Source of the DNA: Acidimicrobiia bacterium
GTDB lineage: Bacteria > Actinomycetota > Acidimicrobiia > Spongiisociales > UBA11373
Direction of reading: 5' to 3'
Assembly (NCBI GenBank): GCA_040902765.1
Contig: JBBDWO010000028.1
Span: 43,946 to 107,945 of the forward strand
Length of the DNA: 64,000 bases
Within the stretch, counting starts at the first letter, position 1; every line of letters starts with the position of its first letter. The position numbers were made by a program, and so were the translations under genes. This document shows positions 1 through 64,000 of the stretch, piece by piece. Below the pieces are notes generated by a model that saw only the letters and a program-made list of their open reading frames with translations, made no database searches and was not told the origin of the DNA.

Positions 1-2
1 CG

Positions 3-257
3 ATGTCCAAGACGAAGGGTGGCGGTTCCACCAAGAACGGGCGCGACTCGAGGGCGCAGCGACTCGGAGCGAAGGCCTTCGATGGCCAGACGGTCAGCGC
101 TGGATCGATCCTGGTGCGACAGCGCGGGACGCGCATCCATCCCGGCGACAATGTCGGCCGCGGCCGTGACGACACGCTGTTCGCCATGGCACCCGGCGTG
201 GTCTCATACGGAACCCGTCGTGGTCGCCGCCAGGTGAGCATTCTCACCGACAACTGA
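3..257 (+). CDS. rpmA: 50S ribosomal protein L27
   Basis: 84 aa; N-terminus [16 protein letters not shown] is the canonical L27 signature; lies immediately upstream of obg. Confidence 0.9.
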
Positions 258-278
258 TCCCTGCCGACCGGAGGCCTC

Positions 279-1544
279 GTGTTCGTAGACGAGGTGGTGG
301 TCCACCTACGCGCCGGTGACGGCGGTGCCGGTGTGGTCTCATTCGAGAAGATCAAGGGTCGGCCGCGGGGCAGACCGCTCGGTGGCTCGGGTGGCCGAGG
401 CGGCGACGTGATCATCGAGGCCTCGACCGCCATGTCGACGCTGCTCGACTACATGCGCCGGCCCCATCGCCGAGCGGGCTCAGGTACCCATGGCAGCGGC
501 GACCTCCAGAGCGGGAAGTCCGGCGACGATCTCGTCCTTCCGGTGCCGCCGGGGACGGTGGTGAAGGACATCGCGGGGACCGTGCTCGCCGATCTGGCCA
601 GACCCGGGCAAAGGGTGACGGTGCTCACCGGAGGCCGCGGCGGCAAGGGCAACCAAGCGCTCTCCGGGCGTCGGCATCTCGCACCTGCGTTCGCCGAGCA
701 AGGCGAGTACGGGGCCAGTGCCGACGTGATCCTCGAACTCAAGCTGATCGCCGACGCTGCCCTGGTGGGGTTCCCCAACGCCGGGAAGAGCACCCTCGTG
801 TCCGTGGTGTCGGCGGCCCGCCCCCGGATCGCCGACTACCCGTTCACGACTCTGGAACCGAACCTCGGCGTCGTCGACGTCGATGGGCGTCAGTTCGTCC
901 TTGCGGACGTTCCCGGGCTCATCGAAGGGGCGGCAGAGGGTCGTGGGCTCGGCCACTCGTTCCTGAGGCACGTGGAGCGAGCGCGGGTTCTGGTGATCCT
1001 GCTCGATCCCTCGCCACTTCAGGAGGCGTCGTGCGAGCAGCAGCTGGTGGTCCTTCTCTCGGAGCTGGAGGCACACGATCCGGCCCTGGCCGCCCGGGAG
1101 CGTGTGGTGGCGGTCACCAAGGCCGACCTGAGTGAGGCCGCGGAGGCTCATGAGCGGCTGGGTGGGAGTGATGCGGGCATCCATCTCGTGTCCGCGGCCA
1201 CCGGTGCCGGGGTCGAGGAGCTGATGCACCGGGTAGCCGATGCCGTGGCGCGGGTCGAAGCCGACCTGCCCGACGGGGAGGGCTACATCCTGCACCGGCC
1301 CGTGATGCCGGCGTTCGACGTCCACCACGACGGCGAGCGGTGGGTGGTGACCGGCCTCGCCGCCGAGCGCGCGGTGGCCTTCGACGATCTGACCGTGCCC
1401 GGAGCCGCCGAGGCGGCGGCGAGGCGGCTGCGCTCGGCGGGCATCGACGCCGTTCTCCGGTCCCAGGGCGCCGTCGACGGCGACGAGGTGCGCATCGGCG
1501 AAGTGATCTTCGAGTTCACTGAAGAAGAGGCGAGTAGCGAGTAG
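279..1544 (+). CDS. obg: GTPase Obg/CgtA
   Basis: GTG start with GGAGG RBS; Obg-fold N-terminus (Gly-rich), G1 motif GFPNAGKST and G3 DVPGLIEGA; C-terminal extension typical of actinobacteria; the stop codon lies in the first unit of a heptamer array. Confidence 0.9.
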   Translation: MFVDEVVVHLRAGDGGAGVVSFEKIKGRPRGRPLGGSGGRGGDVIIEASTAMSTLLDYMRRPHRRAGSGTHGSGDLQSGKSGDDLVLPVPPGTVVKDIAGTVLADLARPGQRVTVLTGGRGGKGNQALSGRRHLAPAFAEQGEYGASADVILELKLIADAALVGFPNAGKSTLVSVVSAARPRIADYPFTTLEPNLGVVDVDGRQFVLADVPGLIEGAAEGRGLGHSFLRHVERARVLVILLDPSPLQEASCEQQLVVLLSELEAHDPALAARERVVAVTKADLSEAAEAHERLGGSDAGIHLVSAATGAGVEELMHRVADAVARVEADLPDGEGYILHRPVMPAFDVHHDGERWVVTGLAAERAVAFDDLTVPGAAEAAARRLRSAGIDAVLRSQGAVDGDEVRIGEVIFEFTEEEASSE

Positions 1545-1606
1545 CGAGTACCAAGTACCAAGTACCGAATACCAAGTACCAAGTACGGCTGTTGGCTGTT
1601 GGCCAC
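1530..1606. repeat. Tandem heptanucleotide array: (GCGAGTA)x3 (CCAAGTA)x2 CCGAATA (CCAAGTA)x2 CGGCTGT (TGGCTGT) TGGCCAC
   Basis: Read directly from the sequence; 11 contiguous 7-nt units starting inside the obg stop codon. Confidence 0.75.
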
Positions 1607-1623
1607 TGACCTATCCTCCACTC

Positions 1624-2490
1624 ATGGTTTTCGCGAATCCGCAAGCTGCGCTCGATGCCCTCGCCGCCCAGAAGTACCTCGCCGACCTCGCCGTCGCGCA
1701 GGTGGTGTTCCTCGCAGAGCGGCTCGACAAGCCGGTGCTCGTCGAGGGTCCCGCAGGGGTAGGCAAGACCGAGCTGGCGAAGTCCGTCGCCGCAGCGACC
1801 GGGCGACGGCTCATCAGGCTCCAGTGCTACGAGGGCCTCGACGAGGCGAAGGCGCTCTACGAGTGGAACTACCGCAAGCAGCTGCTGCGCCTCCAGGCTG
1901 CACCGGGGGAGGCGTGGAGCGAGACCGAGTCCGACATCTTCGGCGAGGACTTCCTGCTCGCCCGACCGCTGCTCGAGGCCATCCGATCGCCGGAGTCCGT
2001 CGTTCTGCTCATCGACGAGGTCGATCGCGTCGAGGTGGAGACCGAGGCCCTCATGCTGGAGCTGCTCGCCGACTTTCAGGTGTCGATCCCCGAACTGGGC
2101 ACGATGACGGCGACGACCAGACCGGCGGTGTTCCTCACCTCGAACAACACCCGTGAGTTGTCGGAGGCGCTCAAGCGGCGATGCCTATACCTGCACATCG
2201 GGTATCCCACGATCGAGCGCGAGCAGGAGATCCTGCACGCCAGGCTGCCCGGGCTCGATGAGCGTCTCGCCGAGCAGGTGGCCCGGTTCGTCGCCGGGCT
2301 CCGCTCCATGCCGCTGCGCAAGCCCCCGTCGGTGAGCGAGAGCCTCGACTGGGCTGCCGCACTGCTCGCTCTGGGCGTGGCTGTGCTGGACGACTCGGTG
2401 GCCGCCGACACCCTCAACGTGCTGCTCAAGCACCAGTCCGACATCGACATCGTCGCCAAGGAGCTCGGCGCCGACCTCACCGAGACCTGA
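1624..2490 (+). CDS. MoxR-family AAA+ ATPase (CbbQ/NorQ/CoxD-like)
   Basis: Walker A GPAGVGKTE, Walker B LLIDEVDR and sensor region; the architecture and length (288 aa) fit the MoxR CbbQ/NorQ subgroup. Confidence 0.8.
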   Translation: MVFANPQAALDALAAQKYLADLAVAQVVFLAERLDKPVLVEGPAGVGKTELAKSVAAATGRRLIRLQCYEGLDEAKALYEWNYRKQLLRLQAAPGEAWSETESDIFGEDFLLARPLLEAIRSPESVVLLIDEVDRVEVETEALMLELLADFQVSIPELGTMTATTRPAVFLTSNNTRELSEALKRRCLYLHIGYPTIEREQEILHARLPGLDERLAEQVARFVAGLRSMPLRKPPSVSESLDWAAALLALGVAVLDDSVAADTLNVLLKHQSDIDIVAKELGADLTET

Positions 2491-3920
2491 TGCGTTTTCT
2501 CGTCGACTTCATCGGCGAGCTGCGCGAGGTGGGGATCGGCGTGTCGATGGTGGAGGCGGTCGACGCGGCCGCTGCTCTCGACCACATCGACCTTCTCGAC
2601 CGGGATCAGGTTCGGGCGACGCTCGCCGCAACGCTGATCAAGTCCTCCAGACACCTGGAGGCGTTCGACATCGCTTTCGATGCCTTCTTCGCCACGCGAC
2701 CTCGACCCTTCGACGGTCCCGAGTCACAGGGTGCCGAACCCCCGGCCGGTGGATCAGCGGGATCGGGTGGCATCGGTGGTGGGGGCACCGATGACGACAC
2801 CGACCTGATGGAGGCGCTGTTCCGGGCCGTGGACGCCGCCAACGACGACTTGCTGCAAGCGGTGGTTCGGGCGGCGGTCGGGCGCTTCGGGGGCATGGAG
2901 TCGGGTCGCCCGGTGGGTGGCACCTACTACGCATATCGGGTGGCCAGGGGCCTCGATCTCGACGCCTTGCGTCGTCGGCTCGAGGCGGTGGGTGAGTCGG
3001 ATGGCGAGTCGGCCCTCGATCGGCGACTCCGCCTTCAGGAGGTCGGGCGGGTCGTCGAACGGCTGCGCGACATGATCCGCCGGGAGATCACCCGCCGGCT
3101 GGTCGCCGACCGCGGCCATCTGCCGGTGGCGAAGACCATGCGTCGCCCGCTGGCCGAGGACATCGACCTGACCACGGCGACGCGTGACGACCTGCAGCGC
3201 ATCGAACGCGCCGTTCAGCCACTGACCAGAAAGCTGGCGGCCCGGGTGGCCAGGCGCCGGCGTACCGGCCTCGAGGGCCGCCTCGACGTGAGGCGAACCG
3301 TCCGACGATCCCTCTCCACCGGTGGGGCGCTCGCCGAGCCCCGGTTCCGAAAGCCGCGGCCGGGCAGACCCGACATAGTCGTCCTCGCCGATGTGAGCGG
3401 TTCGGTGGCCACGTTCGCCCGCTTCACCATGCAGCTGGTTCACGCGGTGTCGTCGCAGCTACGGCGGGTACGCGCTTTCGCTTTCATCGACGCCATCGAC
3501 GAAGTCACCGGTCACTTTCGTCCCGGGACCGACCTCGCCGCGGCGATGGCCCGGGTCGGCACCGAGGCCAGGGTGGTGTGGGTGGACGGCCACTCCAACT
3601 ACGGCCATGCCTTCGCCCAGTTCGTCGAACAGCATCTCGGGGCGGTGACTCCGACCACCACGGTGATCATCACCGGCGATGCCCGCACCAACTATCACGA
3701 CCCCCACACCGAGGCGCTGGCGACGATTGCCTCACGAGCGCGGGCCGTCTACTGGCTCAACCCCGAGGATCGGCGCTACTGGGACACCGGGGACTCCGTC
3801 ATCGGGCTCTATGCGCCGCTGTGTGAGGCCGTGTACGAGGTGCGCAACCTGAGGCAGTTGGAACGCTTCGTCGAGACGATCTCGGTGCTGCGGCGGGACC
3901 CGGCCCGCGTGGTCGCGTAA
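2490..3920 (+). CDS. VWA-domain protein (CoxE/NorD/CbbO-like partner of MoxR)
   Basis: C-terminal VWA with MIDAS-like DVSGSV motif (IVVLADVSGSVATFARF); TGATG start/stop overlap with the upstream MoxR gene. Confidence 0.75.
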   Translation: MRFLVDFIGELREVGIGVSMVEAVDAAAALDHIDLLDRDQVRATLAATLIKSSRHLEAFDIAFDAFFATRPRPFDGPESQGAEPPAGGSAGSGGIGGGGTDDDTDLMEALFRAVDAANDDLLQAVVRAAVGRFGGMESGRPVGGTYYAYRVARGLDLDALRRRLEAVGESDGESALDRRLRLQEVGRVVERLRDMIRREITRRLVADRGHLPVAKTMRRPLAEDIDLTTATRDDLQRIERAVQPLTRKLAARVARRRRTGLEGRLDVRRTVRRSLSTGGALAEPRFRKPRPGRPDIVVLADVSGSVATFARFTMQLVHAVSSQLRRVRAFAFIDAIDEVTGHFRPGTDLAAAMARVGTEARVVWVDGHSNYGHAFAQFVEQHLGAVTPTTTVIITGDARTNYHDPHTEALATIASRARAVYWLNPEDRRYWDTGDSVIGLYAPLCEAVYEVRNLRQLERFVETISVLRRDPARVVA

Positions 3921-3941
3921 GACTCAAGGTATCGTTGGGGC

Positions 3942-4364
3942 ATGACGATGAAAGGGTCTCGTCGCGAAAGGAACGACACCGTGACCCAGCGTGTGCTCGT
4001 CGTAGAAGACTCAGCCGTCATTCAGAGGCTGATCACGGTTTGCCTGCGGCCGGCCGGGGTCGAGGTCGAGACGCGCGACGACGGACCCACCGGACTCGAG
4101 GCAGCCATCGAACACCTGCCCGACTTGATCATTCTCGATGTCGGTCTTCCGCGGATGGACGGCTGGGAAGTCCTCGAGCGGATCCGCGCCGACGAGCGCA
4201 CCAAGTCGATCAAGGTCCTCGTCCTCACCGCGCATGCTCAGGAAGAGACCCGCGAGCGCGCCGATCGTGGCGGTGCCGACGCTTTCCTCACCAAGCCATT
4301 CCGCCCCGACGATCTCCGAGGCGTGGCTCTCGACCTTCTCAGCGACCTCGTCACGACCGGCTGA
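3942..4364 (+). CDS. Single-domain response regulator (CheY-like receiver)
   Basis: REC fold: VLVVEDS, phospho-acceptor Asp in LIILDVGLP, conserved T (VLTA) and K (TKPF); no output domain; no histidine kinase nearby. Confidence 0.75.
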   Translation: MTMKGSRRERNDTVTQRVLVVEDSAVIQRLITVCLRPAGVEVETRDDGPTGLEAAIEHLPDLIILDVGLPRMDGWEVLERIRADERTKSIKVLVLTAHAQEETRERADRGGADAFLTKPFRPDDLRGVALDLLSDLVTTG

Positions 4365-4371
4365 CACCACC

Positions 4372-4803
4372 TCAGGCGACCAGGGCAAGCCCCTTCGCCG
4401 GAGCCAGCCGAGCGCACACCCGCGTCGGATCGACGTAGAGCCCTCCCACCCGCACCGACAGATGAAGTGCGGGAATCCCGCGGTCCACTCCCGTTGCTCC
4501 TACGACCGTCGCTCGGTCGACCCGCTGCCCAGCCGTCGTCAGGAGTGACGACAGATAGGAGTAGGAGCTCCGTACCGCCCCGCCGTGATCGACGGTCACA
4601 CTCGCACGGCCGGCGACCATGCCGGCGAAACTGACCACACCGGGAGCGATCGGCCGAACCGGCGTCCCTTCGGGCACCGCCAGGTCTATGCCCCAGTGAC
4701 CTCCGTAGGCGCCGACGGGAGCAAAGGGTCTGATCATCGGGCCGTCCACCGGCGGGGTGAACAGGCACCACGACAGGGCGAGACCGGCGACGAGTGCCGT
4801 CAT
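4372..4803 (-). CDS. Secreted M23/LytM-domain peptidase (possibly degenerate HxH)
   Basis: Signal peptide MTALVAGLALSWCLF; M23 motifs HWGIDLAVPEGTPV and a C-terminal LHLSVRVGGLYVDP that should be HLH, so one His is missing; start chosen at the ATG that precedes the signal peptide. Confidence 0.6.
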   Translation of the reverse strand: MTALVAGLALSWCLFTPPVDGPMIRPFAPVGAYGGHWGIDLAVPEGTPVRPIAPGVVSFAGMVAGRASVTVDHGGAVRSSYSYLSSLLTTAGQRVDRATVVGATGVDRGIPALHLSVRVGGLYVDPTRVCARLAPAKGLALVA

Positions 4804-4888
4804 CCACCGACCGTATACCGACGGCACCGACGATTCCAGGGGGTCCGGGTGTCTCAGATCGCGCCCCGCGGTCAGTAACCTGCTCCGG

Positions 4889-5458
4889 ATGCGCCGCGGC
4901 ATTCTCGGTGGGACATTCGACCCGCCACACATGGCTCACCTGGTGGCCGGGGAGACGGCGCGCCAGCAGCTGTCCCTCGACGTCGTCACCTTCATGCCGG
5001 CGGGTGCACCGTGGCAGAAGGCGGCGCGGGCGGTGACGGAGCCGCGTCATCGGTGGGAGATGACGCTGCGGGCCGTCGAGGGCATCGACTACTTCGAGGC
5101 GGACGACCGCGAGATCCGCCGCGATGGCTGGACGTTCACCATCGATACCCTGCTCGAGTTCGCCGACGATGACGTGGTGCTCATCCTCGGCGCCGACGCC
5201 GCCGCCGGCCTCCCCACCTGGAACCGGGCCGACGAGGTGGCGCAGCGGGCCACCATCGCAGTGATGCCTCGGCCCGGAGTCGAGCGAGCGGCCGTGGACA
5301 TTCCAGGCGGACGGGTCGTGTGGCTGGAGGCCCCCGAGCTGGCCCTGTCGGGGACGCTGCTTCGTGCCATTCGCGGCGAGGGGAGAAGCGTCCGGTTCCT
5401 CGTGCCCGAGGCGGTGTTCGCCTACATCGAGGAGCACGGGTTGTACCGAGCCTCCTAG
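4889..5458 (+). CDS. nadD: Nicotinate-nucleotide adenylyltransferase
   Basis: GILGGTFDPPHMAHL (HxGH-type nucleotidyltransferase motif); start moved to the ATG preceding the motif. Confidence 0.85.
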   Translation: MRRGILGGTFDPPHMAHLVAGETARQQLSLDVVTFMPAGAPWQKAARAVTEPRHRWEMTLRAVEGIDYFEADDREIRRDGWTFTIDTLLEFADDDVVLILGADAAAGLPTWNRADEVAQRATIAVMPRPGVERAAVDIPGGRVVWLEAPELALSGTLLRAIRGEGRSVRFLVPEAVFAYIEEHGLYRAS

Positions 5459-5508
5459 CACTGCGCCGCCACTTCTCTAGGATTGGCTTGGACCCGTCAC
5501 GCGGAGGA

Positions 5509-5886
5509 TTGCCCATAGCGCTCCACGAGGAGACCTCAGATTTCGTCGCCAGAGCGGTCGCCGCACTGGACGACAAGAAGGGCATCGACGTCCTCGTCCT
5601 CGACGTGTCAACGCTGATCGTGGTCACGGATGCCTTTGTCATCGTCAGTGGCACTTCCCGACCCCACATCCAATCGCTTGCCGAGGGCGTAGAAGAGGCA
5701 CTTCGAGCGGTCGACCGCCGCCCCCTCCGTCGCGAGGGCGCGGACGAGACTCGCTGGGTCCTCCTCGACTACGGCGACTTCGTGGTCCATCTCTTCGATC
5801 AGGACACCAGGGAGTACTACGCCCTGGCACGGCTGTGGTCGGATGCCCCGCGGGTGGAGTTTCCCCTCGGAGTGGTAGCGGAATAG
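5509..5886 (+). CDS. rsfS: Ribosomal silencing factor RsfS (Iojap)
   Basis: KKGIDVLVLDV...YGDFVVHLF RsfS core; TTG start after RBS GCGGAGGA; conserved nadD-rsfS adjacency. Confidence 0.8.
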   Translation: MPIALHEETSDFVARAVAALDDKKGIDVLVLDVSTLIVVTDAFVIVSGTSRPHIQSLAEGVEEALRAVDRRPLRREGADETRWVLLDYGDFVVHLFDQDTREYYALARLWSDAPRVEFPLGVVAE

Positions 5887-5947
5887 GCCCGTCGCCTTTC
5901 CTCGGGGCGGTCGGCACCGGGCAATCGGGGGATACAATCGCTGACTC

Positions 5948-6020
<73 letters not shown>

Positions 6021-6026
6021 CTTACA

Positions 6027-6051
6027 AGAACCCTTGCGCTGCAAGGGTTCT
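6027..6051 (+). terminator. Perfect hairpin AGAACCCTTGC-GCT-GCAAGGGTTCT just after tRNA-Ala
   Basis: 11-bp stem with 3-nt loop, read from the sequence. Confidence 0.5.
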
Positions 6052-6180
6052 CGGTCTTGTGAGTGCGCCGCCGAGCGCCGGGCTGTCCGTCTACTGTCCG
6101 TCTGAGGTGGCGGACGCTCTCTGAACAGCTCGGGTGGGACGGTTTCCATCCGCTTCGACAATGTGAGGAGGGAAGGGGAC

Positions 6181-6447
6181 GTGAGGCAGCTTGGAACCGC
6201 ATGTCGCGTCTTGGCGATCTCGCTCGTCCTCGGAGGCTGCGGGCAGCCGATCGACGGCCTGGATACGGGCACGACGGCTACCGACGTGCCGTCGTCCGAG
6301 GCGACCATCGAAACCCTAGCAAGCGTGTTCGCGAGCTGTTCGGAGCCGCCCGATCCTGCCGCCGACGCGTACAGCTTCATCGCCGCGACCCAGGGTTGGC
6401 TTAGGGTTGATGCGGTGCTTAAATGCCAATCGGAGACCCGAAGGTGA
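6181..6447 (+). CDS. Hypothetical lipoprotein (islet)
   Basis: GTG start after GAGGAGGGAAGGGGA; lipobox LVLGGC; no recognisable domain. Confidence 0.45.
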   Translation: MRQLGTACRVLAISLVLGGCGQPIDGLDTGTTATDVPSSEATIETLASVFASCSEPPDPAADAYSFIAATQGWLRVDAVLKCQSETRR

Positions 6448-6652
6448 TGCCCCGACGCCCACTGCGATATTCAGGCTTGCCGAAGCCAAAGGCACGGGAG
6501 AGGCTCTCGAGGGTGCCGAGCAGGGAGTTGTCGACGCCGTCGTGCACAGCTCGTATTGGAAAGGCATTGATTGGGCCCTCTCCGAAGGCGCTGACGTGAG
6601 GGCCGTGACGGGAGGAAGGCGTCATGCCGCTGCACGTGGAGGAGGTCATGTG

Positions 6653-8011
6653 ATGTCGATACCCTGGCGTTCGCTCTCATCCAGCCGGATGCCCCTCGCC
6701 GCAGCCGCTCTGACCCTGCTCTCGCTCGCGCTAGTGAGTACGCACGATGCGCAGGCTTCTGATACTGCCGCTATTGACTACTACATCGAGAGTCAACCTC
6801 GGGTTGAGGTAGGCGCCGAGCCGCTGTGCGGCGTGTCCGACGACTCCCACCTGCTAGCCGGTGCTACGGAGACCGAGGCTGGCCACTTCTCGCACGAGGA
6901 TTGGATAGCTAACGAACGGGCTCAGGAAGACGTGAATCGGGTTCACGGCATATTGGCGAATCTCCCGCGAAGCAAGAGCCTGGACGGCAACACCACACCC
7001 GAAGAAGAAACCCTTGCATCGCGGCTGTCACAGGGGGTGGTTGGGGTTACCCACGACAACGTGACGCAGCAGTTCATCATTGTGGTCGATGCGACCGTGA
7101 TTGACATGGAGGGCCTGAAGACCGACTTGGCGGTCCTCGAAAGTGAGCTCGATATCGACATTCAGATCCGACCGGGCTGCCACAGTATCGACGACCTTGC
7201 CCGCGCCGAAACCGTGCTGCGCGGCCGTGCGTGGCACGCCGACGCCAGCAAAGCTACGTACGGGTTTTATGTGGATCCCGCGACAGCTACGTTCAACGTC
7301 ACCCTCTCCCCTGAGAACCGGGCACTAGGCGATGCGCTCGGCGAAACGCTTGGAGAGTTGGTTACTATCGAGTACGGCGAGCCGTCGCGTCGCGGACGCC
7401 TCAACGACGGCGAACCTCACTACGGTGGTGCCGGAATCGGGACGTTGAACAACAACTTCTGCACATCAGGCTTCACCATCGTGAAGAGCGGCGCTCGGGG
7501 CTCGGTGACTGCAGGGCACTGCTACAGCAACGGCACGAGCGTTTACTCGGGTCCGCAGTACTACGGATACAGCACCGGCAAGGCGAGCTTCCCTACGTAC
7601 GACATGATCCGAATCGCCTCGAGCGTGGAAACGTATGCCAACAAGATCCACGTCGATCCCTGTTGCCCGTCCGTTCGTACAGTTGTGAGCGACGCTGATA
7701 CGCAAGTTGACAACTACGTATGCGTCAGCGGCATGGTTACCCGTGCCGTGTGCGGACTCAGGGTTGTCTCGATGAGCGGCGAGCTGTGCGACGCACTCGG
7801 ATGCACACCGAACCTGGGAATTGCTGAGGACCCAGCAGGACGCACGGTAGGTCAGGGCGGCGACTCCGGGGCGCCCATCTACACCAGATGGTCCAACAAC
7901 CGAGCGCAGATTCACGGCATGGAGATCGGTGGAACCGCACCAACAAACGTCTACTTCCACAAAATCTCCCGGATGGAGAGCATCTTGGGGATGAGCGTGG
8001 CACACTCCTAG
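6653..8011 (+). CDS. Secreted S1-family serine protease with alpha-lytic/streptogrisin-like prodomain
   Basis: GGAGG RBS; signal peptide MSIPWRSLSSSRMPLAAAALTLLSLALVST; catalytic His in TAGHCY and Ser in GDSGAP; about 190-aa pro-region; codon usage visibly lower GC than the flanks. Confidence 0.8.
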   Translation: MSIPWRSLSSSRMPLAAAALTLLSLALVSTHDAQASDTAAIDYYIESQPRVEVGAEPLCGVSDDSHLLAGATETEAGHFSHEDWIANERAQEDVNRVHGILANLPRSKSLDGNTTPEEETLASRLSQGVVGVTHDNVTQQFIIVVDATVIDMEGLKTDLAVLESELDIDIQIRPGCHSIDDLARAETVLRGRAWHADASKATYGFYVDPATATFNVTLSPENRALGDALGETLGELVTIEYGEPSRRGRLNDGEPHYGGAGIGTLNNNFCTSGFTIVKSGARGSVTAGHCYSNGTSVYSGPQYYGYSTGKASFPTYDMIRIASSVETYANKIHVDPCCPSVRTVVSDADTQVDNYVCVSGMVTRAVCGLRVVSMSGELCDALGCTPNLGIAEDPAGRTVGQGGDSGAPIYTRWSNNRAQIHGMEIGGTAPTNVYFHKISRMESILGMSVAHS

Positions 8012-8292
8012 TGGTCCGTCGTACGTCGCGGAATCGGGGACCGAGGTTAGGAGGCTCGGCGGCGGCGGACCATGGCGATGATCTCTTCGGCGGTCTTGTG
8101 CCAGACCAACGGTCTGGGTTGTCGTTTCAGCGTTCGCCCCACAGTTCGATGGCGCCGATCGGCCTGTGCACGGAGCGGAACGAGTCGCGGCGGGGACGTC
8201 GAGTGGTGCGCTCACCGGAACCACCACGCCCGAACTGGTCGCGCAGCGGGTACTTCATTGATGCACTAAGATCACCTCGCGCCGCCACAGGA

Positions 8293-8706
8293 GTGTTTGT
8301 GCGCGTCTTGGTCGCCATGGTGCTGGCTACGATCCTGCTGACAGCCTGTGGTACCAACGAGACTGAACCTGACCGTGTGACGGCCATCGACGGAGCCGTC
8401 GACAACAGTGACGAGAGCACAGGAACCGTAGCCGAACGGACCAAGCCCGACCCGCCTCCGCCCTCACACCAGTGTACCGAGGCTGCGCTTGAGGACCTTC
8501 TTCGCCGAGTCACCGATAGAGGATGGACCTCCCGTCCCAACGAGGTGGCATTCGGAGCTTTTGTCGAGTTGTCCTTGTGCCGAGTTGTCGTGCAAAGCGA
8601 CTCCTTCACGCCAGATGAGACGCAAGCCCTCGCTGATCTCGACCCCGATGGCCGTGTTCTCGTTGAGCATACAGACGGCCCGGTCGGCAGGCGGGTGGGC
8701 GGGTAG
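8293..8706 (+). CDS. Hypothetical lipoprotein (islet)
   Basis: GTG start after AGGAG; lipobox ILLTAC; Pro-rich linker; no known domain. Confidence 0.5.
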   Translation: MFVRVLVAMVLATILLTACGTNETEPDRVTAIDGAVDNSDESTGTVAERTKPDPPPPSHQCTEAALEDLLRRVTDRGWTSRPNEVAFGAFVELSLCRVVVQSDSFTPDETQALADLDPDGRVLVEHTDGPVGRRVGG

Positions 8707-9016
8707 ACCAGTCACCTCACCGTCCGACTCAGCCACATCAAGCACCCGGAACCCCTCTAAACCCACGAGCGCCTTGAACCTCGGCCGAGCCGATACCGTT
8801 GACTGCCATCAGGGGCCTCCCTCCTCCGTCCCCTAGCCGGGGGGCAACCTCGCTCAGCGTCCTGCCGAAGTCTTCGGGTCCTGCCGATCGCCACCGAGGT
8901 GACTCGCTCAGCACCTTGGACGGCGACGGCGGGACGCTCAAGCTCTAGGTTGAGTCCCTCCCTGTAGCTGAGGAGGATGCTGTGGCTGCGAGCGATGGCC
9001 GAAGAGGCGCTGAGCT

Positions 9017-9568
9017 TCACGCCGCCAATAGGTCTGGTCCGGATTTGGTCCGCGAGAGATCAGAAAACACCCCCAGAGGACGCAAGTGGTTCATAGCGAA
9101 AACCCCAGTGATCATGGGGGAATGTCGCAAGACCACCCAGTTCTCAGGATCGCCGCAGCTGATTTGTAATGTTCGTTCAGCCTCCGGTGCCCTTGTGACG
9201 ACAAATCCGCTTGCGCCGAGAGGAGAGGCGGGAGCGGGTCGGCTCTCGGTACCATGTCGATTGAAGCGTCGAGAGCTGTGGCTTTCGAGGAACGTCACTA
9301 CGAGCGTGTGGAAGACGCTGGGCCGTAGCTCTCGGGCATGGATCACGGCGATGCCGGGGTGGGTTCCCGGCGAGTAGCGCCCGACGTCTGCGAGGCCTCG
9401 ATCGAGGGTCACGAGCATCCGGTCGTCGGAAGCGGCTAAGAGGGCCAGTCGGGCGTCGGGGACACCGACCAGGCTCTCCTCAGGCACCGTGCTCACATCG
9501 TGTCCGCGCTCCCGGAGCAGCTCGACAGCCCGGGTCGGGATGTTCTCGTCGGCTTTGAGCTTCACCAA
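9017..9568 (-). CDS. DUF5615 (PIN-like, Mut7-C) protein with anomalous C-terminal extension
   Basis: N-terminus (TTG start) VKLKADENIPTRAVELLRERGHDV matches the DUF5615 family from memory; the ORF runs about 75 aa past the usual domain end. Confidence 0.55.
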   Translation of the reverse strand: MVKLKADENIPTRAVELLRERGHDVSTVPEESLVGVPDARLALLAASDDRMLVTLDRGLADVGRYSPGTHPGIAVIHARELRPSVFHTLVVTFLESHSSRRFNRHGTESRPAPASPLGASGFVVTRAPEAERTLQISCGDPENWVVLRHSPMITGVFAMNHLRPLGVFSDLSRTKSGPDLLAA

Positions 9569-9599
9569 AGGGGGAGCGGGAGCACGTCCTCACTGGCGA

Positions 9600-9795
9600 G
9601 TGCTGCAAGGTGGCCGCCGCCCGGATGCCCTCGACCGTCAACGTCGGATACTCGTCGAGGATCTCTGCCTCGGTTATCCCCCTCAGCCAGGCACCCGAGC
9701 ACGAGGCTCACAGGGATTCGCGTACCCCGGATGGGCGCTTGGCCGTGCAGTACCTCCGGGTCGACGGCGATGAGCTCCAGCTCCTGATCGGTCAC
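9600..9795 (-). pseudogene. DUF433 (antitoxin-like partner of DUF5615), disrupted by +1 frameshift in a G5 run
   Basis: Frame A gives IAVDPEVLHGQAPIRGTRIPVSLVLGCLAEG; a different frame gives ITEAEILDEYPTLTVEGIRAAAT (canonical DUF433 C-terminus); the frames switch at the minus-strand GGGGG run at 9678-9682. Confidence 0.5.
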
Positions 9796-9985
9796 TTGGA
9801 GGAGCGCAAAGGCTTGCCCGCTCGATTCGGCTCCTCGGGACGGTCCCGCAAGGGCGGAGGTGTCCGCGAGGTGTCCGCGAGACAACCGAAAACGAGGGAA
9901 TCTGACCACAAGCTCCGAACACTGAAATCCCTTACAGCACAAGGGATTTCTCGAAATCCTCCAGGTCGGCGAAACCCCCTGATTG

Positions 9986-10033
9986 TGCATGGCATGCAAG
10001 AGGTCAGGGGTTCAAATCCCCTCAGCTCCACTT
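9986..10033 (+). repeat. 48-bp direct repeat of the tRNA-Ala 3' end (attR-like); partner at 5986-6023
   Basis: TGCATGGCATGCAAGAGGTCAGGGGTTCAAATCCCCTCAGCTCCACTT is identical at both sites. Confidence 0.8.
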
Positions 10034-10154
10034 CGTCTGACCTTTCACAGCGTTCGCTGCCTTCCCGGCATCGAACGCTGTCTCGGTTCGTCGCCGTGTC
10101 GGGTGCTAGGTCAGCACCCGCTCCAATCCAGCCAGTCGGGGCTCGTATCGGGCC

Positions 10155-12794
10155 TTACCGTTCCACCTCGCCCACGAAGTTGCTGTACATGCCCATGCCG
10201 CAGTTGACCATGTACAGGACGGTGCCTTGTGGGTCCATCGCCATGGCGTAGGTGTAAAGGTGGGCTCGCCACGCCACCAGGCCCTTCGTGGCTAGCTCCC
10301 AGCTCTGACCACCATCGGGCGAGTGCCAGATACTCTCACTGTGCTCGGTGAAATAGACGTGCTCCGGCCGGGTGGGATCGATGATTAGATTCTCGATCCA
10401 GACGTCGCGGCGGAGGCGCCGCCAGCTTTCACCGCCGTCGTCGCTGCGGTACAGGCCGTCGGTCTCGTCCCAGTCGCCCCTCCCGTAGAACGACAAGGTG
10501 CCGGCGTAGACGACGTTCGGATCGGTCGGATGGGCAGCGACCACATACACGTACGGGTTGTCCAGAGGCGCGCTCGCCGCCCAGCTCAGACCGCCGTCGA
10601 CTGATCGGTACACGCCGTGGCCCATCACTGCGAGGTAGATGACGCGCGGATCGGCCGCGCTCAGCGAGATTGACGGGATCGGCGCGTCGGGAAGGCCGTC
10701 TACGTGTAGCCACGACGCTCCGCCATCCGTCGAGCGGTACAGACCGGTGCCGTGGTAGACGTAGTAAAATCTGCTGCTGCCGGTCCCCGCATACATGCGA
10801 TCCGGGTCATCCGGGTCAATGGCAAGGCTGATGATCTGCCGGTCGTCCATTCCGACGCTCGAGAGTTCCCAGCTCTGGCCAGCATCGGTCGACCGGTACA
10901 CACCGGTGAGGTTCGAAACGAAGACCGTGTCGGGCCTGTCCGGTCGGATGGCGATGTCCGTGATCTCATCCGGCGAGCCACCGACGCCGAGGCGCGTCAG
11001 CACGCTCCACGTATCCCCACCATCAGTCGTGCTGGATACATAGCCGTGACCGTGCCCTACGTACACGATCTCGGGGTCGCCGGGGTGAACCGCCACCGCC
11101 GTGGAGAGATCACCCACGAAATGCATGTGGGGCTGTGCCCAGGACCTACCCCCGTCGGTCGAGATGAGGATGCCCTCACCTCGCAGGCCGGCGTAGATCC
11201 GGTCCGGGTCCTCAGGGTCGATGGCCAGAGCATCCACCGAGCCAGGAAGGTCGCTGATTTCCTCCCAGTGGGCGCCGCCGTCGCGGGTACGCTGGATGCT
11301 GCCAAAGCTCGACGCGTACAGAACCAGCCGGTCGGCGGGTGACATGACCACGCCCTCCACCCCGTCTAGGATGGGTCCCCAGTTGCGCCCTCCGTCCGTG
11401 GTCTTGAAGAGCGGCCCGCCCCAGTAATGCTCGCGGGCGTACACGACCAGAGGGTCGACAGGGTCGACGATCAGCACCTTGATCAGCACGTCACCCAGGC
11501 CCCCGCTGGCCTCGGCCCAGGTCGCGCCGGCATCGTCACTGCGCCAGACACCCCCGGCACCGCCGGCGTACACGACGTGCGGCTGACTGGCAGCGATGCG
11601 CACCGCGAAGACCGAGCGATTGCCCAGGCTGAGCTGCTCCCAGGTGGCACCGTCATCGATGGTCAGGTAGACACCGTCCTCGGCGTTGGAGTGTTGCGGC
11701 GCCTCTGATGACCCGATGGCGACGTACGCGGTGTGCGAGTCCTGCGGGTGGACGGCGAAGGCGTTCACATGCCCGGACCCACCCGGCCGCATCGCCGACC
11801 AGTGCTCACCGCCGTCGCTGCTGCGCGAGCCACCTCCATCCTCGAGGTGGCCGAGATAGAGCACCCGACCATCAGAGGGAGCGATCTCGACCCAGGAGAC
11901 CTTGTTCTTGATGAGCCCACCGGCGTGACCGAGCTGCTCCCAGTTGACGCCCCGATCCCGCGAGACGTAGAGGCCGGAGTGGCCGGTCCCCGCGTAGACG
12001 TTGGACGGGTCGGTCGGATCCACCACGATCGTCGTGACCATCGCGCCCTCCGGCCCGTTGGTCCTGGTCCAGGTCTGCTCCGGGTGGAGCAGCGCCGTGA
12101 CCTCGACGTCGTCGAACAAGGCTTGTCCGCCTTCCGGTAGGTCCAGGCCGATCGAGCCCTCCAGGCGGGCGTCGGGGGCAGGGTCGCTGTGCTCTATCAG
12201 GGTCTGCCCGTCGACGGTCACGGTGAGCCGCGGCCCCTTTCCCGTCACCTCCAAGACGCGCCAGTCCGCCGACCGGGCTAGCGGCGCGCTGGCCAGCACC
12301 TCGGCAGAGCGTCCGTCGGGCGAAGCCTCGAGGCGCCGGAGCTGTAGCTGGTCGCCGGTGAGCGCCACCTCATAGGCGCGTACCTCGTGACCGTCAGCGT
12401 AACCAAACCAGTGGGCGCGATAGTGAATGCGAGCCTCACCGGCCAGGAGCAGCACACGGAGTCGCAGCGTGGAGTCTCGCCAGTAGTCGCCGAAGCGATA
12501 GCGGGCCCGCCCTGGTCCCCCGGCGGACAGGGAGTCGTTCTCCACCACGAAAGTGGAGGGCAGCACCCAATCGTCGGCCCAACCATCCTCGAAGTCCTCG
12601 AGGTAGTAATCCGGGTCGAGCGCCGCGGACCATGGACCCGACTCCGTCGGCTCGGGTTCGGCGGAACCCCGGGGCGGCGAACTGCTCGACGTCGGTGGCA
12701 GCGGATCCGACCCCGGCGTGTCCGGCGGCGGTGCCTCGACACAGGCAGCAGCGACCAAGCCGACCGTGACCAATACCCTCAGGGCGCACCGCAT
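10155..12794 (-). CDS. Secreted multi-BNR/Asp-box repeat protein with N-terminal LamG/DUF1080-like jelly-roll
   Basis: Lipobox-type signal MRCALRVLVTVGLVAAAC; at least 10 S-x-D-x-G-x-[ST]-W repeats (STDGGRSW, TDGGRNW, SDDAGATW and others); sortilin/Ycf48/GH74-like architecture. Confidence 0.75.
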   Translation of the reverse strand: MRCALRVLVTVGLVAAACVEAPPPDTPGSDPLPPTSSSSPPRGSAEPEPTESGPWSAALDPDYYLEDFEDGWADDWVLPSTFVVENDSLSAGGPGRARYRFGDYWRDSTLRLRVLLLAGEARIHYRAHWFGYADGHEVRAYEVALTGDQLQLRRLEASPDGRSAEVLASAPLARSADWRVLEVTGKGPRLTVTVDGQTLIEHSDPAPDARLEGSIGLDLPEGGQALFDDVEVTALLHPEQTWTRTNGPEGAMVTTIVVDPTDPSNVYAGTGHSGLYVSRDRGVNWEQLGHAGGLIKNKVSWVEIAPSDGRVLYLGHLEDGGGSRSSDGGEHWSAMRPGGSGHVNAFAVHPQDSHTAYVAIGSSEAPQHSNAEDGVYLTIDDGATWEQLSLGNRSVFAVRIAASQPHVVYAGGAGGVWRSDDAGATWAEASGGLGDVLIKVLIVDPVDPLVVYAREHYWGGPLFKTTDGGRNWGPILDGVEGVVMSPADRLVLYASSFGSIQRTRDGGAHWEEISDLPGSVDALAIDPEDPDRIYAGLRGEGILISTDGGRSWAQPHMHFVGDLSTAVAVHPGDPEIVYVGHGHGYVSSTTDGGDTWSVLTRLGVGGSPDEITDIAIRPDRPDTVFVSNLTGVYRSTDAGQSWELSSVGMDDRQIISLAIDPDDPDRMYAGTGSSRFYYVYHGTGLYRSTDGGASWLHVDGLPDAPIPSISLSAADPRVIYLAVMGHGVYRSVDGGLSWAASAPLDNPYVYVVAAHPTDPNVVYAGTLSFYGRGDWDETDGLYRSDDGGESWRRLRRDVWIENLIIDPTRPEHVYFTEHSESIWHSPDGGQSWELATKGLVAWRAHLYTYAMAMDPQGTVLYMVNCGMGMYSNFVGEVER

Positions 12795-12940
12795 CAGCCG
12801 ACCCGTCGCCTCAGGTGGGCGAGGCGGACCGTGAATCCCGGTCATGACACGACCCTACACCCCTGCCCTCGAGCCAGCAGTAGAGGGGTGGTTCGAGCCT
12901 CTTTGAGCTGGCCGGTCGCAACGCCTCGGCCGCCCGTCAC

Positions 12941-13684
12941 ATGCAGGTGTTGCAGCTTGCGCGCGGTGCAATGATGGGCGGCGCGCCCGCCCCGTCACCG
13001 CCGAGCGGGTTCGCCGGAACGCTCTGGAGCGGGATCGCCGCGCCGTTGGAGCGGCCGCCCCTGGTGATTGCGCCGCCCGCCATCCCGGAGCAAACAGGGC
13101 CGCCGGACTGCGTGGTCACCTCGACGGCGCACTCCGGTGCCGGGTCGCTGCGCCAGTGCCTCGTCGGCGCGGGATCCGGGGATGCCGTGGGCTTCGACCC
13201 GGCCCTGTTCTCGCGTAACCAACCCGGGATGATCCGCCTCCAGGGCGCGCTGCCGCTCGACAGCGGCGTCACCGTCGACGGCGCAGGCGGCGTCGTCCTC
13301 GACGGTGGCGGGACCGCTGGCACGAGCTTCACGTTCGTCACAGACGGCGGAACGACGGGGGTGACCATCCGTGGGCTACAGATCCGAGGATTCCAGATGG
13401 GCCTCTTCGTCAGCGGGGGCGGCGGCCACACGATCGAGGGCAACGTGATCGGCGGCAACGTCTTCGATCTCACGCTGGCCGTGACAAGCGGTAACCGTGT
13501 CGCTGGGAACTACGTCGGCCTCGATGCGACGGGGACGAAGCTCGCCTACGACCCCGGCTCGCCGCAGCCCCTGTCGAACACGAGCTCTGGTCGGTCGTCC
13601 GATCTCTCGAGCTGTACCACCCGAAGGATGGATGTGTTCCGGCCGCAGATGGGCGACGCGACACGCGGCGACAGCGTTCTGTAG
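12941..13684 (+). CDS. Right-handed parallel beta-helix repeat protein fragment (CSLREA-like N-terminus); probably truncated or pseudogene
   Basis: GSLRQCL motif and repeated G-N-x-I/V-G-G-N beta-helix rungs; no signal peptide; low-complexity nonsensical tail. Confidence 0.4.
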   Translation: MQVLQLARGAMMGGAPAPSPPSGFAGTLWSGIAAPLERPPLVIAPPAIPEQTGPPDCVVTSTAHSGAGSLRQCLVGAGSGDAVGFDPALFSRNQPGMIRLQGALPLDSGVTVDGAGGVVLDGGGTAGTSFTFVTDGGTTGVTIRGLQIRGFQMGLFVSGGGGHTIEGNVIGGNVFDLTLAVTSGNRVAGNYVGLDATGTKLAYDPGSPQPLSNTSSGRSSDLSSCTTRRMDVFRPQMGDATRGDSVL

Positions 13685-13701
13685 GTTGGGTCTCACCGGA
13701 G

Positions 13702-14973
13702 GTGGATGTGAGACCGACCACGCCAACCGGGCGGTTATGGGGAGTCGCTGTCGCTCTCGGACTCATCGCCGCCTGCGGCGGGCCCGGTTCCGCCGAGGAC
13801 ACCACGACCACCTCCTCCTCTGCCACTACCAGCACGACCTCGACCACCACCACGACGACGACTACGACGCTGCCGCCGACGACGACGACCACGCTCCCGC
13901 CGGTGATCCCGGTGGTGGGGTGGGACATCGAAGGTGTCCGGACGGTCTCGGTGGAGATCGAGTTCAACTATCCGGAGCATTCCGCGGAGCTCCACAGCGT
14001 TGTGGACCGGGCGCTGCGACAGATCGGACTGACCCCCGGCCGAGATGCTGACGCCGAACTCAGCTTCGACCTCGAGGGGACGGGGATATCGGCTCAGTAC
14101 ACCAACGTGGGCCGTTGCTACACCGGGGCCCGGCTGCGCGGCACCGCCCACCTGACCGCCGGAGGGTTGCCCGACCTGCGAGCGTCGATCGATGGCAACA
14201 TGCCCACCCCCGGCCTCATCTATGAGCACGAGTGCGGGAGCGATGCCGTGGACGCGCCGTTCGACGACGCCTTCGACGTGGCTTTGATCGGCGCCATGAC
14301 GGCGTTGTTCGGCCCGGCCTCGGTGCCCCACCTTTCCGAGGTGGTGAGTCGGTTCTATGATGGCGACCCCAGCCGGACGGCGATAGAGGCCTATCGGCGC
14401 CTGGACTACGACGCTATCCCGATCTTCCGCCAGTACGAGTTCCTCGACGCGGTGCTGGGGTCCCTCGTCGGCGCGGTCCAGTATCCGACCTCGGACGCCT
14501 ACATCCGTGTCGCCCGGAGTGTCCTCCTCGACTATTCCCCCACGGACTTCGGGTTCTCCGATGCACAGGACCTCGAGGCGTGGGGTAGCTGGCTGGTGGG
14601 CTGGGCGGCGGAGCAAGCCACCTCGACCGATGCCACGAACGTACGCGGCCTGCGGGTCGGTGACTGCCTGAACGACAGGCCGTTTTCGAAAACTTCGGTG
14701 GTCAAGGTTTCGTGCGCCGATCCACACGACCGCGAGGTCTACTTCGCCTTCGACCTGGCCGACGGGCCCTACCCCGGAGAGTTCGCTCTGGAGGAAGCCG
14801 CCTGGGGCCGTTGTTTGGATGTCTTTGACCTGCTGTTCGGCTCAGGTTCGGAACTGTGGGTGGGTCTATTGACGCCGACGGAGGCGACCTGGGCTCTGGG
14901 CGACCGCACGGTTCACTGCGCAGTTGGCGGTGACGAGCGGACTGTTGGCTCCGTCCTCAGTGGTGACGATTGA
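13702..14973 (+). CDS. Lipoprotein with poly-Thr/Ser linker and Cys-containing C-terminal domain (septum-formation-like?)
   Basis: Lipobox LIAACG; run of about 35 Thr/Ser residues; C-terminal VGDCL...VSCADPH...C...C pattern resembles Pfam Septum_form, from memory. Confidence 0.55.
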   Translation: MDVRPTTPTGRLWGVAVALGLIAACGGPGSAEDTTTTSSSATTSTTSTTTTTTTTTLPPTTTTTLPPVIPVVGWDIEGVRTVSVEIEFNYPEHSAELHSVVDRALRQIGLTPGRDADAELSFDLEGTGISAQYTNVGRCYTGARLRGTAHLTAGGLPDLRASIDGNMPTPGLIYEHECGSDAVDAPFDDAFDVALIGAMTALFGPASVPHLSEVVSRFYDGDPSRTAIEAYRRLDYDAIPIFRQYEFLDAVLGSLVGAVQYPTSDAYIRVARSVLLDYSPTDFGFSDAQDLEAWGSWLVGWAAEQATSTDATNVRGLRVGDCLNDRPFSKTSVVKVSCADPHDREVYFAFDLADGPYPGEFALEEAAWGRCLDVFDLLFGSGSELWVGLLTPTEATWALGDRTVHCAVGGDERTVGSVLSGDD

Positions 14974-15068
14974 CCGTCGAGGCACGCGGGCCCTCCCGCC
15001 GGGCGCTGGTGTCGCGCCCGGCGTGACGACCGAGCGTGCCGCACTCCCTCGGTCCGTAATATGAGGGA

Positions 15069-16628
15069 GTGATGGGAGCTCGGGGGCCAGACGAATCCGG
15101 CTATGTGCTGCGAGATGGTGTCCGCATTTACTGGGAGACCTACGGGCGTGGTCCGGCAACGATCCTCATGCTCCCGACGTGGTCGGTCCTCGACTCGGCG
15201 CACGGCCGTTTTCAGTTGATCGATCTGTCGCGCCACTATCGGGTGGTCACCTTCGACCCACGCGGTAACGGCCGTTCCGATCGGCCCACCGGCGGCTCCG
15301 CGTATGCGGGCGGGGAGTTCGTCGCCGACGCGGTGGCGGTGCTGGACGCTACGGGGACCGACCGGGCGGTGATCGTCGCCTGTTCGCTCGCCACCAACTG
15401 GCTGCTGCGCCTCGCCGCCGACCATCCGGACCGGGTGCTGGGGGCTGTAGCCAGCGGCACCGGCCTGCCCTTGGCGCCGGGTCACGATCCCCCTGAGTTG
15501 GGCCCCTTTCTGGAGCCGTACCAGTCCACCCAGGGCTGGGCGAAGTTCAACGCCGACTACTGGCGAACGGACTACGAAGACTTCCTCCGATTCTTTTTCT
15601 CGCAGGTGTGGACCGAAGCGCACTCGGAGGGGATCATCGATGCGTGCGTGGCCAACGGTCTGCAGACGACGCCGGAGACGCTGATCGATACCATCGGCGC
15701 CAACCCGATGACCGACGCGGAGGCGATCGACCTCATCCGTCGCACGCGTTGCCCGTGGTTGGTGGTCCATGGTGACGGGGACGCGCTGCAGCCGCACGCG
15801 CGCGGTCAGCGCCTGGCGGCGGAGGCCAACGCCAGCCTGGTGACGCTGGCCGGCGCTGGCCACTGCTCTGCGAACCGGGACCCGGTCCGCTTCAACCTGC
15901 TGATCCGCGAGTTCACCGACGAGATCCTGCCATGGCGCTCCCGGCGGCGGATCTGGACACGAGCTCCCCACCGGCAGCGCAGGGTGCTGTTCGTGCCGGG
16001 CGGGCCCGACGCGGCTGGTCGCGACCTGCTGATCGCGCACGCTCTGCGCTCCCGTCGACCTGATGTCCGCATCGACTGGCTGGCCGCCGAGCCGGCACGG
16101 ACGGTGCTGACCGACCACGGCGAAGCAGTCCTTCCGGCCAGCGCCAACCTGCCTGACCCGGCGGACCGTGGCACGGACGCGTTCCGTGCGTGGCGCGAGA
16201 ACGACGAGGATCACTTCCTGAGCTTCATGATCCTCAACGATCTGGCCGACGAGGAGCCGCTCGACCTCGTGGTTGCGGACGGCGCCTGGGGGATCGACCA
16301 TCATCTCCACGAGAACCCCGAGCTCAAGCGCTTCGCCTATGGGTGGCTGACGGACAGCGTCGGCTGGGTGCCCGAACCAGAGGCCGACGGGCGGCGGCGC
16401 TACCTGATGACCGATGCCAACGTCGAGATGCTCGAGCAGGTGGAGCGCTACCCGCGTATCCGCGACCGCGCCTTGTTCATTGGCACGCCCGAAGATATAC
16501 CGCCTGTGACGTTCGGCGCCGATCTGCCGGAAATCCGGACATGGGCGGCAGAACGCTTCACGTTTACCGGACCGGTCGCTGACGGCGGGGCCGAGCGCGC
16601 CGCCGTCCGCCTGGCAGAGCTTCTGTAG
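15069..16628 (+). CDS. Alpha/beta-hydrolase fused to a C-terminal GT-B-like half-domain
   Basis: N-terminus has the ABH fold (HGRFQLIDLS...FDPRGNGRSD, nucleophile region VACSLATNW); C-terminus begins RVLFVPGGPDAAGRDLLIAHAL like a GT1 N-terminal domain. Confidence 0.6.
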   Translation: MMGARGPDESGYVLRDGVRIYWETYGRGPATILMLPTWSVLDSAHGRFQLIDLSRHYRVVTFDPRGNGRSDRPTGGSAYAGGEFVADAVAVLDATGTDRAVIVACSLATNWLLRLAADHPDRVLGAVASGTGLPLAPGHDPPELGPFLEPYQSTQGWAKFNADYWRTDYEDFLRFFFSQVWTEAHSEGIIDACVANGLQTTPETLIDTIGANPMTDAEAIDLIRRTRCPWLVVHGDGDALQPHARGQRLAAEANASLVTLAGAGHCSANRDPVRFNLLIREFTDEILPWRSRRRIWTRAPHRQRRVLFVPGGPDAAGRDLLIAHALRSRRPDVRIDWLAAEPARTVLTDHGEAVLPASANLPDPADRGTDAFRAWRENDEDHFLSFMILNDLADEEPLDLVVADGAWGIDHHLHENPELKRFAYGWLTDSVGWVPEPEADGRRRYLMTDANVEMLEQVERYPRIRDRALFIGTPEDIPPVTFGADLPEIRTWAAERFTFTGPVADGGAERAAVRLAELL

Positions 16629-16660
16629 CCCTACGCGGTTCCCGGGTACCCCTGATCTGG

Positions 16661-17512
16661 CTACGACGGGATCTGTTCGTGGCGCGCTCGGCGGGGGCGG
16701 CGCTGGATCAGCGTCTTGCCGGTGAGCACGGCGAAGAAGAACACGATCGGCATCAGGGCCATCGTCGCCGAGGCCGCGGTGTCCAGGTGGTAGGAGATGA
16801 TGAGACCGGACACCACCGAAACCAGGCCGATGATGGCCGCCGTCGCCATCATCGCCGGAACGCGCCTCACCAATAGCGCTGCCGTCGCCGGGGGCCCCAC
16901 GATCAAGCCGAGGACGAGGAGGGTGCCGACCGCCCGAAACGAGGTGACGATCACCAGGGTGATCAGTCCGAGCAGGACGAAGTGGGCGAGTCCGGGGCGC
17001 AGTCCGAAGAGGCGCGCCTTGGCCTCGTTGAACGAGAGGACGAGGAAGGGCCGATAGAACGCGATCGATGCGGCGAGGACGACACCGACGGTGATCGCCA
17101 GGAGCCGGATGTCACCATCGGACACCCCGAGGGCGTCGCCGAACAGGATCGCCGTCAGGCTTCCCCGATACGACGCCGACCTCGAGATGATGATCACCCC
17201 CAACGCCAGCATCCCGACGAACAGCAGGCCGATGCTGGTGTCCTCCGAGAACGTCGTCTGGCGGTGCACCAGATTGATACCGGCGATCATGACCACGGCG
17301 GCACCGATGGCCCCGAGCGTGGGGTCGAACCCCAAGAGGACGGCGAGGGCGATCCCCGGGATCACGCCGTGTACCAGGGCGTCGCCGAGAAACGTCATGC
17401 CCCGGATCACCACCCAGGTGCCCACCAGGGCAGAGCCTACGGCCGCGAGGATGCCGCCAAGCAGCGCCTTCTGCTGCAGGGCGAGGCGGAACGGGTCGGT
17501 CAGCCAGTCCAT
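16661..17512 (-). CDS. Metal (Zn/Mn) ABC transporter permease, ABC-3 family
   Basis: MDWLTDPFRLALQQKALLGGILAAV is the typical ZnuB/MntB/TroC N-terminus; 8-9 TM helices. Confidence 0.8.
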   Translation of the reverse strand: MDWLTDPFRLALQQKALLGGILAAVGSALVGTWVVIRGMTFLGDALVHGVIPGIALAVLLGFDPTLGAIGAAVVMIAGINLVHRQTTFSEDTSIGLLFVGMLALGVIIISRSASYRGSLTAILFGDALGVSDGDIRLLAITVGVVLAASIAFYRPFLVLSFNEAKARLFGLRPGLAHFVLLGLITLVIVTSFRAVGTLLVLGLIVGPPATAALLVRRVPAMMATAAIIGLVSVVSGLIISYHLDTAASATMALMPIVFFFAVLTGKTLIQRRPRRARHEQIPS

Positions 17513-17549
17513 TCGGCCGTCAGGGTACGCGCCGCCGTAGAAGTTCCGC

Positions 17550-18518
17550 TCACGAAAGGGCCTCCACGATCGTCGTCGCCGCGAACCGGAGGAGTCCGAG
17601 CAGCGTCCCGGTCTCGCTCCCGGGTTCACCAAGGGAATCTGTGGTGAGCGAGATCACGCGAACCTCGTGGGGTACTTCGGCGGCGATGGCTTCGGCGAGG
17701 TCGGTCGTGTCTCCGGCCTCGGTGAAGATGGCAGGAACCCCGGTGCTGGTGATCAGGGCCACCAGCCCGGCGATGTCTGCCGAACTGGGAGCGCCGTGGG
17801 TGTCCCCTCCCGGGATCACCGTTCCCAGCACGAGAAAGCCGTAGCGATCGGAGAAGTATCCGAGCGAGTGGTGGTTGGTCACCAGAAGCCGACGATCTGC
17901 CGGCACCGCAGCGACTATGTCCCGAATCTCCTGGTCGAGGGTCAGGAACTCGGCGGCCGCGTCGGAGGCACGGGCCTCCCAGCCACCCGACGGGACGAAA
18001 CCCTCGAGAGGCAGGGCGATGATCATGAGCGCATCGGCGACGCGCACCGGGTCCATCCACATGTGAGGGTCCAGCTCGTCGTGATCGGGGTCGTGGCTGT
18101 CGTCCTCTTCCTCTTGATCGGGCTCATGGCCCTCCACTTCATCGCTCGGCTCGAAGGGGAGTGGGTCCAGCGCCGGGGCCAGCCACACGATGGGGACGCC
18201 CTGGCCCTCTACCGACTCGAGCGCGGCCTCGAGGCCCTCTTCCAGTCCGAGACCGAATGCCACCACCAGATCGGCCTCTTGCAGGATCTCGAGCTGCCGG
18301 GCGGACGGGCTGAAGTCGTGTGGGTCGGCGCCCGGAGGCATGATCGACACGACCTCGCCGGCATCGCCCACCACCATGCGCGCCAGGTCGGCGGCGATGG
18401 TGGTCGTGGCCACCACGCTCACCCGGCCGGCGGGGGCATCCGTCGGCGTGGTGGTGGAGCCGCCACAGGCGCTGGCGATCAGCGCTAGTGACACGGCGAC
18501 TCGCGCGATTGACCTCAT
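17550..18518 (-). CDS. Metal ABC substrate-binding lipoprotein (ZnuA-like, His/Asp/Glu-rich loop)
   Basis: Lipobox LIASACGG; TroA-fold motifs; acidic/His-rich loop HEPDQEEEDDSHDPDHDELDPH typical of zinc-specific ZnuA; start at the ATG with RBS GGGGAG. Confidence 0.8.
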   Translation of the reverse strand: MRSIARVAVSLALIASACGGSTTTPTDAPAGRVSVVATTTIAADLARMVVGDAGEVVSIMPPGADPHDFSPSARQLEILQEADLVVAFGLGLEEGLEAALESVEGQGVPIVWLAPALDPLPFEPSDEVEGHEPDQEEEDDSHDPDHDELDPHMWMDPVRVADALMIIALPLEGFVPSGGWEARASDAAAEFLTLDQEIRDIVAAVPADRRLLVTNHHSLGYFSDRYGFLVLGTVIPGGDTHGAPSSADIAGLVALITSTGVPAIFTEAGDTTDLAEAIAAEVPHEVRVISLTTDSLGEPGSETGTLLGLLRFAATTIVEALS

Positions 18519-18537
18519 CTCATCTCCCCGTCTAGAA

Positions 18538-18552
18538 TGAGAACCAGTATCA
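18538..18552. promoter_or_regulatory. Candidate Zur box (TGAgAAccAgTaTCA) in the divergent znuA / zur-znuC intergenic region
   Basis: One mismatch to the actinobacterial Zur half-palindrome pattern TGAnAAnnATTnTCA (recalled consensus); positioned between divergent promoters. Confidence 0.3.
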
Positions 18553-18581
18553 AGACCAGGTAGGAAGGTAACGCGGGGCGC

Positions 18582-28373: not shown

Positions 28374-28461
28374 GGTGAAACGCCCATCGGGGTGGGGGAA
28401 TGCGGCACGATAGCAGGCCCGGGAGTGACGGTACAATGCGCCGCCGTCCCTCCGGAGAATC

Positions 28462-30267
28462 GTGCCGGACCGCTCACGCATCCGCAACTTCTGCATCATC
28501 GCGCATATCGACCACGGCAAATCGACCCTCGCCGACCGTCTGCTCGAGCGCACCGGTGCCCTGACCGAGCGCGAGATGCGCGAGCAGGTGCTCGATTCCA
28601 TGGACCTCGAGCGTGAGCGCGGCATCACCATCAAGGCCCAGGCGGTTCGTCTGAACTATCGGCGCCCCGACGGTGACGAGTTCATTCTCAACCTCATCGA
28701 TACCCCCGGTCACGTCGACTTCTCGTACGAGGTGTCGCGCAGCCTGGCGGCCTGCGAAGGGGCGATCCTCCTCGTGGATGCCGCCCAGGGAGTGGAGGCG
28801 CAGACCCTGGCCAACGCCTACCTCGCCATCGAAGGGGGCCTCGAGGTCGTCCCGGTGGTCAACAAGGTGGACCTTCCCGCGGCCGACCCCGACCGGGTCG
28901 CCGCCGAAGTGGCCGGAGTCCTCGGTGTGTCGGTCGACGAGGTGCTGAGGGTGTCGGCGAAGACCGGAGAGGGCGTCGATGAACTCCTCGAGGCCATCGT
29001 CGAACGCTTGCCGGCACCAGCGCCCGCAGAGGTCGACACCCTGCGGGCCCTCGTGTTCGACTCGTACTACGACCCTTACCGGGGGGTGGTCTGCTACCTG
29101 CGGGTGACCGATGGCGTCCTCGCCACCGGGGATCCGCTGCGCTTCATGATCTCGGGCGAAGACCTTCCCGCCGACGAGGTCGGGGTGCTCACCCCCAAGG
29201 CGGTGCCGGTCTCGAGGCTCGGCGAAGGGGAGGTCGGATACGTGATCACCGGCGTCAAGGAGGTCGACCGGATCAGGGTGGGCGACACCGTCACCCGTCG
29301 GGATCGGCCCGCCTCCGCCCCGCTCCCCGGGTATCGCGAGCCCAAGCCGATGGTGTTCAGCGGTCTGTTCCCCACGGACGGCGACGACTTCGAGCGGCTG
29401 CGCGAGGCCCTGGAGAAACTGCGCCTCAACGACGCGGCCCTCGTCTTCGAACCGGAGACCTCGCATGCGCTCGGGTTCGGGTTCCGGTGCGGGTTCCTCG
29501 GACTGCTCCACATGGAGATCGTCCGTGAGCGGCTGGAGCGTGAGTACGACCTGGATCTGGTGGCTACCGCGCCGTCCGTGGCCTACAGCGTGTCGCTCAC
29601 CGATGGCAGGGAGATCGAGATTCGCAGCCCGCAGGATCTTCCCGAGTCCACCCACCGCTCGGGGATTCGAGAGCCGATGCTGCGCGTGATGGTCCTCACG
29701 CCGTCGGAGTACGTCGGTACGGTGATGGAACTGTTGCAAGAGCATCGGGGGACCCTCGGGACCATGCAGTACCTTTCTCCCGAGCGGGTCGAACTCGTCT
29801 ACCGGGTTCCGTTGGCCGAGATCATCTTCGGGTTCTTCGATCAGCTCAAGTCGAGGACGCGCGGGTACGCCTCACTCGACTACGAGCCCGACGGCTACGA
29901 GGTGGCCGACCTGCTCCGGGTGGACATCCTGCTCAACGGGACACCGGTGGATGCCTTCTCGTCGATCGTGCACAGGGACAAGGCGTATGACTACGGCCGT
30001 CGGCTCGTCGAGAGCCTGCGCCAGATCATCCCCAGGCAGATGTTCGACGTCCCCATCCAGGCGGCCGCCGGGTCGAGGATCATCGCCCGCGAGACGGTCA
30101 AGGCGAAGCGTAAGGACGTCATCGCCAAATGCTACGGCGGTGACATCACCCGCAAGCGAAAGCTGCTGGAACGCCAGAAAGAAGGCAAGAAGCGCATGAA
30201 GATGCTCGGGTCCGTCGAGGTGCCCCAGGAGGCGTTCATCGCGGTCCTCCGCGTCGATGCCGACTGA
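28462..30267 (+). CDS. lepA: Elongation factor 4 (LepA)
   Basis: [23 protein letters not shown]1 motif; LepA-specific C-terminal domain; TACAAT -10-like hexamer at 28424-28429. Confidence 0.9.
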
Positions 30268-31429
30268 GGGCACGCCGGCACCGGATTCCCCCGAGGTGGC
30301 AGACGCCGCCGGGGGGTTACTCGGCGCCTACGTGCATCTCCCGTTCTGCCATCGGGTGTGCCCCTACTGCGACTTCGCCGTCACCGAAGGGGCGGAGGCG
30401 GCGGCGGTCGATCGGTACCTGACCGCACTCCTGATGGAGATCGGGGCGGCGCCGCGTCGGGATCCGGTGGACGCACTGTTCATCGGTGGCGGCACGCCGA
30501 GTGCCCTTCCTCCCCGGCGGATCGGCGAGGTCGTCGACGCGGTGCGTGACCGGGTCGGCCTCGCTCACGGGGCCGAGGTCACCGTGGAGGCGAACCCGGA
30601 AGACCTCGACGACGCCCAGATCGAGGGCCTGCGGGCCGCCGGGGCCACCCGGCTCTCCGTGGGTGTGCAGTCGTTCGACGACACCGTGCTGCAGTACCTG
30701 GGCAGGCGACACTCGTCGGCGGAGGCCGAGCGTGCGGTGCTCCTCGCCGTCGAGGCGATGCCGTCGGTCAGCGTGGATCTGATCTTCGGCAGCCCGCCTG
30801 AGGAAGCGTCGGCCTGGCAGCGTTCGGTGGACACCGCGCTCCGTTTGGGCATCGCTCACCTGTCGGCGTACGCGCTCACCGTCGAGCCGGGAACACCGCT
30901 CGGTCGCGAGGTTGCTGGCGGGAGTCCTGGGCCCGACGACGACGTCGGGGCGGACCGCTATGAGGTCGTGCTCGCCCTCACCGACTCCGCCGGCCTCGTC
31001 CGATATGAGACATCGAACTTCGCCGCTCCCGGTCGGGTGTGCCGATACAACCTCATCACCTGGGCGCAGGGCGAGTATCTGGGGTTCGGCAACGGGGCCC
31101 ACCGGCATGTCGATGGTGTTCGGTCCTGGAACCTGCGGGGGGTGGAACGGTACGTGGCGGCGGTGACGGAGGGGCGGAGCGCGGTTGCTGGAGAGGAGCA
31201 TCACACGGGGTGGAGCCGCGAGGTCGAGCGGGTCATGCTGGGGTTGCGGCGAGCGGCTGGCGTCGTGCCCGGGGTGGCTGGCCGGGCGTTGCTCGAGTCG
31301 GAGGCCGGTGCCGCGTTGCTGGAGGCGAAAGTGCTCGCCCGCCGCGACGACCGGATCGCCGTGACGCGGCCCCTCCTGGGCGACGCGGCGGTGCGAGCCC
31401 TCCTGGCACTCGCGCCCCGCGACTGCTAA
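30257..31429 (+). CDS. hemW: Radical SAM heme chaperone HemW (HemN-like coproporphyrinogen oxidase family)
   Basis: C-x3-C-x2-C ([10 protein letters not shown]) radical SAM motif; conserved position downstream of lepA. Confidence 0.8.
31403..31429. promoter_or_regulatory. CIRCE-like operator (cTGGCACTC-N9-GAcTGCTAA) upstream of hrcA
   Basis: Two mismatches to TTAGCACTC-N9-GAGTGCTAA; located 24 bp before the hrcA start. Confidence 0.5.
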
Positions 31430-31452
31430 GGCGGAGGCCCCCTCCTGCTACG

Positions 31453-32454
31453 ATGCGCCGCCACATGCTCGATGACCGCAAGGCGACCATCCTGGCTGCC
31501 CTGGTCGAGGACTACATCGACACCGGGGCTCCCGTTTCGTCGCACACCGTGCTGGAGCGTTCCGGCCTCGAGTGTTCCAGCGCCACCGTCCGCAACGACC
31601 TGGTCGTGCTGGAGTCCGACGGTTACGTCGCGCAACCGCACACGTCGGCAGGGCGAGTGCCCACGGAGCGGGGCTACCGCTATTACGTCGACCACCTATC
31701 GCCGGGTCGGCTCCGTGGCGCAACCCAGTCGCAGATCGAGTCGTTCTTCTCGACGGTCCAGGCCGAGCTCGGTCGCATCCTTCGGGAAACGAGCGACCTG
31801 CTCTCCGACATCACCCGGTACCCCGCCATCGTCCTCGGCCCCGGGCTGCGGGGACTCCATCTGCGCGACCTGCATCTCCTCGGCGTCGAGCCCGGGACGG
31901 CGCTGTTGATCCTGGTCACCGACACGGGACGAGTTCACCAGGCCGTCCTCAAGGGTGGAATCGCCTGCACGCCCTCCGAGCTGGCGTCGGTCGAGGAGCT
32001 GCTGCGCGATCACCTCGTCGGCGGTCCCATCGCCGACGATCCACCGGCGCCGGAGACGGACGGCCTTCCTGCCCCTGCCGTCGGGCTGGTCACGGATGCG
32101 ATGTCGGCCCTGGCAGCGGCGGCGGCCGGGGGCCGCGACATCTACGTGGGTGGGACCAGCCGCATGGTCGAGTTGTGGGCGGACCTGGCGAAGCTTCACG
32201 GCATCCTCTCCCTGGTGGATCGAGAGGCGGCCGTGGCGCTGCTGCTCGACGACCAGGAGGAAGGGACGACGGTCCGCATCGGTCCCGAGACCGGTGTCGC
32301 CCAGGACGATCTGGCAGTCGTCTCGACGCCCTACGCGGTGGAGGGCAGCAAGAGCCGTATCGGCGTCCTCGGGCCGCTCCGCATGGACTACCGCCGGACG
32401 ATTCGGGTGGTCGAGGAAGTGTCGGAGGCGCTCGGCGAGACGCTGAGCGGTTGA
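31453..32454 (+). CDS. hrcA: Heat-inducible transcription repressor HrcA
   Basis: N-terminal winged helix (DDRKATILAALVEDYIDTGAPVSS); full HrcA architecture; the 5' part of ORF 31039.. is spurious. Confidence 0.85.
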   Translation: MRRHMLDDRKATILAALVEDYIDTGAPVSSHTVLERSGLECSSATVRNDLVVLESDGYVAQPHTSAGRVPTERGYRYYVDHLSPGRLRGATQSQIESFFSTVQAELGRILRETSDLLSDITRYPAIVLGPGLRGLHLRDLHLLGVEPGTALLILVTDTGRVHQAVLKGGIACTPSELASVEELLRDHLVGGPIADDPPAPETDGLPAPAVGLVTDAMSALAAAAAGGRDIYVGGTSRMVELWADLAKLHGILSLVDREAAVALLLDDQEEGTTVRIGPETGVAQDDLAVVSTPYAVEGSKSRIGVLGPLRMDYRRTIRVVEEVSEALGETLSG

Positions 32455-32459
32455 TCCCG

Positions 32460-33536
32460 ATGAGCGACTACTACACGACCCTGGGGGTACCGCGCGACGC
32501 TTCCGAGCAGGACATCAAGCGTGCCTTTCGTCGCATCGCCCGCGAGAGTCATCCGGACGCCAATCCCGGCGAGAGCGCGGCAGCCGAGCGCTTCCGTGAG
32601 GCGGCGGAGGCATACGAGGTGTTGTCGGACCCGCAACGGAGAGCTGCCTACGACCGCGGCGACGCCATCGACTTCGGCACTCTGTTCTCGTCGTTCGCCG
32701 GAGTCGAGGATCTCCTACAGCGGTTCTTCGGCGGTGGTTTCGGCACCACCGGCGGCGGTGAGCGTCGGCCGAGAGGCGCCGACCTGGTGGCGTCGGTCTC
32801 GGTGAGCCTCGCCGAGGTCGCCACCGGAACGGAGCGCACCGTCAAGTTCGCGGCCGCCGTCGGCTGTGAGAGCTGCGGGGGAAGTGGCGGCGCTCCCGGG
32901 TCGGAGCCGCTGCGGTGTGAGCGCTGCGGGGGTTCGGGGAGGCTCAGGGTGGCCAGCCAGACGCTGTTCGGCGCGGCGATGTCGGTCGCCGCCTGCGACC
33001 GATGCAACGGCCGCGGCTCGGTGGTCACCGATCCGTGCGTCACCTGCCGGGGTCGGGCGTGGGTCGATGGGGAGCGCACCGTAGCCGTCGAGATCCCTCC
33101 TGGCATCGGCGACCGAGATCGCCTCCGGGTCAGCGGCTCGGGCCACGCAGGGGGCCCGGGAGAGGGACCTGGAGACTTGTACGTCGACGTCCGGGTCGAA
33201 CCCGACGAGCGATTCGAACGGCATGGCGCCGACCTCGTCCATCGGGTGTCGATCGGTATCGCCGAGGCTGCGCTCGGAACGACACTGCAGGTGCCCCTCG
33301 TCGACCGAGACGCGCCTGAGGAGGTCGACGTCGCTGCGGGGACGCAGTCGGGAACGGTGCTTCGCCTCTCACGCAAGGGTCTTCCACGGCTCGGATCCCG
33401 GGGTTCCGGAGACCTGCTCGTCGAGGTCACCGTGAGCGTTCCAGCGGCGCTGACCGCCGAGCAGGAGAAGGCGCTGCGGGTGTTCGCCGACGCCACGGGG
33501 GAGCAGCCGAAACCGCCCAAGCGTCGCCGCCGCTAG
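32460..33536 (+). CDS. dnaJ: Chaperone DnaJ (DnaJ2 type, downstream of hrcA)
   Basis: J-domain with HPD (ESHPDANPG); four CxxCxGxG zinc-finger repeats; C-terminal domains. Confidence 0.85.
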   Translation: MSDYYTTLGVPRDASEQDIKRAFRRIARESHPDANPGESAAAERFREAAEAYEVLSDPQRRAAYDRGDAIDFGTLFSSFAGVEDLLQRFFGGGFGTTGGGERRPRGADLVASVSVSLAEVATGTERTVKFAAAVGCESCGGSGGAPGSEPLRCERCGGSGRLRVASQTLFGAAMSVAACDRCNGRGSVVTDPCVTCRGRAWVDGERTVAVEIPPGIGDRDRLRVSGSGHAGGPGEGPGDLYVDVRVEPDERFERHGADLVHRVSIGIAEAALGTTLQVPLVDRDAPEEVDVAAGTQSGTVLRLSRKGLPRLGSRGSGDLLVEVTVSVPAALTAEQEKALRVFADATGEQPKPPKRRRR

Positions 33537-33628
33537 TCCCCCCAAGGTCCCGACAGGGACGATGAATGCCTGTGTACTCAGAGCGTTCATGTGATAGGCT
33601 CTGAGTGTTCGTTTCCTGTGGAGGGGCC

Positions 33629-34108
33629 GTGGCGAACGCTGATTTCAATGAAACGACCGGCGCTCGGCTGCGCATCATCAGGCGCCAGCGCGGGCTGTCG
33701 CTGCAAGACGTACAGCGGCTCTCGGGTGGCGAGTTCAAGGCCGCCGTGCTCGGCGCCTACGAACGCGGCGAGCGGAGCCTCTCGGTGCCGCGGCTCCATC
33801 GGCTGGCGCAGTTCTTCCAGGTCCCCGTGGGGCGCTTCTTCCCTGCCGAGGACGGCTCCGGCCGGGACGCGGCCACGATGTCCAACGCCGGAGTCAACAT
33901 CGACCTGAACCGGGTCGAACGCACGTCGGGGACCGAGTCGGTCATCGTCCAGCGGTTCCTCACTTCGATCCAGCGCATGCGTCAGGACTTCAGCGGCAGC
34001 GTCCTCACCATCCGTCGCGACGACCTGCGGCTACTCGCGTTGCTCATCGAGCACAGCGAAGAGGCGTTCGCCGAGCGGATGGAAGAACTCGGCCTCGCCG
34101 CCGACTGA
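33629..34108 (+). CDS. XRE-family HTH domain protein
   Basis: HTH region LRIIRRQRGLSLQDVQRLSGGEFKAAVLGAYERGER; GTG start after RBS GGAGGGG. Confidence 0.55.
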   Translation: MANADFNETTGARLRIIRRQRGLSLQDVQRLSGGEFKAAVLGAYERGERSLSVPRLHRLAQFFQVPVGRFFPAEDGSGRDAATMSNAGVNIDLNRVERTSGTESVIVQRFLTSIQRMRQDFSGSVLTIRRDDLRLLALLIEHSEEAFAERMEELGLAAD

Positions 34109-34162
34109 TCCGCTTCGCCGACGGTCGCAGGACAGCGGCCCGTACCAGGTAACCTCATCCAC

Positions 34163-35140
34163 GTGACGCAGGCCTCCCTCAACGAGGTGACGCTGCGCCT
34201 TCCGAGCGACCACCACACGCTGGCTCTGCTCGGTGAGCGCGACGCCCACATCCGTCTCATCGAAGAGGCGTTCCCCGACGCGCGCATCGTGGCCCGCGGA
34301 GACGAGGTGCGGCTCTCGGGAACCGAGGTCGGGGTGCGCGATGCGCGCATCGTGATCGAGGAGCTGATCGCGCTGGTGACGGCTGGCCATGCGCTCGACG
34401 AGGACGGGGTGCGGCGCGCCATCCACCTCGTCGTCGCCGATGCGGCTCGTCCCACTGACGTCTTCGGGGACGGAGTCGCCGTGGGCCGGGGGAAGGTGAT
34501 CCGCCCGAAGACGCTCAATCAGAAACACTACGTGGACGCGATTCGACGCAACACGATGGTGTTCGGCATTGGTCCCGCCGGTACCGGTAAGACGTATCTG
34601 GGCATGGCGCTCGCCGTGGCCGCCCTGCAGGCCGGCTCGGTCAACCGGTTGGTGCTGACCCGGCCCGCCGTCGAGGCGGGGGAGCGTCTCGGTTTCCTGC
34701 CCGGCGACATGGCGGCCAAGGTCGATCCGTACCTGCGGCCGCTCTACGACGCCCTGTACGAGATGCTCGGTCCCGAGGAGACCCACCGGCTCATGGACCG
34801 CGGAACCATCGAGGTCGCCCCGCTGGCATACATGCGCGGCCGCACCATCAACGACGCCTTCATCGTGCTCGACGAGGCGCAGAACACCTCTCCCGAGCAG
34901 ATGAAGATGTTCCTCACCCGACTCGGCTTCAACTCGCAGATGGTGATCACCGGCGACGTCACCCAGGTGGACCTGCCCGCCGGCAAGGCATCGGGTCTCC
35001 GCCAGGTTCGCGACATCCTCGCCGACATCCCGGAGGTCGCCTTCGTGACCCTGACTGCCGACGACGTGGTGAGGAATCGGATCGTCGCCACGATCGTCGA
35101 GGCGTATCGGCGACACGAAGAGCAACCCGGAGAGCGATGA
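34163..35140 (+). CDS. phoH: PhoH-like ATPase (KH plus PhoH)
   Basis: Walker [17 protein letters not shown] and PhoH core; first gene of the conserved phoH-ybeY-era cluster. Confidence 0.85.
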
Positions 35141-37356
35141 GGATCCAGACGCGGCTCTCCGGAGCCGCCAAGTTCGGCATCCTGGTCATGGCGGTGGTGT
35201 TCACCGCCCTCGGCCTGACCATCGGCCGGGAAACGACCCCCGACGTGCCGGTGCTGCGCATCGGCGAACCGGCGCCACAGACGTTCGTGGCCACCCGCAT
35301 GGTCACCGTCATCGACGAGGAGGAGACCGCCCGACAGCGTCAGGCCGCCGCGGCGGCGGTCGCCGACATCTACTCCTTCAACGAGGAGGCCACGCAGCTC
35401 GCCCTCAGCGACATCAGCCGGTTCTTCAACGAGGCGCGGCGGGTGGCTCGGTTGCCGGTCGAAGAGGAAGATCCGGGGGACGACGAGGAGCCCACCGACA
35501 CCACTCAACCCGCGGAGGACACCGGCGACGAGGAGACGACGACCACGGCGGCACCCGAACCGCCGCCCCGGAGCGAACAGGCTGCCGAGCTCCGAGCCCT
35601 CTACGTCCTTATCCGCGAGGAGACCATCGACACCATCGTCGGCATCGTCAACGACGACCCGGCTCGGGAAGCAGCTGGCGACGAGGCCGTCCTGCCGATC
35701 ATCCGCCAGTACACGATCAACACGGCGCAGGATCTACTCACCGAGGGCATCACCGTCGTGGAGTTGAACGACTCGCGCGCCGCCATCGTCAACAACCCGC
35801 CCCTGTTGCCGCTGGTACCGGACGACCTCCACGAGACCGCTCGCCCTGCGGTCGCCGATCTGGTCGCCAACTTCCTCAGGGCCAACGAAGAGCTCGACAC
35901 CGAGGCGACCCGGGAGGCACGGGAAGCCGCCGCAGCCGCGGTGCCCGATGCCGAGGTCGAGTACCAACCGGGGCGCGTGGTCGTCCGGGTGGGCGACCTG
36001 GTGCAGCCGGTGCACCTGGCTGCGATCCAGGAGTTGGGCCTGCTGGTGCCTCCCGAAGTGTCGGAGGGACTGCGGGCCACGAGCGTTATCGCCGCCATCG
36101 TGGTGCTCCTGGGGGCCGTCTTCCTGGCACGGGTCGCCGGGGAGTACTGGCGTCACCCCCGTCTCATCGGGTTGTTCTCGCTCCTCATCGTGCTCGCCGC
36201 GGTCGCCAGCCGGGTTCCCGCTTTGGTCGCCCGAGACCGCATCGAGCTCGGCTTCTTGCTACCCGCCGCGCTGTTCGGCTACCTGGCGGCCAACCTGTTC
36301 GACACGCGGGTCGCTGCCTTCATGGCGGTGCCGGTGAGTGCGTTCACCGGCCTGGTCACGGCCGATCTCGCCCTCACCGTGTTCGCCGGGCTCGCCACGC
36401 TCGCACCGATCCCTCTGGTGTCGGCGGTGGCGTCGCGTTCCCAGCTCAACATGGCCGTCGTGTTCTCGGCGGCCATGCAGGTGCCCATGGCGGCGGCCCT
36501 GGCCTGGAGGTTCTATGGCGAGGATGCGATATGGCTGTCGGTGGTCTGGGGATTCATCGGGGGAATCGTCGCCGGTGTGGTCGCTCTCGGAATCCTTCCC
36601 GTGCTCGCCACCGTGTTCGCCATCACCACCACCCAAACCCTCCTCGATCTCACCGACCGCAACCATCCCGCCCTGCGGCGGATCGAGGAGGCGGCGCCGG
36701 GCACCTTCAACCACTCGATCCTGGTCGGGAGTCTGGCCGATCGGGCTGCTCGCGCCATCGGCGCCAACCCGCTCCTGGCGAGGGCGATGGCCTACTACCA
36801 CGACCTCGGCAAGACCGAGCAGCCGCGGTTCTTCGTTGAGAACCAGTTCGGGGTCACCAATCCCCACGATCGGCTACCCCCGATCGAATCGGCCAGGATC
36901 ATCCGTCGTCATGTGTCGGATGGCCTCAAGCTGGCCCGCGAGTATCGGATTCCGGCGGACGTCGCCCAGGGCATCCTCACCCACCACGGCACCAGCCTGA
37001 TGCGGTACTTCTATCACAAGGCCCGCGACGTGGACGGGGATCAGATCAATCCCGCCGACTTCCGTCACCGGGGTCGCAAACCGAAGACCAAAGAGATGGT
37101 GATCGTCATGCTCGCCGACGCCACCGAGGCCGCGGCTCGCTCTCTGGCCCAGGAGGAGGACCCGACATCCGAGGGCATCCGGCGCAAGGTCGAGTCGATC
37201 ATCACCGAGAAGGTGGAGGACGGTCAGCTCGAGGAGTCCGACGTCACCTTCGGCGAGCTGACGAGGGTCAAGGAGGCGTTCGTCGACGCCCTCATCAGCC
37301 ACTATCACACGCGCATCCCGTATCCGGGCTTCCCGGGAGCCCCCCAACCGGCATGA
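35137..37356 (+). CDS. 7TM receptor with intracellular HD hydrolase (PgpH/YqfF-like, HDIG)
   Basis: N-terminal extracellular region, 7 TM helices and a C-terminal HD domain (HSILVGSLAD...YYHDLGK); ATGA overlap with phoH. Confidence 0.8.
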   Translation: MRIQTRLSGAAKFGILVMAVVFTALGLTIGRETTPDVPVLRIGEPAPQTFVATRMVTVIDEEETARQRQAAAAAVADIYSFNEEATQLALSDISRFFNEARRVARLPVEEEDPGDDEEPTDTTQPAEDTGDEETTTTAAPEPPPRSEQAAELRALYVLIREETIDTIVGIVNDDPAREAAGDEAVLPIIRQYTINTAQDLLTEGITVVELNDSRAAIVNNPPLLPLVPDDLHETARPAVADLVANFLRANEELDTEATREAREAAAAAVPDAEVEYQPGRVVVRVGDLVQPVHLAAIQELGLLVPPEVSEGLRATSVIAAIVVLLGAVFLARVAGEYWRHPRLIGLFSLLIVLAAVASRVPALVARDRIELGFLLPAALFGYLAANLFDTRVAAFMAVPVSAFTGLVTADLALTVFAGLATLAPIPLVSAVASRSQLNMAVVFSAAMQVPMAAALAWRFYGEDAIWLSVVWGFIGGIVAGVVALGILPVLATVFAITTTQTLLDLTDRNHPALRRIEEAAPGTFNHSILVGSLADRAARAIGANPLLARAMAYYHDLGKTEQPRFFVENQFGVTNPHDRLPPIESARIIRRHVSDGLKLAREYRIPADVAQGILTHHGTSLMRYFYHKARDVDGDQINPADFRHRGRKPKTKEMVIVMLADATEAAARSLAQEEDPTSEGIRRKVESIITEKVEDGQLEESDVTFGELTRVKEAFVDALISHYHTRIPYPGFPGAPQPA

Positions 37357-37817
37357 GCGTGTTCTTCAGCGATGAGCAGACGATGCCGGTCGATGGGGAC
37401 TCGCTTCTTCGGTTCGCCGATGTGGTCACCGCGGCCGAGGGGTACCCGGCGAACACCGAGTTGTCGGTACTCCTCGTGGACGAAACGCAGATGAGCGAGT
37501 ACAACCAGCATCACATGGGCCGCAGCGGCGCCACCGACGTACTCGCCTTCCCACTGGAGGACCTCATCCCGGGGTCCCCGCCGAAGTGGCTGCCCGGTGA
37601 TCCGCCGGTGGCGCTCGGGGACGTCTTCCTGTGCCCACCCGAAGTGGAGCGACGCGCTCGTGCACAGAACATCCCGTTCGACGACTTTCTGCACCTGCTC
37701 CTCGCCCACGGCATCCTTCACTTGATGGGCTACGACCACGAGTCGGACGAGGATGCCGATCGGATGGAGCGGCGCGAGGACGAGCTGCTCGGCAGCATCG
37801 GCAGGTCGGTATCGTGA
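37353..37817 (+). CDS. ybeY: Endoribonuclease YbeY
   Basis: HLLLAHGILHLMGYDH metal-binding motif. Confidence 0.85.
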   Translation: MSVFFSDEQTMPVDGDSLLRFADVVTAAEGYPANTELSVLLVDETQMSEYNQHHMGRSGATDVLAFPLEDLIPGSPPKWLPGDPPVALGDVFLCPPEVERRARAQNIPFDDFLHLLLAHGILHLMGYDHESDEDADRMERREDELLGSIGRSVS

Positions 37818-38986
37818 GCGAGACCGCCTTCGCTCTCGGTGTCGTCGTCGCCGTCACCGCGGCCGTCCTGCGCTTCGCCGGGTCCTCGCTGCTCCACACC
37901 CCGCGGGCCGACGCCCTGCGTGACGCCGCCGACGGTGACCGTGGTGCCGCCCGGGTCGCCGAAATGCTCGAGCGTCCGCCGTTGATACTGCAGCCATCGA
38001 TCGGAGCGGTGCACTCGGCCCTGCTCGTGACGGCGGCGATACCGCTGACCTGGGCGGTGACAACCGTGGCGTCGGGGGCGGCCCTCGCCGGCGCGTTCCT
38101 CGGACTCGGCGCCTTCCTCGTCGCTTTCGGCGATGTGATACCGCGGTCGCTCGGCCGTCGACGCCCCGGCAGGCCCGCCTATCGCACCTGGTGGCTCACC
38201 ATGCCCGCTGCCGCGGTGGGGAGACTCGCCGCTGACCTCCTCGTAGCCGATGACGGAGAGGAACCCTCGTCCGAGAGTCCGGAAGACCAGGAGAGCGAGG
38301 AGATCGAGCTGATCGAGTCGGTTCTCGACTTCGGCGACGCCATCGTCCGTGAGGTGATGGTGCCGCGGTCCGACATGATCACCGTCTCCACCACCGACGA
38401 CACCGACCGGGCACTCGACGTCGTCCTGGAGTACGGCCGATCGCGCGTTCCGATCCTCGGCAACGGGGTGGACGATGTGGTCGGGATCCTGTTCGCCCGC
38501 GACCTGCTCACCCTCATGGATGCCGGTACCGGCCCGCGTCCCGTCACGGAGATCATGCGCCAGCCGTCCTTCGTCCCTGAGACGAAACGGGTCTCCGAAC
38601 TGCTTCGTGAGATGCAGGCGGCCAAGAACCATCTGTGCATCGTGATCGACGAGTTCGGCAGCACCGCAGGATTGGTGACCTTCGAGGACCTCGTCGAGGA
38701 GATCGTGGGCGAGATCGTCGACGAGTACGACGAGGAGGCGCCGATGGTGGAGGCGCTGAGCGATGGAACCTATGCCGTCGATGCGCGCCTCTCGGTCGAC
38801 GAGCTATCCGACGCGATCGGTCATCCCATCCCCACCGGCGACTGGGACACCGTCGGCGGCCTGGTCCTCGCCCTGGCCGGCCGGGTACCCGAGGAGGGGG
38901 AGTCATTCGACGTCAAGGGCCTGACCCTCACCGTCGACGGGATGCAGGGACGGCGGGTGTCGAGGGTGCGGATCGCTCCCTCGTGA
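37814..38986 (+). CDS. CorC/HlyC-family protein (DUF21 plus CBS pair plus CorC_HlyC)
   Basis: TM DUF21 N-terminus, two CBS motifs and a CorC C-terminal domain; GTGA overlap with ybeY. Confidence 0.8.
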   Translation: MSETAFALGVVVAVTAAVLRFAGSSLLHTPRADALRDAADGDRGAARVAEMLERPPLILQPSIGAVHSALLVTAAIPLTWAVTTVASGAALAGAFLGLGAFLVAFGDVIPRSLGRRRPGRPAYRTWWLTMPAAAVGRLAADLLVADDGEEPSSESPEDQESEEIELIESVLDFGDAIVREVMVPRSDMITVSTTDDTDRALDVVLEYGRSRVPILGNGVDDVVGILFARDLLTLMDAGTGPRPVTEIMRQPSFVPETKRVSELLREMQAAKNHLCIVIDEFGSTAGLVTFEDLVEEIVGEIVDEYDEEAPMVEALSDGTYAVDARLSVDELSDAIGHPIPTGDWDTVGGLVLALAGRVPEEGESFDVKGLTLTVDGMQGRRVSRVRIAPS

Positions 38987-39855
38987 GATCCGGATTCGTG
39001 CCGGTCGTGGGGAGGCCGAACGTCGGCAAGTCGACCCTCATCAACACCATCGTGGGCACCAAGGTGTCGATCACCTCGGATCGGCCGCAGACGACGCGAG
39101 CCGCCATCCGCGGCATCCTCGATCGAGAAGACCTGCAGATCGTGTTCGTCGACACGCCGGGCTTCCACCGTCCCCGGACCGCCCTCGGGTCCCGGCTCAA
39201 CAGCATCGTGACCGGGTCCCTGGCCGACGCCGACGCCGTGGTATTCGTCATCGACGGGACCGGTTCGGTGGGACCCGGCGATCGACTCATCGCAGAGCGA
39301 CTCCGGCACACGGGTACGCCGGTGGTGTGCGTGGTCAACAAGACCGATGCCGCCGGCCCCGCCAGGACCCTGGAGCGACTCGCCGAGGCGGCAGAGTGGG
39401 ACTTCGCCGCCTATGTGCCGGTGAGCGGGCTCACCGGTGAGCAGGTAGAGGCGGTCGTTGAGGAACTGGCTCAGCTGCTCCCCGAGGGGCCGCGCTACTT
39501 CCCGACGGGCATGCCCACCGACCAGCGCGACGAGTTCCTCATCTCCGAGGCCATCCGGGAGAAGTTCCTGTCGAGACTGCGTGACGAGCTTCCGCACTCT
39601 CTCGCCGTCGTGGTCGATGACCTGGAGCACCGTGATGACGGGTTGCTCGCGGTCTCCGCCAGGGTGGTGGTGGAGCGGGACAGTCAGAAGGGCATCGTCA
39701 TCGGCAAGGGTGCCGGGCTGCTCCGGGACGCCGGTACCGAGGCTCGGGTCGAGCTCGAGGCGAAGCTGGGACGCCCGGTTCACCTCGATCTGAAGGTGGT
39801 GGTCGAGAAGGACTGGCAGGAGCGCCCCGGGATCATCGAGCGCCTGGGCCTGTGA
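38983..39855 (+). CDS. era: GTPase Era
   Basis: GRPNVGKSTL G1 motif, DTPG G3 motif, C-terminal KH domain; GTGA overlap with the upstream gene. Confidence 0.85.
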   Translation: MRSGFVPVVGRPNVGKSTLINTIVGTKVSITSDRPQTTRAAIRGILDREDLQIVFVDTPGFHRPRTALGSRLNSIVTGSLADADAVVFVIDGTGSVGPGDRLIAERLRHTGTPVVCVVNKTDAAGPARTLERLAEAAEWDFAAYVPVSGLTGEQVEAVVEELAQLLPEGPRYFPTGMPTDQRDEFLISEAIREKFLSRLRDELPHSLAVVVDDLEHRDDGLLAVSARVVVERDSQKGIVIGKGAGLLRDAGTEARVELEAKLGRPVHLDLKVVVEKDWQERPGIIERLGL

Positions 39856-40637
39856 TGGGAGAGTTCTCCCGAGCGACCGCGATCACATCGAGCGGGGAGC
39901 GGTCTTTCGCCGCGGTGATTCCGCCCGGCTGGGACATCGTCGGCAGGGTCAATGGCGGCTACCTGATGGCGGTCGCGGCGCGCGCCTCTGCTGCGCTCAG
40001 CGGACGGCCGGCGCCGGTGACCATGACCGCCCACTTCCTCGCCCCTGCGGTTGCGGGTCCGGTGGCGGTGACCGCCGAGGTCCTGAAGGCGGGAAAGCGG
40101 TTCTCCACGGTTCGGGCCGCAGTCGCCGGGGATCGGACCATCCTCGAGGCGCTGGGGACGTTCGGAGACGGTGACGGGGTCTATGAAGGTTACGAGCGGA
40201 TCGACGGCGGGCCACCGGATCTGCCCGAGCCCGACGACTGCATCGAGGTTCTGCCCACGGAGACGTTCCCGCCGCCGTTCGTCGGACGAATCGAGATGCG
40301 TATCCATCCGGACAACGCCGCCTTCGGCGGTACGGGTCGGCCGCGGGTGTCGGGGTGGGTGCGGCTGCGGGACGGCGAGCCCATCGACGAGGTGGCGCTG
40401 CTGATGCTGGCGGACAGTTTCCCCCCGGCCGTCTTCTTCACCGACGCGTCGGTCGGATGGGTGCCGACGGTCGAACTCACCGTGCACGTGCGGCGGCGTC
40501 CGGTACGGGGATGGTTGCGCGGCGTCTTCACCAGTCACTTCATCACCGACGGGATGCTGGAGGAGGACGGCGAACTCTGGGACGAGAGCGGACGCCTGGT
40601 GGCACAGTCCCGCCAGTTGGCGCTGGTGCCGCGGTAG
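39852..40637 (+). CDS. Acyl-CoA thioesterase II-like (double hot-dog)
   Basis: Weak recalled similarity to the TesB-like thioesterase superfamily; the length and position are typical. Confidence 0.55.
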   Translation: MMGEFSRATAITSSGERSFAAVIPPGWDIVGRVNGGYLMAVAARASAALSGRPAPVTMTAHFLAPAVAGPVAVTAEVLKAGKRFSTVRAAVAGDRTILEALGTFGDGDGVYEGYERIDGGPPDLPEPDDCIEVLPTETFPPPFVGRIEMRIHPDNAAFGGTGRPRVSGWVRLRDGEPIDEVALLMLADSFPPAVFFTDASVGWVPTVELTVHVRRRPVRGWLRGVFTSHFITDGMLEEDGELWDESGRLVAQSRQLALVPR

Positions 40638-40645
40638 CGGTCCTA

Positions 40646-40738
40646 AGGGGGTGCGCGAATAGGTCGCTGGCTTCATCAGGTTTCGGCTTACCACAAGCCG
40701 AAACCTGATCCCGGGGCGAGCCTATTCGCGCACCCCCT
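40646..40738. repeat. 93-nt nested palindrome: outer 18-bp perfect stem (AGGGGGTGCGCGAATAGG / CCTATTCGCGCACCCCCT), inner 15-bp perfect stem (ATCAGGTTTCGGCTT / AAGCCGAAACCTGAT), 6-nt loop
   Basis: Read from the sequence; lies between the thioesterase stop and the dps start; no T-tract. Confidence 0.75.
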
Positions 40739-40831
40739 ACGCGGTGTTCGCGAAAGGAAGGGTCTTTGGTCGGTTCCGCCTAGGCCCGCTGGTGCCGTAG
40801 GTTGGTGGTGAGCGATCGAAAGGGTTACTCG

Positions 40832-41302
40832 ATGAGCATCCGTACCGAGGCGGGCAGAAAGGCCCGCGCCGGGATCGCAGCGGCGCTGTCGACGCTGCTG
40901 GCCGACAGCTACACGCTGTACCTGAAGACTCAGAACTATCACTGGAACGTCGAAGGACCGCAGTTTCACGCCCTGCACAACATGTTCGAGGAGCAGTACG
41001 TCGAGCTACGCGAGGCCGTCGACCGGATCGCCGAACGCATTCGGGCGCTGGGATTCCTCGCCCCCGGAAGCTTTGCGTCGTTTGCAGAGCTGACCAGCAT
41101 CGGCGAGGCGACCGACGGCATCACCCCGGCCGGGGACATGGTCCGAACCCTTGCCGAGGGTCATGAGACCCTGGCGGAGACCGCCCGGACGGCAGTCGAG
41201 GAAGCCGAGAAGGCCGTCGACGTGGCGACGGCCGATCTCGCCACCAATCGGGTCGAGATACACGAGAAGACGGCGTGGATGCTGCGGGCGATGAGCGCCT
41301 GA
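40832..41302 (+). CDS. dps: Dps (DNA-binding ferritin-like protein)
   Basis: LADSYTLYLKTQNYHWNVEGPQFHALHNMFEEQY ferroxidase-site region. Confidence 0.8.
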   Translation: MSIRTEAGRKARAGIAAALSTLLADSYTLYLKTQNYHWNVEGPQFHALHNMFEEQYVELREAVDRIAERIRALGFLAPGSFASFAELTSIGEATDGITPAGDMVRTLAEGHETLAETARTAVEEAEKAVDVATADLATNRVEIHEKTAWMLRAMSA

Positions 41303-41376
41303 GACCTGTCGGTCCGGACCGGCGCGTCAGGTGCGGGGGCTTGACCAGGTCAGTTCGGACCGGTCGCGGACGGGGG

Positions 41377-41667
41377 TCATGCGTCCGTCACCATGGCGTC
41401 GATGGTCGACGCGAGTCCGATGTCGCGGTCGGTGAGAGCCTTCGCCGAGTGCGTGGACAGGGTCAGGGTGACCCGGTTCCACCTGATGTCGATGTCCGGA
41501 TGATGGTCGGCCGCCTCGGCGGCGATGGCGACGCGCACGACGAAGCCGACGGCCTCGGCGAAGTCGTCGAAGGTCAGGGTTCGAGTCATCTCCTCGCCGC
41601 GCAGCTCCCAATCGGGATGGGTGTCGGTGAGCCGTGCCCTGCTGGCCTTGTCGAGTGGTGTTGCCAT
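41377..41667 (-). CDS. Pterin-4a-carbinolamine dehydratase
   Basis: Core [EDKH]-x3-H-[HN]-P (AADHHPDIDIRWNRVTL); 96 aa from the internal Met; the upstream ORF extension is spurious; hand-indexed start may be off by one (see summary). Confidence 0.75.
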   Translation of the reverse strand: MATPLDKASRARLTDTHPDWELRGEEMTRTLTFDDFAEAVGFVVRVAIAAEAADHHPDIDIRWNRVTLTLSTHSAKALTDRDIGLASTIDAMVTDA

Positions 41668-41756
41668 AGCCCGGCATTCTGGCCGATTCCCGGCCGAATG
41701 GCATCTCCGCACGACCGCGCTAGCGTGCGCGGGACCGAGACGAAGGAACTCTCCAC

Positions 41757-42167
41757 ATGCGCCGCCTGCTTGTCCTGTGTGCCGTATTGCTCGTCGCCGG
41801 GTGTGGCGGCTCAGGAGGGACGACGACCACGCAGGGCGCGACGGGCCCCCAATCCGTGACCGTGACGCTGGAGGACTACTTCTTCGCTCCAGAGTCGGTG
41901 ACGGTGACCGCCGGGGCCACGGTGAACGTGACCGGTGACAACCCATCCGGTACCGATCACACCTGGACGGTGCTCACCGCCGGGGACGAGGTGTCGACCG
42001 CGGTCGGGCTTCCCGAGGAGAGGATCCTGTTCCAGGTGTACGGGACGCCCGGATCGTCGGCCGTGGGTTCGTTCGTGGCACCCGAGCCAGGCATCTACCA
42101 GGTCATCTGCACGACCTCCGGCCACGTCGAGTTGGGGATGACCGGCACGCTCGTGGTGAGCGGCTAG
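41757..42167 (+). CDS. Cupredoxin-like lipoprotein
   Basis: Lipobox LLVAGCGG; C-terminal C-x5-H-x4-M (ICTTSGHVELGM) type-1 copper-like ligand spacing. Confidence 0.6.
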   Translation: MRRLLVLCAVLLVAGCGGSGGTTTTQGATGPQSVTVTLEDYFFAPESVTVTAGATVNVTGDNPSGTDHTWTVLTAGDEVSTAVGLPEERILFQVYGTPGSSAVGSFVAPEPGIYQVICTTSGHVELGMTGTLVVSG

Positions 42168-42249
42168 GGAGGGGCCAGGAGCGAGGGGCGAGGAGCCGCC
42201 TGCTCTGCTGTCCGGTGCCTGCTCCCTCGTCCCTCGTCCCTCATCCCTT
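42167..42249. terminator. Inverted heptamer-repeat hairpin (GCGAGGGGCGAGGA ... TCCCTCGTCCCTCG) between the cupredoxin gene and recO
   Basis: Forward GAGGGGC-type units followed by their reverse complements (CCCTCGT)x2; predicts a long GC hairpin. Confidence 0.6.
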
Positions 42250-42267
42250 TGGCTCTAGCCTGTCTCC

Positions 42268-42984
42268 ATGGGCCTCCGTTCCGACCAGGGGATCGTGCTG
42301 CGCGGATATCCGTTCGGTGAGGCCGATCGGGTCGTCGTGATCGCCAGCCCCAATTCGGGCAAGGTTCGGGCCGTGGCGAAGGGGGTCCGTAAGACGAAGA
42401 GTCGGTTCGGCGGGCGCCTCGAGCCGTTTACCCACGTCGATCTGGTCCTCTATGAGGGTCGCAACCTGGACACGATCACCCAGGTCTCGGTGATCGAAGG
42501 ATTCCCTGCCCTTCGAGCCGACCTGGAGCGCGTGCTGGCGGCGGGCACCATGGTCGAAGCGATCGATGCGGTGATCCAGGAGAAGGAGTCTGCGTTGCGG
42601 GCGTTTCTCCTCCTGCAACGCGGGCTGCGGGCGCTCGAGGCCGGCCCACGGCACCCCGACCTGGTGGCGTCGTTCCTCCTCAAAGTTGCCGACGTGGTCG
42701 GCGTGGCGCCATCGTTCGATCGATGCGCCGGGTGCGGTCGGCCGGATCGTCTCTCCCGGTTCTCGTTCGCCGGTGGCGGCATCCTGTGCGAGGACGAGGC
42801 CGCAGAGGGCGCGGTGCCGCTGCGGGCCGGGCTCACCGCCTACCTGCAACGGATCGCTTCGGCCGATCTGGCCGATCTGCCCGAGGCCGACCCCGGGTTC
42901 GTCGGCGAGGCGATGGGAGTGACCAGGCGCTTCCTGGAGTACCACCTGGATCGCCGGCTCACCTCTCTCAGTGTCGATGTCTGA
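42268..42984 (+). CDS. recO: DNA repair protein RecO
   Basis: N-terminal OB fold and C-terminal Cys4 zinc site (CAGCG...C). Confidence 0.85.
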   Translation: MGLRSDQGIVLRGYPFGEADRVVVIASPNSGKVRAVAKGVRKTKSRFGGRLEPFTHVDLVLYEGRNLDTITQVSVIEGFPALRADLERVLAAGTMVEAIDAVIQEKESALRAFLLLQRGLRALEAGPRHPDLVASFLLKVADVVGVAPSFDRCAGCGRPDRLSRFSFAGGGILCEDEAAEGAVPLRAGLTAYLQRIASADLADLPEADPGFVGEAMGVTRRFLEYHLDRRLTSLSVDV

Positions 42985-43690
42985 TCCTCGCCACGTCGCC
43001 ATCGTGATGGATGGCAACGGCCGCTGGGCGGAGGCGCGTGGGCTACCGAGGACAGCGGGACACGCCGCCGGAGAGGAGGCGCTGTTCGAAGTGGTCCACG
43101 GTGCGCTCGGGCTCGGCATCGAGTGGCTCACCGTGTTCACGTTCTCCACGGAGAACTGGTCCCGCCCTGACGACGAAGTGGCCTTCCTCATGGGCTTCAA
43201 GGAGAATCTCCTGACTCGACGCCGAGACGAGCTGCACGAACTCGGCATACGGGTGCGCTTCCTCGGAGACCGGAACGACCCGCGCGTGGGTGATCGCCTC
43301 CGGGAGAACATCGCGGCCGCCGAGACGCTGACCGCCGGCAACACGGCGATGACCATGGTGTTCGCCTTCAACCACGGTGGTCGTGCGGAGATCGTCGAAG
43401 CGGCTCGCCGCCTCTCGGTCGATGTGGCCGAGGGGAAGCTCGCCGCCGAGGAGATCGACGAGGCAGCCCTGCTCGCTCGTTTCGAGATCCCGGAGATGCC
43501 CGATCCGGACCTCGTGATCCGCACCAGCGGGGAGCATCGCCTCAGCAACTTCCTCCTGTGGCAGGCCGCCTACAGCGAGCTGGTGTTCACCCCGACGCTG
43601 TGGCCCGACTTCCGAACCGAGCATCTCGTCGCCTGCGTGGAGGAGTACCGACGCCGGGACCGCCGATTCGGCAAGGTCACCGACGGCTAA
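42971..43690 (+). CDS. uppS: Isoprenyl transferase (undecaprenyl diphosphate synthase)
   Basis: HVAIVMDGNGRWA substrate-binding motif. Confidence 0.85.
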   Translation: MSMSDPRHVAIVMDGNGRWAEARGLPRTAGHAAGEEALFEVVHGALGLGIEWLTVFTFSTENWSRPDDEVAFLMGFKENLLTRRRDELHELGIRVRFLGDRNDPRVGDRLRENIAAAETLTAGNTAMTMVFAFNHGGRAEIVEAARRLSVDVAEGKLAAEEIDEAALLARFEIPEMPDPDLVIRTSGEHRLSNFLLWQAAYSELVFTPTLWPDFRTEHLVACVEEYRRRDRRFGKVTDG

Positions 43691-43711
43691 CCAGCTGACG
43701 ACAGGAACTCT

Positions 43712-43845
43712 CTCCCCCCGTAGGGGGGAGTCCCGTAGGGAGCGCAGCGACCGGAGGGGAGGGGGGAGGGCGAACGCTACGTGGGCCTCGCGACGGGTCT
43801 GGCCTCCCCCTCCGTCATCGGCCTTCGGCCGCTGCCACCTCCCCT
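43712..43845. repeat. 134-bp GC-rich repeat unit (copy A), begins with hairpin CTCCCCCC-GTA-GGGGGGAG
   Basis: Near-identical to copy B at 45159-45292; the two differ only in the loop and at one other base. Confidence 0.8.
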
Positions 43846-45158
43846 CAGTGTCATAGTTGGGGGGTGTCTGGTGGGTCTGGCTCTCCACCTCCCTGCCCTC
43901 TCGTTGTGGGTTGTGGCTTTCGTAGGTTGTGCCGGCCCACCGGACGCGCCGAACCGGCAGGCGAGGCTTGATAGGAGCTTGGCTTCCCGCCTCAACTGAG
44001 GCTTGCCCACCGGCCGGTTCTGGCGGTCATCCCTACTGAAAGGAGACGGGATCATGGTGGTCATCGGAATCGACGCGCACAAGCGCACCCATACGGCAGT
44101 GGCAGTGGATCACAACGGGGTTGAGCTTGGAACCAAGACGGTGGCGGCTAACTCGGTGGGGCATCTGGAGCTGGTGCGTTGGGCTCGCAGGTGGGGTGAA
44201 CAGGTTCGGTTCGGGGCAGAGGACTGCCGTCATGTCACTCGACGGCTCGAAGCTGACTTGGTGCGTGCCGACGCGCAGGTGGTTCGGGTTCCTCCCAAGC
44301 TGATGGCCGGGACTAGGCGTAGCGTCAGGGCACGAGGCAAGTCGGATCCCATCGACGCGCTCGCGGTGGCCCGGGCGGTGCTGCGCGAACCGGGGCTGCC
44401 GGTAGCACGGTTGGATCAAGACGAGTTAGAGATCCGTCTGCTCGTCGATCACCGCGAAGACCTTGTGGCGCAACGCACCGCGATCATCAACCGGCTGCGT
44501 TGGCACCTCTACGACCTGGACCCGACCCTCGAGGACACCTGCAAGAACCTGACGTCGCTGCGGGCCCTCGACACGGTCGCCCAAGCCCTCACGACTATGA
44601 GTGGGGTGAGAGCCGAGATCGCCTCCGACCTCGTTGCCCGATGCCAGGAACTCACCGCGGCCGGAACGGCCCTCGAAAAGCAGATCACCACCCGGATCAA
44701 ACCGCTGGCACCATCCCTGCTGGCCCTGCATGGCTGCGGGCCACTCACCGCAGCCAAGATCGTCGCAGAGACAGCCTCGGTAACCCGGTTCCGGGACCGC
44801 AACGCCTACGCCCGCCACAACGGCACCGCCCCAATACCCGTGTGGTCAGGCAACACCAACCACCATCGACTCAACCGAGGCGGCAACCGGCAACTCAACG
44901 CCGCGTTGCATCGCATCGCCATCACCCAACTCCGAACCCCCGGACCCGCACGAGACCTCATCGAACGCGTCACCGCCTCAGGCAAAACCAAACGAGACGC
45001 CCTACGAATCCTGCGACGCCGACTATCCGACGTCGTCTACAAAAGCCTCCTCACCGACCATCACGCCCACCACGCTATAACCAGCCTCGCCGAAGCCGCT
45101 TGACATAGGAGCAACCTGCGGGGGAGGGGACCGCGTGATGGGGTTTTTTTTGCGGTTC
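43846..45158 (+). mobile_element. IS110-family insertion sequence (about 1.3 kb), boundaries approximate
   Basis: Single DEDD transposase ORF; about 200 bp of 5' non-coding end; bounded by the two 134-bp repeats; inserted in the conserved uppS-glyS interval. Confidence 0.7.
44054..45103 (+). CDS. IS110-family transposase (DEDD_Tnp_IS110 plus Transposase_20)
   Basis: MVVIGIDAHKRTH N-terminus with catalytic Asp; C-terminal HhH GVGPLTAAKIVAE...RFRD; RBS AAAGGAGACGGG. Confidence 0.85.
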   Translation: MVVIGIDAHKRTHTAVAVDHNGVELGTKTVAANSVGHLELVRWARRWGEQVRFGAEDCRHVTRRLEADLVRADAQVVRVPPKLMAGTRRSVRARGKSDPIDALAVARAVLREPGLPVARLDQDELEIRLLVDHREDLVAQRTAIINRLRWHLYDLDPTLEDTCKNLTSLRALDTVAQALTTMSGVRAEIASDLVARCQELTAAGTALEKQITTRIKPLAPSLLALHGCGPLTAAKIVAETASVTRFRDRNAYARHNGTAPIPVWSGNTNHHRLNRGGNRQLNAALHRIAITQLRTPGPARDLIERVTASGKTKRDALRILRRRLSDVVYKSLLTDHHAHHAITSLAEAA

Positions 45159-45292
45159 CTCCCCCCGAAGGGGGGAGTCCCGTAGGGAGCGCAGCGACCG
45201 GAGGGGAGGGGGGAGGGCGAACGCTACGTGGGCCTCGCGACGGGTCTGGCCTCCCCCTCCGTCAGCGGCCTTCGGCCGCTGCCACCTCCCCC
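45159..45292. repeat. 134-bp GC-rich repeat unit (copy B) with terminal hairpins CTCCCCCC-GAA-GGGGGGAG and CTCCCCC-TTC-GGGGGAG
   Basis: Direct repeat of 43712-43845. Confidence 0.8.
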
Positions 45293-45417
45293 TTCGGGGG
45301 AGCAAAGTCAGAACGGGTCGCCCCCCATCCGCGCGCCCCCAAGTACCAGGTACTCTGGGCCTCTCGGCCCGAGACGACTAGCCCCTGCCGTACGCCACCG
45401 GTTTATCCTCCGCACCC

Positions 45418-46728
45418 ATGCCTGCCCCGTCCCTCGAGACCATCGTCAACCTGTCGAAGCGCCGTGGCTTCGTCTTCCCGTCGTCGGAGATCTACGGCGG
45501 TCTTCGCTCGGCCTGGGACTACGGCCCGCTCGGGGCCGAGCTGCTGCGCAATATCCGCGACGCCTGGTGGACCACGATGGTGCGTGACCGCGACGACGTC
45601 GTCGGCCTCGATTCGGCGATCCTGCAGAGTCGACAGGTGTGGGTGGCTTCGGGCCACGAGGCGTCGTTCACCGACCCCCTCGTCGAGTGCACGTCATGCA
45701 ATCACCGGTTTCGGCTCGACAAGCTGGAGGAGCCGGACCTTTGCCCCAACTGCGGCACCCGTGGCGCCTTCACCGAGCCCCGTGCCTTTCACTTGATGCT
45801 CAAGACCTTCCTCGGTCCGGTGGAGGAGGACGCGGCGGTGGTGTACCTGCGCCCCGAGACCGCTCAGGGCATCTTCATCAACTACGAGAACGTGCGCCGA
45901 ACGGCGCGCCTGAGGCTCCCATTCGGGATCGCCCAGATCGGCAAGGCGTTCCGCAACGAGATCACCCCGGGGCAGTTCGTGTTTCGCACCCGGGAGTTCG
46001 AGCAGATGGAGATGGAGTACTTCTGCCGACCCGAGGAGTCCCAGCAGTGGCACGAGTACTGGCTGGAGGCCCGGATGCAGTGGTTCGTCGACCTGGGCAT
46101 GACCGCCGACAACCTGCGCCTGCGGGCCCACGACGACGACGAGTTGTCGCACTACTCCAGCGCCACCAGCGACCTCGAGTACCGGTTCCCGTGGGGATGG
46201 GACGAGCTGGAGGGCATCGCCCATCGCGGTGACTTCGACCTGCGCGCCCACAGCGAGCACAGCGGGGCCGACCTTCGGTACTACGACCAGGAGAACGACG
46301 AGCATTTCTTCCCGCATGTGATCGAGCCGGCGGTGGGCGTGACCCGCTCCGCTTTCGCCTTCCTCATGGATGCCTACGACGAGGACGAGGTGGGTGGGGA
46401 GGCCCGGGTAGTGCTGCGGCTGCACCGGCGGCTGGCCCCGATCAAAATCGCCATCTTGCCCCTCTCGAAGAAGGACGACCTCGTTGGGGTGACCTCACGC
46501 GTGGCATCCCTGCTGCGACGCCGGTGGGCGATCGAGGTGGATGTGACCCAGTCGATCGGCCGTCGGTACCGCCGGCAGGATGAGATCGGCACTCCGTACT
46601 GCGTCACCGTGGACTTCGACACCCTCGACGACGACGCGGTGACCATCCGCGACCGGGACACCACCGAGCAGGTGCGGATCCCGATCGATGGGCTGGTCGA
46701 TCACTTCACCACCGTGCTCGACGCCTGA
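45418..46728 (+). CDS. glyQS: Glycyl-tRNA synthetase (dimeric class II)
   Basis: Class II motifs and a zinc-binding insertion CTSCNHRF...CPNCG. Confidence 0.9.
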   Translation: MPAPSLETIVNLSKRRGFVFPSSEIYGGLRSAWDYGPLGAELLRNIRDAWWTTMVRDRDDVVGLDSAILQSRQVWVASGHEASFTDPLVECTSCNHRFRLDKLEEPDLCPNCGTRGAFTEPRAFHLMLKTFLGPVEEDAAVVYLRPETAQGIFINYENVRRTARLRLPFGIAQIGKAFRNEITPGQFVFRTREFEQMEMEYFCRPEESQQWHEYWLEARMQWFVDLGMTADNLRLRAHDDDELSHYSSATSDLEYRFPWGWDELEGIAHRGDFDLRAHSEHSGADLRYYDQENDEHFFPHVIEPAVGVTRSAFAFLMDAYDEDEVGGEARVVLRLHRRLAPIKIAILPLSKKDDLVGVTSRVASLLRRRWAIEVDVTQSIGRRYRRQDEIGTPYCVTVDFDTLDDDAVTIRDRDTTEQVRIPIDGLVDHFTTVLDA

Positions 46729-46770
46729 GCGGCCCCGTGTGAGGTGATGGGCAGCCGGTAACCTCGCTTC

Positions 46771-48543
46771 ATGGCCTATCGGCGGGAAGACATCGAACGC
46801 GTCCGCGATGCCACCGATCTGGTCGAACTGGTCGCCGAGATCACCAAGGTCAAGCGAAGCGGCCGCAGCGTCATGGCGGTGTGCCCGTTCCATCAGGAGA
46901 AGACGCCCTCGATGTCGGTGGATGCCGCTCGCGGCCTCTACCACTGCTTCGGCTGCGGCAAGAGCGGGGATCTCTTCACCTGGGTGCAGGAGACGCAGGG
47001 ACTCGACTTCTCCGACTCGCTGGAACTGCTGGCACGCCGGGCCAACGTCACCCTCCAGCGCGATCCCGAGGCGGCCAAGCGCCGTGATCGGCGCGAGCTG
47101 CTGGTCGATGCCACCGAGAAGGCGGTGTCGTTCTACGTGGAGCGGCTCCGAGAGGGCAGGGACGCCGGGGGAGCCCGTGGCTACCTGCGGGGGCGTGGGT
47201 ACGACGCCGACGTGGTCGACCGGTTCCGACTCGGCTACAGCCCGCAGAGCGGAGACGCCCTGGTGGGCCATCTCCGGGCGCACAAGGTGCCCGAAGACGT
47301 GATGGTCACGGCGGGCCTGGCGATCCGGGCGGGCACGGGCCGGGTGTTCGATCGATTCCGCGGAAGGATCATGTTCCCGATCTTCGACGTCCGGGGCGAT
47401 GCCGTCGGATTCGGGGCGCGTCTCCTCGACGGCGACGGTCCCAAGTACCTGAACTCGCCGGAGACGCCCATCTACCGCAAGTCGCAGCTGCTCTACGGAC
47501 TCAACTGGGCGAAGGGTGAGATGGTCCGTGCCGGTAACGCGGTCGTCGTCGAGGGCTACACCGACGTCATCGCCTTGCACCTGGCCGACATGCCGGTGGC
47601 GGTGGCCACCTGTGGCACCGCTCTCGGCGAGGAGCACCTGGATCTGCTCCGACGGTTCACCGAACGGGTGGTGCTCATGTTCGACGCCGACGCCGCCGGT
47701 GAGGGCGCCAGCATCCGGGGCTTCGACCGCAGTGTTCCCGGTGACCTCGACCTGAGGGTCGCCTCCCTGCCCGTCGGCAGGGATCCGGCTGACGTGGTTG
47801 CGGCGGGTGAGGTCGAGCTGCTGGCATCGGCGGTGCGGGATTCCACCCCGCTGATGCAGACCCGGATCGAGGCCGAACTGGCGCGGTTCGACTACCAACA
47901 CGACCACGAGGCGGCGGCGAGAGCGCTGCGGGCAGCGGCGGCGATCGTCGCCACCCACCCGGACCGGACCGCTCGGACCGAGTATGCGCGTTTCCTGGCG
48001 AATCGCCTGGTGACCCGGTCGGTCGACGAGGTCGTGGAGCTGGTCGAGTCGCTGCACGCCACCCGGGCACGGTCGAGTGTGCCGGGTGAGGGCGCACCGA
48101 AGCCGGAGCGGGAGTTGACCGGGATCGAGAAGGCCGAGCGCGAACTGCTCCGGCTGCTGCTGGCGAACGATCCCGGGGTGCGGGACATCGACGCCGCCGG
48201 ATGGTTCGGTCTACCGGACCACGCCGCCGCCTTCGAGCTCATCGCCCCTGCCCTCACCGGGCTGGAGCCGGGCGAGCCTCCCGACCTGGGGTCGCTGCTC
48301 GGTTCCGACGAGTCCCCGAGTGCCGCCACCCTGCGTGCCCTCGCCCTGCTCGACGTGCCACTGCCACAGGCCGACGAGGTCATTCGCCGGGTCCGGGTAG
48401 GGGCCCTCGACCGCGAGATCCACTCGCTCAAGGTGAGGCTCGCCGGGGTCGACGCCGACCGCGAACCCGAGGCACATTCCACTGTCTTCGGCGAGTTGAT
48501 AGCGTTGGAGCGTCGGCGCCGCGAACTGTGGAGTTCCTCCTGA
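46771..48543 (+). CDS. dnaG: DNA primase
   Basis: Zinc-ribbon [13 protein letters not shown]...CFGCG; TOPRIM domain EGYTDVIAL. Confidence 0.9.
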
Positions 48544-49676
48544 TCACCGAAGACGAGGTCCTCGAAACGCTGAGCCAACGGGCCCGTCAGCGCGGGTTCC
48601 TGATGATGGCCGAGATCCTCCAGGAGCTCGAGGACGCCGAGGTGTCGCCCGAGGCGTTCGATCGGGTTTTCGACGCGCTCCAGTCGCAGTCGGTGGAGGT
48701 CCGCGAAGACTCCCCGGAGGACCACTACGGGACGACCCCGGACAGCGAAGGCATCGAGGTCAGCGACGCGGTGCGCATGTACCTCCAGGAGATCGGGCGG
48801 GTGCCGCTGCTCGACACTCAGGCCGAGGTCGAGCTGTCGATGCAGATGGAGTCGGGGATCAGGGCGGTCGAGAAGCTGGCCACCGCACCCGACGATCTCG
48901 CCACCGCCGAGCGGGTGATCCTGGAGCGTTCGGTTCGCCAGGGAGCGCGCGCCCAGCAGCACCTCGTCGAATCGAATCTGCGGCTGGTCGTGTCGATCGC
49001 CAAGAAGTACGTGGGGCGGGGGATGCCGCTGCTCGATCTCATCCAGGAAGGCAACCTTGGCCTGATGCGGGCGGTGCAGAAGTTCGACTACCGCCGTGGC
49101 TTCAAGTTCTCCACCTACGCCTCGTGGTGGATTCGCCAGTCGGTGACCCGGGCCCTCGCCGATCAGGGCCGCACCATTCGGGTCCCGGTGCACATGGTGG
49201 AGGCGATCAACAAGCTCGCTGCCGCTCAGCGCAACCTGAGCCAGGCCCTGCACCGCGAGCCGACGATCGAGGAGATCGCCGAGGATCTCGAACTGGAGCC
49301 GTCCAAGGTCAGCGAGCTGCGTCGCATTGCTCAGGACCCGTTGTCCCTGGAGACGCCATTGGGGGGCGATGACGATTCGGCAACGCTCGGCGACTTCGTC
49401 GAGGACTACGACGCCGAGGCACCGGTGGCGGCAGCATCGTTCCGGCTCCTCCAGGATTACCTGCGGATGGCCCTCGAAGAGCTGAGCGAACGCGAGCGGC
49501 AGGTGCTCGTCATGCGTTTCGGGATCGCCGACGGCCAGGTGCGCACCCTCGAGGAGGTTGGTCGCCACTTCAAGGTCACCCGGGAACGGGTGCGTCAGCT
49601 CGAGACGAAGGCCCTGGCAAAGCTCAGACAGCCCGCCAGGGCGGATCGTCTCCGGGGGTATCTGGGGGACGGGTAG
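48528..49676 (+). CDS. Principal-type sigma-70 factor (RpoD/SigA-like)
   Basis: Region 1.2 [16 protein letters not shown], region 2 ...[14 protein letters not shown], region 4 HTH; start codon uncertain (GTG at 48528 or ATG at 48603). Confidence 0.8.
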
Positions 49677-49721
49677 CGTCCGGCCGGGCAGACGAGCCTT
49701 GCGCGAGTAGACCCGACGCGC

Positions 49722-49755
49722 GGAATAGACCGGCCGTTGCCGACCGGTCTATTCC
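49722..49755. terminator. Hairpin GGAATAGACCGG-N10-CCGGTCTATTCC between convergent genes
   Basis: 12-bp perfect stem, read from the sequence. Confidence 0.5.
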
Positions 49756-49780
49756 CTCACGGGAGGTGTCTCGGTGCCTC

Positions 49781-49924
49781 CTAGACGCGTGCGCGTCTTC
49801 CGAGCAGGGCGCCCACGATCAGGAGCACCAGGCTCACGATCAGGAGCCACTTGAGGGCTCCGACGAACAGTCCCACACCGCCGACCACCAACGCCAGTAG
49901 GAGGATCAATATTGCGATCCCCAT
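49781..49924 (-). CDS. 47-aa hydrophobic small membrane protein (two predicted TM helices)
   Basis: MGIAILILLLALVVGGVGLFVGALKWLLIVSLVLLIVGALLGRRARV; its ATG overlaps the CsbD stop (TGATG); not in the ORF track because it is under 60 aa. Confidence 0.4.
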   Translation of the reverse strand: MGIAILILLLALVVGGVGLFVGALKWLLIVSLVLLIVGALLGRRARV

Positions 49925-50145
49925 CAGGTGTCGTCGTTCTCGTCGTCACCGAAGGCCGATTCGAATCGCTTCTGAATCGCCTCGACGGTCTCACCGGTCC
50001 GCTCCTTGATCCGGCCGACCAGAGCCTCGAAGTCACCTTCTGCAACCGTGAGGTCGTCATCGGTGAGCTGGCCCCATGTCTTCTTGGCGTGGCCCTTGAC
50101 CTGATCCCAGCGGCCCTGCCACTTCAGCTTTGTTTCCTGGTCCAC
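49924..50145 (-). CDS. CsbD-family stress protein
   Basis: KGHAKKTWGQLTDDDLTVAEGDFEALVGRIKERTG is a CsbD motif; GTG start after GGAGAG. Confidence 0.65.
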   Translation of the reverse strand: MDQETKLKWQGRWDQVKGHAKKTWGQLTDDDLTVAEGDFEALVGRIKERTGETVEAIQKRFESAFGDDENDDT

Positions 50146-50277
50146 AGGTCTCTCTCCCTGTTGGGTGCCAGGCTCAGGTACCCAACGGTGGGTGGCGGCA
50201 AACCTGGTGCGACGGTGCGGCGGGGGAGGAGGCCTTGCGACCGGTGGTACCCTTCCCGGCCGATCGGTGTGATCCAT

Positions 50278-50352
50278 TCCGGGGTAGCTCAACGGCAGAG
50301 CAGCGGACTGTTAATCCGTTGGTTGGGAGTTCGAATCTCCCCCCCGGAGCCA
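50278..50352 (+). tRNA. tRNA-Asn (anticodon GTT), CCA encoded
   Basis: Acceptor TCCGGGG/CCCCGGA, anticodon loop CTGTTAA, T-loop TTCGAAT, 3' GCCA. Confidence 0.9.
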
Positions 50353-50364
50353 GAAAACCCCTGG

Positions 50365-50547
50365 TCAGCGGGGGTTTTGTCTCCTCTCGGGCAGTGGCAC
50401 AACTGCTCCCAGGACGCGCTCAGGACGCGATTGGGTCGCGGAGTGAACTTCCAGGCGGTCCATCACCTCGCTGAGATCGCCCTCAAAAAGGTGGGTGTAG
50501 GTGTTGAGGGTCACGGTCGCGTTGCGGTGCCCGAGCTGCTGTCGCAC
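50365..50547 (-). pseudogene. Tyrosine recombinase (phage integrase) C-terminal remnant
   Basis: LGHRNATVTLNTYTHL is the box II region with catalytic Tyr; only 60 codons survive; located 13 bp from the tRNA-Asn 3' end. Confidence 0.6.
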
Positions 50548-50720
50548 CGGACGGCGAGATCATCCGCTGATCGGGGCAGGCGGCCGACGGCCTGGCCTCC
50601 ATCACCGCCACGCGCCTAGCCACCCGGACGGCACGCGCCGCCCCGTGCGACACTTCGCCACGGCATGCGATCCCAGGACGACGGGCCGTGCCGCCGCTGC
50701 GAGGGCGAAGGAGGCGGAAG

Positions 50721-51008
50721 GTGAGGTATCAGCTACGTGACTTTCGGATCAGGTCAGGGGCCCTGGAGGAGTTCGTCGACCAATGGCGTGCGGGGGTGGT
50801 GCCGTTGCGAGCGGAGTTCGGTTTCGAGATCATCGGTGCCTGGTCGAACCCGGAGACCGACCGCTTCGTGTGGCTGCTGGCCCACGAAGGGGACTTCGAG
50901 GCGGTGGACCGTACCTACTACGAGTCGGCCGACCGGGGCCGGCTATCGCCGGACCCGGCCCGACTCATCGAGGAGGCGCACAAGGAGTTCGTGGTCCCGG
51001 CCCTCTGA
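50721..51008 (+). CDS. NIPSNAP/Dabb-like small protein (putative)
   Basis: GTG start after GAAGGAGG; pattern YQLRDFRIRSG...FVWLLAHEGDFEAV is reminiscent of the NIPSNAP family (weak, from memory). Confidence 0.45.
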   Translation: MRYQLRDFRIRSGALEEFVDQWRAGVVPLRAEFGFEIIGAWSNPETDRFVWLLAHEGDFEAVDRTYYESADRGRLSPDPARLIEEAHKEFVVPAL

Positions 51009-51415
51009 ACCACCTCGGAGGGTCTTCGCTCAGATGTCGGGAGGGAAACCGGGGAGGATATGGCCGACGGGCACGAAGGGTTCGCTCCACTTTCGCGCGA
51101 GATCCTCCATGGTCTCCGTCAGTAGGGCCGGGGTCACGAGCCCTGCTCTTGGATGGAGGTCAGCGCACTAGTGACACGGTCGACAGCATGTTCGACGGGT
51201 CGTTTCCTCACGACTGCTGGTACTACGTGCGGTCGTGTGACGTACGCCGGCGAGCCGGACAACCTCTGCCCTGACCGGCAAGACAAACCCCTCCTCCGGG
51301 CGGCCGTCACAACCGATGAGAAGTATCCGTCAGTCGATGGGGGGCCAGCACGCCACCCAACGATGAGGGACCAGCCCGAGGCGCGGAGCCGAATCTGCGG
51401 CTGGACCCGTCGGAC

Positions 51416-52219
51416 CTAATGCTCTTGCAGCCACCGGAGGAGTAACTCGGTGTAAGTCTCCGGCCGTTCCATGTTCACGATGTGCCCCGCGCCTTCCACG
51501 ACCAGCTTCCGGGAGCCGGGGATGCGGGCGAGCATGTAGTCGGCCTGGCCGAGCAGCACGTCCATCTCGCCGTTGCCGACGACGACCGCCGTGGGTGGGA
51601 CGATCTCGTGAAGCCGACCGCTGGCTAACGGTTCCACCGGCAGGCGCGGCGGGACGTCAGACCGGACATGCGCCCACGTGTACTCGTTTACGAACATACG
51701 CTCGAGCCGGCGTCGCACCTCCGGAATCCCGCCGGCAACCCGCAACGGTGGGAAATCCCAGAGCAGCCTCCGCAGGAGAGCCTTGTCGCCTGCGGCTCCG
51801 GCACGCGCGATGGCTCGGAAGGGCTCGTTGAACGTGGGACCGAGGTCGTACCCAGGCATCGGATGTGCGCCGATGAAGAGGCTGCGCACCGCGCCGGGAT
51901 TGGTGAGTGCGTGGTCCAGGGCCACCTCACTCCCCATCGACAACGCCACAAAGTGGGCGGCATCGACGCCGAGGGCGTGTAGGAGTGCCGCGAGGTCTTC
52001 GTTATGTCGATACGGACGGTCCCCCAGCGGGGTACGGCCATACCCGCGGACGTCGTAGCGAACCACGAAGTGGTCGGCGAAAAGCGCCTCAGCCTGCTCG
52101 TCCCATTGCCTCAGGTGCAGCCAACCTCCGTGGAGGAGCACGACGGGCGGACCCGAACCGCCGGTCTCGTAGTAGAGATCGGTGCCGTCTACGCCGATGA
52201 CGCCAGAACTAGGCCGCAT
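51416..52219 (-). CDS. Alpha/beta hydrolase
   Basis: HGG oxyanion motif (VVLLHGGWLH); nucleophile elbow ALSMGSE; start at the internal ATG. Confidence 0.7.
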   Translation of the reverse strand: MRPSSGVIGVDGTDLYYETGGSGPPVVLLHGGWLHLRQWDEQAEALFADHFVVRYDVRGYGRTPLGDRPYRHNEDLAALLHALGVDAAHFVALSMGSEVALDHALTNPGAVRSLFIGAHPMPGYDLGPTFNEPFRAIARAGAAGDKALLRRLLWDFPPLRVAGGIPEVRRRLERMFVNEYTWAHVRSDVPPRLPVEPLASGRLHEIVPPTAVVVGNGEMDVLLGQADYMLARIPGSRKLVVEGAGHIVNMERPETYTELLLRWLQEH

Positions 52220-52264
52220 GTGAGACGGAGCGTACGCCGATAGTTTTCTCTTCCCCCTCCTTGT

Positions 52265-52296
52265 CTGGTTGGGAGTTCGAAACTCCCCCGGAGCCA
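52265..52296 (+). repeat. Degenerate direct repeat of the tRNA-Asn 3' end (CTGGTTGGGAGTTCGAAACTCCCCCGGAGCCA)
   Basis: Matches 50320-50352 with one substitution and a 2-nt C-run difference; attR-like. Confidence 0.7.
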
Positions 52297-52366
52297 CCGC
52301 TCAGCCACACGACTCTCCTTCCAGGTCGAGGTGCGGCGTCTGCCCTGGCGAACGATCGCCGTCGCA

Positions 52367-53209
52367 TCAGAGTTCCGCGTCGAAGGTGTTGCAGGCGTCG
52401 GGACCGCCGCTGTTCATGCCCACGAGGAACCACTCCTGGCGCTGCTCGGATGATCCGTGCGTCCACGTTTCGGGGTTCACCTGGCCCTGCGTCTGCTCCT
52501 GAATCCGGTCGTCTCCCACGGCGGCGGCGGCGTCGAGTGCCTGGGCGAGTCGGGCGTCGGTGATGGGCTCGAGGAACCCGGTCGCCACCGCGTGACTTGC
52601 CCAGACTCCGGCGAAGCAATCGGCCTGCAGCTCGGTCCGCACCGAGTGGCCCTCGGCGCCTGCACCGCCTCCGGCAGTCAGGGTGCCCATCAGGTTTTGC
52701 ACGTGATGGCCGTACTCGTGGGCGATGATGTAGGCCTCGGCGAATGGGCCGCCCTCGGCACCGAGGCGCGTGCGCAGCACTTCGAAGAACCCCAGGTCGA
52801 TATAGATCCCGGCGTCGACCGGGCAGTAGAAGGGGCCTACCGCACTCGTCGCGTGGCCGCATCCGGTATTGACCCCCTCTTCGAAGAACGTCGTGGTGGC
52901 CAATTGGTACCCATCGAGCGCACCGCCCCAGTACGCCTGGATGCTGTTCACGTAGCCGACGATGCGACAGTCTTCGCGGGTGGCGGCGTCGGCGCCGGTC
53001 CGGCACTCGTCGGTGAGCTCGGTGTCCTGGTCGCTGCCCACCGTTTCGCCATCGAGGCCGGCAGGCAACTGCGCCGGGTCTCCGCCGAGCACCAGGAATA
53101 GCACCAAGGCGAGGATTCCGCCCAGGCCGCCGACCGCGATGCCGGCGCCCTTGCCGCGGCGATCGCGAACCTGGCCGGGATCGAGTTGTGCGTCTTCTCG
53201 GATCGTCAT
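52367..53209 (-). CDS. YpfJ-family putative neutral zinc metallopeptidase
   Basis: HEYGHHVQ zincin motif and N-terminal TM anchor; the overlapping 351-aa ORF in another frame is spurious. Confidence 0.7.
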   Translation of the reverse strand: MTIREDAQLDPGQVRDRRGKGAGIAVGGLGGILALVLFLVLGGDPAQLPAGLDGETVGSDQDTELTDECRTGADAATREDCRIVGYVNSIQAYWGGALDGYQLATTTFFEEGVNTGCGHATSAVGPFYCPVDAGIYIDLGFFEVLRTRLGAEGGPFAEAYIIAHEYGHHVQNLMGTLTAGGGAGAEGHSVRTELQADCFAGVWASHAVATGFLEPITDARLAQALDAAAAVGDDRIQEQTQGQVNPETWTHGSSEQRQEWFLVGMNSGGPDACNTFDAEL

Positions 53210-53412
53210 TGCACTCCAATCCGCTCGGACATCCGCTCGGGCCACGCTCATACCCCGACGCCACGGGTAGGAAACACAGACCAGGCGACGGTCACGCCTG
53301 CGACGGCGGTGGTAGACGCCGGACCGGGCCGACGCGAATGCTGCTCACATGCGTTTGAGCAGCCGTTTTTCTGGGTAGGTGCGCGGTCCCACCATGTCGA
53401 GGAGGTCACGAC

Positions 53413-53622
53413 ATGAGCATCGACCAGCGAGAAGCGGTCCGAGGCCGGCTAATGGGGAGTTCCCTCGGCCGAAAGCCACGGCTGCGCGAGGAAACCGCAG
53501 TGTGCAGCACCACGGGGTGTAGCACCGTGCTCAGCCGCTACAATCTCGGCAGCGACTGCTGCGTCCATGCCGTCCCGCGGTACCCGCGTCTCCGAGGGGA
53601 GCTCGTCCATGACGGTTCCTGA
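53413..53622 (+). CDS. Cys-rich small protein (C-x4-C ... CC-x-H), unknown function
   Basis: Strong RBS GAGGAGG; CSTTGCSTVLSRYNLGSDCCVHA; overlaps the next small ORF. Confidence 0.4.
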   Translation: MSIDQREAVRGRLMGSSLGRKPRLREETAVCSTTGCSTVLSRYNLGSDCCVHAVPRYPRLRGELVHDGS

Positions 53623-53827
53623 GAACACTGGCACGGGGATGCAGTGCCAGCACGATGCGTGTACCTGCCTCGTCGCCGATCGAGCGGACTTCTGTAGTGA
53701 GGCGTGCCGTATCGGCGGTCGACAGAGCGCACACTGTGGCTGCGGCCACTCCGGGTGCGAGGTCGCCGAAGACAGGGATCCCGATTCGGTACTCGGCGAG
53801 ATAAGCGCAGCGCCACCGGACAAGTGA
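53609..53827 (+). CDS. MymT-like copper metallothionein candidate
   Basis: MQCQHDACTC...CSEAC...HCGCGHSGC resembles mycobacterial MymT (CSHEGCGC...CHC) from memory. Confidence 0.45.
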   Translation: MTVPENTGTGMQCQHDACTCLVADRADFCSEACRIGGRQSAHCGCGHSGCEVAEDRDPDSVLGEISAAPPDK

Positions 53828-53980
53828 GTGCCAGGATCGGTGCGCGGCCCGACCAGAACCCGTCTGGCCCGGTGGCCCGATCCTTGCTGGCTGACGTCTG
53901 CCTTGGCCAACCGCTGCCGTAGGGCCAATTCTCGCCTCTCAGGCATCGGGTAGCCTGCTGGCGGTCCCGGGAGGAGCCTG

Positions 53981-55312
53981 ATGGCGTCGCTTGCCGAACT
54001 CATCGAAGCCGGGGACGTCGATGCCCTGCACGAGTGGTTGGGCGAGACGGGAGTCCTCGAGACCTCCGAAGAGCTCGCCCGGCTCGATCCCGACGACAAG
54101 GGCCTGGCGTTTCGCCTGCTGCCGCGCGACCGCGCCCTGGAAGTCTTCGAATTGCTCGACCCGCCGGACCAGCAGCAGGTGCTCGAGGGCCTTCGTGCCG
54201 ACCGGGTCCGTCACATCGTCGAGTCGATGGATCCTGACGACCGGGCCCGGCTGCTCGACGAGATGCCGGCAATGGTCGCCCATCGCCTCATCGGCCAGCT
54301 GAGCCCCCACGAGCGTGAGCTGACCAACGTGCTGCTCGGCTATCCGCCCGAGTCGGCAGGCCGGGTGATGAGCCCGGAGTTCGTCAGCCTGCACGCCGAC
54401 ATGACGGTGGAGGAGGCACTGGCGAAAGTCCGTCAGGCGGGGCGGGCCGCCGAGACCATCTACGCCCTGCCCGTAACCGACGGGCACCGCCGTCTCGTCG
54501 GCGTCGTGTCACTCAAGAAGCTGGTCTTGGAGGACACGGATGCGGTGGTCGGCGACCTGATGGCGACCGACGTGCACTCGGTCCGGGTGACCGATGACCA
54601 GGAGTACGCAGCCCGGCTCATCCAGGAGGCCGACCTGTTGGCGTTGCCGGTGGTCGACGGGGATGAGCGCATCGTCGGCGTGTTCACCTTCGACGACGCC
54701 ATGGAGGTCATCGAGCGTGAGGAGACCGAAGACATCGCCCGCCAGAGCGCCACGACGCCGCTGGGTCGCCCCTATATGTCGGCATCGGCATTCGGACTGG
54801 CCCGTGCCCGCGCCACCTGGCTGCTCGTCCTCATCGTCGCCGCCGGGCTCACCGTCCAGGTGCTCCAGCACTTCGAAGTCGAGTTGGCGACCGTGGTCAC
54901 GCTGGCCCTGTTCATCCCGCTGCTCAGCGGTACGGGCGGGAACTCGGGTTCACAGGCCGCGGTCGCAGTGATCCGGGCCATGGCGCTCGGCGAGGTGCGG
55001 TTCCCCGACCTGCCACGGGTCATCTGGCGGGAGGCACGCGTCGGCCTCATGCTCGGCCTCATGCTCGGCGCCGCCAGCCTGATCCCGGTCGGGCTGTTCT
55101 TCGGAAGCGACATGGCGACTGTGGTGGGGCTCACCCTGGTCGCCATCTGCACGTGGGCGACACTGGCCGGATCGATGCTGCCCTTGCTGGCTCAGCGGTT
55201 CGGCGTGGATCCCACGGTCGTGTCGGCGCCGCTGATCACCACGCTGGTCGACGCCACCGGGCTGATCATCTACTTCCTGATCGCCCGGGCAGTGCTCGAC
55301 TTGACCGGGTAG
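53981..55312 (+). CDS. mgtE: Magnesium transporter MgtE
   Basis: MgtE N-terminal domain, CBS pair and 5-TM C-terminal domain. Confidence 0.85.
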   Translation: MASLAELIEAGDVDALHEWLGETGVLETSEELARLDPDDKGLAFRLLPRDRALEVFELLDPPDQQQVLEGLRADRVRHIVESMDPDDRARLLDEMPAMVAHRLIGQLSPHERELTNVLLGYPPESAGRVMSPEFVSLHADMTVEEALAKVRQAGRAAETIYALPVTDGHRRLVGVVSLKKLVLEDTDAVVGDLMATDVHSVRVTDDQEYAARLIQEADLLALPVVDGDERIVGVFTFDDAMEVIEREETEDIARQSATTPLGRPYMSASAFGLARARATWLLVLIVAAGLTVQVLQHFEVELATVVTLALFIPLLSGTGGNSGSQAAVAVIRAMALGEVRFPDLPRVIWREARVGLMLGLMLGAASLIPVGLFFGSDMATVVGLTLVAICTWATLAGSMLPLLAQRFGVDPTVVSAPLITTLVDATGLIIYFLIARAVLDLTG

Positions 55313-55338
55313 GGCTCACTCGCAAAGCGCGCATCCCC

Positions 55339-56130
55339 TTACAGGATCTGCGACAGGAACAGCTTGGTCCGCTCCTCCTGTGGGTCGGTGAAGAAGTGCT
55401 CCGGGGTGCCGACCTCGACGATCTCCCCATCGGCCATGAACACCACCCGGTCGGCCACTTCCCGTGCGAAGCCCATCTCGTGGGTGACCACGATCATGGT
55501 CATGCCGGAGCGGGCGAGGTCCTTCATGACGTCGAGCACTTCCTTGATCATTTCCGGGTCGAGAGCCGACGTGGGCTCGTCGAACAGCATCACCTTGGGG
55601 TTCATCGCCAGCGACCTGGCGATGGCGACCCGCTGCTGCTGACCACCCGACAGCTGCCCGGGATACTTGCGGGCCTGCTCGGGGATCTTGACCCGGGTGA
55701 GCAACTGCATCGCCAACTCCTCGGCCTCCTTGCGGGGGAGGTGCCGCGCCTGGCGCGGACCGAGAGTGATGTTGTCCATCACCGTCAGGTGCGGGAACAG
55801 ATTGAACTGCTGGAACACCATTCCCGTCTCCAGGCGAACCTCCTGGATGTTGCGGATGTCGTCGGAGAGTTCGATCCCGTCGACGACGATGCGCCCCCGG
55901 TCGTGTTTCTCCAGGCGGTTGATGCAGCGGATCAGCGTGGACTTCCCAGAGCCGGAGGGACCGCACACGACGACCACCTCCTGGCGCCCGACGTTCATGT
56001 TGATGTTGCTCAGCGCCTGAAAGTCCCCGAAGAACTTGTCGAGGTCGTCGATGTCGATGATGACGTCGCCGGTCCCCGTTACCTCGGTGGCGTCAGAGAA
56101 CATGCTGTTGGTTCGTGTGGTATCCGTCAT
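55339..56130 (-). CDS. Polar amino-acid ABC transporter ATP-binding protein
   Basis: Walker [10 protein letters not shown], signature [13 protein letters not shown], Walker [12 protein letters not shown]. Confidence 0.85.
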
Positions 56131-57521
56131 CTCACTCCCACTCCGAGCCTACGCTCGATGCGCTGGCTCTCTCTCGACATGCTGAATGTGATCGACCAGA
56201 AGATGAATGCGACGAAGACCAGGGTCTCGGCGATCCCGAAGGCCCGGAACTCCGCCTGGGCGTGGACGATGTTGCGGATGTACAGGATCTCGGCGATCGA
56301 GATGATGTAGAGCAGCGTGGTGTCCTTGGTGAGGGAGATGAACTGGCCCACCATCGGTGGGATGACGTTACGCAGCGCCTGGGGGAGCACGATGAACCGG
56401 GTCACCTTCCACGGGCTGAGGCCGACCGACTGCCCGGCCTCGATCTGGCCCGTGGGCACCGATTGCAGGCCGCCCCGGATGATCTCGGCGATGTACGCCG
56501 AGGCGAACATGGTGAGCACGATAAAGGCGCGGGTGAGTGAGGACAGGGGCGTCGCCGTGTTGAGGAAGAAGCCGATGAAGAACTGGCCCATGAGAAGCAG
56601 AGAGATCAGCGGCACGCCGCGGATGAGTTCGATGTAGCCGGTGGCGACCATGCGCAGGGCCGGGAAGGAGGAGCGCCGGGCCAGGGCGAGCCCCATGCCG
56701 ATCGGGAAGGCGAGGGTGAGCGCGATCGGTGCCGCCAGGAGGTTGAGCCGGAGCCCCTCCCAGCGTTCCCAGCCGACGCCGGGACTGTCGACGACCGCAT
56801 AGACCGCATAGGCGACACCGAGCACGCCGACGACAGCGCTCAGGCTGGCCAGCCGTCGAATCCGGTGGGTCCGCCAGTCGCGTCTGCCGAGAAGTCGTGA
56901 AGCGGCGAGGGCGATGGGGATGCCAATCCACAGCCAACCAGTGCCGTGGAATCCACTGACGATCTGGAAGCCGCCCACCGCCAGCACCGCCACGGCTGCC
57001 CAGACGTAGGGGACCTGCGGCGCCGGTGTGCGGGCGGCCACCCGCTGGAGGAGGAGGGCAGCAACGAAGGACACCCCGAAGAGGATCAGTGGGCCCCAGG
57101 TTTGTGCCATGGCGAGCAGCAGGGCCAGCGCAGCGAGGATGGCGCCGTTGCGTCGGGCCTTGGCAATGGCCGAGTCTTCCTTGTAGGGGAGCCCGGCGCG
57201 CAGAGCGCGGGCCTTGGCGCCGGCGACGGCCGCGCCCCAAGCCAGGCCTATGGCCGACGACCAGATGACGACCTGAGCGACAACACGCCAGATCTCGGCA
57301 CGAGGGAACCGGCCGATCATGAACAGAGTGAGGTTGTTGCGCACGGGCTCCCATCGGGCGGTTACAAACACGAATGTGACGCCGCGCCAGATGAGGTAGG
57401 CCACCAGTGGTACGAGGACGACGGTGAGGACGGTGTTCAGCCCGCTGTTGAACAGCCGCTTTCGCACCCAATGGCCAGGTGAGGTGATGATGCCATGGCG
57501 TGGGACTGTCGGGGCAGTCAT
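56127..57521 (-). CDS. Amino-acid ABC permease (HisM/AapM-like)
   Basis: EAA-loop region [23 protein letters not shown]. Confidence 0.8.
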
Positions 57522-58732
57522 CGTTCCACCAGCTGGATGCGTCGGTTGTAGATGTTGAGGACAAACGAGATCGTCAGTGAGAAGGTGAGGTAGACCCCCA
57601 TGAGCACCAGGATCGACTGGGGCGCCGGGCGTCCATTCCCGATCGAGGTCTGGGTGAGCGCGGTGATCTCGGCGTAGGCGACGACGACGCCCAGCGACGT
57701 GTTCTTCACCAGGTTGAGGTACTGGCTGATGATCGGAGGCACGGCGATGCGCATCGCCTGAGGCAGGAGCACATAGCGGTACCGTTGGAACCCGGTGAGG
57801 GCGATGGCGTTGGCCGCCTCGGACTGGCCCTTGGGGACGGCGAGGATGCTGCCGCGCACGATCTCGGCGATGTGGCTCGCCGTGTACAGCCCGAGAGCGA
57901 CGGTGACCGAGATGAACCCGTTGTTGAGTCGGTAACCGCCGTCGATCCGTCGTCCCGATTCGGCCAGCGCCGGGTAGGACGCGTCGAAGGCGTCACCGAT
58001 GAGCAGTATCGCGGCCACGGTGACGAGGCCGAGTACCCCGAGGGACCACCGCATCCGACGATCGGGAGCACCGGTGCGTTCATGCAGTCTGGTTCTCCAC
58101 ACGAAGACCGCGACGGCCGCCGCAATGCCAAGAGCGATCACCAGCCAGAAGAGTCCCAGGCTGGGCCCAGCGACGAACGACGGCACCGCCCACAGCGTGT
58201 TCGACAGGATGAGGCCGTTGTTGTGGGTGCCGGGTATCTGGAATTGGTGCGCCTCCGACAGCACCGGTAACGGCCCGAAGGTGAAGACGGCGAATCCGAA
58301 GAAGATAATGATGATCAGGGGCGGGATATTGCGCAGCGTTTCGACGTAGACCGCCGCCAGACGCGCCACCAGCCAGTTGGAGGACAGTCGGGCGATGCCG
58401 ATGAGGACGCCGAGGACCGTGGCCAACAGGATCCCGAAGAAGCCGGCGAGCAGGGTGTTCTTGACGCCGACGAGCACCATGTCCCACACCGGACTCGATG
58501 GGTCGAAGCCGTCGTCGTAGGGGATCTGGAAGCGGGTGGGTCGACTCAGGAAACCGAAGTCGGTGCCGATGCGGAGGCGGTTGAGGTTGTTGACCAGGTT
58601 GTTGAACAGCCAGAAGAAGAGGCTGAACACCGCCACCACGAACAGCACCTGGGCGATGACGCGCAGCACCCGAACGTTGCGGTACCACGCGATGCGCGGC
58701 TCGTCGGTCGGTCGCTGTGCGGTCGTCGTCAC
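57518..58732 (-). CDS. Amino-acid ABC permease (AapQ-like)
   Basis: EAA-loop SEAANAIALTGFQRYRYVLLPQAMR; large periplasmic loop. Confidence 0.8.
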   Translation of the reverse strand: MTTTAQRPTDEPRIAWYRNVRVLRVIAQVLFVVAVFSLFFWLFNNLVNNLNRLRIGTDFGFLSRPTRFQIPYDDGFDPSSPVWDMVLVGVKNTLLAGFFGILLATVLGVLIGIARLSSNWLVARLAAVYVETLRNIPPLIIIIFFGFAVFTFGPLPVLSEAHQFQIPGTHNNGLILSNTLWAVPSFVAGPSLGLFWLVIALGIAAAVAVFVWRTRLHERTGAPDRRMRWSLGVLGLVTVAAILLIGDAFDASYPALAESGRRIDGGYRLNNGFISVTVALGLYTASHIAEIVRGSILAVPKGQSEAANAIALTGFQRYRYVLLPQAMRIAVPPIISQYLNLVKNTSLGVVVAYAEITALTQTSIGNGRPAPQSILVLMGVYLTFSLTISFVLNIYNRRIQLVER

Positions 58733-58812
58733 CCTCTGAGGAACTCCAGATATGGCAGACGGGCGGTCGGCGGATGCCGACCGCCCGTCTGCGCGTCGTC
58801 TCTACTACAGGG

Positions 58813-59850
58813 TTACCGGTACGGCGGAGCGTACATCAGCCCGCCCTTGGTCCACAGATCGTTCGGCGTGCCCGCCAGGGGCAGCCCGATCGGGACCAGG
58901 TGGCTGTTGTAGATCTCCTCGTAGTTGCCCACCTGCGAGATGATGTTCACGGCGAAGTCGGGGTTGAGCCCCAGACCCACCGCAAAGTCCTCATCTCCGG
59001 CGTTGAGGAAGTTCCTCACGTTGGCATCGTCGGTCGGGAACGACCCGACGTTGCTGCTCGTGATGCCGAACTCCCACGCGATGACCGTGGCCAGAACCGA
59101 CCACTCGACGGCCTGCGCCCACGCCGAGTCACCGTCGAGGACGACGGGAGCGAGGGGCTCCTTCGAGATGACGTCGGGCAGGATCCGCTGAGCGGCTCCG
59201 CCCTCGCCCTCGATGTCCGACTTGATGCCGGTGAGCTGAGACACGTCCGACGTCCACGCATCGCACTGGCCCTGCTCATAGGCGGGACGCAGCGCGGTGT
59301 TGTCGGCGAACACCACCGGGTTGAACGGCACACCACGGGTGTTGAACACCGCGGTGAGGTTCAGCTCGGTCGTCGTGCCCGACAGCACACAGATGTTGGC
59401 GTCGGCGAGGTCATCGAGGCTCGTGATGCCCGAAGCGTCGGGCACCATCAGGCCCTGGCCGTCATAGAACGTGGTGAACAAGAAGGTGCTGCCCTCCTGC
59501 CCGTCACGGGTGGCGGTCCAGGTCGTGTTCCGGATCAGGACATCGATCTCGCCCGACTGCAGTGCCGTGAAGCGCTCGGCCGCGGCCAGCGGCACGAACT
59601 CGACGGCGTTGGCGTCACCGAGGACACCCGCTGCCACCACGCGGCAGAAGTCGATGTCGAAGCCGCTGTAGTTGCCGGCGTCGTCGACGATGCCGAACCC
59701 GGGGACCGTGTCGTTGACACCGCAACGTACGGTGCCACGATCCAGGACCGCGTCGAGGAGGCTTTCTCCTCCACCGGCATCGTCACCGTCGCCGCCACAG
59801 GCGCTCGCCACCAGGGCGAGGCTGAGCAACAGTACGGTCACTCGTTTCAT
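58813..59850 (-). CDS. General L-amino-acid ABC substrate-binding lipoprotein (AapJ/BztA-like)
   Basis: Lipobox LALVASACGG; SBP type-3 fold; the upstream 83-codon extension is spurious. Confidence 0.8.
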   Translation of the reverse strand: MKRVTVLLLSLALVASACGGDGDDAGGGESLLDAVLDRGTVRCGVNDTVPGFGIVDDAGNYSGFDIDFCRVVAAGVLGDANAVEFVPLAAAERFTALQSGEIDVLIRNTTWTATRDGQEGSTFLFTTFYDGQGLMVPDASGITSLDDLADANICVLSGTTTELNLTAVFNTRGVPFNPVVFADNTALRPAYEQGQCDAWTSDVSQLTGIKSDIEGEGGAAQRILPDVISKEPLAPVVLDGDSAWAQAVEWSVLATVIAWEFGITSSNVGSFPTDDANVRNFLNAGDEDFAVGLGLNPDFAVNIISQVGNYEEIYNSHLVPIGLPLAGTPNDLWTKGGLMYAPPYR

Positions 59851-60117
59851 GATTGGGATCTCCTTCCCTCCGGGGCACGACGGGTCGCACCCCAGAAGCA
59901 CTCTATTGCGTGCTACCGACGCCGGACAAACGGGGATCGGGATCTGCCAGGACACTTCGCCCAGTGGCACTGGGCATGTCCAGGCCGTCGGCTGGGGATT
60001 CAATCCGTATCTCTGGTGGCCGAAGGGGTTGCGCACCGCGCAAATGGTGCGAGACTGGTTCGGGGAGAAGCTCGAAGAGACTCGAGCCCATTTCACATAA
60101 AGAGGAGTTCACACAAC

Positions 60118-64000: not shown

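Follow-up and report, generated by a model that had tools for sequence, protein, structure and literature searches.

The locus raises the question of why genes for a MoxR AAA+ ATPase and a VWA protein, followed by an orphan CheY-like receiver, sit among housekeeping genes between obg and nadD, and which client protein they serve. A preliminary description took the three genes for a triad inserted into the otherwise conserved obg to nadD-rsfS block. We consider it probable that the ATPase-VWA pair is instead a CoxD/CoxE-type module which was inherited vertically and pre-dates the split between Acidimicrobiia and Actinomycetes, and that the receiver gene and a neighboring M23 gene are a separate addition. 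The window, meaning the whole 64-kb stretch of DNA that was analyzed, is itself ordinary and combines housekeeping genes with this clade-specific receiver/M23 addition.

The upstream anchor of the conserved block is obg (279-1544, plus strand; Pfam GTP1_OBG, MMR_HSR1, and DUF1967), and its downstream anchor consists of nadD (4889-5458) and rsfS (RsfS domain at approximately 5545-5886), both on the plus strand and identified by Pfam and NCBIfam models. A scan of positions 1-6500 for promoters and terminators returned none on the plus strand from obg to the end of the receiver gene, so that the operon limits are putative.

The ATPase gene (1624-2490, plus strand) encodes a 288-aa protein, soluble by hydropathy, which consists of a single AAA+ module of the class size of approximately 290 aa. 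A Pfam scan gave matches to AAA_5 (2.9e-13) and AAA (3e-12), both above threshold, and the protein carries Walker A (GPAGVGKT, residues 42-49), Walker B (VLLIDE, 127-132), and sensor-1 (TSN, 172-174) motifs. Aligned with the true CoxD encoded on pHCG3 of Afipia (Oligotropha) carboxidovorans, it shows 54% identity along its entire length (274 aligned residues, E = 1e-98), and these results bear out its earlier placement in the CoxD/NorQ class of MoxR ATPases. The top matches among PDB sequences were AAA modules from midasin, together with NorQ. The stop codon of the ATPase gene overlaps the start codon of the VWA gene (ccTGATGcg, 2488-2492), in agreement with the translational coupling described before, and the VWA gene directly adjoins the ATPase gene in all of the best 80 of more than 600 matched loci. 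The two genes are a real pair, and their Walker and MIDAS motifs are intact and invariant over 23 homologues.

The VWA gene (2490-3920, plus strand) encodes a CoxE-type VWA/MIDAS adaptor of 476 aa, and its earlier description as CoxE-like is supported by a match to PF05762 VWA_CoxE over residues 240-458 (5e-47; 160.6 bits, cut-off 26.4). The protein begins with an N-terminal domain (residues 2-67) which forms four helices in a structure model, followed by a disordered Gly-rich linker (69-101), a helical middle region (101-276) with a GRPVGGxYY motif at residue 139, and the VWA domain (295-465) containing the MIDAS motifs DVSGS (301-305), DGHS (366), and TGDA (395). The MIDAS residues D301, S303, S305, D366, and D397 are unchanged in the 23 homologues. 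In a Foldseek search of the PDB, the VWA fold was nearest to AAA-partnered MIDAS domains, with weak E-values, and a profile of the protein found no match among PDB sequences. The protein stops 18 residues past the VWA domain, and an effector domain is absent.

Among NCBIfam models, MadB (NF047784) and MadC (NF047783) scored highest for the ATPase and the VWA protein, respectively, MadC covering the VWA part only. These labels were dropped, as the scores of 320.9 and 159.8 are far lower than the cut-offs of 475 and 600. The true CoxD and CoxE as well as the proteins from Tsukamurella and plasmid pYLL1 likewise score low on both models, and none reaches the cut-off. A search for the meaning of "Mad" in these model names returned only lantibiotic, fungal, and malonate "Mad" genes from the searchable literature.

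The genomic context of the pair was surveyed in the best 80 of more than 600 matched loci, all 80 of which belong to Acidimicrobiia. Most of the long loci have rpmA-obg upstream and rsfS downstream, and in 36 of 59 loci proA precedes the pair on the same strand, in 29 of them with no gene in between. The order in locus L081 is rne-rplU-rpmA-obg-proB-proA-AAA-VWA-receiver-nadD-rsfS-leuS, with overlapping stop and start codons. The preliminary description had expected relatives to show obg followed directly by proB or nadD; many of the 80 loci instead have the pair beside proA and upstream of nadD-rsfS. The order proA-AAA-VWA-nadD-rsfS-His_Phos also occurs in Tsukamurella, Nocardia, Rhodococcus, and Gordonia. 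Orthology across the two classes was judged from synteny together with rough neighbor-joining trees, which for both proteins place the actinobacterial pairs apart from true CoxD/E and agree with class taxonomy. Streptomyces, Nonomuraea, and Rhodococcus plasmid pYLL1 also have members of this group, but these lie outside the proA slot and have no recurring neighbor. Judged by gene order and sequence, the pair has long belonged to the proA–nadD–rsfS housekeeping operon by vertical inheritance and is not an insertion, being itself part of the conserved block in both Acidimicrobiia and Mycobacteriales, and its slot between proA and nadD-rsfS would be older than the split between Acidimicrobiia and Actinomycetes. 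Ubiquity at this position and a known client nearby had been named beforehand as signs against the insertion reading; the former was found for the pair, the latter was not.

The closest parallel is the proA-linked pair of Mycobacteriales, represented by Tsukamurella WP_068523204/WP_068739385 with homologues in Nocardia, Rhodococcus, and Gordonia. It occupies the same slot (proA-AAA-VWA-nadD-rsfS), its proteins are of similar size (291-300 and 471-502 aa), 53% and 33% identical to those of the window, and alike in the domain order of the VWA protein, and it falls in the same clade as the window pair relative to true CoxD/E. Unlike the window, Mycobacteriales have neither the receiver nor the M23 gene, the middle region of their VWA protein has no conserved GRPVGGxYY motif, and in Tsukamurella two SRPBCC genes separate proA from the ATPase gene. 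A reading of these SRPBCC genes as CoxG-like was rejected, as only generic Polyketide_cyc models matched. We take the Mycobacteriales pair to correspond to the two "conserved hypothetical" genes Rv2426c/Rv2425c of M. tuberculosis, between proA (Rv2427c) and nadD (Rv2421c). A homologue of Rv2426c is documented in the literature as "ATPase AAA". The searchable literature reports no function for the Mycobacteriales pair and no experimental study of any member of the orthologous group of proA-linked pairs, the role of which seems not to have been asked about so far. At least two actinobacterial classes that diverged deeply have thus retained a CoxD/CoxE-like remodeller within the proA-nadD-rsfS operon, and to judge from gene position, so have relatives of important pathogens.

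In A. carboxidovorans, CoxD and CoxE act in maturation of the [CuSMoO2] cluster of CO dehydrogenase (PMC3471820, PMC4240915). The window pair shares with them the two-gene architecture of adjacent or overlapping genes, membership of the VWA protein in PF05762, the MIDAS motif, and a homologous N-terminal 4-helix domain (36% identity to CoxE over residues 2-70, E = 3e-07). In contrast to CoxD/CoxE, it forms a separate clade and is not located beside coxMSL, coxF (XdhC), and coxG, and its VWA protein is 77 residues longer than CoxE, contains the extra helical middle region, and has a VWA domain of only 29% identity. Because CoxE lacks this middle region of approximately 100 residues, the client specificity of the two systems probably differs. 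NorQ/NorD, which inserts FeB into cNOR (PMC9976466; PDB 9qh4-9qhg), is more remote: NorQ belongs to another MoxR subfamily (CbbQ/GvpN/NorQ) and resembles the window ATPase only over about 50 residues (E = 1.6e-06), the NorQ/NorD client is a membrane enzyme, and the genes lie in the nor operon.

By analogy with NorQ/NorD, CbbQ/CbbO, and CoxD/CoxE, the two products of positions 1624-3920 would work together as a remodelling (chaperone) module of the CoxD/CoxE type that is driven by ATP. In this working model the ATPase would assemble into a hexameric ring, to which the VWA domain would bind through its MIDAS face. The client would be gripped by the N-terminal 4-helix domain together with the helical middle region specific to the family, and ATP hydrolysis would loosen the folded client to allow completion of its metal or cofactor site. 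This client is presumably encoded outside the window, in line with the earlier remark that none lies nearby, since tblastn with CoxM, CoxS, CoxL, CoxF, and CoxG as queries gave no match in the 64 kb. The best candidate for the client class, put forward tentatively and with less than even confidence, is a molybdenum hydroxylase of the xanthine-oxidase (XOR) family, because a CoxL-like gene follows the receiver gene in six related loci. This gene encodes an XOR-family large subunit (Ald_Xan_dh_C and MoCoBD_1/2 domains, IYRGAGR motif) and lies directly after the receiver in four of the best 80 of more than 600 genome loci (L001, L015, L028, where it occupies 9887-12151, and L041) and on two metagenome contigs (L103 and L110). 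The XdhC/CoxF partner, CoxM, CoxS, and CoxG are all absent from the loci with this gene, and most loci, including the window, have no XOR-family gene nearby. A conserved pair with a lone CoxL-like molybdenum hydroxylase subunit as candidate client class makes for a tractable genetics question in Rhodococcus, Nocardia, or mycobacteria.

The receiver gene (plus strand) encodes 140 aa if translation starts at ATG 3942 or, more likely, 127 aa from GTG 3981, in both cases ending at 4364. The GTG is preceded by AAAGGA 9 nt upstream and gives the length called in the closest relative; the gene calls in L084, L085, and L081 are 127-130 aa. The protein matches PF00072 (1.4e-26, 93 bits), the domain occupying residues 18-126, and has no output domain. 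In an alignment of 17 orthologues and CheY, E22/D23, D66, T96, and K118 correspond to D12/D13, D57, T87, and K109 of CheY, and all five positions are invariant. The receiver is phosphorylatable, presumably by a kinase encoded elsewhere: the search for a partner histidine kinase covered the 64-kb window, where a phmmer comparison of kinase and receiver sequences with all ORFs of at least 80 aa and a Pfam scan of 28 larger genes found neither a histidine kinase nor a second receiver, and the label of orphan receiver stands.

Between the receiver gene and nadD, and convergent with the former, lies a gene on the minus strand (4372-4803) that the preliminary description overlooked. It encodes a secreted M23/LytM-family peptidase-like protein of 143 aa from the Met at 4803 (PF01551, 1.4e-16), and the gene call in L084 is likewise 143 aa on the minus strand. 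HWGID is kept, and the usual HxH is replaced by ALH here and by AVH in L085 (the L028 row was left out of the motif alignment); the protein is possibly a degenerate LytM factor with a regulatory role. The M23 gene is on the plus strand in 27 of 29 metagenome contigs and is inverted in the lineage of the window. Inverted repeats sought around the inverted gene amounted to matches of 10-11 nt, which is at chance level.

The receiver and M23 genes are a lineage-specific addition confined to one Acidimicrobiia clade, and would have arisen there as a two-gene unit (3981-4364 and 4372-4803) between the VWA gene and nadD. Of the 18 informative loci in this clade, 17 carry the receiver gene behind the VWA gene. 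The receiver is lacking in Mycobacteriales and in roughly 60 further Acidimicrobiia loci, and among the best 80 of more than 600 matched genome loci, M23 matches are confined to those with a receiver. On receiver-centered contigs the M23 gene immediately follows the receiver in 29 of 31 informative cases and is separated from it by one gene in the remaining two (31/31 within one gene), and 23 of 29 contigs have the VWA gene on the upstream side. The receiver is thus more tightly linked to the M23 gene than to the VWA gene.

These counts bear on the proposal that ATPase, VWA protein, and receiver form one triad in which phosphorylation of the receiver gates the remodeller, with the receiver binding, for example, the VWA adaptor or the ring. 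The receiver gene starts 21-60 nt past the VWA stop codon on the same strand in approximately 80-95% of clade members, with no terminator-like site between them, and this tight adjacency may still reflect a functional link. The receiver is also better conserved than the VWA protein (87% versus 60% in L002), its phospho-acceptor site is intact, and L008, a locus outside the clade, has another pair with a different receiver (39% identity) behind it, along with an 1824-aa Ser/Thr-kinase/STAND/TPR/GAF/PAS/HisKA-HATPase protein, an arrangement which would represent a second, independent association with a receiver. However, the pair occurs without a receiver in most Acidimicrobiia and in Mycobacteriales, and in 6 of 29 contigs close receiver orthologues sit directly after obg or proA with the pair absent from the locus; because each thus occurs without the other, the triad is not an obligate unit. 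With M23 as the receiver's steadier neighbor, phosphorylation-gated control is weakened, and we regard the triad as an unlikely reading.

A second proposal is that the pair is a bacterial midasin-like remodeller acting on the large ribosomal subunit, where its AAA_5 ring and MIDAS domain would place or remove a factor together with Obg and RsfS. Gene order alone argues weakly for this, as the conservation of the block has causes that do not involve the pair, and the resemblance to midasin is general to MoxR/VWA pairs. CoxD is far closer in sequence, and the CoxL-like gene is the sole recurrent neighbor outside the housekeeping genes, so that this role appears quite improbable. The fuller version, that the proA-linked pair is the prokaryotic counterpart of midasin on the large subunit or on its silencing and assembly factors RsfS and Obg, with which it would have shared a transcript ever since the ancestor of both Acidimicrobiia and Actinomycetes, and that in the clade of the window the receiver ties its activity to a signal, is in our judgment very improbable.

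By analogy with M. tuberculosis MoxR1, which is reported to assist the cell-wall hydrolase RipA (PMC4810496), the M23 protein itself could be the client, the pair aiding folding, metallation, or export of a secreted zinc protein. The M23 gene is no more than two genes from the pair throughout the receiver clade, but it is younger than the pair, has a far narrower distribution, and is retained in loci that lack the pair (L101, L102, L107, and L117), and MoxR1 belongs to a different MoxR subfamily, which leaves this idea with hardly any likelihood. Finally, a vWA-MoxR-type NTP-dependent conflict or anti-phage system, as had been suggested and for which derivation from CoxD-CoxE-like ancestors and a common 4-helix N-terminal domain speak (Kaur, Burroughs, Iyer and Aravind 2020, PMC7159879), is extremely unlikely here given that PADLOC returned no significant match to any MoxR/VWA defense model (only weak generic P-loop and receiver-domain matches), that the effector and the VMAP/iSTAND third component are absent among neighbors consisting of obg, receiver, M23, and nadD, and that the pair has a housekeeping-operon location, a class-congruent phylogeny, and normal composition across 1500-4500.

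The window differs from most relatives in the absence of proB-proA between obg and the ATPase gene, which the preliminary description missed; proBA was not found in the 64-kb window. Where relatives have proB-proA or another gene, the window has an array of short tandem heptamers (1531-1603, no assigned strand), seen on reading the sequence and with Tandem Repeats Finder, which comprises about eight copies of CGAGTAC/AGTACCA followed by 2.4 copies of GGCTGTT and runs from the end of obg across most of the spacer of 79 nt before the ATPase gene. Positions 1532-1668 are not alignable with L084, in which identical heptamers closely follow obg in inverted orientation.

The window carries, on its + strand, rpmA (3-257), obg (279-1544), genes for a 288-aa AAA+ ATPase (1624-2490) and a 476-aa VWA protein (2490-3920), a receiver domain protein (3942-4364), nadD (4889-5458), and rsfS (domain ~5545-5886). 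The gene reading, Pfam matches (with NCBIfam for nadD and rsfS), and the TGATG overlap of the ATPase stop with the VWA start (ccTGATGcg, 2488-2492) bear out the ATPase, VWA, and receiver genes of the preliminary description, which did not include a minus-strand M23 peptidase-like gene at 4372-4803 (coordinates from the Met preceding a signal-like segment). ATG 3942 is a possible start of the receiver ORF, but GTG 3981 is more likely, as AAAGGA lies nine bases upstream of it and the resulting 127 aa are as called in the closest relative, genome locus L084. There is no break in GC content or skews across 1500-4500, and a consensus scan of the + strand from obg to the receiver end found no promoter and no terminator, which is compatible with read-through from obg without proving it.

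A protein search with the VWA protein returned more than 7000 homologues, the named organisms among the best matches being Acidimicrobiia. Scanning one genome per species gave more than 600 matching stretches, of which the best 80 loci were studied. All 80 are from Acidimicrobiia, and in every one the ATPase gene lies directly upstream of the VWA gene. The longer of these loci have rpmA-obg 3-6 kb upstream and rsfS 1-7 kb downstream, and proA precedes the ATPase gene on the same strand in 36 of the 59 loci with enough flank (directly adjacent in 29). Pfam-annotated locus L081 (59% VWA identity) reads rne-rplU-rpmA-obg-proB-proA-AAA-VWA-receiver-nadD-rsfS-leuS, with overlapping obg/proB and proA/AAA junctions.

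The same arrangement is found in Mycobacteriales. Tsukamurella tyrosinosolvens has the order proA-SRPBCC-SRPBCC-MoxR ATPase-VWA protein-nadD-rsfS-histidine phosphatase-...-comEA-comEC, and homologues of its VWA protein occur throughout Tsukamurella, Gordonia, Nocardia, and Rhodococcus. Nocardia farcinica, a Rhodococcus, and Gordonia rhizosphera show proA-AAA-VWA-(0 to 2 small genes)-nadD-rsfS-His_Phos with overlapping junctions. The feature noted earlier is real, but its position is ancestral: the claim that the pair was inserted between obg and nadD is contradicted by the proA-AAA-VWA-nadD-rsfS order common to Acidimicrobiia and Mycobacteriales, the Mycobacteriales gene order being decisive. 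In neighbor-joining trees of both proteins, true CoxD/E fall outside a single clade that holds all these actinobacterial pairs, and within that clade Acidimicrobiia split from Actinomycetes. The simplest reading is a single ancient acquisition with vertical descent thereafter. The feature is ordinary, a known kind of pair at its ancestral position, and represents an uncharacterised chaperone pair retained within a core operon in two or more actinobacterial classes. In Mycobacterium tuberculosis, the interval between proA (Rv2427c) and nadD (Rv2421c) includes Rv2426c and Rv2425c, which have the same sizes as the pair and are presumably its counterparts. The one retrieved support for this match is a table listing an Rv2426c homologue as "ATPase AAA", and no functional study was found in the literature searched.

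Most Acidimicrobiia have proB and proA in the interval from obg to the ATPase gene, and in Mycobacteriales the two lie upstream of the latter. The window and loci L002, L003, and L085, by contrast, have obg directly before the ATPase gene, and both pro genes are absent from the whole 64-kb window. In L084 (89% VWA identity), an unrelated 761-aa gene takes their place between obg and the ATPase gene. The obg-ATPase spacer of the window (1531-1603) holds a heptamer tandem array, with ~8 copies of CGAGTAC/AGTACCA and then 2.4 copies of GGCTGTT; the array could be the scar of a rearrangement or a site bound repeatedly by a regulator. The same heptamers occur in opposite orientation in L084 (6675-6700), right after obg and beside the 761-aa gene that the window lacks.

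The receiver is a complete CheY-like domain without an output domain. Its E22/D23, D66, T96, and K118 align with CheY D12/D13, D57, T87, and K109 and are invariant in 17 orthologues. When gene context is mapped onto a neighbor-joining tree of the VWA proteins, 17 of the 18 informative loci in the window's clade have the receiver behind the VWA gene; ~60 other Acidimicrobiia loci and Mycobacteriales lack it. Scanning metagenomes with the receiver recovered 35 contigs that encode a receiver at least 70% identical to it. The VWA gene lies directly upstream in 23 of 29 informative contigs; the other six have no pair there, and the receiver follows obg (L101, L102), proA (L107, L117), or unrelated genes (L111, L124). 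Downstream, the M23 gene is next in 29 of 31 informative contigs and one gene further, behind a CoxL-like gene, in the remaining two. Since M23 is near the receiver in 31/31 contigs and, among the best 80 genome loci, M23 matches are limited to receiver-bearing ones, the two travel together as a single clade-specific addition. The frequent and tight adjacency of receiver and pair speaks for the phosphorylation-gated control proposed previously, which we nevertheless regard as doubtful; either can occur without the other.

Because the M23 gene runs in the reverse direction in the window, L084, L094, and L095, it need not be co-transcribed with the receiver. In the window it is convergent with the receiver (7 nt between stops), opposite to its orientation in 27 of 29 related contigs. 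The protein may be a non-catalytic LytM-type factor, as it keeps HWGID but has ALH in place of HxH. Outside the receiver clade, the Acidimicrobiia locus L008 (9634-15507) has a VWA gene followed by a different single-domain receiver (39% identity), whose stop is overlapped by the gene for an 1824-aa protein with Pkinase, AAA_16 (STAND), TPR, GAF, PAS, HisKA, and HATPase_c domains. This single case hints that receivers may recur beside such pairs.

The family types named in the preliminary description were correct. The ATPase matches Pfam AAA_5 and AAA, has intact Walker A, Walker B, and sensor-1 motifs, and lacks a membrane segment. Aligned over 274 residues, it shows 54% identity to CoxD of Afipia (Oligotropha) carboxidovorans pHCG3, a reference identified via a plasmid search together with the cox cluster annotation. 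The VWA protein matches PF05762 (VWA_CoxE, 160 bits); its N-terminal ~70 residues are 36% and its VWA domain 29% identical to CoxE, but ~100 extra residues separate these two parts. Modelled with AlphaFold2 from 23 homologues (mean pLDDT 71.6), it is predicted to have four helices in its N-terminal domain (2-67), followed by a disordered Gly-rich linker (69-101), then a long helical stretch in the middle (101-276) and a Rossmann-like VWA domain (295-465). Among NCBIfam models, "MadB" and "MadC" ranked highest, but at 321 and 160 bits the two proteins fall well short of the required 475 and 600, and equivalog membership was rejected. Genuine CoxD/E and further relatives reach comparable values on these models, and a literature search did not reveal the meaning of "Mad".

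Domain content, motifs, coupling of both genes, and antiquity of the pair are what the analysis shows. By analogy with NorQ/NorD (PMC9976466) and general MoxR-vWA logic (PMC7159879), the ATPase would form a hexameric ring on which the VWA domain would sit via its MIDAS face, the N-terminal region of the VWA protein would pick the client, and ATP would drive loosening of the folded client, allowing completion of a metal or cofactor site. In a PDB sequence search with the ATPase, midasin AAA modules and NorQ were the top matches. Operon context and fold resemblance would suit a ribosome-linked, midasin-like role, but this resemblance is common to all MoxR/VWA pairs, and such a role is improbable.

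As to the client, six loci of the receiver clade (L001, L015, L028, L041, L103, L110) carry, directly after the receiver, a 750-760-aa gene whose product is 34-37% identical to CoxL and combines Ald_Xan_dh_C, MoCoBD_1, and MoCoBD_2 domains with an IYRGAGR motif. It is the sole recurrent non-housekeeping neighbour, in agreement with the role of CoxD/CoxE, which finish the Mo-Cu site of already folded CO dehydrogenase (PMC3471820, PMC4240915). No coxM, coxS, coxF, or coxG was found nearby in these loci, and the gene is absent in the 64-kb window and most loci searched. Because the subunit is lone and so often missing, a molybdenum hydroxylase is a tentative best guess, which gives the pair a testable client candidate. 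The M23 protein, by comparison, is an unlikely client, the pair being much older than the M23 gene. The suggestion of a conflict system is contradicted: the locus has no effectors, third component, or significant PADLOC matches, and inheritance is vertical. The lone XOR-family large subunit of these six loci (L028: 9887-12151) is form-II-like in its IYRGAGR motif, and in L028 two tandem GAPDH-like genes, encoded on the other strand, come after it.

Just after rsfS, the window has a tRNA-Ala(GGC) gene (5948-6021), and an exact copy of its last 46 nt lies 4 kb further on (9986-10031), the signature of a putative element integrated into the 3' end of the tRNA gene (6022-10031). The element has lower GC (0.59-0.64), with no integrase seen in it, and contains a 534-aa ORF (6407-8011) with a GDSGAP serine-protease motif and no Pfam match, and a DUF5615/PIN-like gene (9017-9568, minus strand). 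It forms part of a 10.7-kb stretch (6022-16689) without counterpart in the otherwise collinear L084, where rsfS and the znu genes lie within ~0.7 kb. The rest of this stretch encodes an 896-aa BNR/Sortilin-repeat protein, a Septum_form-domain protein, and an alpha/beta hydrolase. Further downstream, an IS110-family transposase (DEDD_Tnp_IS110 and Transposase_20; 44003-45103) lies between uppS and glyS in housekeeping surroundings.

Follow-up and report, generated by a model that had tools for sequence, protein, structure and literature searches.

Results

A nested palindrome between the thioesterase and dps genes

The 64,000-nt stretch of DNA analysed here, hereafter the window, carries, in this order, era (GTPase plus KH), an acyl-CoA thioesterase gene, the palindromic element that is the subject of this study, a Dps/ferritin-like gene (dps), a pterin-4a-carbinolamine dehydratase gene on the minus strand, a cupredoxin gene, recO and uppS (Table 1). 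The era and thioesterase reading frames overlap by 4 nt (39852-39855), and the palindrome lies between the thioesterase stop codon, 8 nt to its left, and the dps ATG, 93 nt to its right. The thioesterase protein is 100% identical to one encoded in an Acidimicrobiia bacterium MAG. Between the palindrome and dps lies a conserved block containing a -10-like TAGGTT (40798-40803). Since a sigma-70 consensus scan upstream of dps gave no hits, it is through its conservation that this block suggests itself as a putative promoter.

Inspection of the sequence agrees with the initial annotation in that positions 40646-40738 form a 93-nt structure of two nested perfect inverted repeats: the outer arms of 18 nt (AGGGGGTGCGCGAATAGG and CCTATTCGCGCACCCCCT, 40646-40663 versus 40721-40738) and the inner arms of 15 nt (ATCAGGTTTCGGCTT and AAGCCGAAACCTGAT, 40675-40689 versus 40695-40709) are both 100% complementary. 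The same annotation had capped the perfect 15-bp inner stem with a hexaloop and set it apart from the outer stem by a 'short internal loop'. The 15-bp stem is indeed perfect, but its apical loop, ACCAC, has 5 nt; the two stems are indeed separated, but by 11 nt per side (TCGCTGGCTTC and CCCGGGGCGAG), of which 4-5 bases pair and lengthen the outer helix. Specifically, TCGC(T) of the left segment forms base pairs with (G)GCGA of the right one, the segments being otherwise non-complementary, and the asymmetric internal loop that is left after these 4-5 extra pairs is conserved across the family copies described below. The 18-bp outer arm as first described consists of the A at 40646 and a 17-bp terminal repeat; the element core common to all copies spans 40647-40737 (GGGGG...CCCCC, 91 nt, 17-bp terminal inverted repeats). 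The 91-bp core contains no gene-sized ORF of its own and is crossed only by spurious long ORFs.

The predicted folding energy of the 93-mer is -72.0 kcal/mol for plus-strand RNA, -72.5 kcal/mol for minus-strand RNA and -45.7 kcal/mol for single-stranded DNA, with z-scores against dinucleotide shuffles of -10.7, -10.2 and -12.1, respectively (0/200 shuffles equal). Two further claims made at the outset, a stability beyond that of ordinary terminators and the lack of a U-tract, hold up: the RNA z-scores are about -10 and the stem is far longer than that of a normal terminator, while neither side of the palindrome bears a T/U tract (the sequence beyond the hairpin is ACGCGGTGTTCG on the plus strand and TAGGACCGCTAC on the minus strand) and a terminator scan of 40300-41500 detected no terminator-like site on either strand. 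No hairpin of comparable size was found elsewhere in the window. The Rfam search that had been suggested for the palindrome returned no match over the element in 39500-42000 even at E <= 10, and only three tRNAs across the whole window at the gathering threshold.

Table 1. Coordinates of the features at the thioesterase-dps locus and of the full or near-full copies of the element (strand as recorded; a dot marks a feature with no strand assigned).
Feature	Contig	Position	Strand	Remarks
Acyl-CoA thioesterase gene (4HBT_3 / 4HBT_3C)	Window	39852-40637	+	Stop codon TAG at 40635-40637
Left target-site duplication, TAA	Window	40644-40646	.	Flank pattern TNA-GGGGG...CCCCC-TNA of the family
Left terminal inverted repeat, GGGGGTGCGCGAATAGG, 17 bp	Window	40647-40663	.	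Perfect complement of 40721-40737; bounds every family copy
Left subterminal segment, TCGCTGGCTTC	Window	40664-40674	+	Conserved in all copies; sets copy orientation
Inner stem, left arm, ATCAGGTTTCGGCTT, 15 nt	Window	40675-40689	.	Perfect here; compensated changes in L008, L012, L022
Apical loop, ACCAC, 5 nt	Window	40690-40694	+	Family consensus GCCAC
Inner stem, right arm, AAGCCGAAACCTGAT	Window	40695-40709	.	Perfect complement of the left arm
Right subterminal segment, CCCGGGGCGAG	Window	40710-40720	+	Forms the internal loop with the left segment
Right terminal inverted repeat, CCTATTCGCGCACCCCC	Window	40721-40737	.	Complement of the left repeat
Right target-site duplication, TAC	Window	40738-40740	.	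One mismatch to TAA; family flank pattern
18-nt stretch, ACGCGGTGTTCGCGAAAG	Window	40739-40756	+	No counterpart in the closest relative (14 unrelated nt there)
dps upstream block	Window	40757-40805	+	Outside the element; conserved in relatives without the element (alignment A1, columns 198-246)
Dps / ferritin-like gene	Window	40832-41302	+	156 aa, as in relatives
Full copy	Window	40646-40738
Full copy	L007	5602-5694
Full copy	L008	108-200
Full copy	L009	5859-5951
Full copy	L012	6046-6138
Full copy	L013	2724-2816
Full copy	L016	1274-1366
Full copy	L018	4260-4352
Full copy	L018	8702-8793
Full copy	L018	10954-11046
Full copy	L020	548-640
Full copy	L022	2049-2141		Same locus as L029
Full copy	L032	2714-2806

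Close relatives have an empty site

The thioesterase homologues nearest to that of the window, with 88% (L001/L002) and 80% (L003/L004) amino acid identity, lie in loci that share the era-thioesterase-dps-...-recO order with the window. The thioesterase-dps spacer measures 194 nt in the window, as opposed to 95 nt in L001/L002 and 84 nt in L003/L004. In our alignment of these loci (A1) the 93-mer stands opposite a gap, and the dps upstream block is conserved in all the relatives aligned. Compared with L001, the window is 95% identical at the DNA level until 1 nt short of the element's left edge, and homology returns 18 nt beyond the right edge; these 18 nt face 14 unrelated nt. The alignment thus presents the element as an insertion relative to L001-L004, with a right junction that, owing to the 18 non-homologous nt, is not cleanly delimited in the window.

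Because close relatives with a conserved dps upstream block lack the element, it is not needed at this locus, and because the insertion lies upstream of that block, control of dps is probably unchanged. Neither of the other two roles put forward in the initial annotation, an RNA processing or stability element for dps and a protein-binding site, is supported as a device dedicated to dps, since relatives keep 40757-40805 without the element and the other copies of the element adjoin unrelated genes.

The 18-nt stretch next to the element contains an arm-like GGTGTTCGCGAAAGG, the similarity of which to the arm is not significant (227/2000 shuffles); the stretch may have survived from an earlier insertion or be no more than a hypervariable spacer. 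Separately, the L003 spacer holds an exact 10-mer, CCGGGGCGAG, of the element's right internal loop (19/2000 shuffles). Taken together, the arm-like sequence and the 10-mer weakly hint that the spacer has perhaps been hit more than once, as a hot spot with relics.

The palindrome belongs to a dispersed family

The 18-mer arm served as query in a scan of GTDB, with each species represented by one genome, and of the JGI metagenomes; the exact arm was located at 8 genome loci and 24 metagenome loci. These include loci on five contigs of the MAG SMAG_U14414 (Acidimicrobiia), two contigs of the MAG binchicken_co31_379 (Acidimicrobiia) and several metagenome contigs; in SMAG_U14414, four full copies and one short form are spread over the five contigs. 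As the source genome of the window is itself not among the matches of the scan, the family occurs in at least three different genomes. Extraction of the loci, together with a profile search, yielded 13 full or near-full copies, that of the window included, which sit on unrelated contigs and in both orientations, as read from the asymmetric internal loop (Table 1). The full copies are ~93-99% identical to the window copy, and an alignment that includes two sister elements has a mean column identity of 91%. Short or degenerate forms are present in L006, L010, L024, L026, L028 and L036, and contig L017 both starts and ends inside copies, which its two ends cut short, as is expected of a repeat that breaks assemblies.

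The source genome, examined over the 64-kb window, holds one copy there: searches with each arm at <=3 mismatches and with two nhmmer profiles detected no other in the window. No match came from viral contigs, and the 72,556 plasmids searched by BLASTN with the element yielded insignificant short matches only. A number of loci match the 18-mer and show no further similarity and no transposase nearby: L011/L035 (a Terriglobia ars locus), L014/15/27/30/31 (low-GC DNA), L021/25/34/37, L019, L023 and L033. We treat these arm-only matches as presumptive chance 18-mer matches or solo ends. L036 and L024 were considered as candidate IS ends and rejected; both are degenerate forms of ~50 nt followed by ordinary genes.

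Two sister subfamilies accompany the main family, with arms that begin GAG where the main-family arms begin GGGGG. The L018 copy at 10954-11046, flanked by TTA/TTA, is nested in an element of one sister subfamily (arms GAGCGCTCGCCAATAGG), and this host element bears its own TCA/TCA duplication. An element of the second sister subfamily (arms GAGCGCGCGCAAATGGG) adjoins the copy in L020, and in L016, which is orthologous to L020, a deletion running between the homologous right halves of the pair has fused one to the other. Similarly, L010 and L024 are orthologous loci that carry different deletion forms at the same ...TCA GAACTGGAG... junction. The L010/L024 forms and the L016-versus-L020 deletion have the appearance of the decay that is typical of old insertions. 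Collectively, the distribution, flanks and nesting of the copies identify the palindrome as a member of a family of small, evidently mobile elements that also comprises two or more sister subfamilies built on the same plan. The family is previously undescribed: we found no description in the literature on Acidimicrobiia or of actinobacterial MITEs of this type.

A duplicated TNA flanks the core

The three bases that flank the 91-nt core are direct repeats of the form TNA, and these are perfect in eight of the 13 full copies. They read TCA/TCA at L008, L009 and L013, and TGA/TGA on the same reading strand at L007 (TGA being the reverse complement of TCA); TTA/TTA is found at L018 10954, L032, L016 and L022, in the last case after allowing for a 1-nt-longer loop. 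Flanks with a single mismatch are seen in the window (TAA/TAC) and at L012, and a TNA duplication is absent from L018 4260, L018 8702 and the rearranged L020 548 copy. The short form in L010 is likewise flanked by TCA/TCA. Left and right flanks agree in the middle base of TNA, which would have to be complementary if the palindrome simply extended outwards; they are thus a direct duplication. With a chance of 1/64 per copy for a perfect 3-nt flank match, eight perfect flanks in 13 copies are decisive for a target-site duplication. We also weighed a TA duplication of the IS630/Tc1 type and discarded it, the repeated unit being T-N-A with the middle base included.

Copies cluster at gene 3' ends

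With genes called as GC3-filtered ORFs, at least 12 of 18 copies or derived forms fall within ~40 nt of a gene 3' end, and several of these separate convergent genes. Stop codon and duplicated trinucleotide are one and the same at L008, L009, L013, L006, L022 and L036; in the window, the left TAA of the duplication lies 6 nt past the thioesterase stop codon TAG. TNA covers two stop codons, TGA and TAA, as well as their complements, TCA and TTA, so that an insertion into a stop codon recreates that codon without disrupting the ORF. Copies show no preferred orientation with respect to the gene next to them (5 sense, 3 antisense). The clustering at 3' ends could reflect a target preference combined with purifying selection, or else a benefit to the host.

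The symmetry of the palindrome is maintained

In a 14-sequence alignment 97.1% of the cells pair, and 12 of the 37 pairs have changed on both sides, compared with 2.5 +/- 1.3 such pairs in column shuffles (0/500 reach the observed number) and 2-4 in slid registers. Counting the main family by itself, we find 5 compensated and 17 single changes, and no pair with an uncompensated double change. The compensated changes are T-A to C-G in L008, A-T to G-C in L012, C-G to A-T in the outer arm of L018a and two in L022; independent mutation predicts 0.14 of them (Poisson P about 4e-7). The inner-stem sequences of the sister subfamilies differ from those of the main family yet remain complementary. Per-site variation amounts to 3.1% in the stems versus 9.3% in the unpaired columns. 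The apical loop is inverted, GTGGC for GCCAC, in 3/12 copies (L008 and two in L018), and the internal loops keep their orientation.

This pattern of paired change indicates that the palindromic symmetry is actively maintained. Possible causes are the need for both ends to fit one transposase, selection on the hairpin as RNA or DNA, or template switching within the palindrome. In quasipalindrome mutagenesis, template switching copies one arm onto the other; within this palindrome it would also account for the flipped apical loops.

The search for a partner transposase

No autonomous IS with these arms adjoins any of the arm matches. The contigs gathered contain no candidate IS-sized unit (600-2600 bp, inverted repeats of >=13 bp, matching 3-bp flanks), and no full-length element with a DDE transposase (DDE_Tnp_1-type) between the same ends was found in the contigs gathered, the plasmids or the viral contigs. 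Transposases of the DDE_Tnp_1 type are often made from two ORFs with a frameshift, MAG assemblies tend to lose multi-copy IS, and many accepted MITE families, Correia included, lack a known autonomous partner. The ends of a real IS5 copy (GGAAGGTGCGAATAAG / GGAAGGTGCGAACAAG) share GGTGCG..AATA.G with the arms, a similarity that is not significant (443/5000 shuffles).

Discussion

We consider it very likely, on the sequence evidence assembled here, that the palindrome is a copy of a MITE of a dispersed Acidimicrobiia family, with a 91-bp core and 17-bp repeats, that inserted at a TNA 6 nt past the thioesterase stop codon, having been moved in trans by a DDE transposase which would most likely be IS1031-like. 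The element combines small size, the lack of an ORF, terminal inverted repeats, a duplication of fixed length, filled versus empty sites and nesting, all of which are traits of MITEs. Of the 'REP/MITE-like' character originally suggested, the MITE part is thus upheld by the dispersed family, the terminal repeats, the TNA duplications, the empty site and the nested insertion, and a REP in the strict sense finds no support. It is the identity of the transposase that we infer; the family, its arms, the duplications, the presence or absence at the locus and the nested insertion are direct observations.

Mechanistically, a DDE transposase supplied in trans would bind the two arms and excise the element, and integration would proceed via a 3-bp staggered cut at 5'-TNA-3', leaving the trinucleotide duplicated (TAA...TAC in the window). 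The most likely type of partner would be the IS1031 group of the IS5 family. Members of this group prefer 5'-TNA-3' and generate exclusively a 3-bp direct repeat (PMC12016507), and we propose an IS1031-like DDE transposase because the 3-bp duplication at this target is the published hallmark of the group; the candidate assignment is made from the duplication by itself. The perfect duplications, given on the strand of the window copy as three TCA, one TGA and four TTA, fit this target.

A likely side-effect of the insertion is that the era-thioesterase transcript would carry a hairpin of -72 kcal/mol 8 nt past the stop codon. By analogy with the Correia and ERIC elements (PMC10969869), such a structure at the mRNA 3' end could shield the message from 3' exonucleases, hinder read-through into dps or serve as an RNase III site. 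An effect on the 3' end of the thioesterase mRNA is plausible, and an effect on RNA stability or termination is possible as a by-product of insertion. That the family is primarily a host-selected RNA element (a terminator without U-tract, a 3'-end stabiliser or an RNase III site), working for the thioesterase or dps transcript here and for the 3' ends of other genes elsewhere, which spread because it was useful is, in our judgement, unlikely. Its appeal lies in the position of at least 12 of 18 copies or derived forms near gene 3' ends, in the extreme stability on both strands, in stems that are kept by compensated changes and vary three times less than the loops, and in the precedent of the Correia, ERIC and SPRITE MITEs, which are known to act in this way (PMC10969869). 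However, close relatives with a conserved dps upstream block do without the element, copies are not biased in orientation with respect to the neighbouring gene, their location at 3' ends is explicable by TNA targeting of stop codons with purifying selection elsewhere, and covariation of the ends is equally expected if both bind one transposase. The hairpin also lacks the U tract that mycobacterial RNA polymerase requires for intrinsic termination. In any case, an RNA role would be an addition to the MITE nature of the element and not a competitor to it.

The remaining alternatives fare worse. A REP/BIME palindrome mobilised by a RAYT (IS200/IS605-like Y1) transposase would share with our element the extragenic, multi-copy and palindromic character and the position mostly after stop codons, yet REPs are 20-40 nt imperfect palindromes with a 5' GTAG-like tetranucleotide and no target-site duplication, as opposed to 91 nt, 17-bp terminal repeats starting GGGGG and 3-bp direct-repeat flanks; a non-exhaustive look revealed no RAYT gene beside any copy, and we regard this origin as very improbable. 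The initial annotation had held that a single-copy element missing from relatives with identical flanks would point to a recent duplication-inversion or an assembly artefact. The window holds just one copy, and the corresponding site in relatives is empty, yet many copies exist elsewhere; since a mobile insertion predicts the very same absence, this pattern does not separate the two cases. What refutes an origin by local inverted duplication, or as an assembly artefact of the MAG contig, to which we attach next to no probability, is the recurrence of the same 93-nt sequence mid-contig, with different flanks, in independent assemblies of other projects. Equally negligible in our estimate is a locus-specific operator for a dps regulator: the element is palindromic and lies upstream (18 to ~60 nt) of the conserved dps upstream block, but relatives conserve that block without the palindrome, other copies adjoin unrelated genes, and an operator has no need of two nested perfect stems (18 + 15 bp).

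One speculative extension of the MITE reading, which we put forward with low confidence, is that a stop-codon-seeking MITE was co-opted by Acidimicrobiia, a high-GC lineage poor in canonical U-tract terminators, as an orientation-independent 3'-end hairpin (terminator, insulator or mRNA stabiliser), with the nested stems under selection. If this is true, selection explains the compensated changes and the threefold lower variability of the stems. A second, equally speculative oddity would be that the symmetry and the flipped loops result from frequent 'self-correction' by template switching, in which case the family would be a natural record of quasipalindrome mutagenesis.

In practical terms, the hairpin should be labelled in annotation as a repeat/mobile element and not as a dps riboswitch, operator or terminator. 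Acidimicrobiia are an abundant and poorly studied class of soil and aquatic bacteria, and a family that breaks assemblies (as in L017) and mediates deletions (L016 versus L020) matters for the quality of their MAGs. The presence or absence of individual copies provides markers for strain typing, and the family points to an IS1031-like transposase that may be active, or may recently have been active, in these organisms. With its perfect nested palindromes, compensated changes and loop inversions, it also constitutes a natural dataset for studying how long palindromes are maintained. The family is a new one of a well-known kind and leaves the knowledge of how MITEs work unchanged; targeting of TNA close to stop codons, compensated changes and loop flips are details and not surprises.

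How, then, does the family compare with known systems? Intrinsic terminators likewise present a G+C-rich hairpin just past a stop codon, but the element lacks a U tract on either strand, has a far longer stem, and is mobile and multi-copy. REP/BIME sequences are, similarly, extragenic palindromes found after stop codons; the element differs from them in its 91-nt length, its terminal inverted repeats, its 3-bp duplication and its lack of a GTAG motif, and is not a member of that class. Closer parallels are found among IS1031-group MITEs. The 3-bp TNA duplication, the ~17-bp perfect terminal repeats and the lack of an ORF are points of likeness, and the sister arms start with GAG, the usual start of the ends in this group; on the other side, the main-family arms start GGGGG, no cognate transposase was found and the similarity to IS5 ends is not significant.

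The Correia elements (NEMIS) of Neisseria are MITEs of ~100-150 bp whose long inverted repeats fold into a single long transcript hairpin, and which, like our family, are intergenic, often located at gene ends and without a known resident transposase. They are characterised by a TA duplication, 26-bp repeats, an IHF site and promoter elements, and their sequences and host phylum are unrelated to those of the Acidimicrobiia family. In Correia-containing transcripts, RNase III cuts at the TIRs (PMC10969869), and this offers a model of how the hairpin may affect the thioesterase mRNA. More generally, small dispersed repeats of the ERIC / RUP / BOX / SPRITE type can alter mRNA stability or termination (PMC10969869). 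The element resembles these small non-coding hairpin repeats in being intergenic and in inserting into one another, as seen here in L018 and L020; it differs from them in sequence, size and target duplication, and is distinguished by its nested two-stem design and asymmetric internal loop.

Rearranged, nested and truncated copies

In 3 of 12 copies of the main MITE family, one in contig L008 and two in L018, the 5-nt apical loop that separates the perfect inner arms reads GTGGC, inverted relative to GCCAC, while the asymmetric internal loops are unflipped. One of the two L018 copies sits, with its TTA/TTA duplication, within an element of a sister subfamily (related elements with different arm sequences) that carries a TCA/TCA duplication of its own.

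One further locus is present in two metagenomes. In one of them (L020) a sister-subfamily copy adjoins a main-family copy, while the other (L016) carries a single hybrid element in place of these two neighbours, and in both the palindromic TAAGAGCGCGCTCTTA stands ahead of the element or elements. The hybrid looks as if it arose by deletion between the homologous right halves of the two neighbours. Orthologous sites in a MAG (L010) and on a metagenome contig (L024) hold differing deletion forms of the element. Both ends of a 9.3-kb metagenome contig (L017) fall inside element copies, showing that the repeat breaks short-read assemblies.

Positions of element copies, partial matches and other hairpins
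Feature	Contig	Position	Details
Copy with inverted apical loop	L008	108-200	
Copy with inverted apical loop	L018	8702-8793	
Nested copy with inverted apical loop	L018	10954-11046	
Sister-subfamily host element	L018	10899-11074	arms GAGCGCTCGCCAATAGG, two-stem architecture as in main family
Main-family copy with adjoining sister-subfamily copy	L020	548-755	sister-subfamily arms GAGCGCGCGCAAATGGG
Hybrid element	L016	1274-1366	
Deletion form	L010	5304-5331	28-nt hairpin, outer stem only
Deletion form	L024	188-211	right arm only; junction ...TCA GAACTGGAG shared with L010
Contig-end copies	L017	1-71, 9191-9260	
Arm match	L011 (= L035 locus)	7907-7924	exact 18-mer, then TCA
Spacer 10-mer	L003	1211-1220	CCGGGGCGAG
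Arm-like sequence	window	40743-40757	GGTGTTCGCGAAAGG
dps locus variant	L005	2033-2081	
dps locus variant	L003	1784-3010	
Second hairpin	window	58755-58792	17-bp stem GCAGACGGGCGGTCGGC / GCCGACCGCCCGTCTGC, loop GGAT
Heptamer array and hairpin	window	19860-19944	GTAGCGA x4 in tandem

An arm match and other hairpins

The arm match in a Terriglobia MAG lies 25 nt 3' of an arsC-like gene in an arsM-ACR3-arsC cluster, and no part of the element beyond the 18-mer is present there. Chance, a solo end or mis-binning of the contig could each account for it.

The window holds another perfect hairpin, whose sequence is unrelated to that of the element. It lies downstream of position 58732, the start of two minus-strand ORFs, and its stem is not followed by a T tract. 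Elsewhere, the tandem heptamers are followed by a near-perfect 17-19-bp hairpin made of repeated CAACGCT / AGCGTTG units.

The thioesterase-dps spacer and the dps locus

The dps locus varies between relatives: dps is absent between the thioesterase and pterin dehydratase genes of the 71% relative (L005), and in the 80% relative (L003) a Kelch/beta-propeller gene (408 aa) is inserted between dps and the dehydratase gene.

The thioesterase-dps spacer of the 80% relative shares an exact 10-mer with the right internal loop of the element (19 of 2000 shuffles). Taken together with the arm-like sequence in the window, this sequence match suggests that the spacer could be an insertion hot spot with relics.

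What the first reader, a model, noticed from the sequence alone, without database searches (positions are those of the whole stretch)
43712..45292. IS110-family element bracketed by 134-bp near-identical repeats; candidate bridge-RNA region
IS110 elements normally make no target duplication. Here the DEDD transposase is flanked by two 134-bp direct repeats (43712-43845 and 45159-45292) bounded by C6/G6 hairpins. Copy A's terminal hairpin appears interrupted at about 43846, where the IS begins. This suggests the IS targets a hairpin-ended REP/MITE-like element present in tandem. IS110-group elements encode their bridge (guide) RNA in the 5' non-coding end, so 43846-44053 is a candidate ncRNA.
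Basis: partly seen in the sequence, partly recalled or inferred. Interest (0 to 1): 0.6.

Follow-up and report, generated by a model that had tools for sequence, protein, structure and literature searches.

The report
IS110 element inserted in repeat array
This is an ordinary but well-preserved IS110-family jumping gene whose guide ("bridge") RNA matches the spot where it landed, the end hairpin of one unit of a tandem intergenic repeat, so the flanking 134-bp repeats were there before the insertion and were not made by it.

Summary
Window 43712-43844 and 45159-45291 are 133-nt direct repeats with 2 mismatches, and they bracket a 349-aa IS110 transposase.

The repeats are not a target duplication. 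In another Acidimicrobiia MAG the same unit is dispersed over 9 contigs. It often sits there in tandem with a ~176-nt period and the same ~41-nt linker, and no IS is present. Removing the IS here restores a 175-nt period.

The IS spans about 43846-45115, bounded by CT on both sides, with edges uncertain by about 2 nt. It interrupts the 3' hairpin of unit A.

The 208-nt left end folds, across 30 homologues, into two stems that each enclose an internal loop: 95% of cells are paired and 24 pairs show compensatory changes.

The loops match the flanks under the published IS621 rules:
- Left target guide CCACCUCCC equals the left flank, 9/9.
- Right target guide UCGUAGG pairs with the right flank, 7/7 (2 are G·U).
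- The right donor guide pairs with the IS left end, 7/7.
- The left donor guide matches the IS right end, 8/9.

Guide-flank matching across the homologues beats every one of 5000 permutations.

This is a new member of a known kind, an IS110-group element that targets a multi-copy repeat. Interest is modest.

The parts
43712..43845 (+). Repeat unit A, first unit of a two-unit tandem array. Its 3'-terminal hairpin is cut by the IS. The last bases, CCACCTCCC(CT), form the left half of the target.
   Evidence: 133 nt, 98.5% identical to unit B. (86-96% identical copies in MAG SMAG_U14414).
43835..43843 (+). Left target (LT), CCACCTCCC. It is identical to the left target guide of the bridge RNA.
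   Evidence: 9/9 identity in the family register. Across 23 distinct locus pairs the mean is 5.87/9 against 3.56 when permuted (0/5000 permutations reach it).
43844..43845 (+). CT at the left junction, the candidate core dinucleotide. The crossover cannot be placed more precisely than within 43842-43845.
   Evidence: CCT is shared at both junctions (43843-43845 and 45115-45117).
43846..45115 (+). IS110-group insertion sequence, 1270 bp between the two CT dinucleotides. It has no terminal inverted repeats. The left non-coding end is 208 nt; the right end is 12 nt past the stop codon.
   Evidence: homologues are conserved from CAGTGTCA through to GACATAGGAG+4 nt, and their flanks are unrelated; the Logan contig spans both ends.
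43866..44018 (+). Bridge RNA core: the target-binding loop module (43866-43946) and the donor-binding loop module (43953-44018).
   Evidence: 35 consensus pairs, 95.2% paired, 24 pairs with changes on both sides, 0/500 shuffles reach this; a profile built without the window hits 43869-44021, E = 5.4e-28.
43885..43893 (+). Left target guide (LTG), CCACCUCCC, on the 5' side of the first internal loop.
43920..43929 (+). Right target guide UCGUAGG (43920-43926), followed by the handshake bases UUG. The stretch is contiguously complementary to the right junction CAACCTGCGG (45112-45121).
   Evidence: 7/7 pairs (5 Watson-Crick and 2 G·U). Family mean is 5.0/7 against 2.87 when permuted (0/5000). The handshake concept comes from PMC11208158.
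43970..43978 (+). Left donor guide (LDG), GAUAGGAGC. It has the same sense as the right-end sequence CATAGGAGC (45104-45112).
   Evidence: 8/9 identity. Three kinds of matched substitutions between the guide and the right end occur in homologues (L009; L019, L060 and L064; L029).
43995..44001 (+). Right donor guide (RDG), ACUGAGG. It is the reverse complement of CCTCAGT at the left junction (43843-43849).
   Evidence: 7/7. Four kinds of compensatory change between the guide and the left end occur in homologues.
44054..45103 (+). IS110 transposase/recombinase gene, 349 aa. [quoted passage not shown]
   Evidence: D7, E56, D98, D101 and S265 are invariant in 33 homologues.
45100..45105 (+). TTGACA in the right end, overlapping the stop codon. 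It is an outward-facing -35 box. In the excised circle it would lie 18 nt upstream of CATAGT (43852-43857).
   Evidence: reconstructed junction. TTGACATAGGAG is conserved in nearly all homologues. The junction-promoter concept comes from PMC11208160. Function is inferred.
45116..45117 (+). CT at the right junction, the second copy of the candidate core.
45118..45158 (+). The rest of unit A's 3' hairpin (GCGGGGGAGG) and the inter-unit linker GGACCGCGTGATGGGGTTTTTTTTGCGGTTCC.
   Evidence: the linker is conserved at 86-90% between tandem units in L088 and L091.
45159..45310 (+). Repeat unit B, with its intact 3' hairpin (45286-45302) and the array-end tail CAAAGTCA.
45339..45352 (+). Two heptamers, CCAAGTA CCAGGTA. 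This is the same motif that flanks the repeat units as longer arrays in the related genome.

Best explanation
A single copy of an IS110-group insertion sequence (about 1.27 kb) has integrated into the 3'-terminal hairpin of the first unit of a pre-existing two-unit tandem array. The array belongs to a dispersed intergenic repeat family and lies between uppS and the glycyl-tRNA synthetase gene.

The element works like IS621. Its 208-nt left end encodes a bridge RNA with two internal loops. The first loop carries a left target guide, CCACCUCCC (same sense as the top strand of the left target), and a right target guide, UCGUAGG (complementary to the right target). Together they specify the site CCACCTCCC-CT-GCGG in the repeat hairpin. 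The second loop carries guides for the element's own joined ends: GAUAGGAGC for the right end and ACUGAGG for CT+CAGT at the left end.

The DEDD/serine recombinase exchanges strands at a CT (or CC) core, so no long duplication is produced.

Shown by computation: the anatomy, the structure covariation, the guide-flank covariation, and the pre-existence of the tandem array elsewhere. Inferred: transcription from a promoter rebuilt in the excised circle (TTGACA in the right end, CATAGT in the left end), the circular intermediate, and the chemistry.
For: - **Transposase family.**. There is distant but significant similarity to the solved IS621 and ISCro4 recombinases. The catalytic D/E/D/D/S positions are invariant in 33 homologues.
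- **IS ends.** They are defined by conservation in 6-34 homologues whose flanks are unrelated to each other.
- **Left-end structure.** 35 pairs; 95.2% of cells paired against 34-47% when the partners are slid; 24 pairs with double-sided changes; 0/500 shuffles reach the observed values.
- **Target guide rules**, taken from PMC11208160. The left target guide matches the left flank 9/9 here, and on average 5.87/9 against 3.56 permuted. The right target guide pairs with the right flank 7/7 here, and on average 5.0/7 against 2.87 permuted. Both beat all 5000 permutations.
- **Donor guides.** The right donor guide pairs with the left end 7/7, with 4 kinds of compensatory change in homologues. The left donor guide matches the right end 8/9, with 3 kinds of co-variation.
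- **Handshake bases.** The bases 3' of the right target guide pair with the last bases of the right end, as described for IS621.
- **Independent profile.** A profile built without the window hits the window only at 43869-44021, E = 5e-28.
- **The repeat array pre-dates the IS.** The same unit occurs on 9 contigs of MAG SMAG_U14414. It forms tandem pairs with a 176-nt period and the same linker, and no IS is present. Removing the IS from the window gives a 175-nt period.
- **Near-cognate sites in the family.** Variants of the hairpin that match the right target guide exactly (CCTACG in L082 and L091) or identically to this site (CCTGCG in L090) exist in that family.
Against: - Only one copy of this particular IS is known; the nearest relative is 72% identical at the protein level. 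Its target preference therefore rests on one insertion plus family-wide covariation.
- The right target guide needs two G·U pairs here.
- The crossover register is ambiguous. CCT is shared at both junctions. In several homologues the two bases next to the left and right junctions differ.
- The left donor guide's match ends 3 nt before the end of the right end, unlike IS621.
- The window sequence folded alone is not exceptional (z = -1.26).
- Rfam 15 has no matching family.
- Dispersal of the repeat was shown in a different genome. The source genome beyond the window could not be searched.
- No expression or activity data are available.
Confidence: 0.9

Rival explanations
1. The 134-bp direct repeats are a long target-site duplication, or another by-product created by the insertion event itself.
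For: The repeats directly bracket the IS and are 98.5% identical. That is what a recent duplication would look like.
Against: - The second copy does not begin at the IS end. It begins 41 nt further on, after the rest of unit A's hairpin and a linker.
- The same unit-linker-unit arrangement (176-nt period) exists without any IS in L091, L088 and L084.
- None of about 34 homologous IS copies has long flanking repeats.
- The IS110 mechanism exchanges strands at a 2-nt core (PMC11208158).
Confidence: 0.03
2. The 134-bp unit is part of the mobile element: the IS carries long terminal direct repeats, or the whole repeat-IS-repeat block moves as a unit.
For: The Logan contig L001 runs from inside one repeat to inside the other. 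In that sample, therefore, the IS is always seen with these flanks.
Against: - Sequence conservation among homologues stops at CAGTGTCA and at GGAG+4 nt, and no homologue carries the unit.
- The unit occurs on 9 contigs of another genome with no IS nearby.
- The donor guides pair with the CAGTGTCA and GGAGCAAC ends, not with the ends of the repeat.
Confidence: 0.03
3. The left end is only a structured 5' untranslated leader or promoter region of the transposase gene. It is not a guide RNA, and the resemblance to the flanks is chance.
For: - The single-sequence fold is not significant.
- There is no Rfam hit.
- G/C-rich flanks make short matches easier to obtain.
Against: - The guide positions change together with the flanks across loci, and permutation of the locus pairing never reaches the observed match (0/5000).
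- The loop positions that vary are exactly the unpaired sides of two internal loops framed by covarying stems.
- The donor guides covary with the element's ends.
- This architecture was shown experimentally to act as a guide for IS621 (PMC11208160).
Confidence: 0.04
4. The arrangement is an assembly artefact: an IS contig was wrongly placed between two collapsed or duplicated repeat copies of a metagenome-assembled genome.
For: The source is a MAG. Repeats of this family break assemblies: many SMAG_U14414 contigs end inside them.
Against: - Both IS-repeat junctions are reproduced base for base in a separate Logan assembly.
- The split hairpin arms and the guide matches on both sides fit a real insertion.
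- The two repeat copies differ at 2 positions and in their 3' hairpins.
- Caveat: the Logan run may be the same data set the MAG was built from, so this check is not fully independent.
Confidence: 0.03

Closest known systems
IS621 (E. coli) and ISCro4: IS110-group elements with experimentally shown bridge RNAs
   Same: - A two-domain DEDD/serine recombinase.
- A long left end and a very short right end.
- A bridge RNA in the left end with target- and donor-binding internal loops.
- Left guides in the same sense as the top strand, right guides complementary to it.
- Handshake bases 3' of the right target guide.
- A CT at both junctions.
- A -35 box in the right end.
- A natural target that is a multi-copy extragenic repeat: REP for IS621 (PMC11208160).
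   Different: - The protein is only remotely similar (E = 1e-6 to 6e-5, C-terminal domain only).
- The left target guide's 9-mer lies next to, rather than clearly over, the CT.
- The left donor guide's match ends 3 nt before the end of the right end.
- In relatives, the base pair of bases next to the left junction often differs from that at the right junction.
- The target is a ~175-nt composite repeat rather than a 35-nt REP.
Actinobacterial IS110-group elements such as IS110, IS116, IS900, IS901 and IS902 (from my own knowledge of ISfinder and the literature; not tested here)
   Same: High-G+C hosts, similar size (1.3-1.5 kb), no inverted repeats, and site-specific insertion. Several homologues here have CATG in the right flank, which recalls the reported IS900/IS902 target consensus.
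   Different: No sequence comparison with these named elements was possible with the tools available. The nearest database proteins are unnamed metagenome sequences of at most 72% identity.
REP / BIME / REPIN elements
   Same: Intergenic location, mostly just 3' of genes. G+C-rich hairpins. Multi-copy and prone to tandem clustering. Used as a landing site by IS110-family elements. GTAG motifs occur inside the unit.
   Different: The unit is about 135 nt (about 175 with the linker) and holds several hairpins, not one 20-40-nt palindrome. Only 2 copies occur in 64 kb of this genome. No RAYT transposase association was examined.
MITEs
   Same: Size of 130-180 nt, dispersed near-identical copies, and imperfect terminal inverted sequences (GCGGTyCC-TCCCCCC ... 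GGGGGAG-GGGACCGC).
   Different: No target-site duplication was seen and no parent transposon is known. Several copies are 5'-truncated and fused to other sequence, and tandem arrays share a fixed linker.
Cyanobacterial STRR heptanucleotide tandem repeats (from my own knowledge)
   Same: The window and the related MAG carry many intergenic arrays of 7-nt units, for example CCAAGTA, GAGTAGC, GAGGGGC and TTGCGAA.
   Different: A different phylum and different sequences. In the related MAG (L082, L087) the arrays flank the repeat units in inverted orientation. No function is known.

Membership tests
IS110 family, IS110 group (bridge-RNA-guided insertion sequences) | [quoted passage not shown] | tested here: met
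   (4.8e-27 and 5.6e-17). (NF033542, 171 bits against a cut-off of 140). (D7, E56, D98, D101 and S265 invariant). (aligns with ISCro4 and IS621).
IS110 family, IS110 group (bridge-RNA-guided insertion sequences) | No terminal inverted repeats and no long target duplication; a short shared core at both junctions | tested here: met
   (no terminal inverted repeat). (CT/CCT at both junctions). The flanking 133-nt repeats are shown to be pre-existing units.
IS110 family, IS110 group (bridge-RNA-guided insertion sequences) | Left non-coding end much longer than the right end, holding the non-coding RNA | tested here: met
   The left end is 208 nt (43846-44053). The right end is 12 nt after the stop codon. 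The criterion comes from PMC11208160.
IS110 family, IS110 group (bridge-RNA-guided insertion sequences) | RNA with two internal loops, each framed by a stem and holding an inner hairpin, conserved by covariation | tested here: met
   helices at alignment columns 71-86/146-161 and 174-188/231-244. 13 and 6 of their pairs have double-sided changes. 95.2% of cells are paired.
IS110 family, IS110 group (bridge-RNA-guided insertion sequences) | First loop matches the target: left guide in the sense of the top strand, right guide complementary to it | tested here: met
   9/9 and 7/7 (2 are G·U) in the window. Family-wide, 0/5000 permutations reach the observed means.
IS110 family, IS110 group (bridge-RNA-guided insertion sequences) | Second loop matches the joined ends of the element (the donor) | tested here: met
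   right donor guide 7/7 and left donor guide 8/9, with compensatory changes in homologues. The register of the left donor guide differs from IS621 by 3 nt.
IS110 family, IS110 group (bridge-RNA-guided insertion sequences) | Both target guides and both donor guides overlap one common core dinucleotide | tested here: inconclusive
   The right target guide and right donor guide both read CT here, but the left target guide reads CC at the corresponding positions. Three reconstructions of the empty site remain possible.
IS110 family, IS110 group (bridge-RNA-guided insertion sequences) | Excised circle that rebuilds a promoter across the right-end/left-end junction and expresses the RNA | not testable with these tools
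   Sequence only: TTGACA, an 18-nt spacer, then CATAGT in the reconstructed junction. There are no reads or expression data.
Rfam-curated RNA family | Match to any Rfam 15 covariance model | tested here: not met
   the only hit is a spurious one, at E = 0.67, in 43000-46000.
REP / REPIN elements | Short (about 20-40 nt) imperfect palindrome with a GTAG head, hundreds of copies per genome, and a cognate RAYT transposase | tested here: not met
   The unit is 135-175 nt with several hairpins. Only 2 copies occur in 64 kb. RAYT association was not examined.
MITE | Terminal inverted repeats plus target-site duplications at each copy | tested here: inconclusive
   Imperfect inverted ends are visible. 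No duplication was seen at single-unit loci (L082, L087, L090). Several copies are 5'-truncated.

The most novel reading that the evidence does not exclude
The ~175-nt hairpin-rich unit may be more than a passive REP-like repeat. It has fixed array ends (ACTCTC ... GAAAGTCA), a conserved linker with a T-run, and, in the related genome, inverted arrays of CCAAGTA heptamers on either side. It could be a new kind of non-autonomous mobile element, or a multi-copy small-RNA or terminator module of Acidimicrobiia, that this IS has evolved to use as a safe landing pad. Separately, the unequal dinucleotides at the left and right junctions in this clade could reflect a variant strand-exchange register, or integration through the top strand only.
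Probability: 0.15. Interest if true: 0.5.

Novelty: new member of a known kind. Interest (0 to 1): 0.3.

Why it matters
It gives a clean natural example, from a poorly studied actinobacterial class, of a bridge-RNA element whose four guides can be read off against its own insertion site. It adds a covarying alignment of about 30 related bridge RNAs, and the guide registers in that alignment differ slightly from IS621. That is useful to people cataloguing programmable recombinases. It also shows that this clade picks multi-copy DNA as its landing site: here an intergenic repeat, and in a sister subgroup the orfA gene of IS3-family elements. This fits the known habit of the family. It does not change the current understanding of the family.

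Tried and rejected
- **Rfam.** A scan of 43000-46000 at E <= 1 found nothing relevant.
- **Empty allele by exact-protein look-up.** I tried UppS with two start codons and GlyRS. None is on record, so no IS-free allele of this locus was obtained.
- **Exact look-up of the transposase.** It returned only a 1358-bp Logan contig. No second copy of this IS is available for comparing flanks.
- **L082 as the orthologous locus.** I first read L082 as the uppS-glyS locus of the related genome. The alignment showed that only the repeat and a few adjacent bases match; the flanks are heptamer arrays and other genes.
- **Core register.** I first placed the core as CT, then as CC with the IS at 43844-45114, and also considered a 'CA' core inside GGAG|CA. 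The last was dropped once the complementarity of those bases to the bridge RNA was explained by the handshake bases 3' of the right target guide. CT against CC could not be settled.
- **RNA-level conservation of the repeat unit.** Only one compensatory change was seen (L088_1, GCGACC/GGTCGC). That is too little to tell RNA selection from DNA selection.
- **Covariance model.** I did not build one. The covariation counts and a leave-one-out nhmmer profile already answered the question.
Full report
**1. The observation**

The region contains one pair of direct repeats, 43712-43844 and 45159-45291. They are 133 nt long, differ at 2 positions, and start 1447 nt apart. Each copy opens with the hairpin TCCCCCC-GNA-GGGGGGA. 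Copy B closes with CTCCCCC-TTC-GGGGGAG at 45286-45302. In copy A the matching 5' arm (..CCTCCCC, ending about 43844) is separated from its 3' arm (GGGGAGG, 45121-45127) by 1.27 kb.

Between the repeats lies a 349-aa ORF (44054-45103, +). It hits PF01548 and PF02371 and NCBIfam NF033542, 'IS110 family RNA-guided transposase' (171 bits, cut-off 140). The neighbours are uppS (42971-43690) and a class II glycyl-tRNA synthetase gene (45418-46728), both on the + strand. Nothing else in the 64-kb window resembles the repeat or the IS.

The database copy of the transposase is annotated as coming from an Acidimicrobiia MAG. A 1358-bp Logan contig (L001) is identical to window 43820-45177. It breaks inside the repeats and not at the IS ends, so both junctions are reproduced and the IS has a single context in that sample.

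**2. Ends of the IS**

The transposase has thousands of homologues. The nearest is 72% identical, and most lie on 1-2-kb contigs. I fetched 80 metagenome loci.

In the six closest loci (67-70% protein identity) the DNA is alignable from CAGTGTCA (window 43846) to the transposase start codon. It is alignable again from the end of the gene through TTGACATAGGAG plus 4 nt (window 45100-45115). Outside these limits the sequences are unrelated. None of the 80 loci contains the 134-bp unit.

So the IS is about 43846-45115. It has a 208-nt left end, a 12-nt right end past the stop codon, and no terminal inverted repeats. CT lies on both sides (43844-43845 and 45116-45117), and CCT is in fact shared at both junctions. 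These are the hallmarks of the IS110 group as described in PMC11208160.

**3. The left end is a bridge RNA**

I aligned 30 left ends, the window plus 29 loci. The alignment gives a consensus of 35 base pairs in two long stems, each enclosing an internal loop with a small inner hairpin. On this structure:
- 95.2% of cells are standard pairs, against 34-47% when the partners are slid by 1-3 columns.
- 24 pairs show changes on both sides.
- None of 500 shuffles reaches any of the observed measures.

In window coordinates:

| Module | Feature | Coordinates | Sequence |
|---|---|---|---|
| First (target-binding) | Outer stem | 43866-43881 / 43931-43946 | |
| First | 5' loop side | 43885-43893 | CCACCUCCC |
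| First | 3' loop side | 43920-43926, then UUG | UCGUAGG |
| Second (donor-binding) | Outer stem | 43953-43967 / 44005-44018 | |
| Second | 5' loop side | 43970-43978 | GAUAGGAGC |
| Second | 3' loop side | 43995-44001 | ACUGAGG |

A sequence profile built from the 29 other loci, leaving the window out, finds exactly one place in the window: 43869-44021 on the + strand, E = 5.4e-28. Rfam 15 has no family that matches. The window sequence folded alone is unremarkable (z = -1.26).

**4. The loops match the flanks by the published rules**

For IS621, the left guides have the sense of the top strand of the left target or left donor. [quoted passage not shown] Two bases 3' of the right guides, the handshake guides, pair with the partner DNA after strand exchange (PMC11208158).

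In the window:
- The 5' side of loop 1 is identical to the 9 nt left of the junction (43835-43843), 9/9.
- The 3' side of loop 1 pairs with the right junction C-CT-GCGG (45115-45121), 7/7: 5 Watson-Crick pairs and 2 G·U pairs.
- The next bases, UUG, continue the pairing into the last bases of the right end (CAA), as handshake bases would (and direct reading).

Across 23 distinct locus pairs, the left guide matches its own flank at 5.87 of 9 positions, against 3.56 ± 0.32 when flanks are permuted among loci. The right guide pairs at 5.0 of 7, against 2.87 ± 0.28. In both cases 0 of 5000 permutations reach the observed value.

On the donor side, the reverse complement of ACUGAGG is CCTCAGT, which is window 43843-43849 (7/7). 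Homologues whose left end starts CACTG, CAATG, GAGTG or CCCAGT carry the matching change in that loop. GAUAGGAGC follows the right-end sequence CATAGGAGC through three kinds of substitution.

This makes a complete set of four guides, each supported by covariation.

**5. Where exactly the crossover lies**

This point is not settled. In the clade, left junctions read [7 nt matched by the guide] + 2 nt + xT + CAGTGTCA. Right junctions read GGAG + 4 nt + 2 nt + right target.

The two 2-nt strings agree in L007, L047 and L058. They differ at one position in the window (CC against CT) and in L002, L005, L006 and L057.

For the window, three empty-site reconstructions are possible:
- ...CCACCTCCCCTGCGGGGGAGG. 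This gives a perfect 7-bp hairpin with a UGCG loop and is closest to the paralogous units.
- ...CCACCTCCCTGCGG. This has 12 nt identical to the RNA.
- ...CCACCTCCCGCGG.

I therefore give the IS edges with an uncertainty of about 2 nt. A preprint reports that IS110 integration can proceed mainly through the top strand (10.1101/2025.10.25.684509; abstract only). That might explain unequal junction dinucleotides, but this is speculation.

**6. What the 134-bp repeats are**

I scanned one genome per species for a 20-mer from the 3' part of the unit. It found 9 contigs of a single other genome, Acidimicrobiia MAG SMAG_U14414, plus two chance 21-nt hits. The source genome itself is not in that collection.

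In that MAG the units are 86-96% identical to the window's. They lie in intergenic DNA, mostly just 3' of genes. They are often paired in tandem with a 176-nt period (L091; also L088 and L084). Between paired units is a linker, GGGGACCGCG..GGGGTyyTTTTTGCGGTyCC, that is 86-90% identical to window 45118-45158. No bridge-RNA-like sequence or IS occurs in these loci.

Removing the IS and one CT from the window leaves a 175-nt period. So the two '134-bp repeats' are two neighbouring units of a tandem array that existed before the IS arrived. The IS sits in the 3' hairpin of the first unit.

All units share GCCACCTCCCC, a full match to the left guide. Their loops vary: TTCG, TACG, TGCG and others. 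TACG (L082, L091) is the exact complement of the right guide. TGCG (L090) is identical to the window's site. The whole family is therefore a set of cognate or near-cognate targets, much as REP elements are for IS621.

The 3' ~95 nt of the unit is the conserved part, and several copies are 5'-truncated. I could not assign the family to REP/REPIN or MITE by their defining features. It is best called an undescribed dispersed intergenic repeat.

**7. Mechanism, with the status of each step**

- **Shown by computation:** the element's anatomy, the RNA structure, the four guide-DNA matches, and the pre-existing array.
- **Inferred from the IS621 work:** the element excises as a circle. The right-end TTGACA (45100-45105, conserved in nearly all homologues) then comes to lie 18 nt upstream of CATAGT (43852-43857). 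Transcription would start near 43864, just before the first stem. The recombinase, loaded with this RNA, pairs loop 1 with the repeat hairpin and loop 2 with the circle junction, and exchanges strands at the CT/CC core.
- **Not testable here:** expression, circle formation and activity.

**8. Verdict**

The repeat unit is longer than stated, about 175 nt with the linker. The array is not a product of the insertion. 'REP/MITE-like' is a description and not a classification. The element is a new member of a known kind, and the behaviour (an IS110-group element targeting a multi-copy repeat through its bridge RNA) is already known. Interest is modest.

Noticed in passing
L020, L027, L028, L031, L037, L038, L046, L060, L064, L074 (for example L037:224-521): A sister subgroup of the same IS110 clade is inserted inside IS3-family orfA genes. 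The insertion lies right after the codons for ..KKAAAFFA, next to the A AAA AAG frameshift site. The left flanks hit HTH_Tnp_1 (PF01527, E = 5e-12), and the left guide of these elements reads UUUCUUCGC. This is one IS targeting a conserved coding motif of another, multi-copy IS.
   Followed up: partly
window 1531-1586, 19845-19889, 27511-27574, 27579-27611, 42223-42248, 45339-45352; L082 2241-2338 and 2546-2573; L087 875-895 and 1094-1114; L091 377-404: There are many intergenic tandem arrays of 7-nt units (CCAAGTA, GAGTAGC, GAGGGGC, TTGCGAA and others), which recall cyanobacterial STRR repeats. In the related MAG, inverted arrays (TACTTGG)n ... (CCAAGTA)n flank the repeat units.
   Followed up: partly
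L002 and L003, around position 2798: The IS and at least 90 nt of right flank are identical in these two loci, and so are the 10 nt immediately left of the IS (CCGTAACCTG). Further left the DNA is unrelated. This is either a chimeric assembly or a rearrangement next to the IS through a second target-like site.
   Followed up: partly
L045 824-870: The first 23 nt of the left end (CAGTGTCAGGGTGACAGTGCCGT) are duplicated in tandem.
   Followed up: no
window 45144-45151: A run of eight T lies in the linker between the two repeat units, inside otherwise very G+C-rich sequence. The corresponding linkers in the related MAG carry T4-T5. It could be a terminator-like feature of each unit.
   Followed up: no
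left and right junctions of L002-L078: In this clade a T always precedes CAGTGTCA at the left junction. The corresponding position at the right junction is mostly C and follows the right target guide. The two junction dinucleotides are therefore often unequal, unlike the CT/CT of IS621.
   Followed up: partly
L085, L086, L089, L084, L091 (contig ends): Many SMAG_U14414 contigs end inside the repeat units. This suggests the family has more copies than the 9 contigs recovered, and that it fragments short-read assemblies.
   Followed up: no

Follow-up and report, generated by a model that had tools for sequence, protein, structure and literature searches.

The locus directly downstream of the tRNA-Asn gene in the stretch of DNA analysed here (64,000 nucleotides in full length, hereafter the window) is best explained, with a probability that we put at roughly 80%, as an immobile relic, left behind where an element of a family with an HTH_17-type xis gene and an int gene integrated site-specifically into tRNA-Asn, once or several times. 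A decayed integrative element had been proposed for this locus from the letters of the sequence alone (the sequence-only reading), and this proposal is upheld by the repeated tRNA end, by the integrase homology of the peptide encoded next to the tRNA, and by the occurrence of the same module beside tRNAs elsewhere. The features of the locus are as follows.

50278..50352, plus strand: tRNA-Asn (GTT) (ARAGORN; Rfam RF00005, 71 bits; repeat family D3/D16)
50354..50378, no strand: hairpin AAAACCCCTG-gtcag-CGGGGGTTTT (RNA fold, 10-bp stem)
50365..50553, minus strand: tyrosine integrase C-terminal stub (tblastn against the L084 integrase; PHROGs; 28 homologues)
50554..50720, no strand: spacer between stub and cargo, presumed deletion junction (no Pfam match for its ORFs; no similarity to the integrases of relatives)
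50721..51008, plus strand: NIPSNAP-like gene (dimeric alpha-beta barrel), 95 aa, intact (PF07978, E 3.2e-5)
51009..51415, no strand: 407 bp with no recognisable gene (ORFs without Pfam match at E<=1)
51416..52219, minus strand: alpha/beta-fold hydrolase gene, 267 aa, intact (PF12697, PF00561)
52266..52296, plus strand: degenerate copy of the tRNA-Asn 3' end, attR-like (repeat match; no tRNA call by ARAGORN or Rfam)
52367..53251, minus strand: putative neutral zinc metallopeptidase gene, right-hand host flank, outside the islet (PF04228, E 6e-68)

A displaced copy of the tRNA-Asn 3' end

ARAGORN and Rfam agree with the sequence-only reading that the tRNA-Asn gene ends at position 50352, and the gene (50278-50352) is the intact, regenerated integration target on the attL side. 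The duplicated block comprises its 3' 33 nt (50320-50352), which start at the variable loop and end with the encoded CCA. The downstream copy measures 31 nt and lies on the same strand, 1946 bp apart from the 33-nt tRNA end. In it, a 24-mer that differs at one position precedes a 12-mer that matches exactly but is shifted in register by 2 nt. The shift is due to the C run at the T-stem/acceptor junction, which has gone from seven C to five, and the substitution is a T to A change in the T-loop (TTCGAAT to TTCGAAA). The repeat had previously been placed at 52265-52296, with one substitution and two missing Cs; the changes and the end of this description stood, the start did not, as C52265 and T50319 differ.

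When up to three mismatches are allowed, the 24-mer is found in the 64 kb at only two sites, namely the tRNA end and the copy, and none of 100 dinucleotide-preserving shuffles contained two matches to it. The copy at 52266-52296 furthermore bears the T-stem of this lineage (GGGAG/CTCCC), the same as in the functional tRNA-Asn. Tested as a genuine second tRNA, the downstream repeat proved not to be one: no tRNA was called there by ARAGORN or, at E<=1 over 52200-52350, by Rfam, and no similarity to the 5' part of the tRNA was detected to its left. Search of the interval 50353-52300 for further att-like fragments found none. The locus thus combines two marks of an Islander-type island, an intact tRNA gene and a displaced 3' fragment of it in direct orientation. 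A Logan contig of 2981 bp (L090, run SRR27977660) is 100% identical to window positions 49981-52961; since this contig is an independent assembly, a mis-join in the metagenome-assembled genome (MAG) is unlikely as the source of the structure.

A C-terminal integrase stub beside the tRNA

The ORF next to the tRNA (minus strand, 50365-50547) encodes 60 aa from a GTG, carries LGHRNATVTLNTYTHLF, and has its stop codon 12 nt from the tRNA end. The box II motif with the catalytic Tyr, LGHRNATVTLNTYTH, is present and LGH...NTYTH is retained; the Y, H, L and F of YTHLF were invariant across 29 aligned sequences. When the rebuilt 387-aa integrase of the related locus L084 was used as tblastn query, its residues 326-387 aligned with window positions 50368-50553 at 71% identity (E 6e-23). 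Pfam alone failed to recognise the peptide, with no match for the 60-aa ORF and only 12.3 bits (E 0.14; cut-off 27.1) for PF00589 on a 32-aa core of the stub, and would have told against the sequence-only reading, which named the lack of a recombinase HMM match as a refutation; but PHROGs integrase HMMs matched it (phrog_1, E 3.5e-4; phrog_216, E 7.8e-4). Among 5.8 billion proteins searched, 28 were homologues of the stub (52-90% identity), several of them with PF00589. The longer homologues reach upstream into the HDLRHT box, and the homologue P0011 (70% identical) matches phrog_1 with E 1.6e-22 and carries PF00589. PHROGs, the homologues and the 71% tblastn alignment are thus in accord with the earlier claim of a 60-aa C-terminal fragment of a tyrosine integrase near tRNA-Asn. 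By homology, the predicted peptide is a real tyrosine-recombinase C-terminus, and it represents a gene fragment rather than an integrase.

The features of a functional enzyme (box I Arg, Lys, HxxR and the N-terminal DNA-binding domains) are missing from the stub; HDLRHT and everything else before residue 326 are absent, and an in-frame stop is found at about 50560. The stub keeps the catalytic Tyr motif without any of the other catalytic residues and is therefore a dead fragment. Further out-of-frame remnants, which the sequence-only reading had suggested seeking between 50353 and 50700, were not recovered by tblastn beyond position 50553. Local alignment of the DNA upstream of 50553 with five relatives likewise revealed no integrase sequence (score 24; shuffle mean 20, maximum 36), and an apparent 13-mer match upstream of the stub, GATGATCTCGCCG, was dropped as noise because the alignments lay within this shuffle background. 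An integrase remnant was also looked for at the tRNA-Met gene of the window (60533-60609), and none was found.

The integrase family to which the stub belongs is an ordinary, normal one. A family search with HMMER among 1.84 billion cluster representatives yielded full-length integrases of 376-387 aa that match the C-terminal 100 residues at 52-63% identity. In IMG/VR, a scan for the same family gave only one match, which was 26% identical; therefore no phage link was established.

The tRNA trailer, the last codons of the stub and its stop codon are all covered by the hairpin at 50354-50378, which is probably a bidirectional terminator. RNA folding of 50345-50400 gave -22 kcal/mol with a z of only -1.0, so the structure is not statistically exceptional, and the hairpin was not called by a simple terminator scan.

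Two intact cargo genes and the right-hand flank

Pfam (PF07978 and PF12697) confirmed the identity previously assigned to the cargo, a NIPSNAP-like protein and an alpha/beta hydrolase. The first gene starts with GTG at 50721, 6 nt past GGAGG. Its match to PF07978 reached 24.5 bits (gathering cut-off 22.3) over profile positions 1-43 of 102 only, and the best name for the predicted product of 50721-51008 is NIPSNAP-like or dimeric alpha-beta-barrel protein. A 95-aa NIPSNAP-like gene was called in L090 too. The hydrolase matched PF12697 with 70 bits (E 5e-19) and PF00561 with 62 bits. Ser120 (in ALSMG) and His272, numbered as in a 293-aa version of the ORF, were invariant among its homologues (alignment A2), and it thus has the HMM match, the nucleophile elbow and the catalytic His of the alpha/beta hydrolase fold. 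No NCBIfam equivalog cut-off was reached, all matches being far below.

The N-terminus of the 293-aa ORF had been called spurious, rightly so: 26 codons are extra and read over the tRNA fragment, and the true start is the ATG at 52219. The hydrolase is 100% identical to P0029, for which the NCBI annotation gives a length of 267 aa and which comes from a MAG with the label Acidimicrobiia, and most of the aligned homologues, at 54% identity, begin near the same Met.

For the ORFs in both gaps of the islet (50554-50720 and 51009-51415) Pfam returned nothing. The GC content of the islet (0.64-0.69) is the same as that of its flanks, and composition is therefore no independent sign of foreign origin. 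An empty site was sought with the flanking Zn-peptidase among GTDB genomes and JGI metagenomes and none was found, the best matches being 70-76% identical, non-syntenic and with no tRNA-Asn nearby; an exact look-up of this peptidase gave no record.

The same module beside tRNAs in other contigs

Related loci were collected via homology to the stub. In seven of them (L081, L085, L086, L087, L088, L089 and L172) the stub adjoins tRNA-Asn in the same orientation as in the window, and the order dnaG-sigma70-small ORF-tRNA-Asn-stub was found wherever the contig reaches host genes (L089 ends at the tRNA). Members of the stub's integrase family also adjoin tRNA-Met, in L082/L083 and in L084. A type III restriction-modification system borders the stub of L082/L083. 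L084 carries an HTH_17 gene followed by a 387-aa int with one frameshift, which ends 15 nt from tRNA-Met. The T-arm of this tRNA-Met is identical to that of the tRNA-Asn in L086, and both tRNAs share much sequence in these genomes.

L171 combines an HTH_17 gene with an int interrupted by a 1-nt frameshift. The tRNA-Asn sequence found 17 nt past the stop of this int is limited to the 3' 48 nt, which reach from the anticodon stem to the tRNA end, with unrelated sequence beyond; this piece looks like attP or like a site inside a tandem array. Classified by homology, the HTH_17 genes of L084 and L171 are excisionase-type (xis-like), and the related loci indicate that the window retains the final stretch of a standard xis-int-att module. 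Transfer or replication genes were not seen beside the related integrases in the available DNA.

The closest relative of the window is L089, with 94.8% nucleotide identity across tRNA and stub. Its stub is longer (from residue ~272), and its neighbour is a Cap15-like CBASS effector gene instead of the NIPSNAP-like gene. Genes past the stub differ in every locus and include an aminotransferase gene, IS110 remnants, a DUF5808 gene, a thioredoxin-like gene and the Cap15-like gene, the IS remnants lying past the stub in L086. In the other loci, no further copy of the tRNA 3' end turned up in a search within 6 kb.

Repeated insertion of one integrase family

Truncation points of the stubs all differ in the eight loci compared (residues ~272, 274, 282, ~300-303, ~306, 308, ~313 and ~327). 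All eight fall within the last 115 residues, and the sequences at the upstream junctions are unrelated. We rejected a shared truncation hot spot near HDLRHT, since the DNA junctions of L081, L086, L082 and L088 differ and have no common upstream sequence.

Between the window and the other long contigs, identity of the host proteins is 68-70% for sigma70 and 53-62% for dnaG, and dS is saturated at 1.0-1.6. The stubs lie closer, with 71-79% identity and a dS of 0.6-1.0, the exception being the divergent stub of L085 (53%); L085 is an outlier by its stub, yet groups with L081 by sigma70. A single ancient stub inherited vertically was therefore rejected, as stub and host similarity are incongruent and stub dS lies below host dS. 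Because stub similarity does not track host similarity, the integrase family must have struck the site repeatedly. The tRNA-Met copies of the integrase nest among the tRNA-Asn copies, and the stub of L081 (at tRNA-Asn) is 91% identical at the nucleotide level to the integrase gene of L084 (at tRNA-Met). These comparisons indicate that the family has moved between genomes and between tRNA-Asn and tRNA-Met, leaving stubs independently.

Survival of the tRNA-proximal end alone would fit erosion from the far side, because deletions extending into the tRNA would presumably be lethal. The ubiquity of the stub is only apparent, because the loci were found through it.

Origin of the islet and alternative explanations

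In the sequence of events that we propose, an element of this family would carry attP directly after the int stop codon, as a copy of the 3' part of the tRNA. Integration would regenerate tRNA-Asn, set the 3' end of int 12 nt away from it, and displace the original tRNA 3' end by about 1.9 kb, where it would now form the attR-like copy. Most of the element, including xis and int residues 1-325, would later have been lost to deletions, and slippage together with a point change would have degraded attR. With the integrase gone and attR damaged, the islet can therefore no longer excise, and the intact NIPSNAP-like and hydrolase genes would now act as ordinary chromosomal genes. The order of these events, and whether one element or several contributed, we infer from the present arrangement.

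The alternative that survives best is that the stub, the attR-like copy and the two cargo genes derive from separate, successive integrations and deletions at a hot spot. The identity block spans 33 nt in the window and 48 nt in L171, and the attR-like copy may therefore be trimmed or belong to another element. Similarly, L089 combines near identity over tRNA and stub with a longer stub and a different neighbour, so the element behind the stub may not be the source of the present cargo; variable genes past the stub in all related loci, among them the type III restriction-modification system, the IS fragments and the aminotransferase gene, point the same way. A single event is however simpler, as one pair of direct repeats encloses stub and cargo and nothing else, and the interval 50353-52300 holds neither a second att-like fragment nor a second integrase trace. 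We consider such a composite origin possible, if somewhat unlikely.

It is improbable, to a far greater degree, that the stub has been kept beside tRNA-Asn by selection, whether as a small protein, as terminator DNA or as a landing pad for related elements. Such selection would explain the low dN/dS among stubs (0.10-0.36) despite their varied cuts, as well as the confinement of all eight cuts to the last 115 codons. Between the window and L088, whose truncation points differ, 10 changes were synonymous and 3 non-synonymous, a departure from neutrality (p 2e-4), and the last codons of the stub pair with the tRNA trailer in the hairpin described above. Against this, the N-termini of the stubs differ in every genome, no Shine-Dalgarno-like sequence was seen by eye before internal start codons in the stretches read, stub and host similarity are incongruent, and several database copies are more eroded or frameshifted (P0008, P0022 and P0028). 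The ubiquity of the stub, collected as the loci were by stub homology, is sampling bias. The low dN/dS is most simply explained by divergence that preceded decay, when the integrases were still working, as illustrated by the 91% nucleotide identity between the L081 stub and the near-full-length L084 gene.

Tandem tRNA copies are known in many bacteria, and the 31-nt copy has the lineage-specific T-stem of the functional gene; that it is all that remains of a second tRNA-Asn gene formed by tandem duplication, the integrase stub being unrelated, is nevertheless hardly credible, given that similarity ends sharply at the variable loop without trace of the 5' two-thirds, that Rfam reports no partial tRNA at E<=1, that the copies lie 1.9 kb apart with two unrelated genes between them, and that the stub adjoins the tRNA just as in the att-bearing modules elsewhere.

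Comparison with known integrative elements

We thus return to the reading of the locus as an immobile remnant of integration into tRNA-Asn. As a general rule, a regenerated tRNA and a displaced tRNA fragment mark the ends of an island (PMC4383910). The locus resembles the Islander-type islands of that study in its tRNA 3' target, in the intact tRNA and displaced fragment arranged as direct repeats, in a tyrosine integrase gene, here a stub, that abuts the tRNA, and in unrelated cargo between the repeats. In contrast to these islands, only 1.9 kb is left, the integrase consists of its last 62 residues, the fragment is mutated, and an excisionase gene is missing. Reduced as it is in integrase, displaced fragment and excisionase, the locus therefore falls outside the active islands. 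It matches the textbook tRNA-targeted island as a decayed example of the type and is functionally no longer a member.

The modules of L084 and L171 have a further parallel. In pSAM2-like actinobacterial xis-int-attP modules, attP directly follows int. L084 and L171 share with them an HTH_17 excisionase-like gene, int, and a tRNA-derived att site 15-17 nt past the int stop, and the window keeps the last part of this layout; unlike pSAM2 modules, L084 and L171 showed no replication or transfer genes in the available DNA. Several relatives are also reminiscent of defence hot spots at tRNA genes, with a Cap15-like gene (L089), a type III restriction-modification system (L082/L083) or IS remnants (L086) past the stub, whereas the window has two genes of metabolic type there and none that can be recognised as a defence gene.

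In annotating the locus, one should label the 60-aa ORF a pseudogene fragment of an integrase and set the start of the hydrolase gene at 52219; the 31-nt tRNA fragment can be taken as one boundary of a small region that was acquired. The repeated use of tRNA-Asn, and also of tRNA-Met, by one integrase family is a modestly useful comparative result, and the dnaG-sigma70-tRNA-Asn locus offers a place to seek variable or defence genes in uncultured Acidimicrobiia-like genomes. Set beside the known systems, the locus is an ordinary decayed tRNA islet, a scar of a common and well-understood type, and as such it is in line with the current understanding of tRNA-targeted integration and poses no challenge to it.

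Genes to the left of the tRNA-Asn gene

Three open reading frames (ORFs) precede the tRNA-Asn gene and its adjoining integrase stub in the window:
48201-49676, plus strand: sigma-70 ORF, 491 aa
49781-49924, minus strand: 47-aa ORF, directly downstream of the CsbD-like ORF
49924-50292, minus strand: CsbD-like ORF, 122 aa

The sigma-70 ORF shares 343 nt with dnaG. Given that the sigma factors of relatives measure 370-387 aa, translation probably does not cover the ~100 codons at its N-terminal end. The start of the CsbD-like ORF (71-83 aa in relatives) is over-called, because it runs 15 nt into the 5' end of the tRNA-Asn gene. The 47-aa product, judged by eye, is nearly all hydrophobic.

Variation of the target tRNA genes

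The tRNA-Asn T-stems (window 50320-50345 and the genes of six related contigs) are distinguished by compensatory pair changes:
GGGAG/CTCCC: window, L089
GAGAG/CTCTC: L088
GTGAG/CTCAC: L081, L085
GTGGG/CCCAC: L086, L087

CCA is encoded by the window tRNA-Asn gene, and GCCG stands at that position in L088 and L089.

The stub's integrase family targets tRNA-Met elsewhere. The window tRNA-Met gene (60533-60609) is 81% identical to the tRNA-Asn gene over 42 nt, from the D-arm to the anticodon stem; no integrase trace was found at this gene. It is followed by a 146-aa ORF and an ORF for an ABC-transporter-like ATPase.

Near-complete integrases of the family

Contig L171 (854-2700) carries an HTH_17 gene and an integrase gene of full length that has lost 1 nt from a run of C at codon ~271. 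Two near-complete integrase genes were found, in L171 and L084, and each is frameshifted, either through real decay or through an assembly error. Downstream of the L171 integrase lies only the 3' 48 nt of tRNA-Asn, a piece that is an attP-like or a tandem-array site.

Affinity of the hydrolase and the zinc peptidase

The MAG protein from this part of the window (51416-53251) is labelled Acidimicrobiia, yet the nearest named relatives of both the hydrolase (~55%) and the zinc peptidase (best genome matches, 70%) include proteins from MAGs of Candidatus Limnocylindria or of other Chloroflexota. Wrongly labelled bins, sparse sampling and gene transfer are possible causes of this discrepancy.

Defence genes beside integrase stubs

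A same-family stub lies near tRNA-Met in contigs L082 and L083 (1-7913), where a DDE transposase (IS) has inserted between stub and tRNA, and a type III restriction-modification system (ResIII, RE_endonuc, N6_N4_Mtase) occupies the stub's far side. L089, the closest relative of the window, is 95% identical in nucleotide sequence across tRNA and stub. Its stub-adjacent gene (L089:1-681, minus strand) matches PF18153, the Cap15 cyclic-dinucleotide receptor domain, at E = 1e-11; it is a CBASS-type defence effector, located in the same hot spot as the window's stub.

Follow-up and report, generated by a model that had tools for sequence, protein, structure and literature searches.

Two small overlapping genes lie upstream of mgtE in the window, the 64-kb stretch of Acidimicrobiia DNA analyzed here, and the second of them is predicted to encode a divergent metallothionein of the SmtA/BmtA type. 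The first, ORF A (53413-53622, plus strand), encodes a basic protein of 69 amino acids with a predicted CCCH zinc ribbon, belonging to an unnamed family; the second, ORF B (53609-53827, plus strand), encodes 72 amino acids and is present in this genome as a fusion generated by a deletion. The explanation that best accounts for the data as a whole, to which we assign a probability of roughly 0.6, combines a stress promoter, two coupled genes, an SmtA/BmtA-like metal buffer, and the deletion-fusion. A general-stress promoter of the SigB/SigF type (53353-53378, plus strand) would drive a short leader and the two genes, and the 14-nt overlap between them, in which ORF B starts before ORF A ends, suggests that they are translationally coupled. 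Four cysteines of ORF B (C13, C18, C29, and C33) would correspond to the zinc-finger site of SmtA, with its other four cysteines and two histidines making up the rest of a small metal-thiolate/imidazole cluster. Under stress the protein would sequester or buffer Zn2+ (alternatively Cd2+ or some other thiophilic divalent cation), in the neighborhood of the genes for a CBS-pair protein and for the MgtE divalent-cation channel, the former of which a microhomology-mediated deletion would have removed here together with its own stress promoter.

To our knowledge, bacterial metallothioneins have been characterized in only a few lineages, namely the cyanobacterial SmtA/BmtA proteins, the Pseudomonas metallothioneins, and the mycobacterial MymT. 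ORF B appears to be of a known kind, that of the bacterial SmtA/BmtA metallothioneins; the apparent novelty lies in the divergent subfamily, its ligand set, and the stress-type promoter. This putative subfamily, with 8 Cys, 2 His, and a short hairpin, is found in Acidimicrobiia and other metagenomic bacteria, and its genes are nearly always unannotated. If the proposed wiring to a stress promoter is correct, metal buffering would become part of the general stress response. Besides this, the analysis delineates an unnamed family comprising more than 300 small proteins with a CCCH zinc ribbon, and a natural deletion-fusion allele. Its practical value would lie in better annotation of small metal-binding genes and in a tractable protein of 50-70 amino acids for studying the effects of the ligand set on metal stoichiometry.

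Homologues of ORF B were not found by a word-indexed protein search. HMMER, run exhaustively against 1.84 billion representatives, returned 32 small proteins at E<=1e-3, mostly of 45-80 amino acids, and 28 of these were aligned as a family with a mean column identity of 26%. Ten residues (C13, H15, C18, C20, C29, C33, C43, C45, H47, and C50; that is, 8 Cys and 2 His) are invariant in all 28 sequences. They form a core from C13 to C50 (53645-53758, plus strand) with the pattern C-x-H-x2-C-x-C-x8-C-x3-C-x9-C-x-C-x-H-x2-C, realized in ORF B as CQHDACTC...FCSEAC...HCGCGHSGC. One cluster member had been titled "Prokaryotic metallothionein" by its source; the others are hypothetical proteins.

The sole Pfam match of ORF B is to the prokaryotic metallothionein family PF02069, Metallothio_Pro (16.5-17.1 bits, E 0.006-0.01, profile positions 2-50 of 51). 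This is short of the gathering cut-off of 33 bits, which authentic SmtA passes with 75.2 bits, and we therefore treat ORF B as a representative of a divergent subfamily. Fifteen of the 28 family members matched PF02069 at E<=0.1, none being shown at the cut-off. When the family profile was searched against the PDB with hmmsearch, the top match was the SmtA structure 1JJD (E 0.0027), and the Pseudomonas metallothioneins were weakly matched. Alignment of the family to SmtA with hhalign gave a probability of 96.1% and an E value of 3.6e-9 over 45 columns, pairing the ORF B core with SmtA residues 2-53; the score of 44.3 compares with a maximum of 24.3 among 200 composition-matched shuffles. At the profile level, then, ORF B is best classified as a homologous, divergent member of the SmtA/BmtA metallothionein superfamily. 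A first-pass annotation of this DNA had proposed a metallothionein-type protein for ORF B, and this general assignment agrees with the profile-level homology to SmtA and with the invariance of the ten ligands.

The AF2 model of ORF B contains a beta-hairpin and a short helix over residues 11-36, with a pLDDT of about 80. The zinc-finger site of SmtA, which we take to be formed by C9, C14, C32, and C36 (a residue numbering that reportedly goes back to Blindauer and colleagues in 2001), corresponds by alignment to C13, C18, C29, and C33 of ORF B, all of them invariant in the 28-member family. This four-cysteine site A is fully conserved in the BmtAs, and Y31 and A37, likewise conserved in SmtA/BmtA, make a CH-pi contact from hairpin to helix (PMC3323870). 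The counterpart of Y31 in ORF B is F28, a position held by F or Y in nearly all family members; the counterpart of A37 is R34, at a position that varies over the family.

Compared with the SmtA/BmtA proteins (PF02069; Synechococcus SmtA 1JJD; Pseudomonas 6GV6, 6GV7, and 6GRV), ORF B is of similar size, with a core of about 45 amino acids, and has the same order of ligands: KCaC/H-x2-C-x-C ... [YF]CSxxC ... CGHxGC. The two share the four zinc-finger cysteines, the aromatic residue before the third of these, and the presence of histidine among the ligands. The full SmtA set of 9 Cys and 2 His, which holds a Zn4 cluster, is nevertheless not matched by the 8 Cys and 2 His of ORF B: C11 of SmtA is replaced by His, H40 and C54 are without counterpart, one extra Cys is present, and CxCxH stands in place of GCGH. 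SmtA has a hairpin loop longer by 7 residues. The hosts differ as well, being Acidimicrobiia and other uncultured bacteria for the ORF B family and cyanobacteria or pseudomonads for SmtA/BmtA. Unlike SmtA/BmtA, ORF B is preceded by a predicted SigB/SigF-type promoter, with no link to SmtB or Zur found, and its gene is, as we infer, coupled in translation to that of a zinc-ribbon protein.

Both the PF02069 score below the cut-off and the departure from the SmtA ligand set count against an SmtA-type reading, and so does the locus itself, which no metal sensor or metal exporter adjoins. The alternative that survives best denies ORF B the role of a metal buffer and makes it a small structural zinc finger with a regulatory or adaptor function, for instance toward the CBS-pair protein and MgtE or in sigma-factor partner switching, with ORF A as its partner. 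We consider this unlikely, though it is to be reckoned with. The gene order ORF A, ORF B, CBS-pair gene (130-139 aa), mgtE, seen in the related loci L001, L003, and L016, has persisted through a divergence of loci to dS >1, and the presumed translational coupling of ORF A and ORF B points the same way. A conserved C-terminal tail, GAVGxGGPVQ, characterizes the clade, and the ligands number 10 rather than 11. One distant homologue of ORF B lies between the genes for a SpoIIE-type phosphatase and an RsbW-sigma fusion, with a STAS protein nearby, and this partner-switching module would also suit a regulatory zinc finger. Outside the clade, however, the ORF B family is unlinked to mgtE, CBS, or ORF A, and members of the ORF A family are found without ORF B. 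For another distant homologue, the gene lies 24 nt after that of a P1B-type heavy-metal ATPase with HMBD domains, and family-wide invariance is confined to the Cys/His ligands, with no surface patch, a pattern typical of metallothioneins. When metagenomes were scanned with the ORF B alignment, the one locus returned was already among those analyzed.

For the SmtA/BmtA-like protein that we prefer, metal binding, with sequestration or buffering of Zn2+ or Cd2+, is the most likely function. A functional link of ORF B to MgtE or to ORF A may also exist. The mgtE gene (53981-55312, plus strand) is identified by TIGR00400 (410 bits) and by the Pfam domains MgtE_N, CBS, and MgtE, and its synteny with the small genes is kept. 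Channels of the MgtE family can also conduct Co2+, and for this reason a buffering of adventitious cations beside mgtE is plausible but speculative. A bolder joint proposal would make ORF A and ORF B a dedicated, coupled two-protein zinc module within the general stress response of actinobacteria, in which the metallothionein ORF B would give zinc to, or take it from, a CCCH zinc-ribbon effector, and would make the CxHxxCxC subfamily of ORF B an evolutionary link between SmtA and MymT; we regard this combination as distinctly improbable. Such a link would set aside the treatment of MymT as unrelated to the zinc metallothioneins of the SmtA type.

A general-stress promoter, and not a metal sensor, seems to govern expression of the two genes. 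When the 170 nt ahead of ORF A were aligned over ten loci, GTTT and GGGTAG, set 16 nt apart, proved identical in all ten, in contrast to variable flanks. The motif, situated 36 nt before the ORF A start, can be read as a -35 element GTTTGA (53353-53358), a 14-nt spacer, and a -10 element GGGTAG (53373-53378). It fits both the Mycobacterium smegmatis SigF consensus GTTT-N14-19-GGGTA (PMC4694148) and the GTTTNN-N12-14-GGGTA[CGT] pattern of promoters read by Streptomyces SigB homologues (PMC8346170). The consensus spacing at promoters of SigF in mycobacteria, and of SigB homologues in Streptomyces and Bacillus, is the same as that of GTTT-N16-GGGTA(G) here; the host differs in belonging to the class Acidimicrobiia. 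The predicted promoter would presumably depend on a sigma factor of the SigB/SigF type.

A motif of this type has three matches in the 64-kb window, against 0.12 expected, a number not attained in any of 100 shuffles. Besides the match at ORF A, there is one before a ypfJ-like zinc metallopeptidase gene and one before a csbD-like gene. The latter is recognized by PF05532 (57 bits), the Pfam family that carries the csbD name; in Bacillus subtilis, csbD is a sigma-B-controlled gene. The motif also stands ahead of csbD in L002, ahead of the CBS-pair gene in L001, L010, L011, L016, and L017, and ahead of a distant ORF A homologue in L023. The ypfJ-like gene (52367-53209, minus strand; NF050010, 297 bits) is divergent from ORF A, and its putative promoter, recovered by the motif scan at 53251-53275 on the minus strand, occurs in L003 too (373-397, minus strand). 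From the position of this motif, the true start of the ypfJ-like gene is probably the ATG at 53209. A sigma-70 consensus scan gave no promoter, and Rfam models, scanned over 52900-54300 at E<=1, gave no riboswitch or leader and, ahead of mgtE, no M-box.

The first-pass annotation had likened ORF B to MymT, the actinobacterial copper metallothionein, had noted the RicR/CsoR control of MymT in mycobacteria, and had pointed out an inverted repeat upstream. On this basis ORF B would be a MymT-family copper metallothionein, repressed by a RicR/CsoR-type copper sensor with the repeat as its operator. We judge this reading highly improbable, and ORF B is, on the comparisons that follow, not a MymT. 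The likeness itself is not imaginary: both are small, Cys/His-rich actinobacterial proteins with an N-terminal CxHxxCxCxV and a later CxCG, and an hhalign comparison of the ORF B family with MymT (score 23.1, E 2e-4) exceeded all 200 composition-matched shuffles. The margin over the shuffle maximum of 20.2 is nonetheless small, the likeness being limited to CxHxxCxCxV ... CxCG, and the hhalign probability is 46%, against 96% for SmtA. No NCBIfam model matched ORF B at E<=1, the MymT model NF052418 (cut-off 80 bits) included, whereas the authentic Mycobacterium tuberculosis MymT, its sequence validated with this model, scores 99.6 bits. MymT, moreover, is without the FCSxxC helix that ORF B shares with SmtA, and without the terminal HxxC.

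The regulatory part of this reading fares no better. MymT is under RicR via boxes of the form TACCC-N4-GGGTA (as in ricRp, TACCCCGCTGGGTA), and RicR-regulated genes other than ricR are confined to pathogenic mycobacteria (PMC3944814). This arrangement does not apply at ORF B: the box is absent, and the only match to TACCC-N(3-12)-GGGTA is a palindrome with RicR-like half-sites but N9 spacing (53251-53269, 144 nt upstream of ORF A). We rejected this palindrome as an operator, since its spacing is wrong and relatives, L003 among them, do not conserve it; it also coincides with the promoter of the ypfJ-like gene. Neither CsoR nor SmtB has a homologue in the 64-kb window by tblastn, which is a crude test, and no RicR homologue was found.

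The inverted repeat put forward in the first-pass annotation does exist, as GCTGCTCA-N8-TGAGCAGC, but it had been placed about 10 nt off, at 53350-53371; its actual position is 53340-53363, overlapping the -35 element. Seven inverted repeats of at least 7 nt, this one included, lie within 800 nt, and none of the relatives has it, so that it represents no more than chance would give; being confined to this window, it makes a poor candidate for an operator. A predicted terminator was also rejected, as it consists of this inverted repeat and the T-rich promoter spacer, to which its terminator-like score is due, and there is no upstream plus-strand gene to terminate. The Shine-Dalgarno sequence of ORF A (GAGGAGG, 53399-53405, plus strand, 7 nt before the ATG) falls in the loop that forms when the conserved stretches CATGTCG (53393-53399) and CGACATG (53409-53415) pair. 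This pairing displayed no covariation and folded no better than shuffles (z -0.6 to -0.9), and we do not claim it as a regulatory element.

Both ORFs are genuine genes under purifying selection. The related loci, L001-L017, were drawn from contigs of ORF A homologues and one GTDB scan, and those with names are metagenome-assembled genomes of Acidimicrobiia. ORF B directly follows ORF A in every one of these that reaches far enough (11 loci, Acidimicrobiia), and the conservation of both frames upstream of mgtE accords with the first-pass annotation, which had picked out the 69-residue frame with its GAGGAGG ribosome-binding site and the overlapping 72-residue frame. In a six-frame control, pooled pN/pS was 0.26 in each of the two named frames and 1.5-2.3 in four others; codon-aligned antisense frames gave 0.35-0.44, but contain stops. 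Nei-Gojobori estimates of dN/dS were 0.10-0.21 (ORF A) and 0.12-0.62 (ORF B). GC3 is 0.76 in ORF A and 0.70 in ORF B, against 0.88 in mgtE; as it is only moderately raised, the status of the two genes is decided by the comparative data. The reading of one or both ORFs as chance, non-coding frames in GC-rich intergenic DNA, which could appeal to the 67% GC and many long shadow ORFs of the window, to the lower GC3, to the gene callers that skipped ORF B in most related contigs, and to the word-indexed search that missed it, has next to no probability and is refuted by those data, since neither ORF has a stop codon in 9-10 divergent sequences, the two frames stand apart in pN/pS, the ligands are invariant over the 28-member family, ORF A has more than 300 homologues, and Shine-Dalgarno sequence, start codons, and promoter are all conserved.

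The longest frame containing ORF B would begin at 53567 and encode 86 amino acids, but neither this position nor the ATG at 53639 is conserved as a start. In the window ORF B opens with the ATG at 53609, where all relatives likewise have ATG or GTG, which fixes the overlap with ORF A at 14 nt here; the same overlap is found in most loci, and in L001 and L016 it is a 4-nt ATGA. The remark in the first-pass annotation that small metal-binding proteins often go unannotated holds for ORF B, and bmtA genes are likewise easily missed (PMC3323870).

The window differs from its relatives by a deletion. The CBS-pair gene is missing, a loss of 464 bp relative to L003, and with it has gone that gene's own stress-type promoter. 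The junction (53762-53768, plus strand) carries the microhomology GCCG/TCGCCG; sequence to its left belongs to the metallothionein-type gene and sequence to its right to the 3' end of the CBS-pair gene. The deletion keeps all ten ligands of ORF B and joins the intact Cys/His core, with the reading frame preserved, to the final 21 codons of the CBS gene. The resulting tail, VAEDRDPDSVLGEISAAPPDK (53763-53827 with the stop codon, plus strand), has 77% identity by tblastn to residues 109-130 of the CBS protein of L003 and replaces the native tail GAVGxGGPVQ(F/V/ML), which is present in all relatives and absent from the window copy. As this clade-conserved tail is lost, the window copy of ORF B could be impaired. 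An exact-match search found the junction in no independent metagenome contig, and the deletion, although present in this sequence, could for that reason be an assembly artefact.

ORF A is not a metallothionein. The first-pass annotation had counted it among the candidates on the strength of a C-x4-C...CC-x-H pattern, which is present (C31-x4-C36, C49-C50-x-H52); it is a genuine small gene with cysteines, but the second Cys of the CC pair is replaced by Arg or Gln in relatives, which leaves C31, C36, C49, and H52 as the conserved ligands of a single CCCH site in a basic protein. Seven homologues share 75-91% identity with ORF A, and a profile search collected 327 proteins of about 60-76 amino acids, none of them named and none with a Pfam domain. 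A search of PDB sequences with the same profile gave noise only, and the contexts of the distant homologues, which occur without ORF B, revealed no common neighbor. R20, P22, C31, C36, T38, L40, S41, Y43, N44, C49, H52, and R61 are invariant. The motif of ORF A is GRKPR ... C-x4-C-x-TVLSRYN-x4-C-x2-H ... RYPRLRG, that of the family GRRPK...C-x4-C-x-TVLSRYN-x4-C-x2-H...RFPRxRG, and the protein is most simply described as a predicted basic CCCH zinc-ribbon protein of an uncharacterized family. Its charge and the GRKPR motif would allow a guess at nucleic-acid binding. The AF2 model of ORF A has a pLDDT of 80.8, rising to 89-97 in the core, and the few family members with a named source come from Acidimicrobiia.

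The predicted SigB/SigF-type promoter motif, GTTT-N16-GGGTA, occurs only three times across the 64-kb window. One of the three copies (50203-50179, minus strand) lies upstream of a csbD-like gene (PF05532, 57 bits), gene and motif together spanning 49924-50203. This suggests a SigB/SigF-type stress regulon in the source organism. The same motif is present at csbD of the related contig L002.

The ypfJ-like zinc metallopeptidase gene, which together with its promoter spans 52367-53275 on the minus strand, has a longest open reading frame that begins at 53251, overlapping the gene's own predicted SigB/SigF-type -10 element (53255-53251). A GGAG Shine-Dalgarno sequence accompanies the ATG at 53209, and the NCBIfam match of the longest frame runs from residue 16 on; the ATG at 53209 is probably the true start. 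With that start, the intervening sequence would form a divergent stress-promoter region common to the zinc peptidase and metallothionein genes. Coinciding with the ypfJ promoter is a palindrome, TACCCCGACGCCACGGGTA (53251-53269), composed of RicR half-sites with an N9 spacer where the RicR box has N4; its conservation does not extend to the related locus L003.

On the other side of this region, the start of ORF A (the basic CCCH zinc-ribbon protein) can be drawn as a hairpin, CATGTCG-AGGAGGTCA-CGACATG (53393-53415), with the Shine-Dalgarno sequence in the loop and the start codon in the stem. The arms are kept in 9 of 10 loci and the loop varies in length; covariation is absent among the 10 loci compared, and in folding energy the hairpin does not surpass shuffled sequences.

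Downstream, the window sequence carries a 464-bp deletion with microhomology at its flanks (window 53762-53827 versus L003 906-1371), found in this one of 11 loci. It removes the stand-alone CBS-pair gene along with its promoter, and joins the metallothionein core of ORF B in frame to the CBS tail. Both the window (53950-53980) and L001 (about 1060-1090) contain GGGTAGCC some 27 nt ahead of the mgtE start codon; the L003 counterpart is GGTTAGCC. This element, which has no clear GTTT -35 element, may be a separate mgtE promoter. An Rfam scan of 52900-54300 (E<=1) detected no M-box riboswitch before mgtE.

Among L001-L017, the automatic gene calls include ORF A in all related contigs, and ORF B only in L008 (partial), L016 and L017; the ORF B subfamily is therefore systematically under-annotated. 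In L020 (1720-6766), a distant 50-aa ORF B homologue is flanked by genes for a MASE1-SpoIIE phosphatase and for an RsbW-like kinase domain-sigma factor fusion, with a STAS protein gene nearby; together these make up a complete partner-switching module. In L018 (1728-4138) and L019 (2-1134), a gene for a P1B-type ATPase with two HMBD heavy-metal-binding domains ends 24 nt upstream of a 45-aa family member. Distant ORF A homologues in L004 (813-2037) and L005 (2869-4156) directly follow genes for secreted repeat proteins, whose terminal motif, FFCNIH...G...TV, looks cupredoxin-like by eye.
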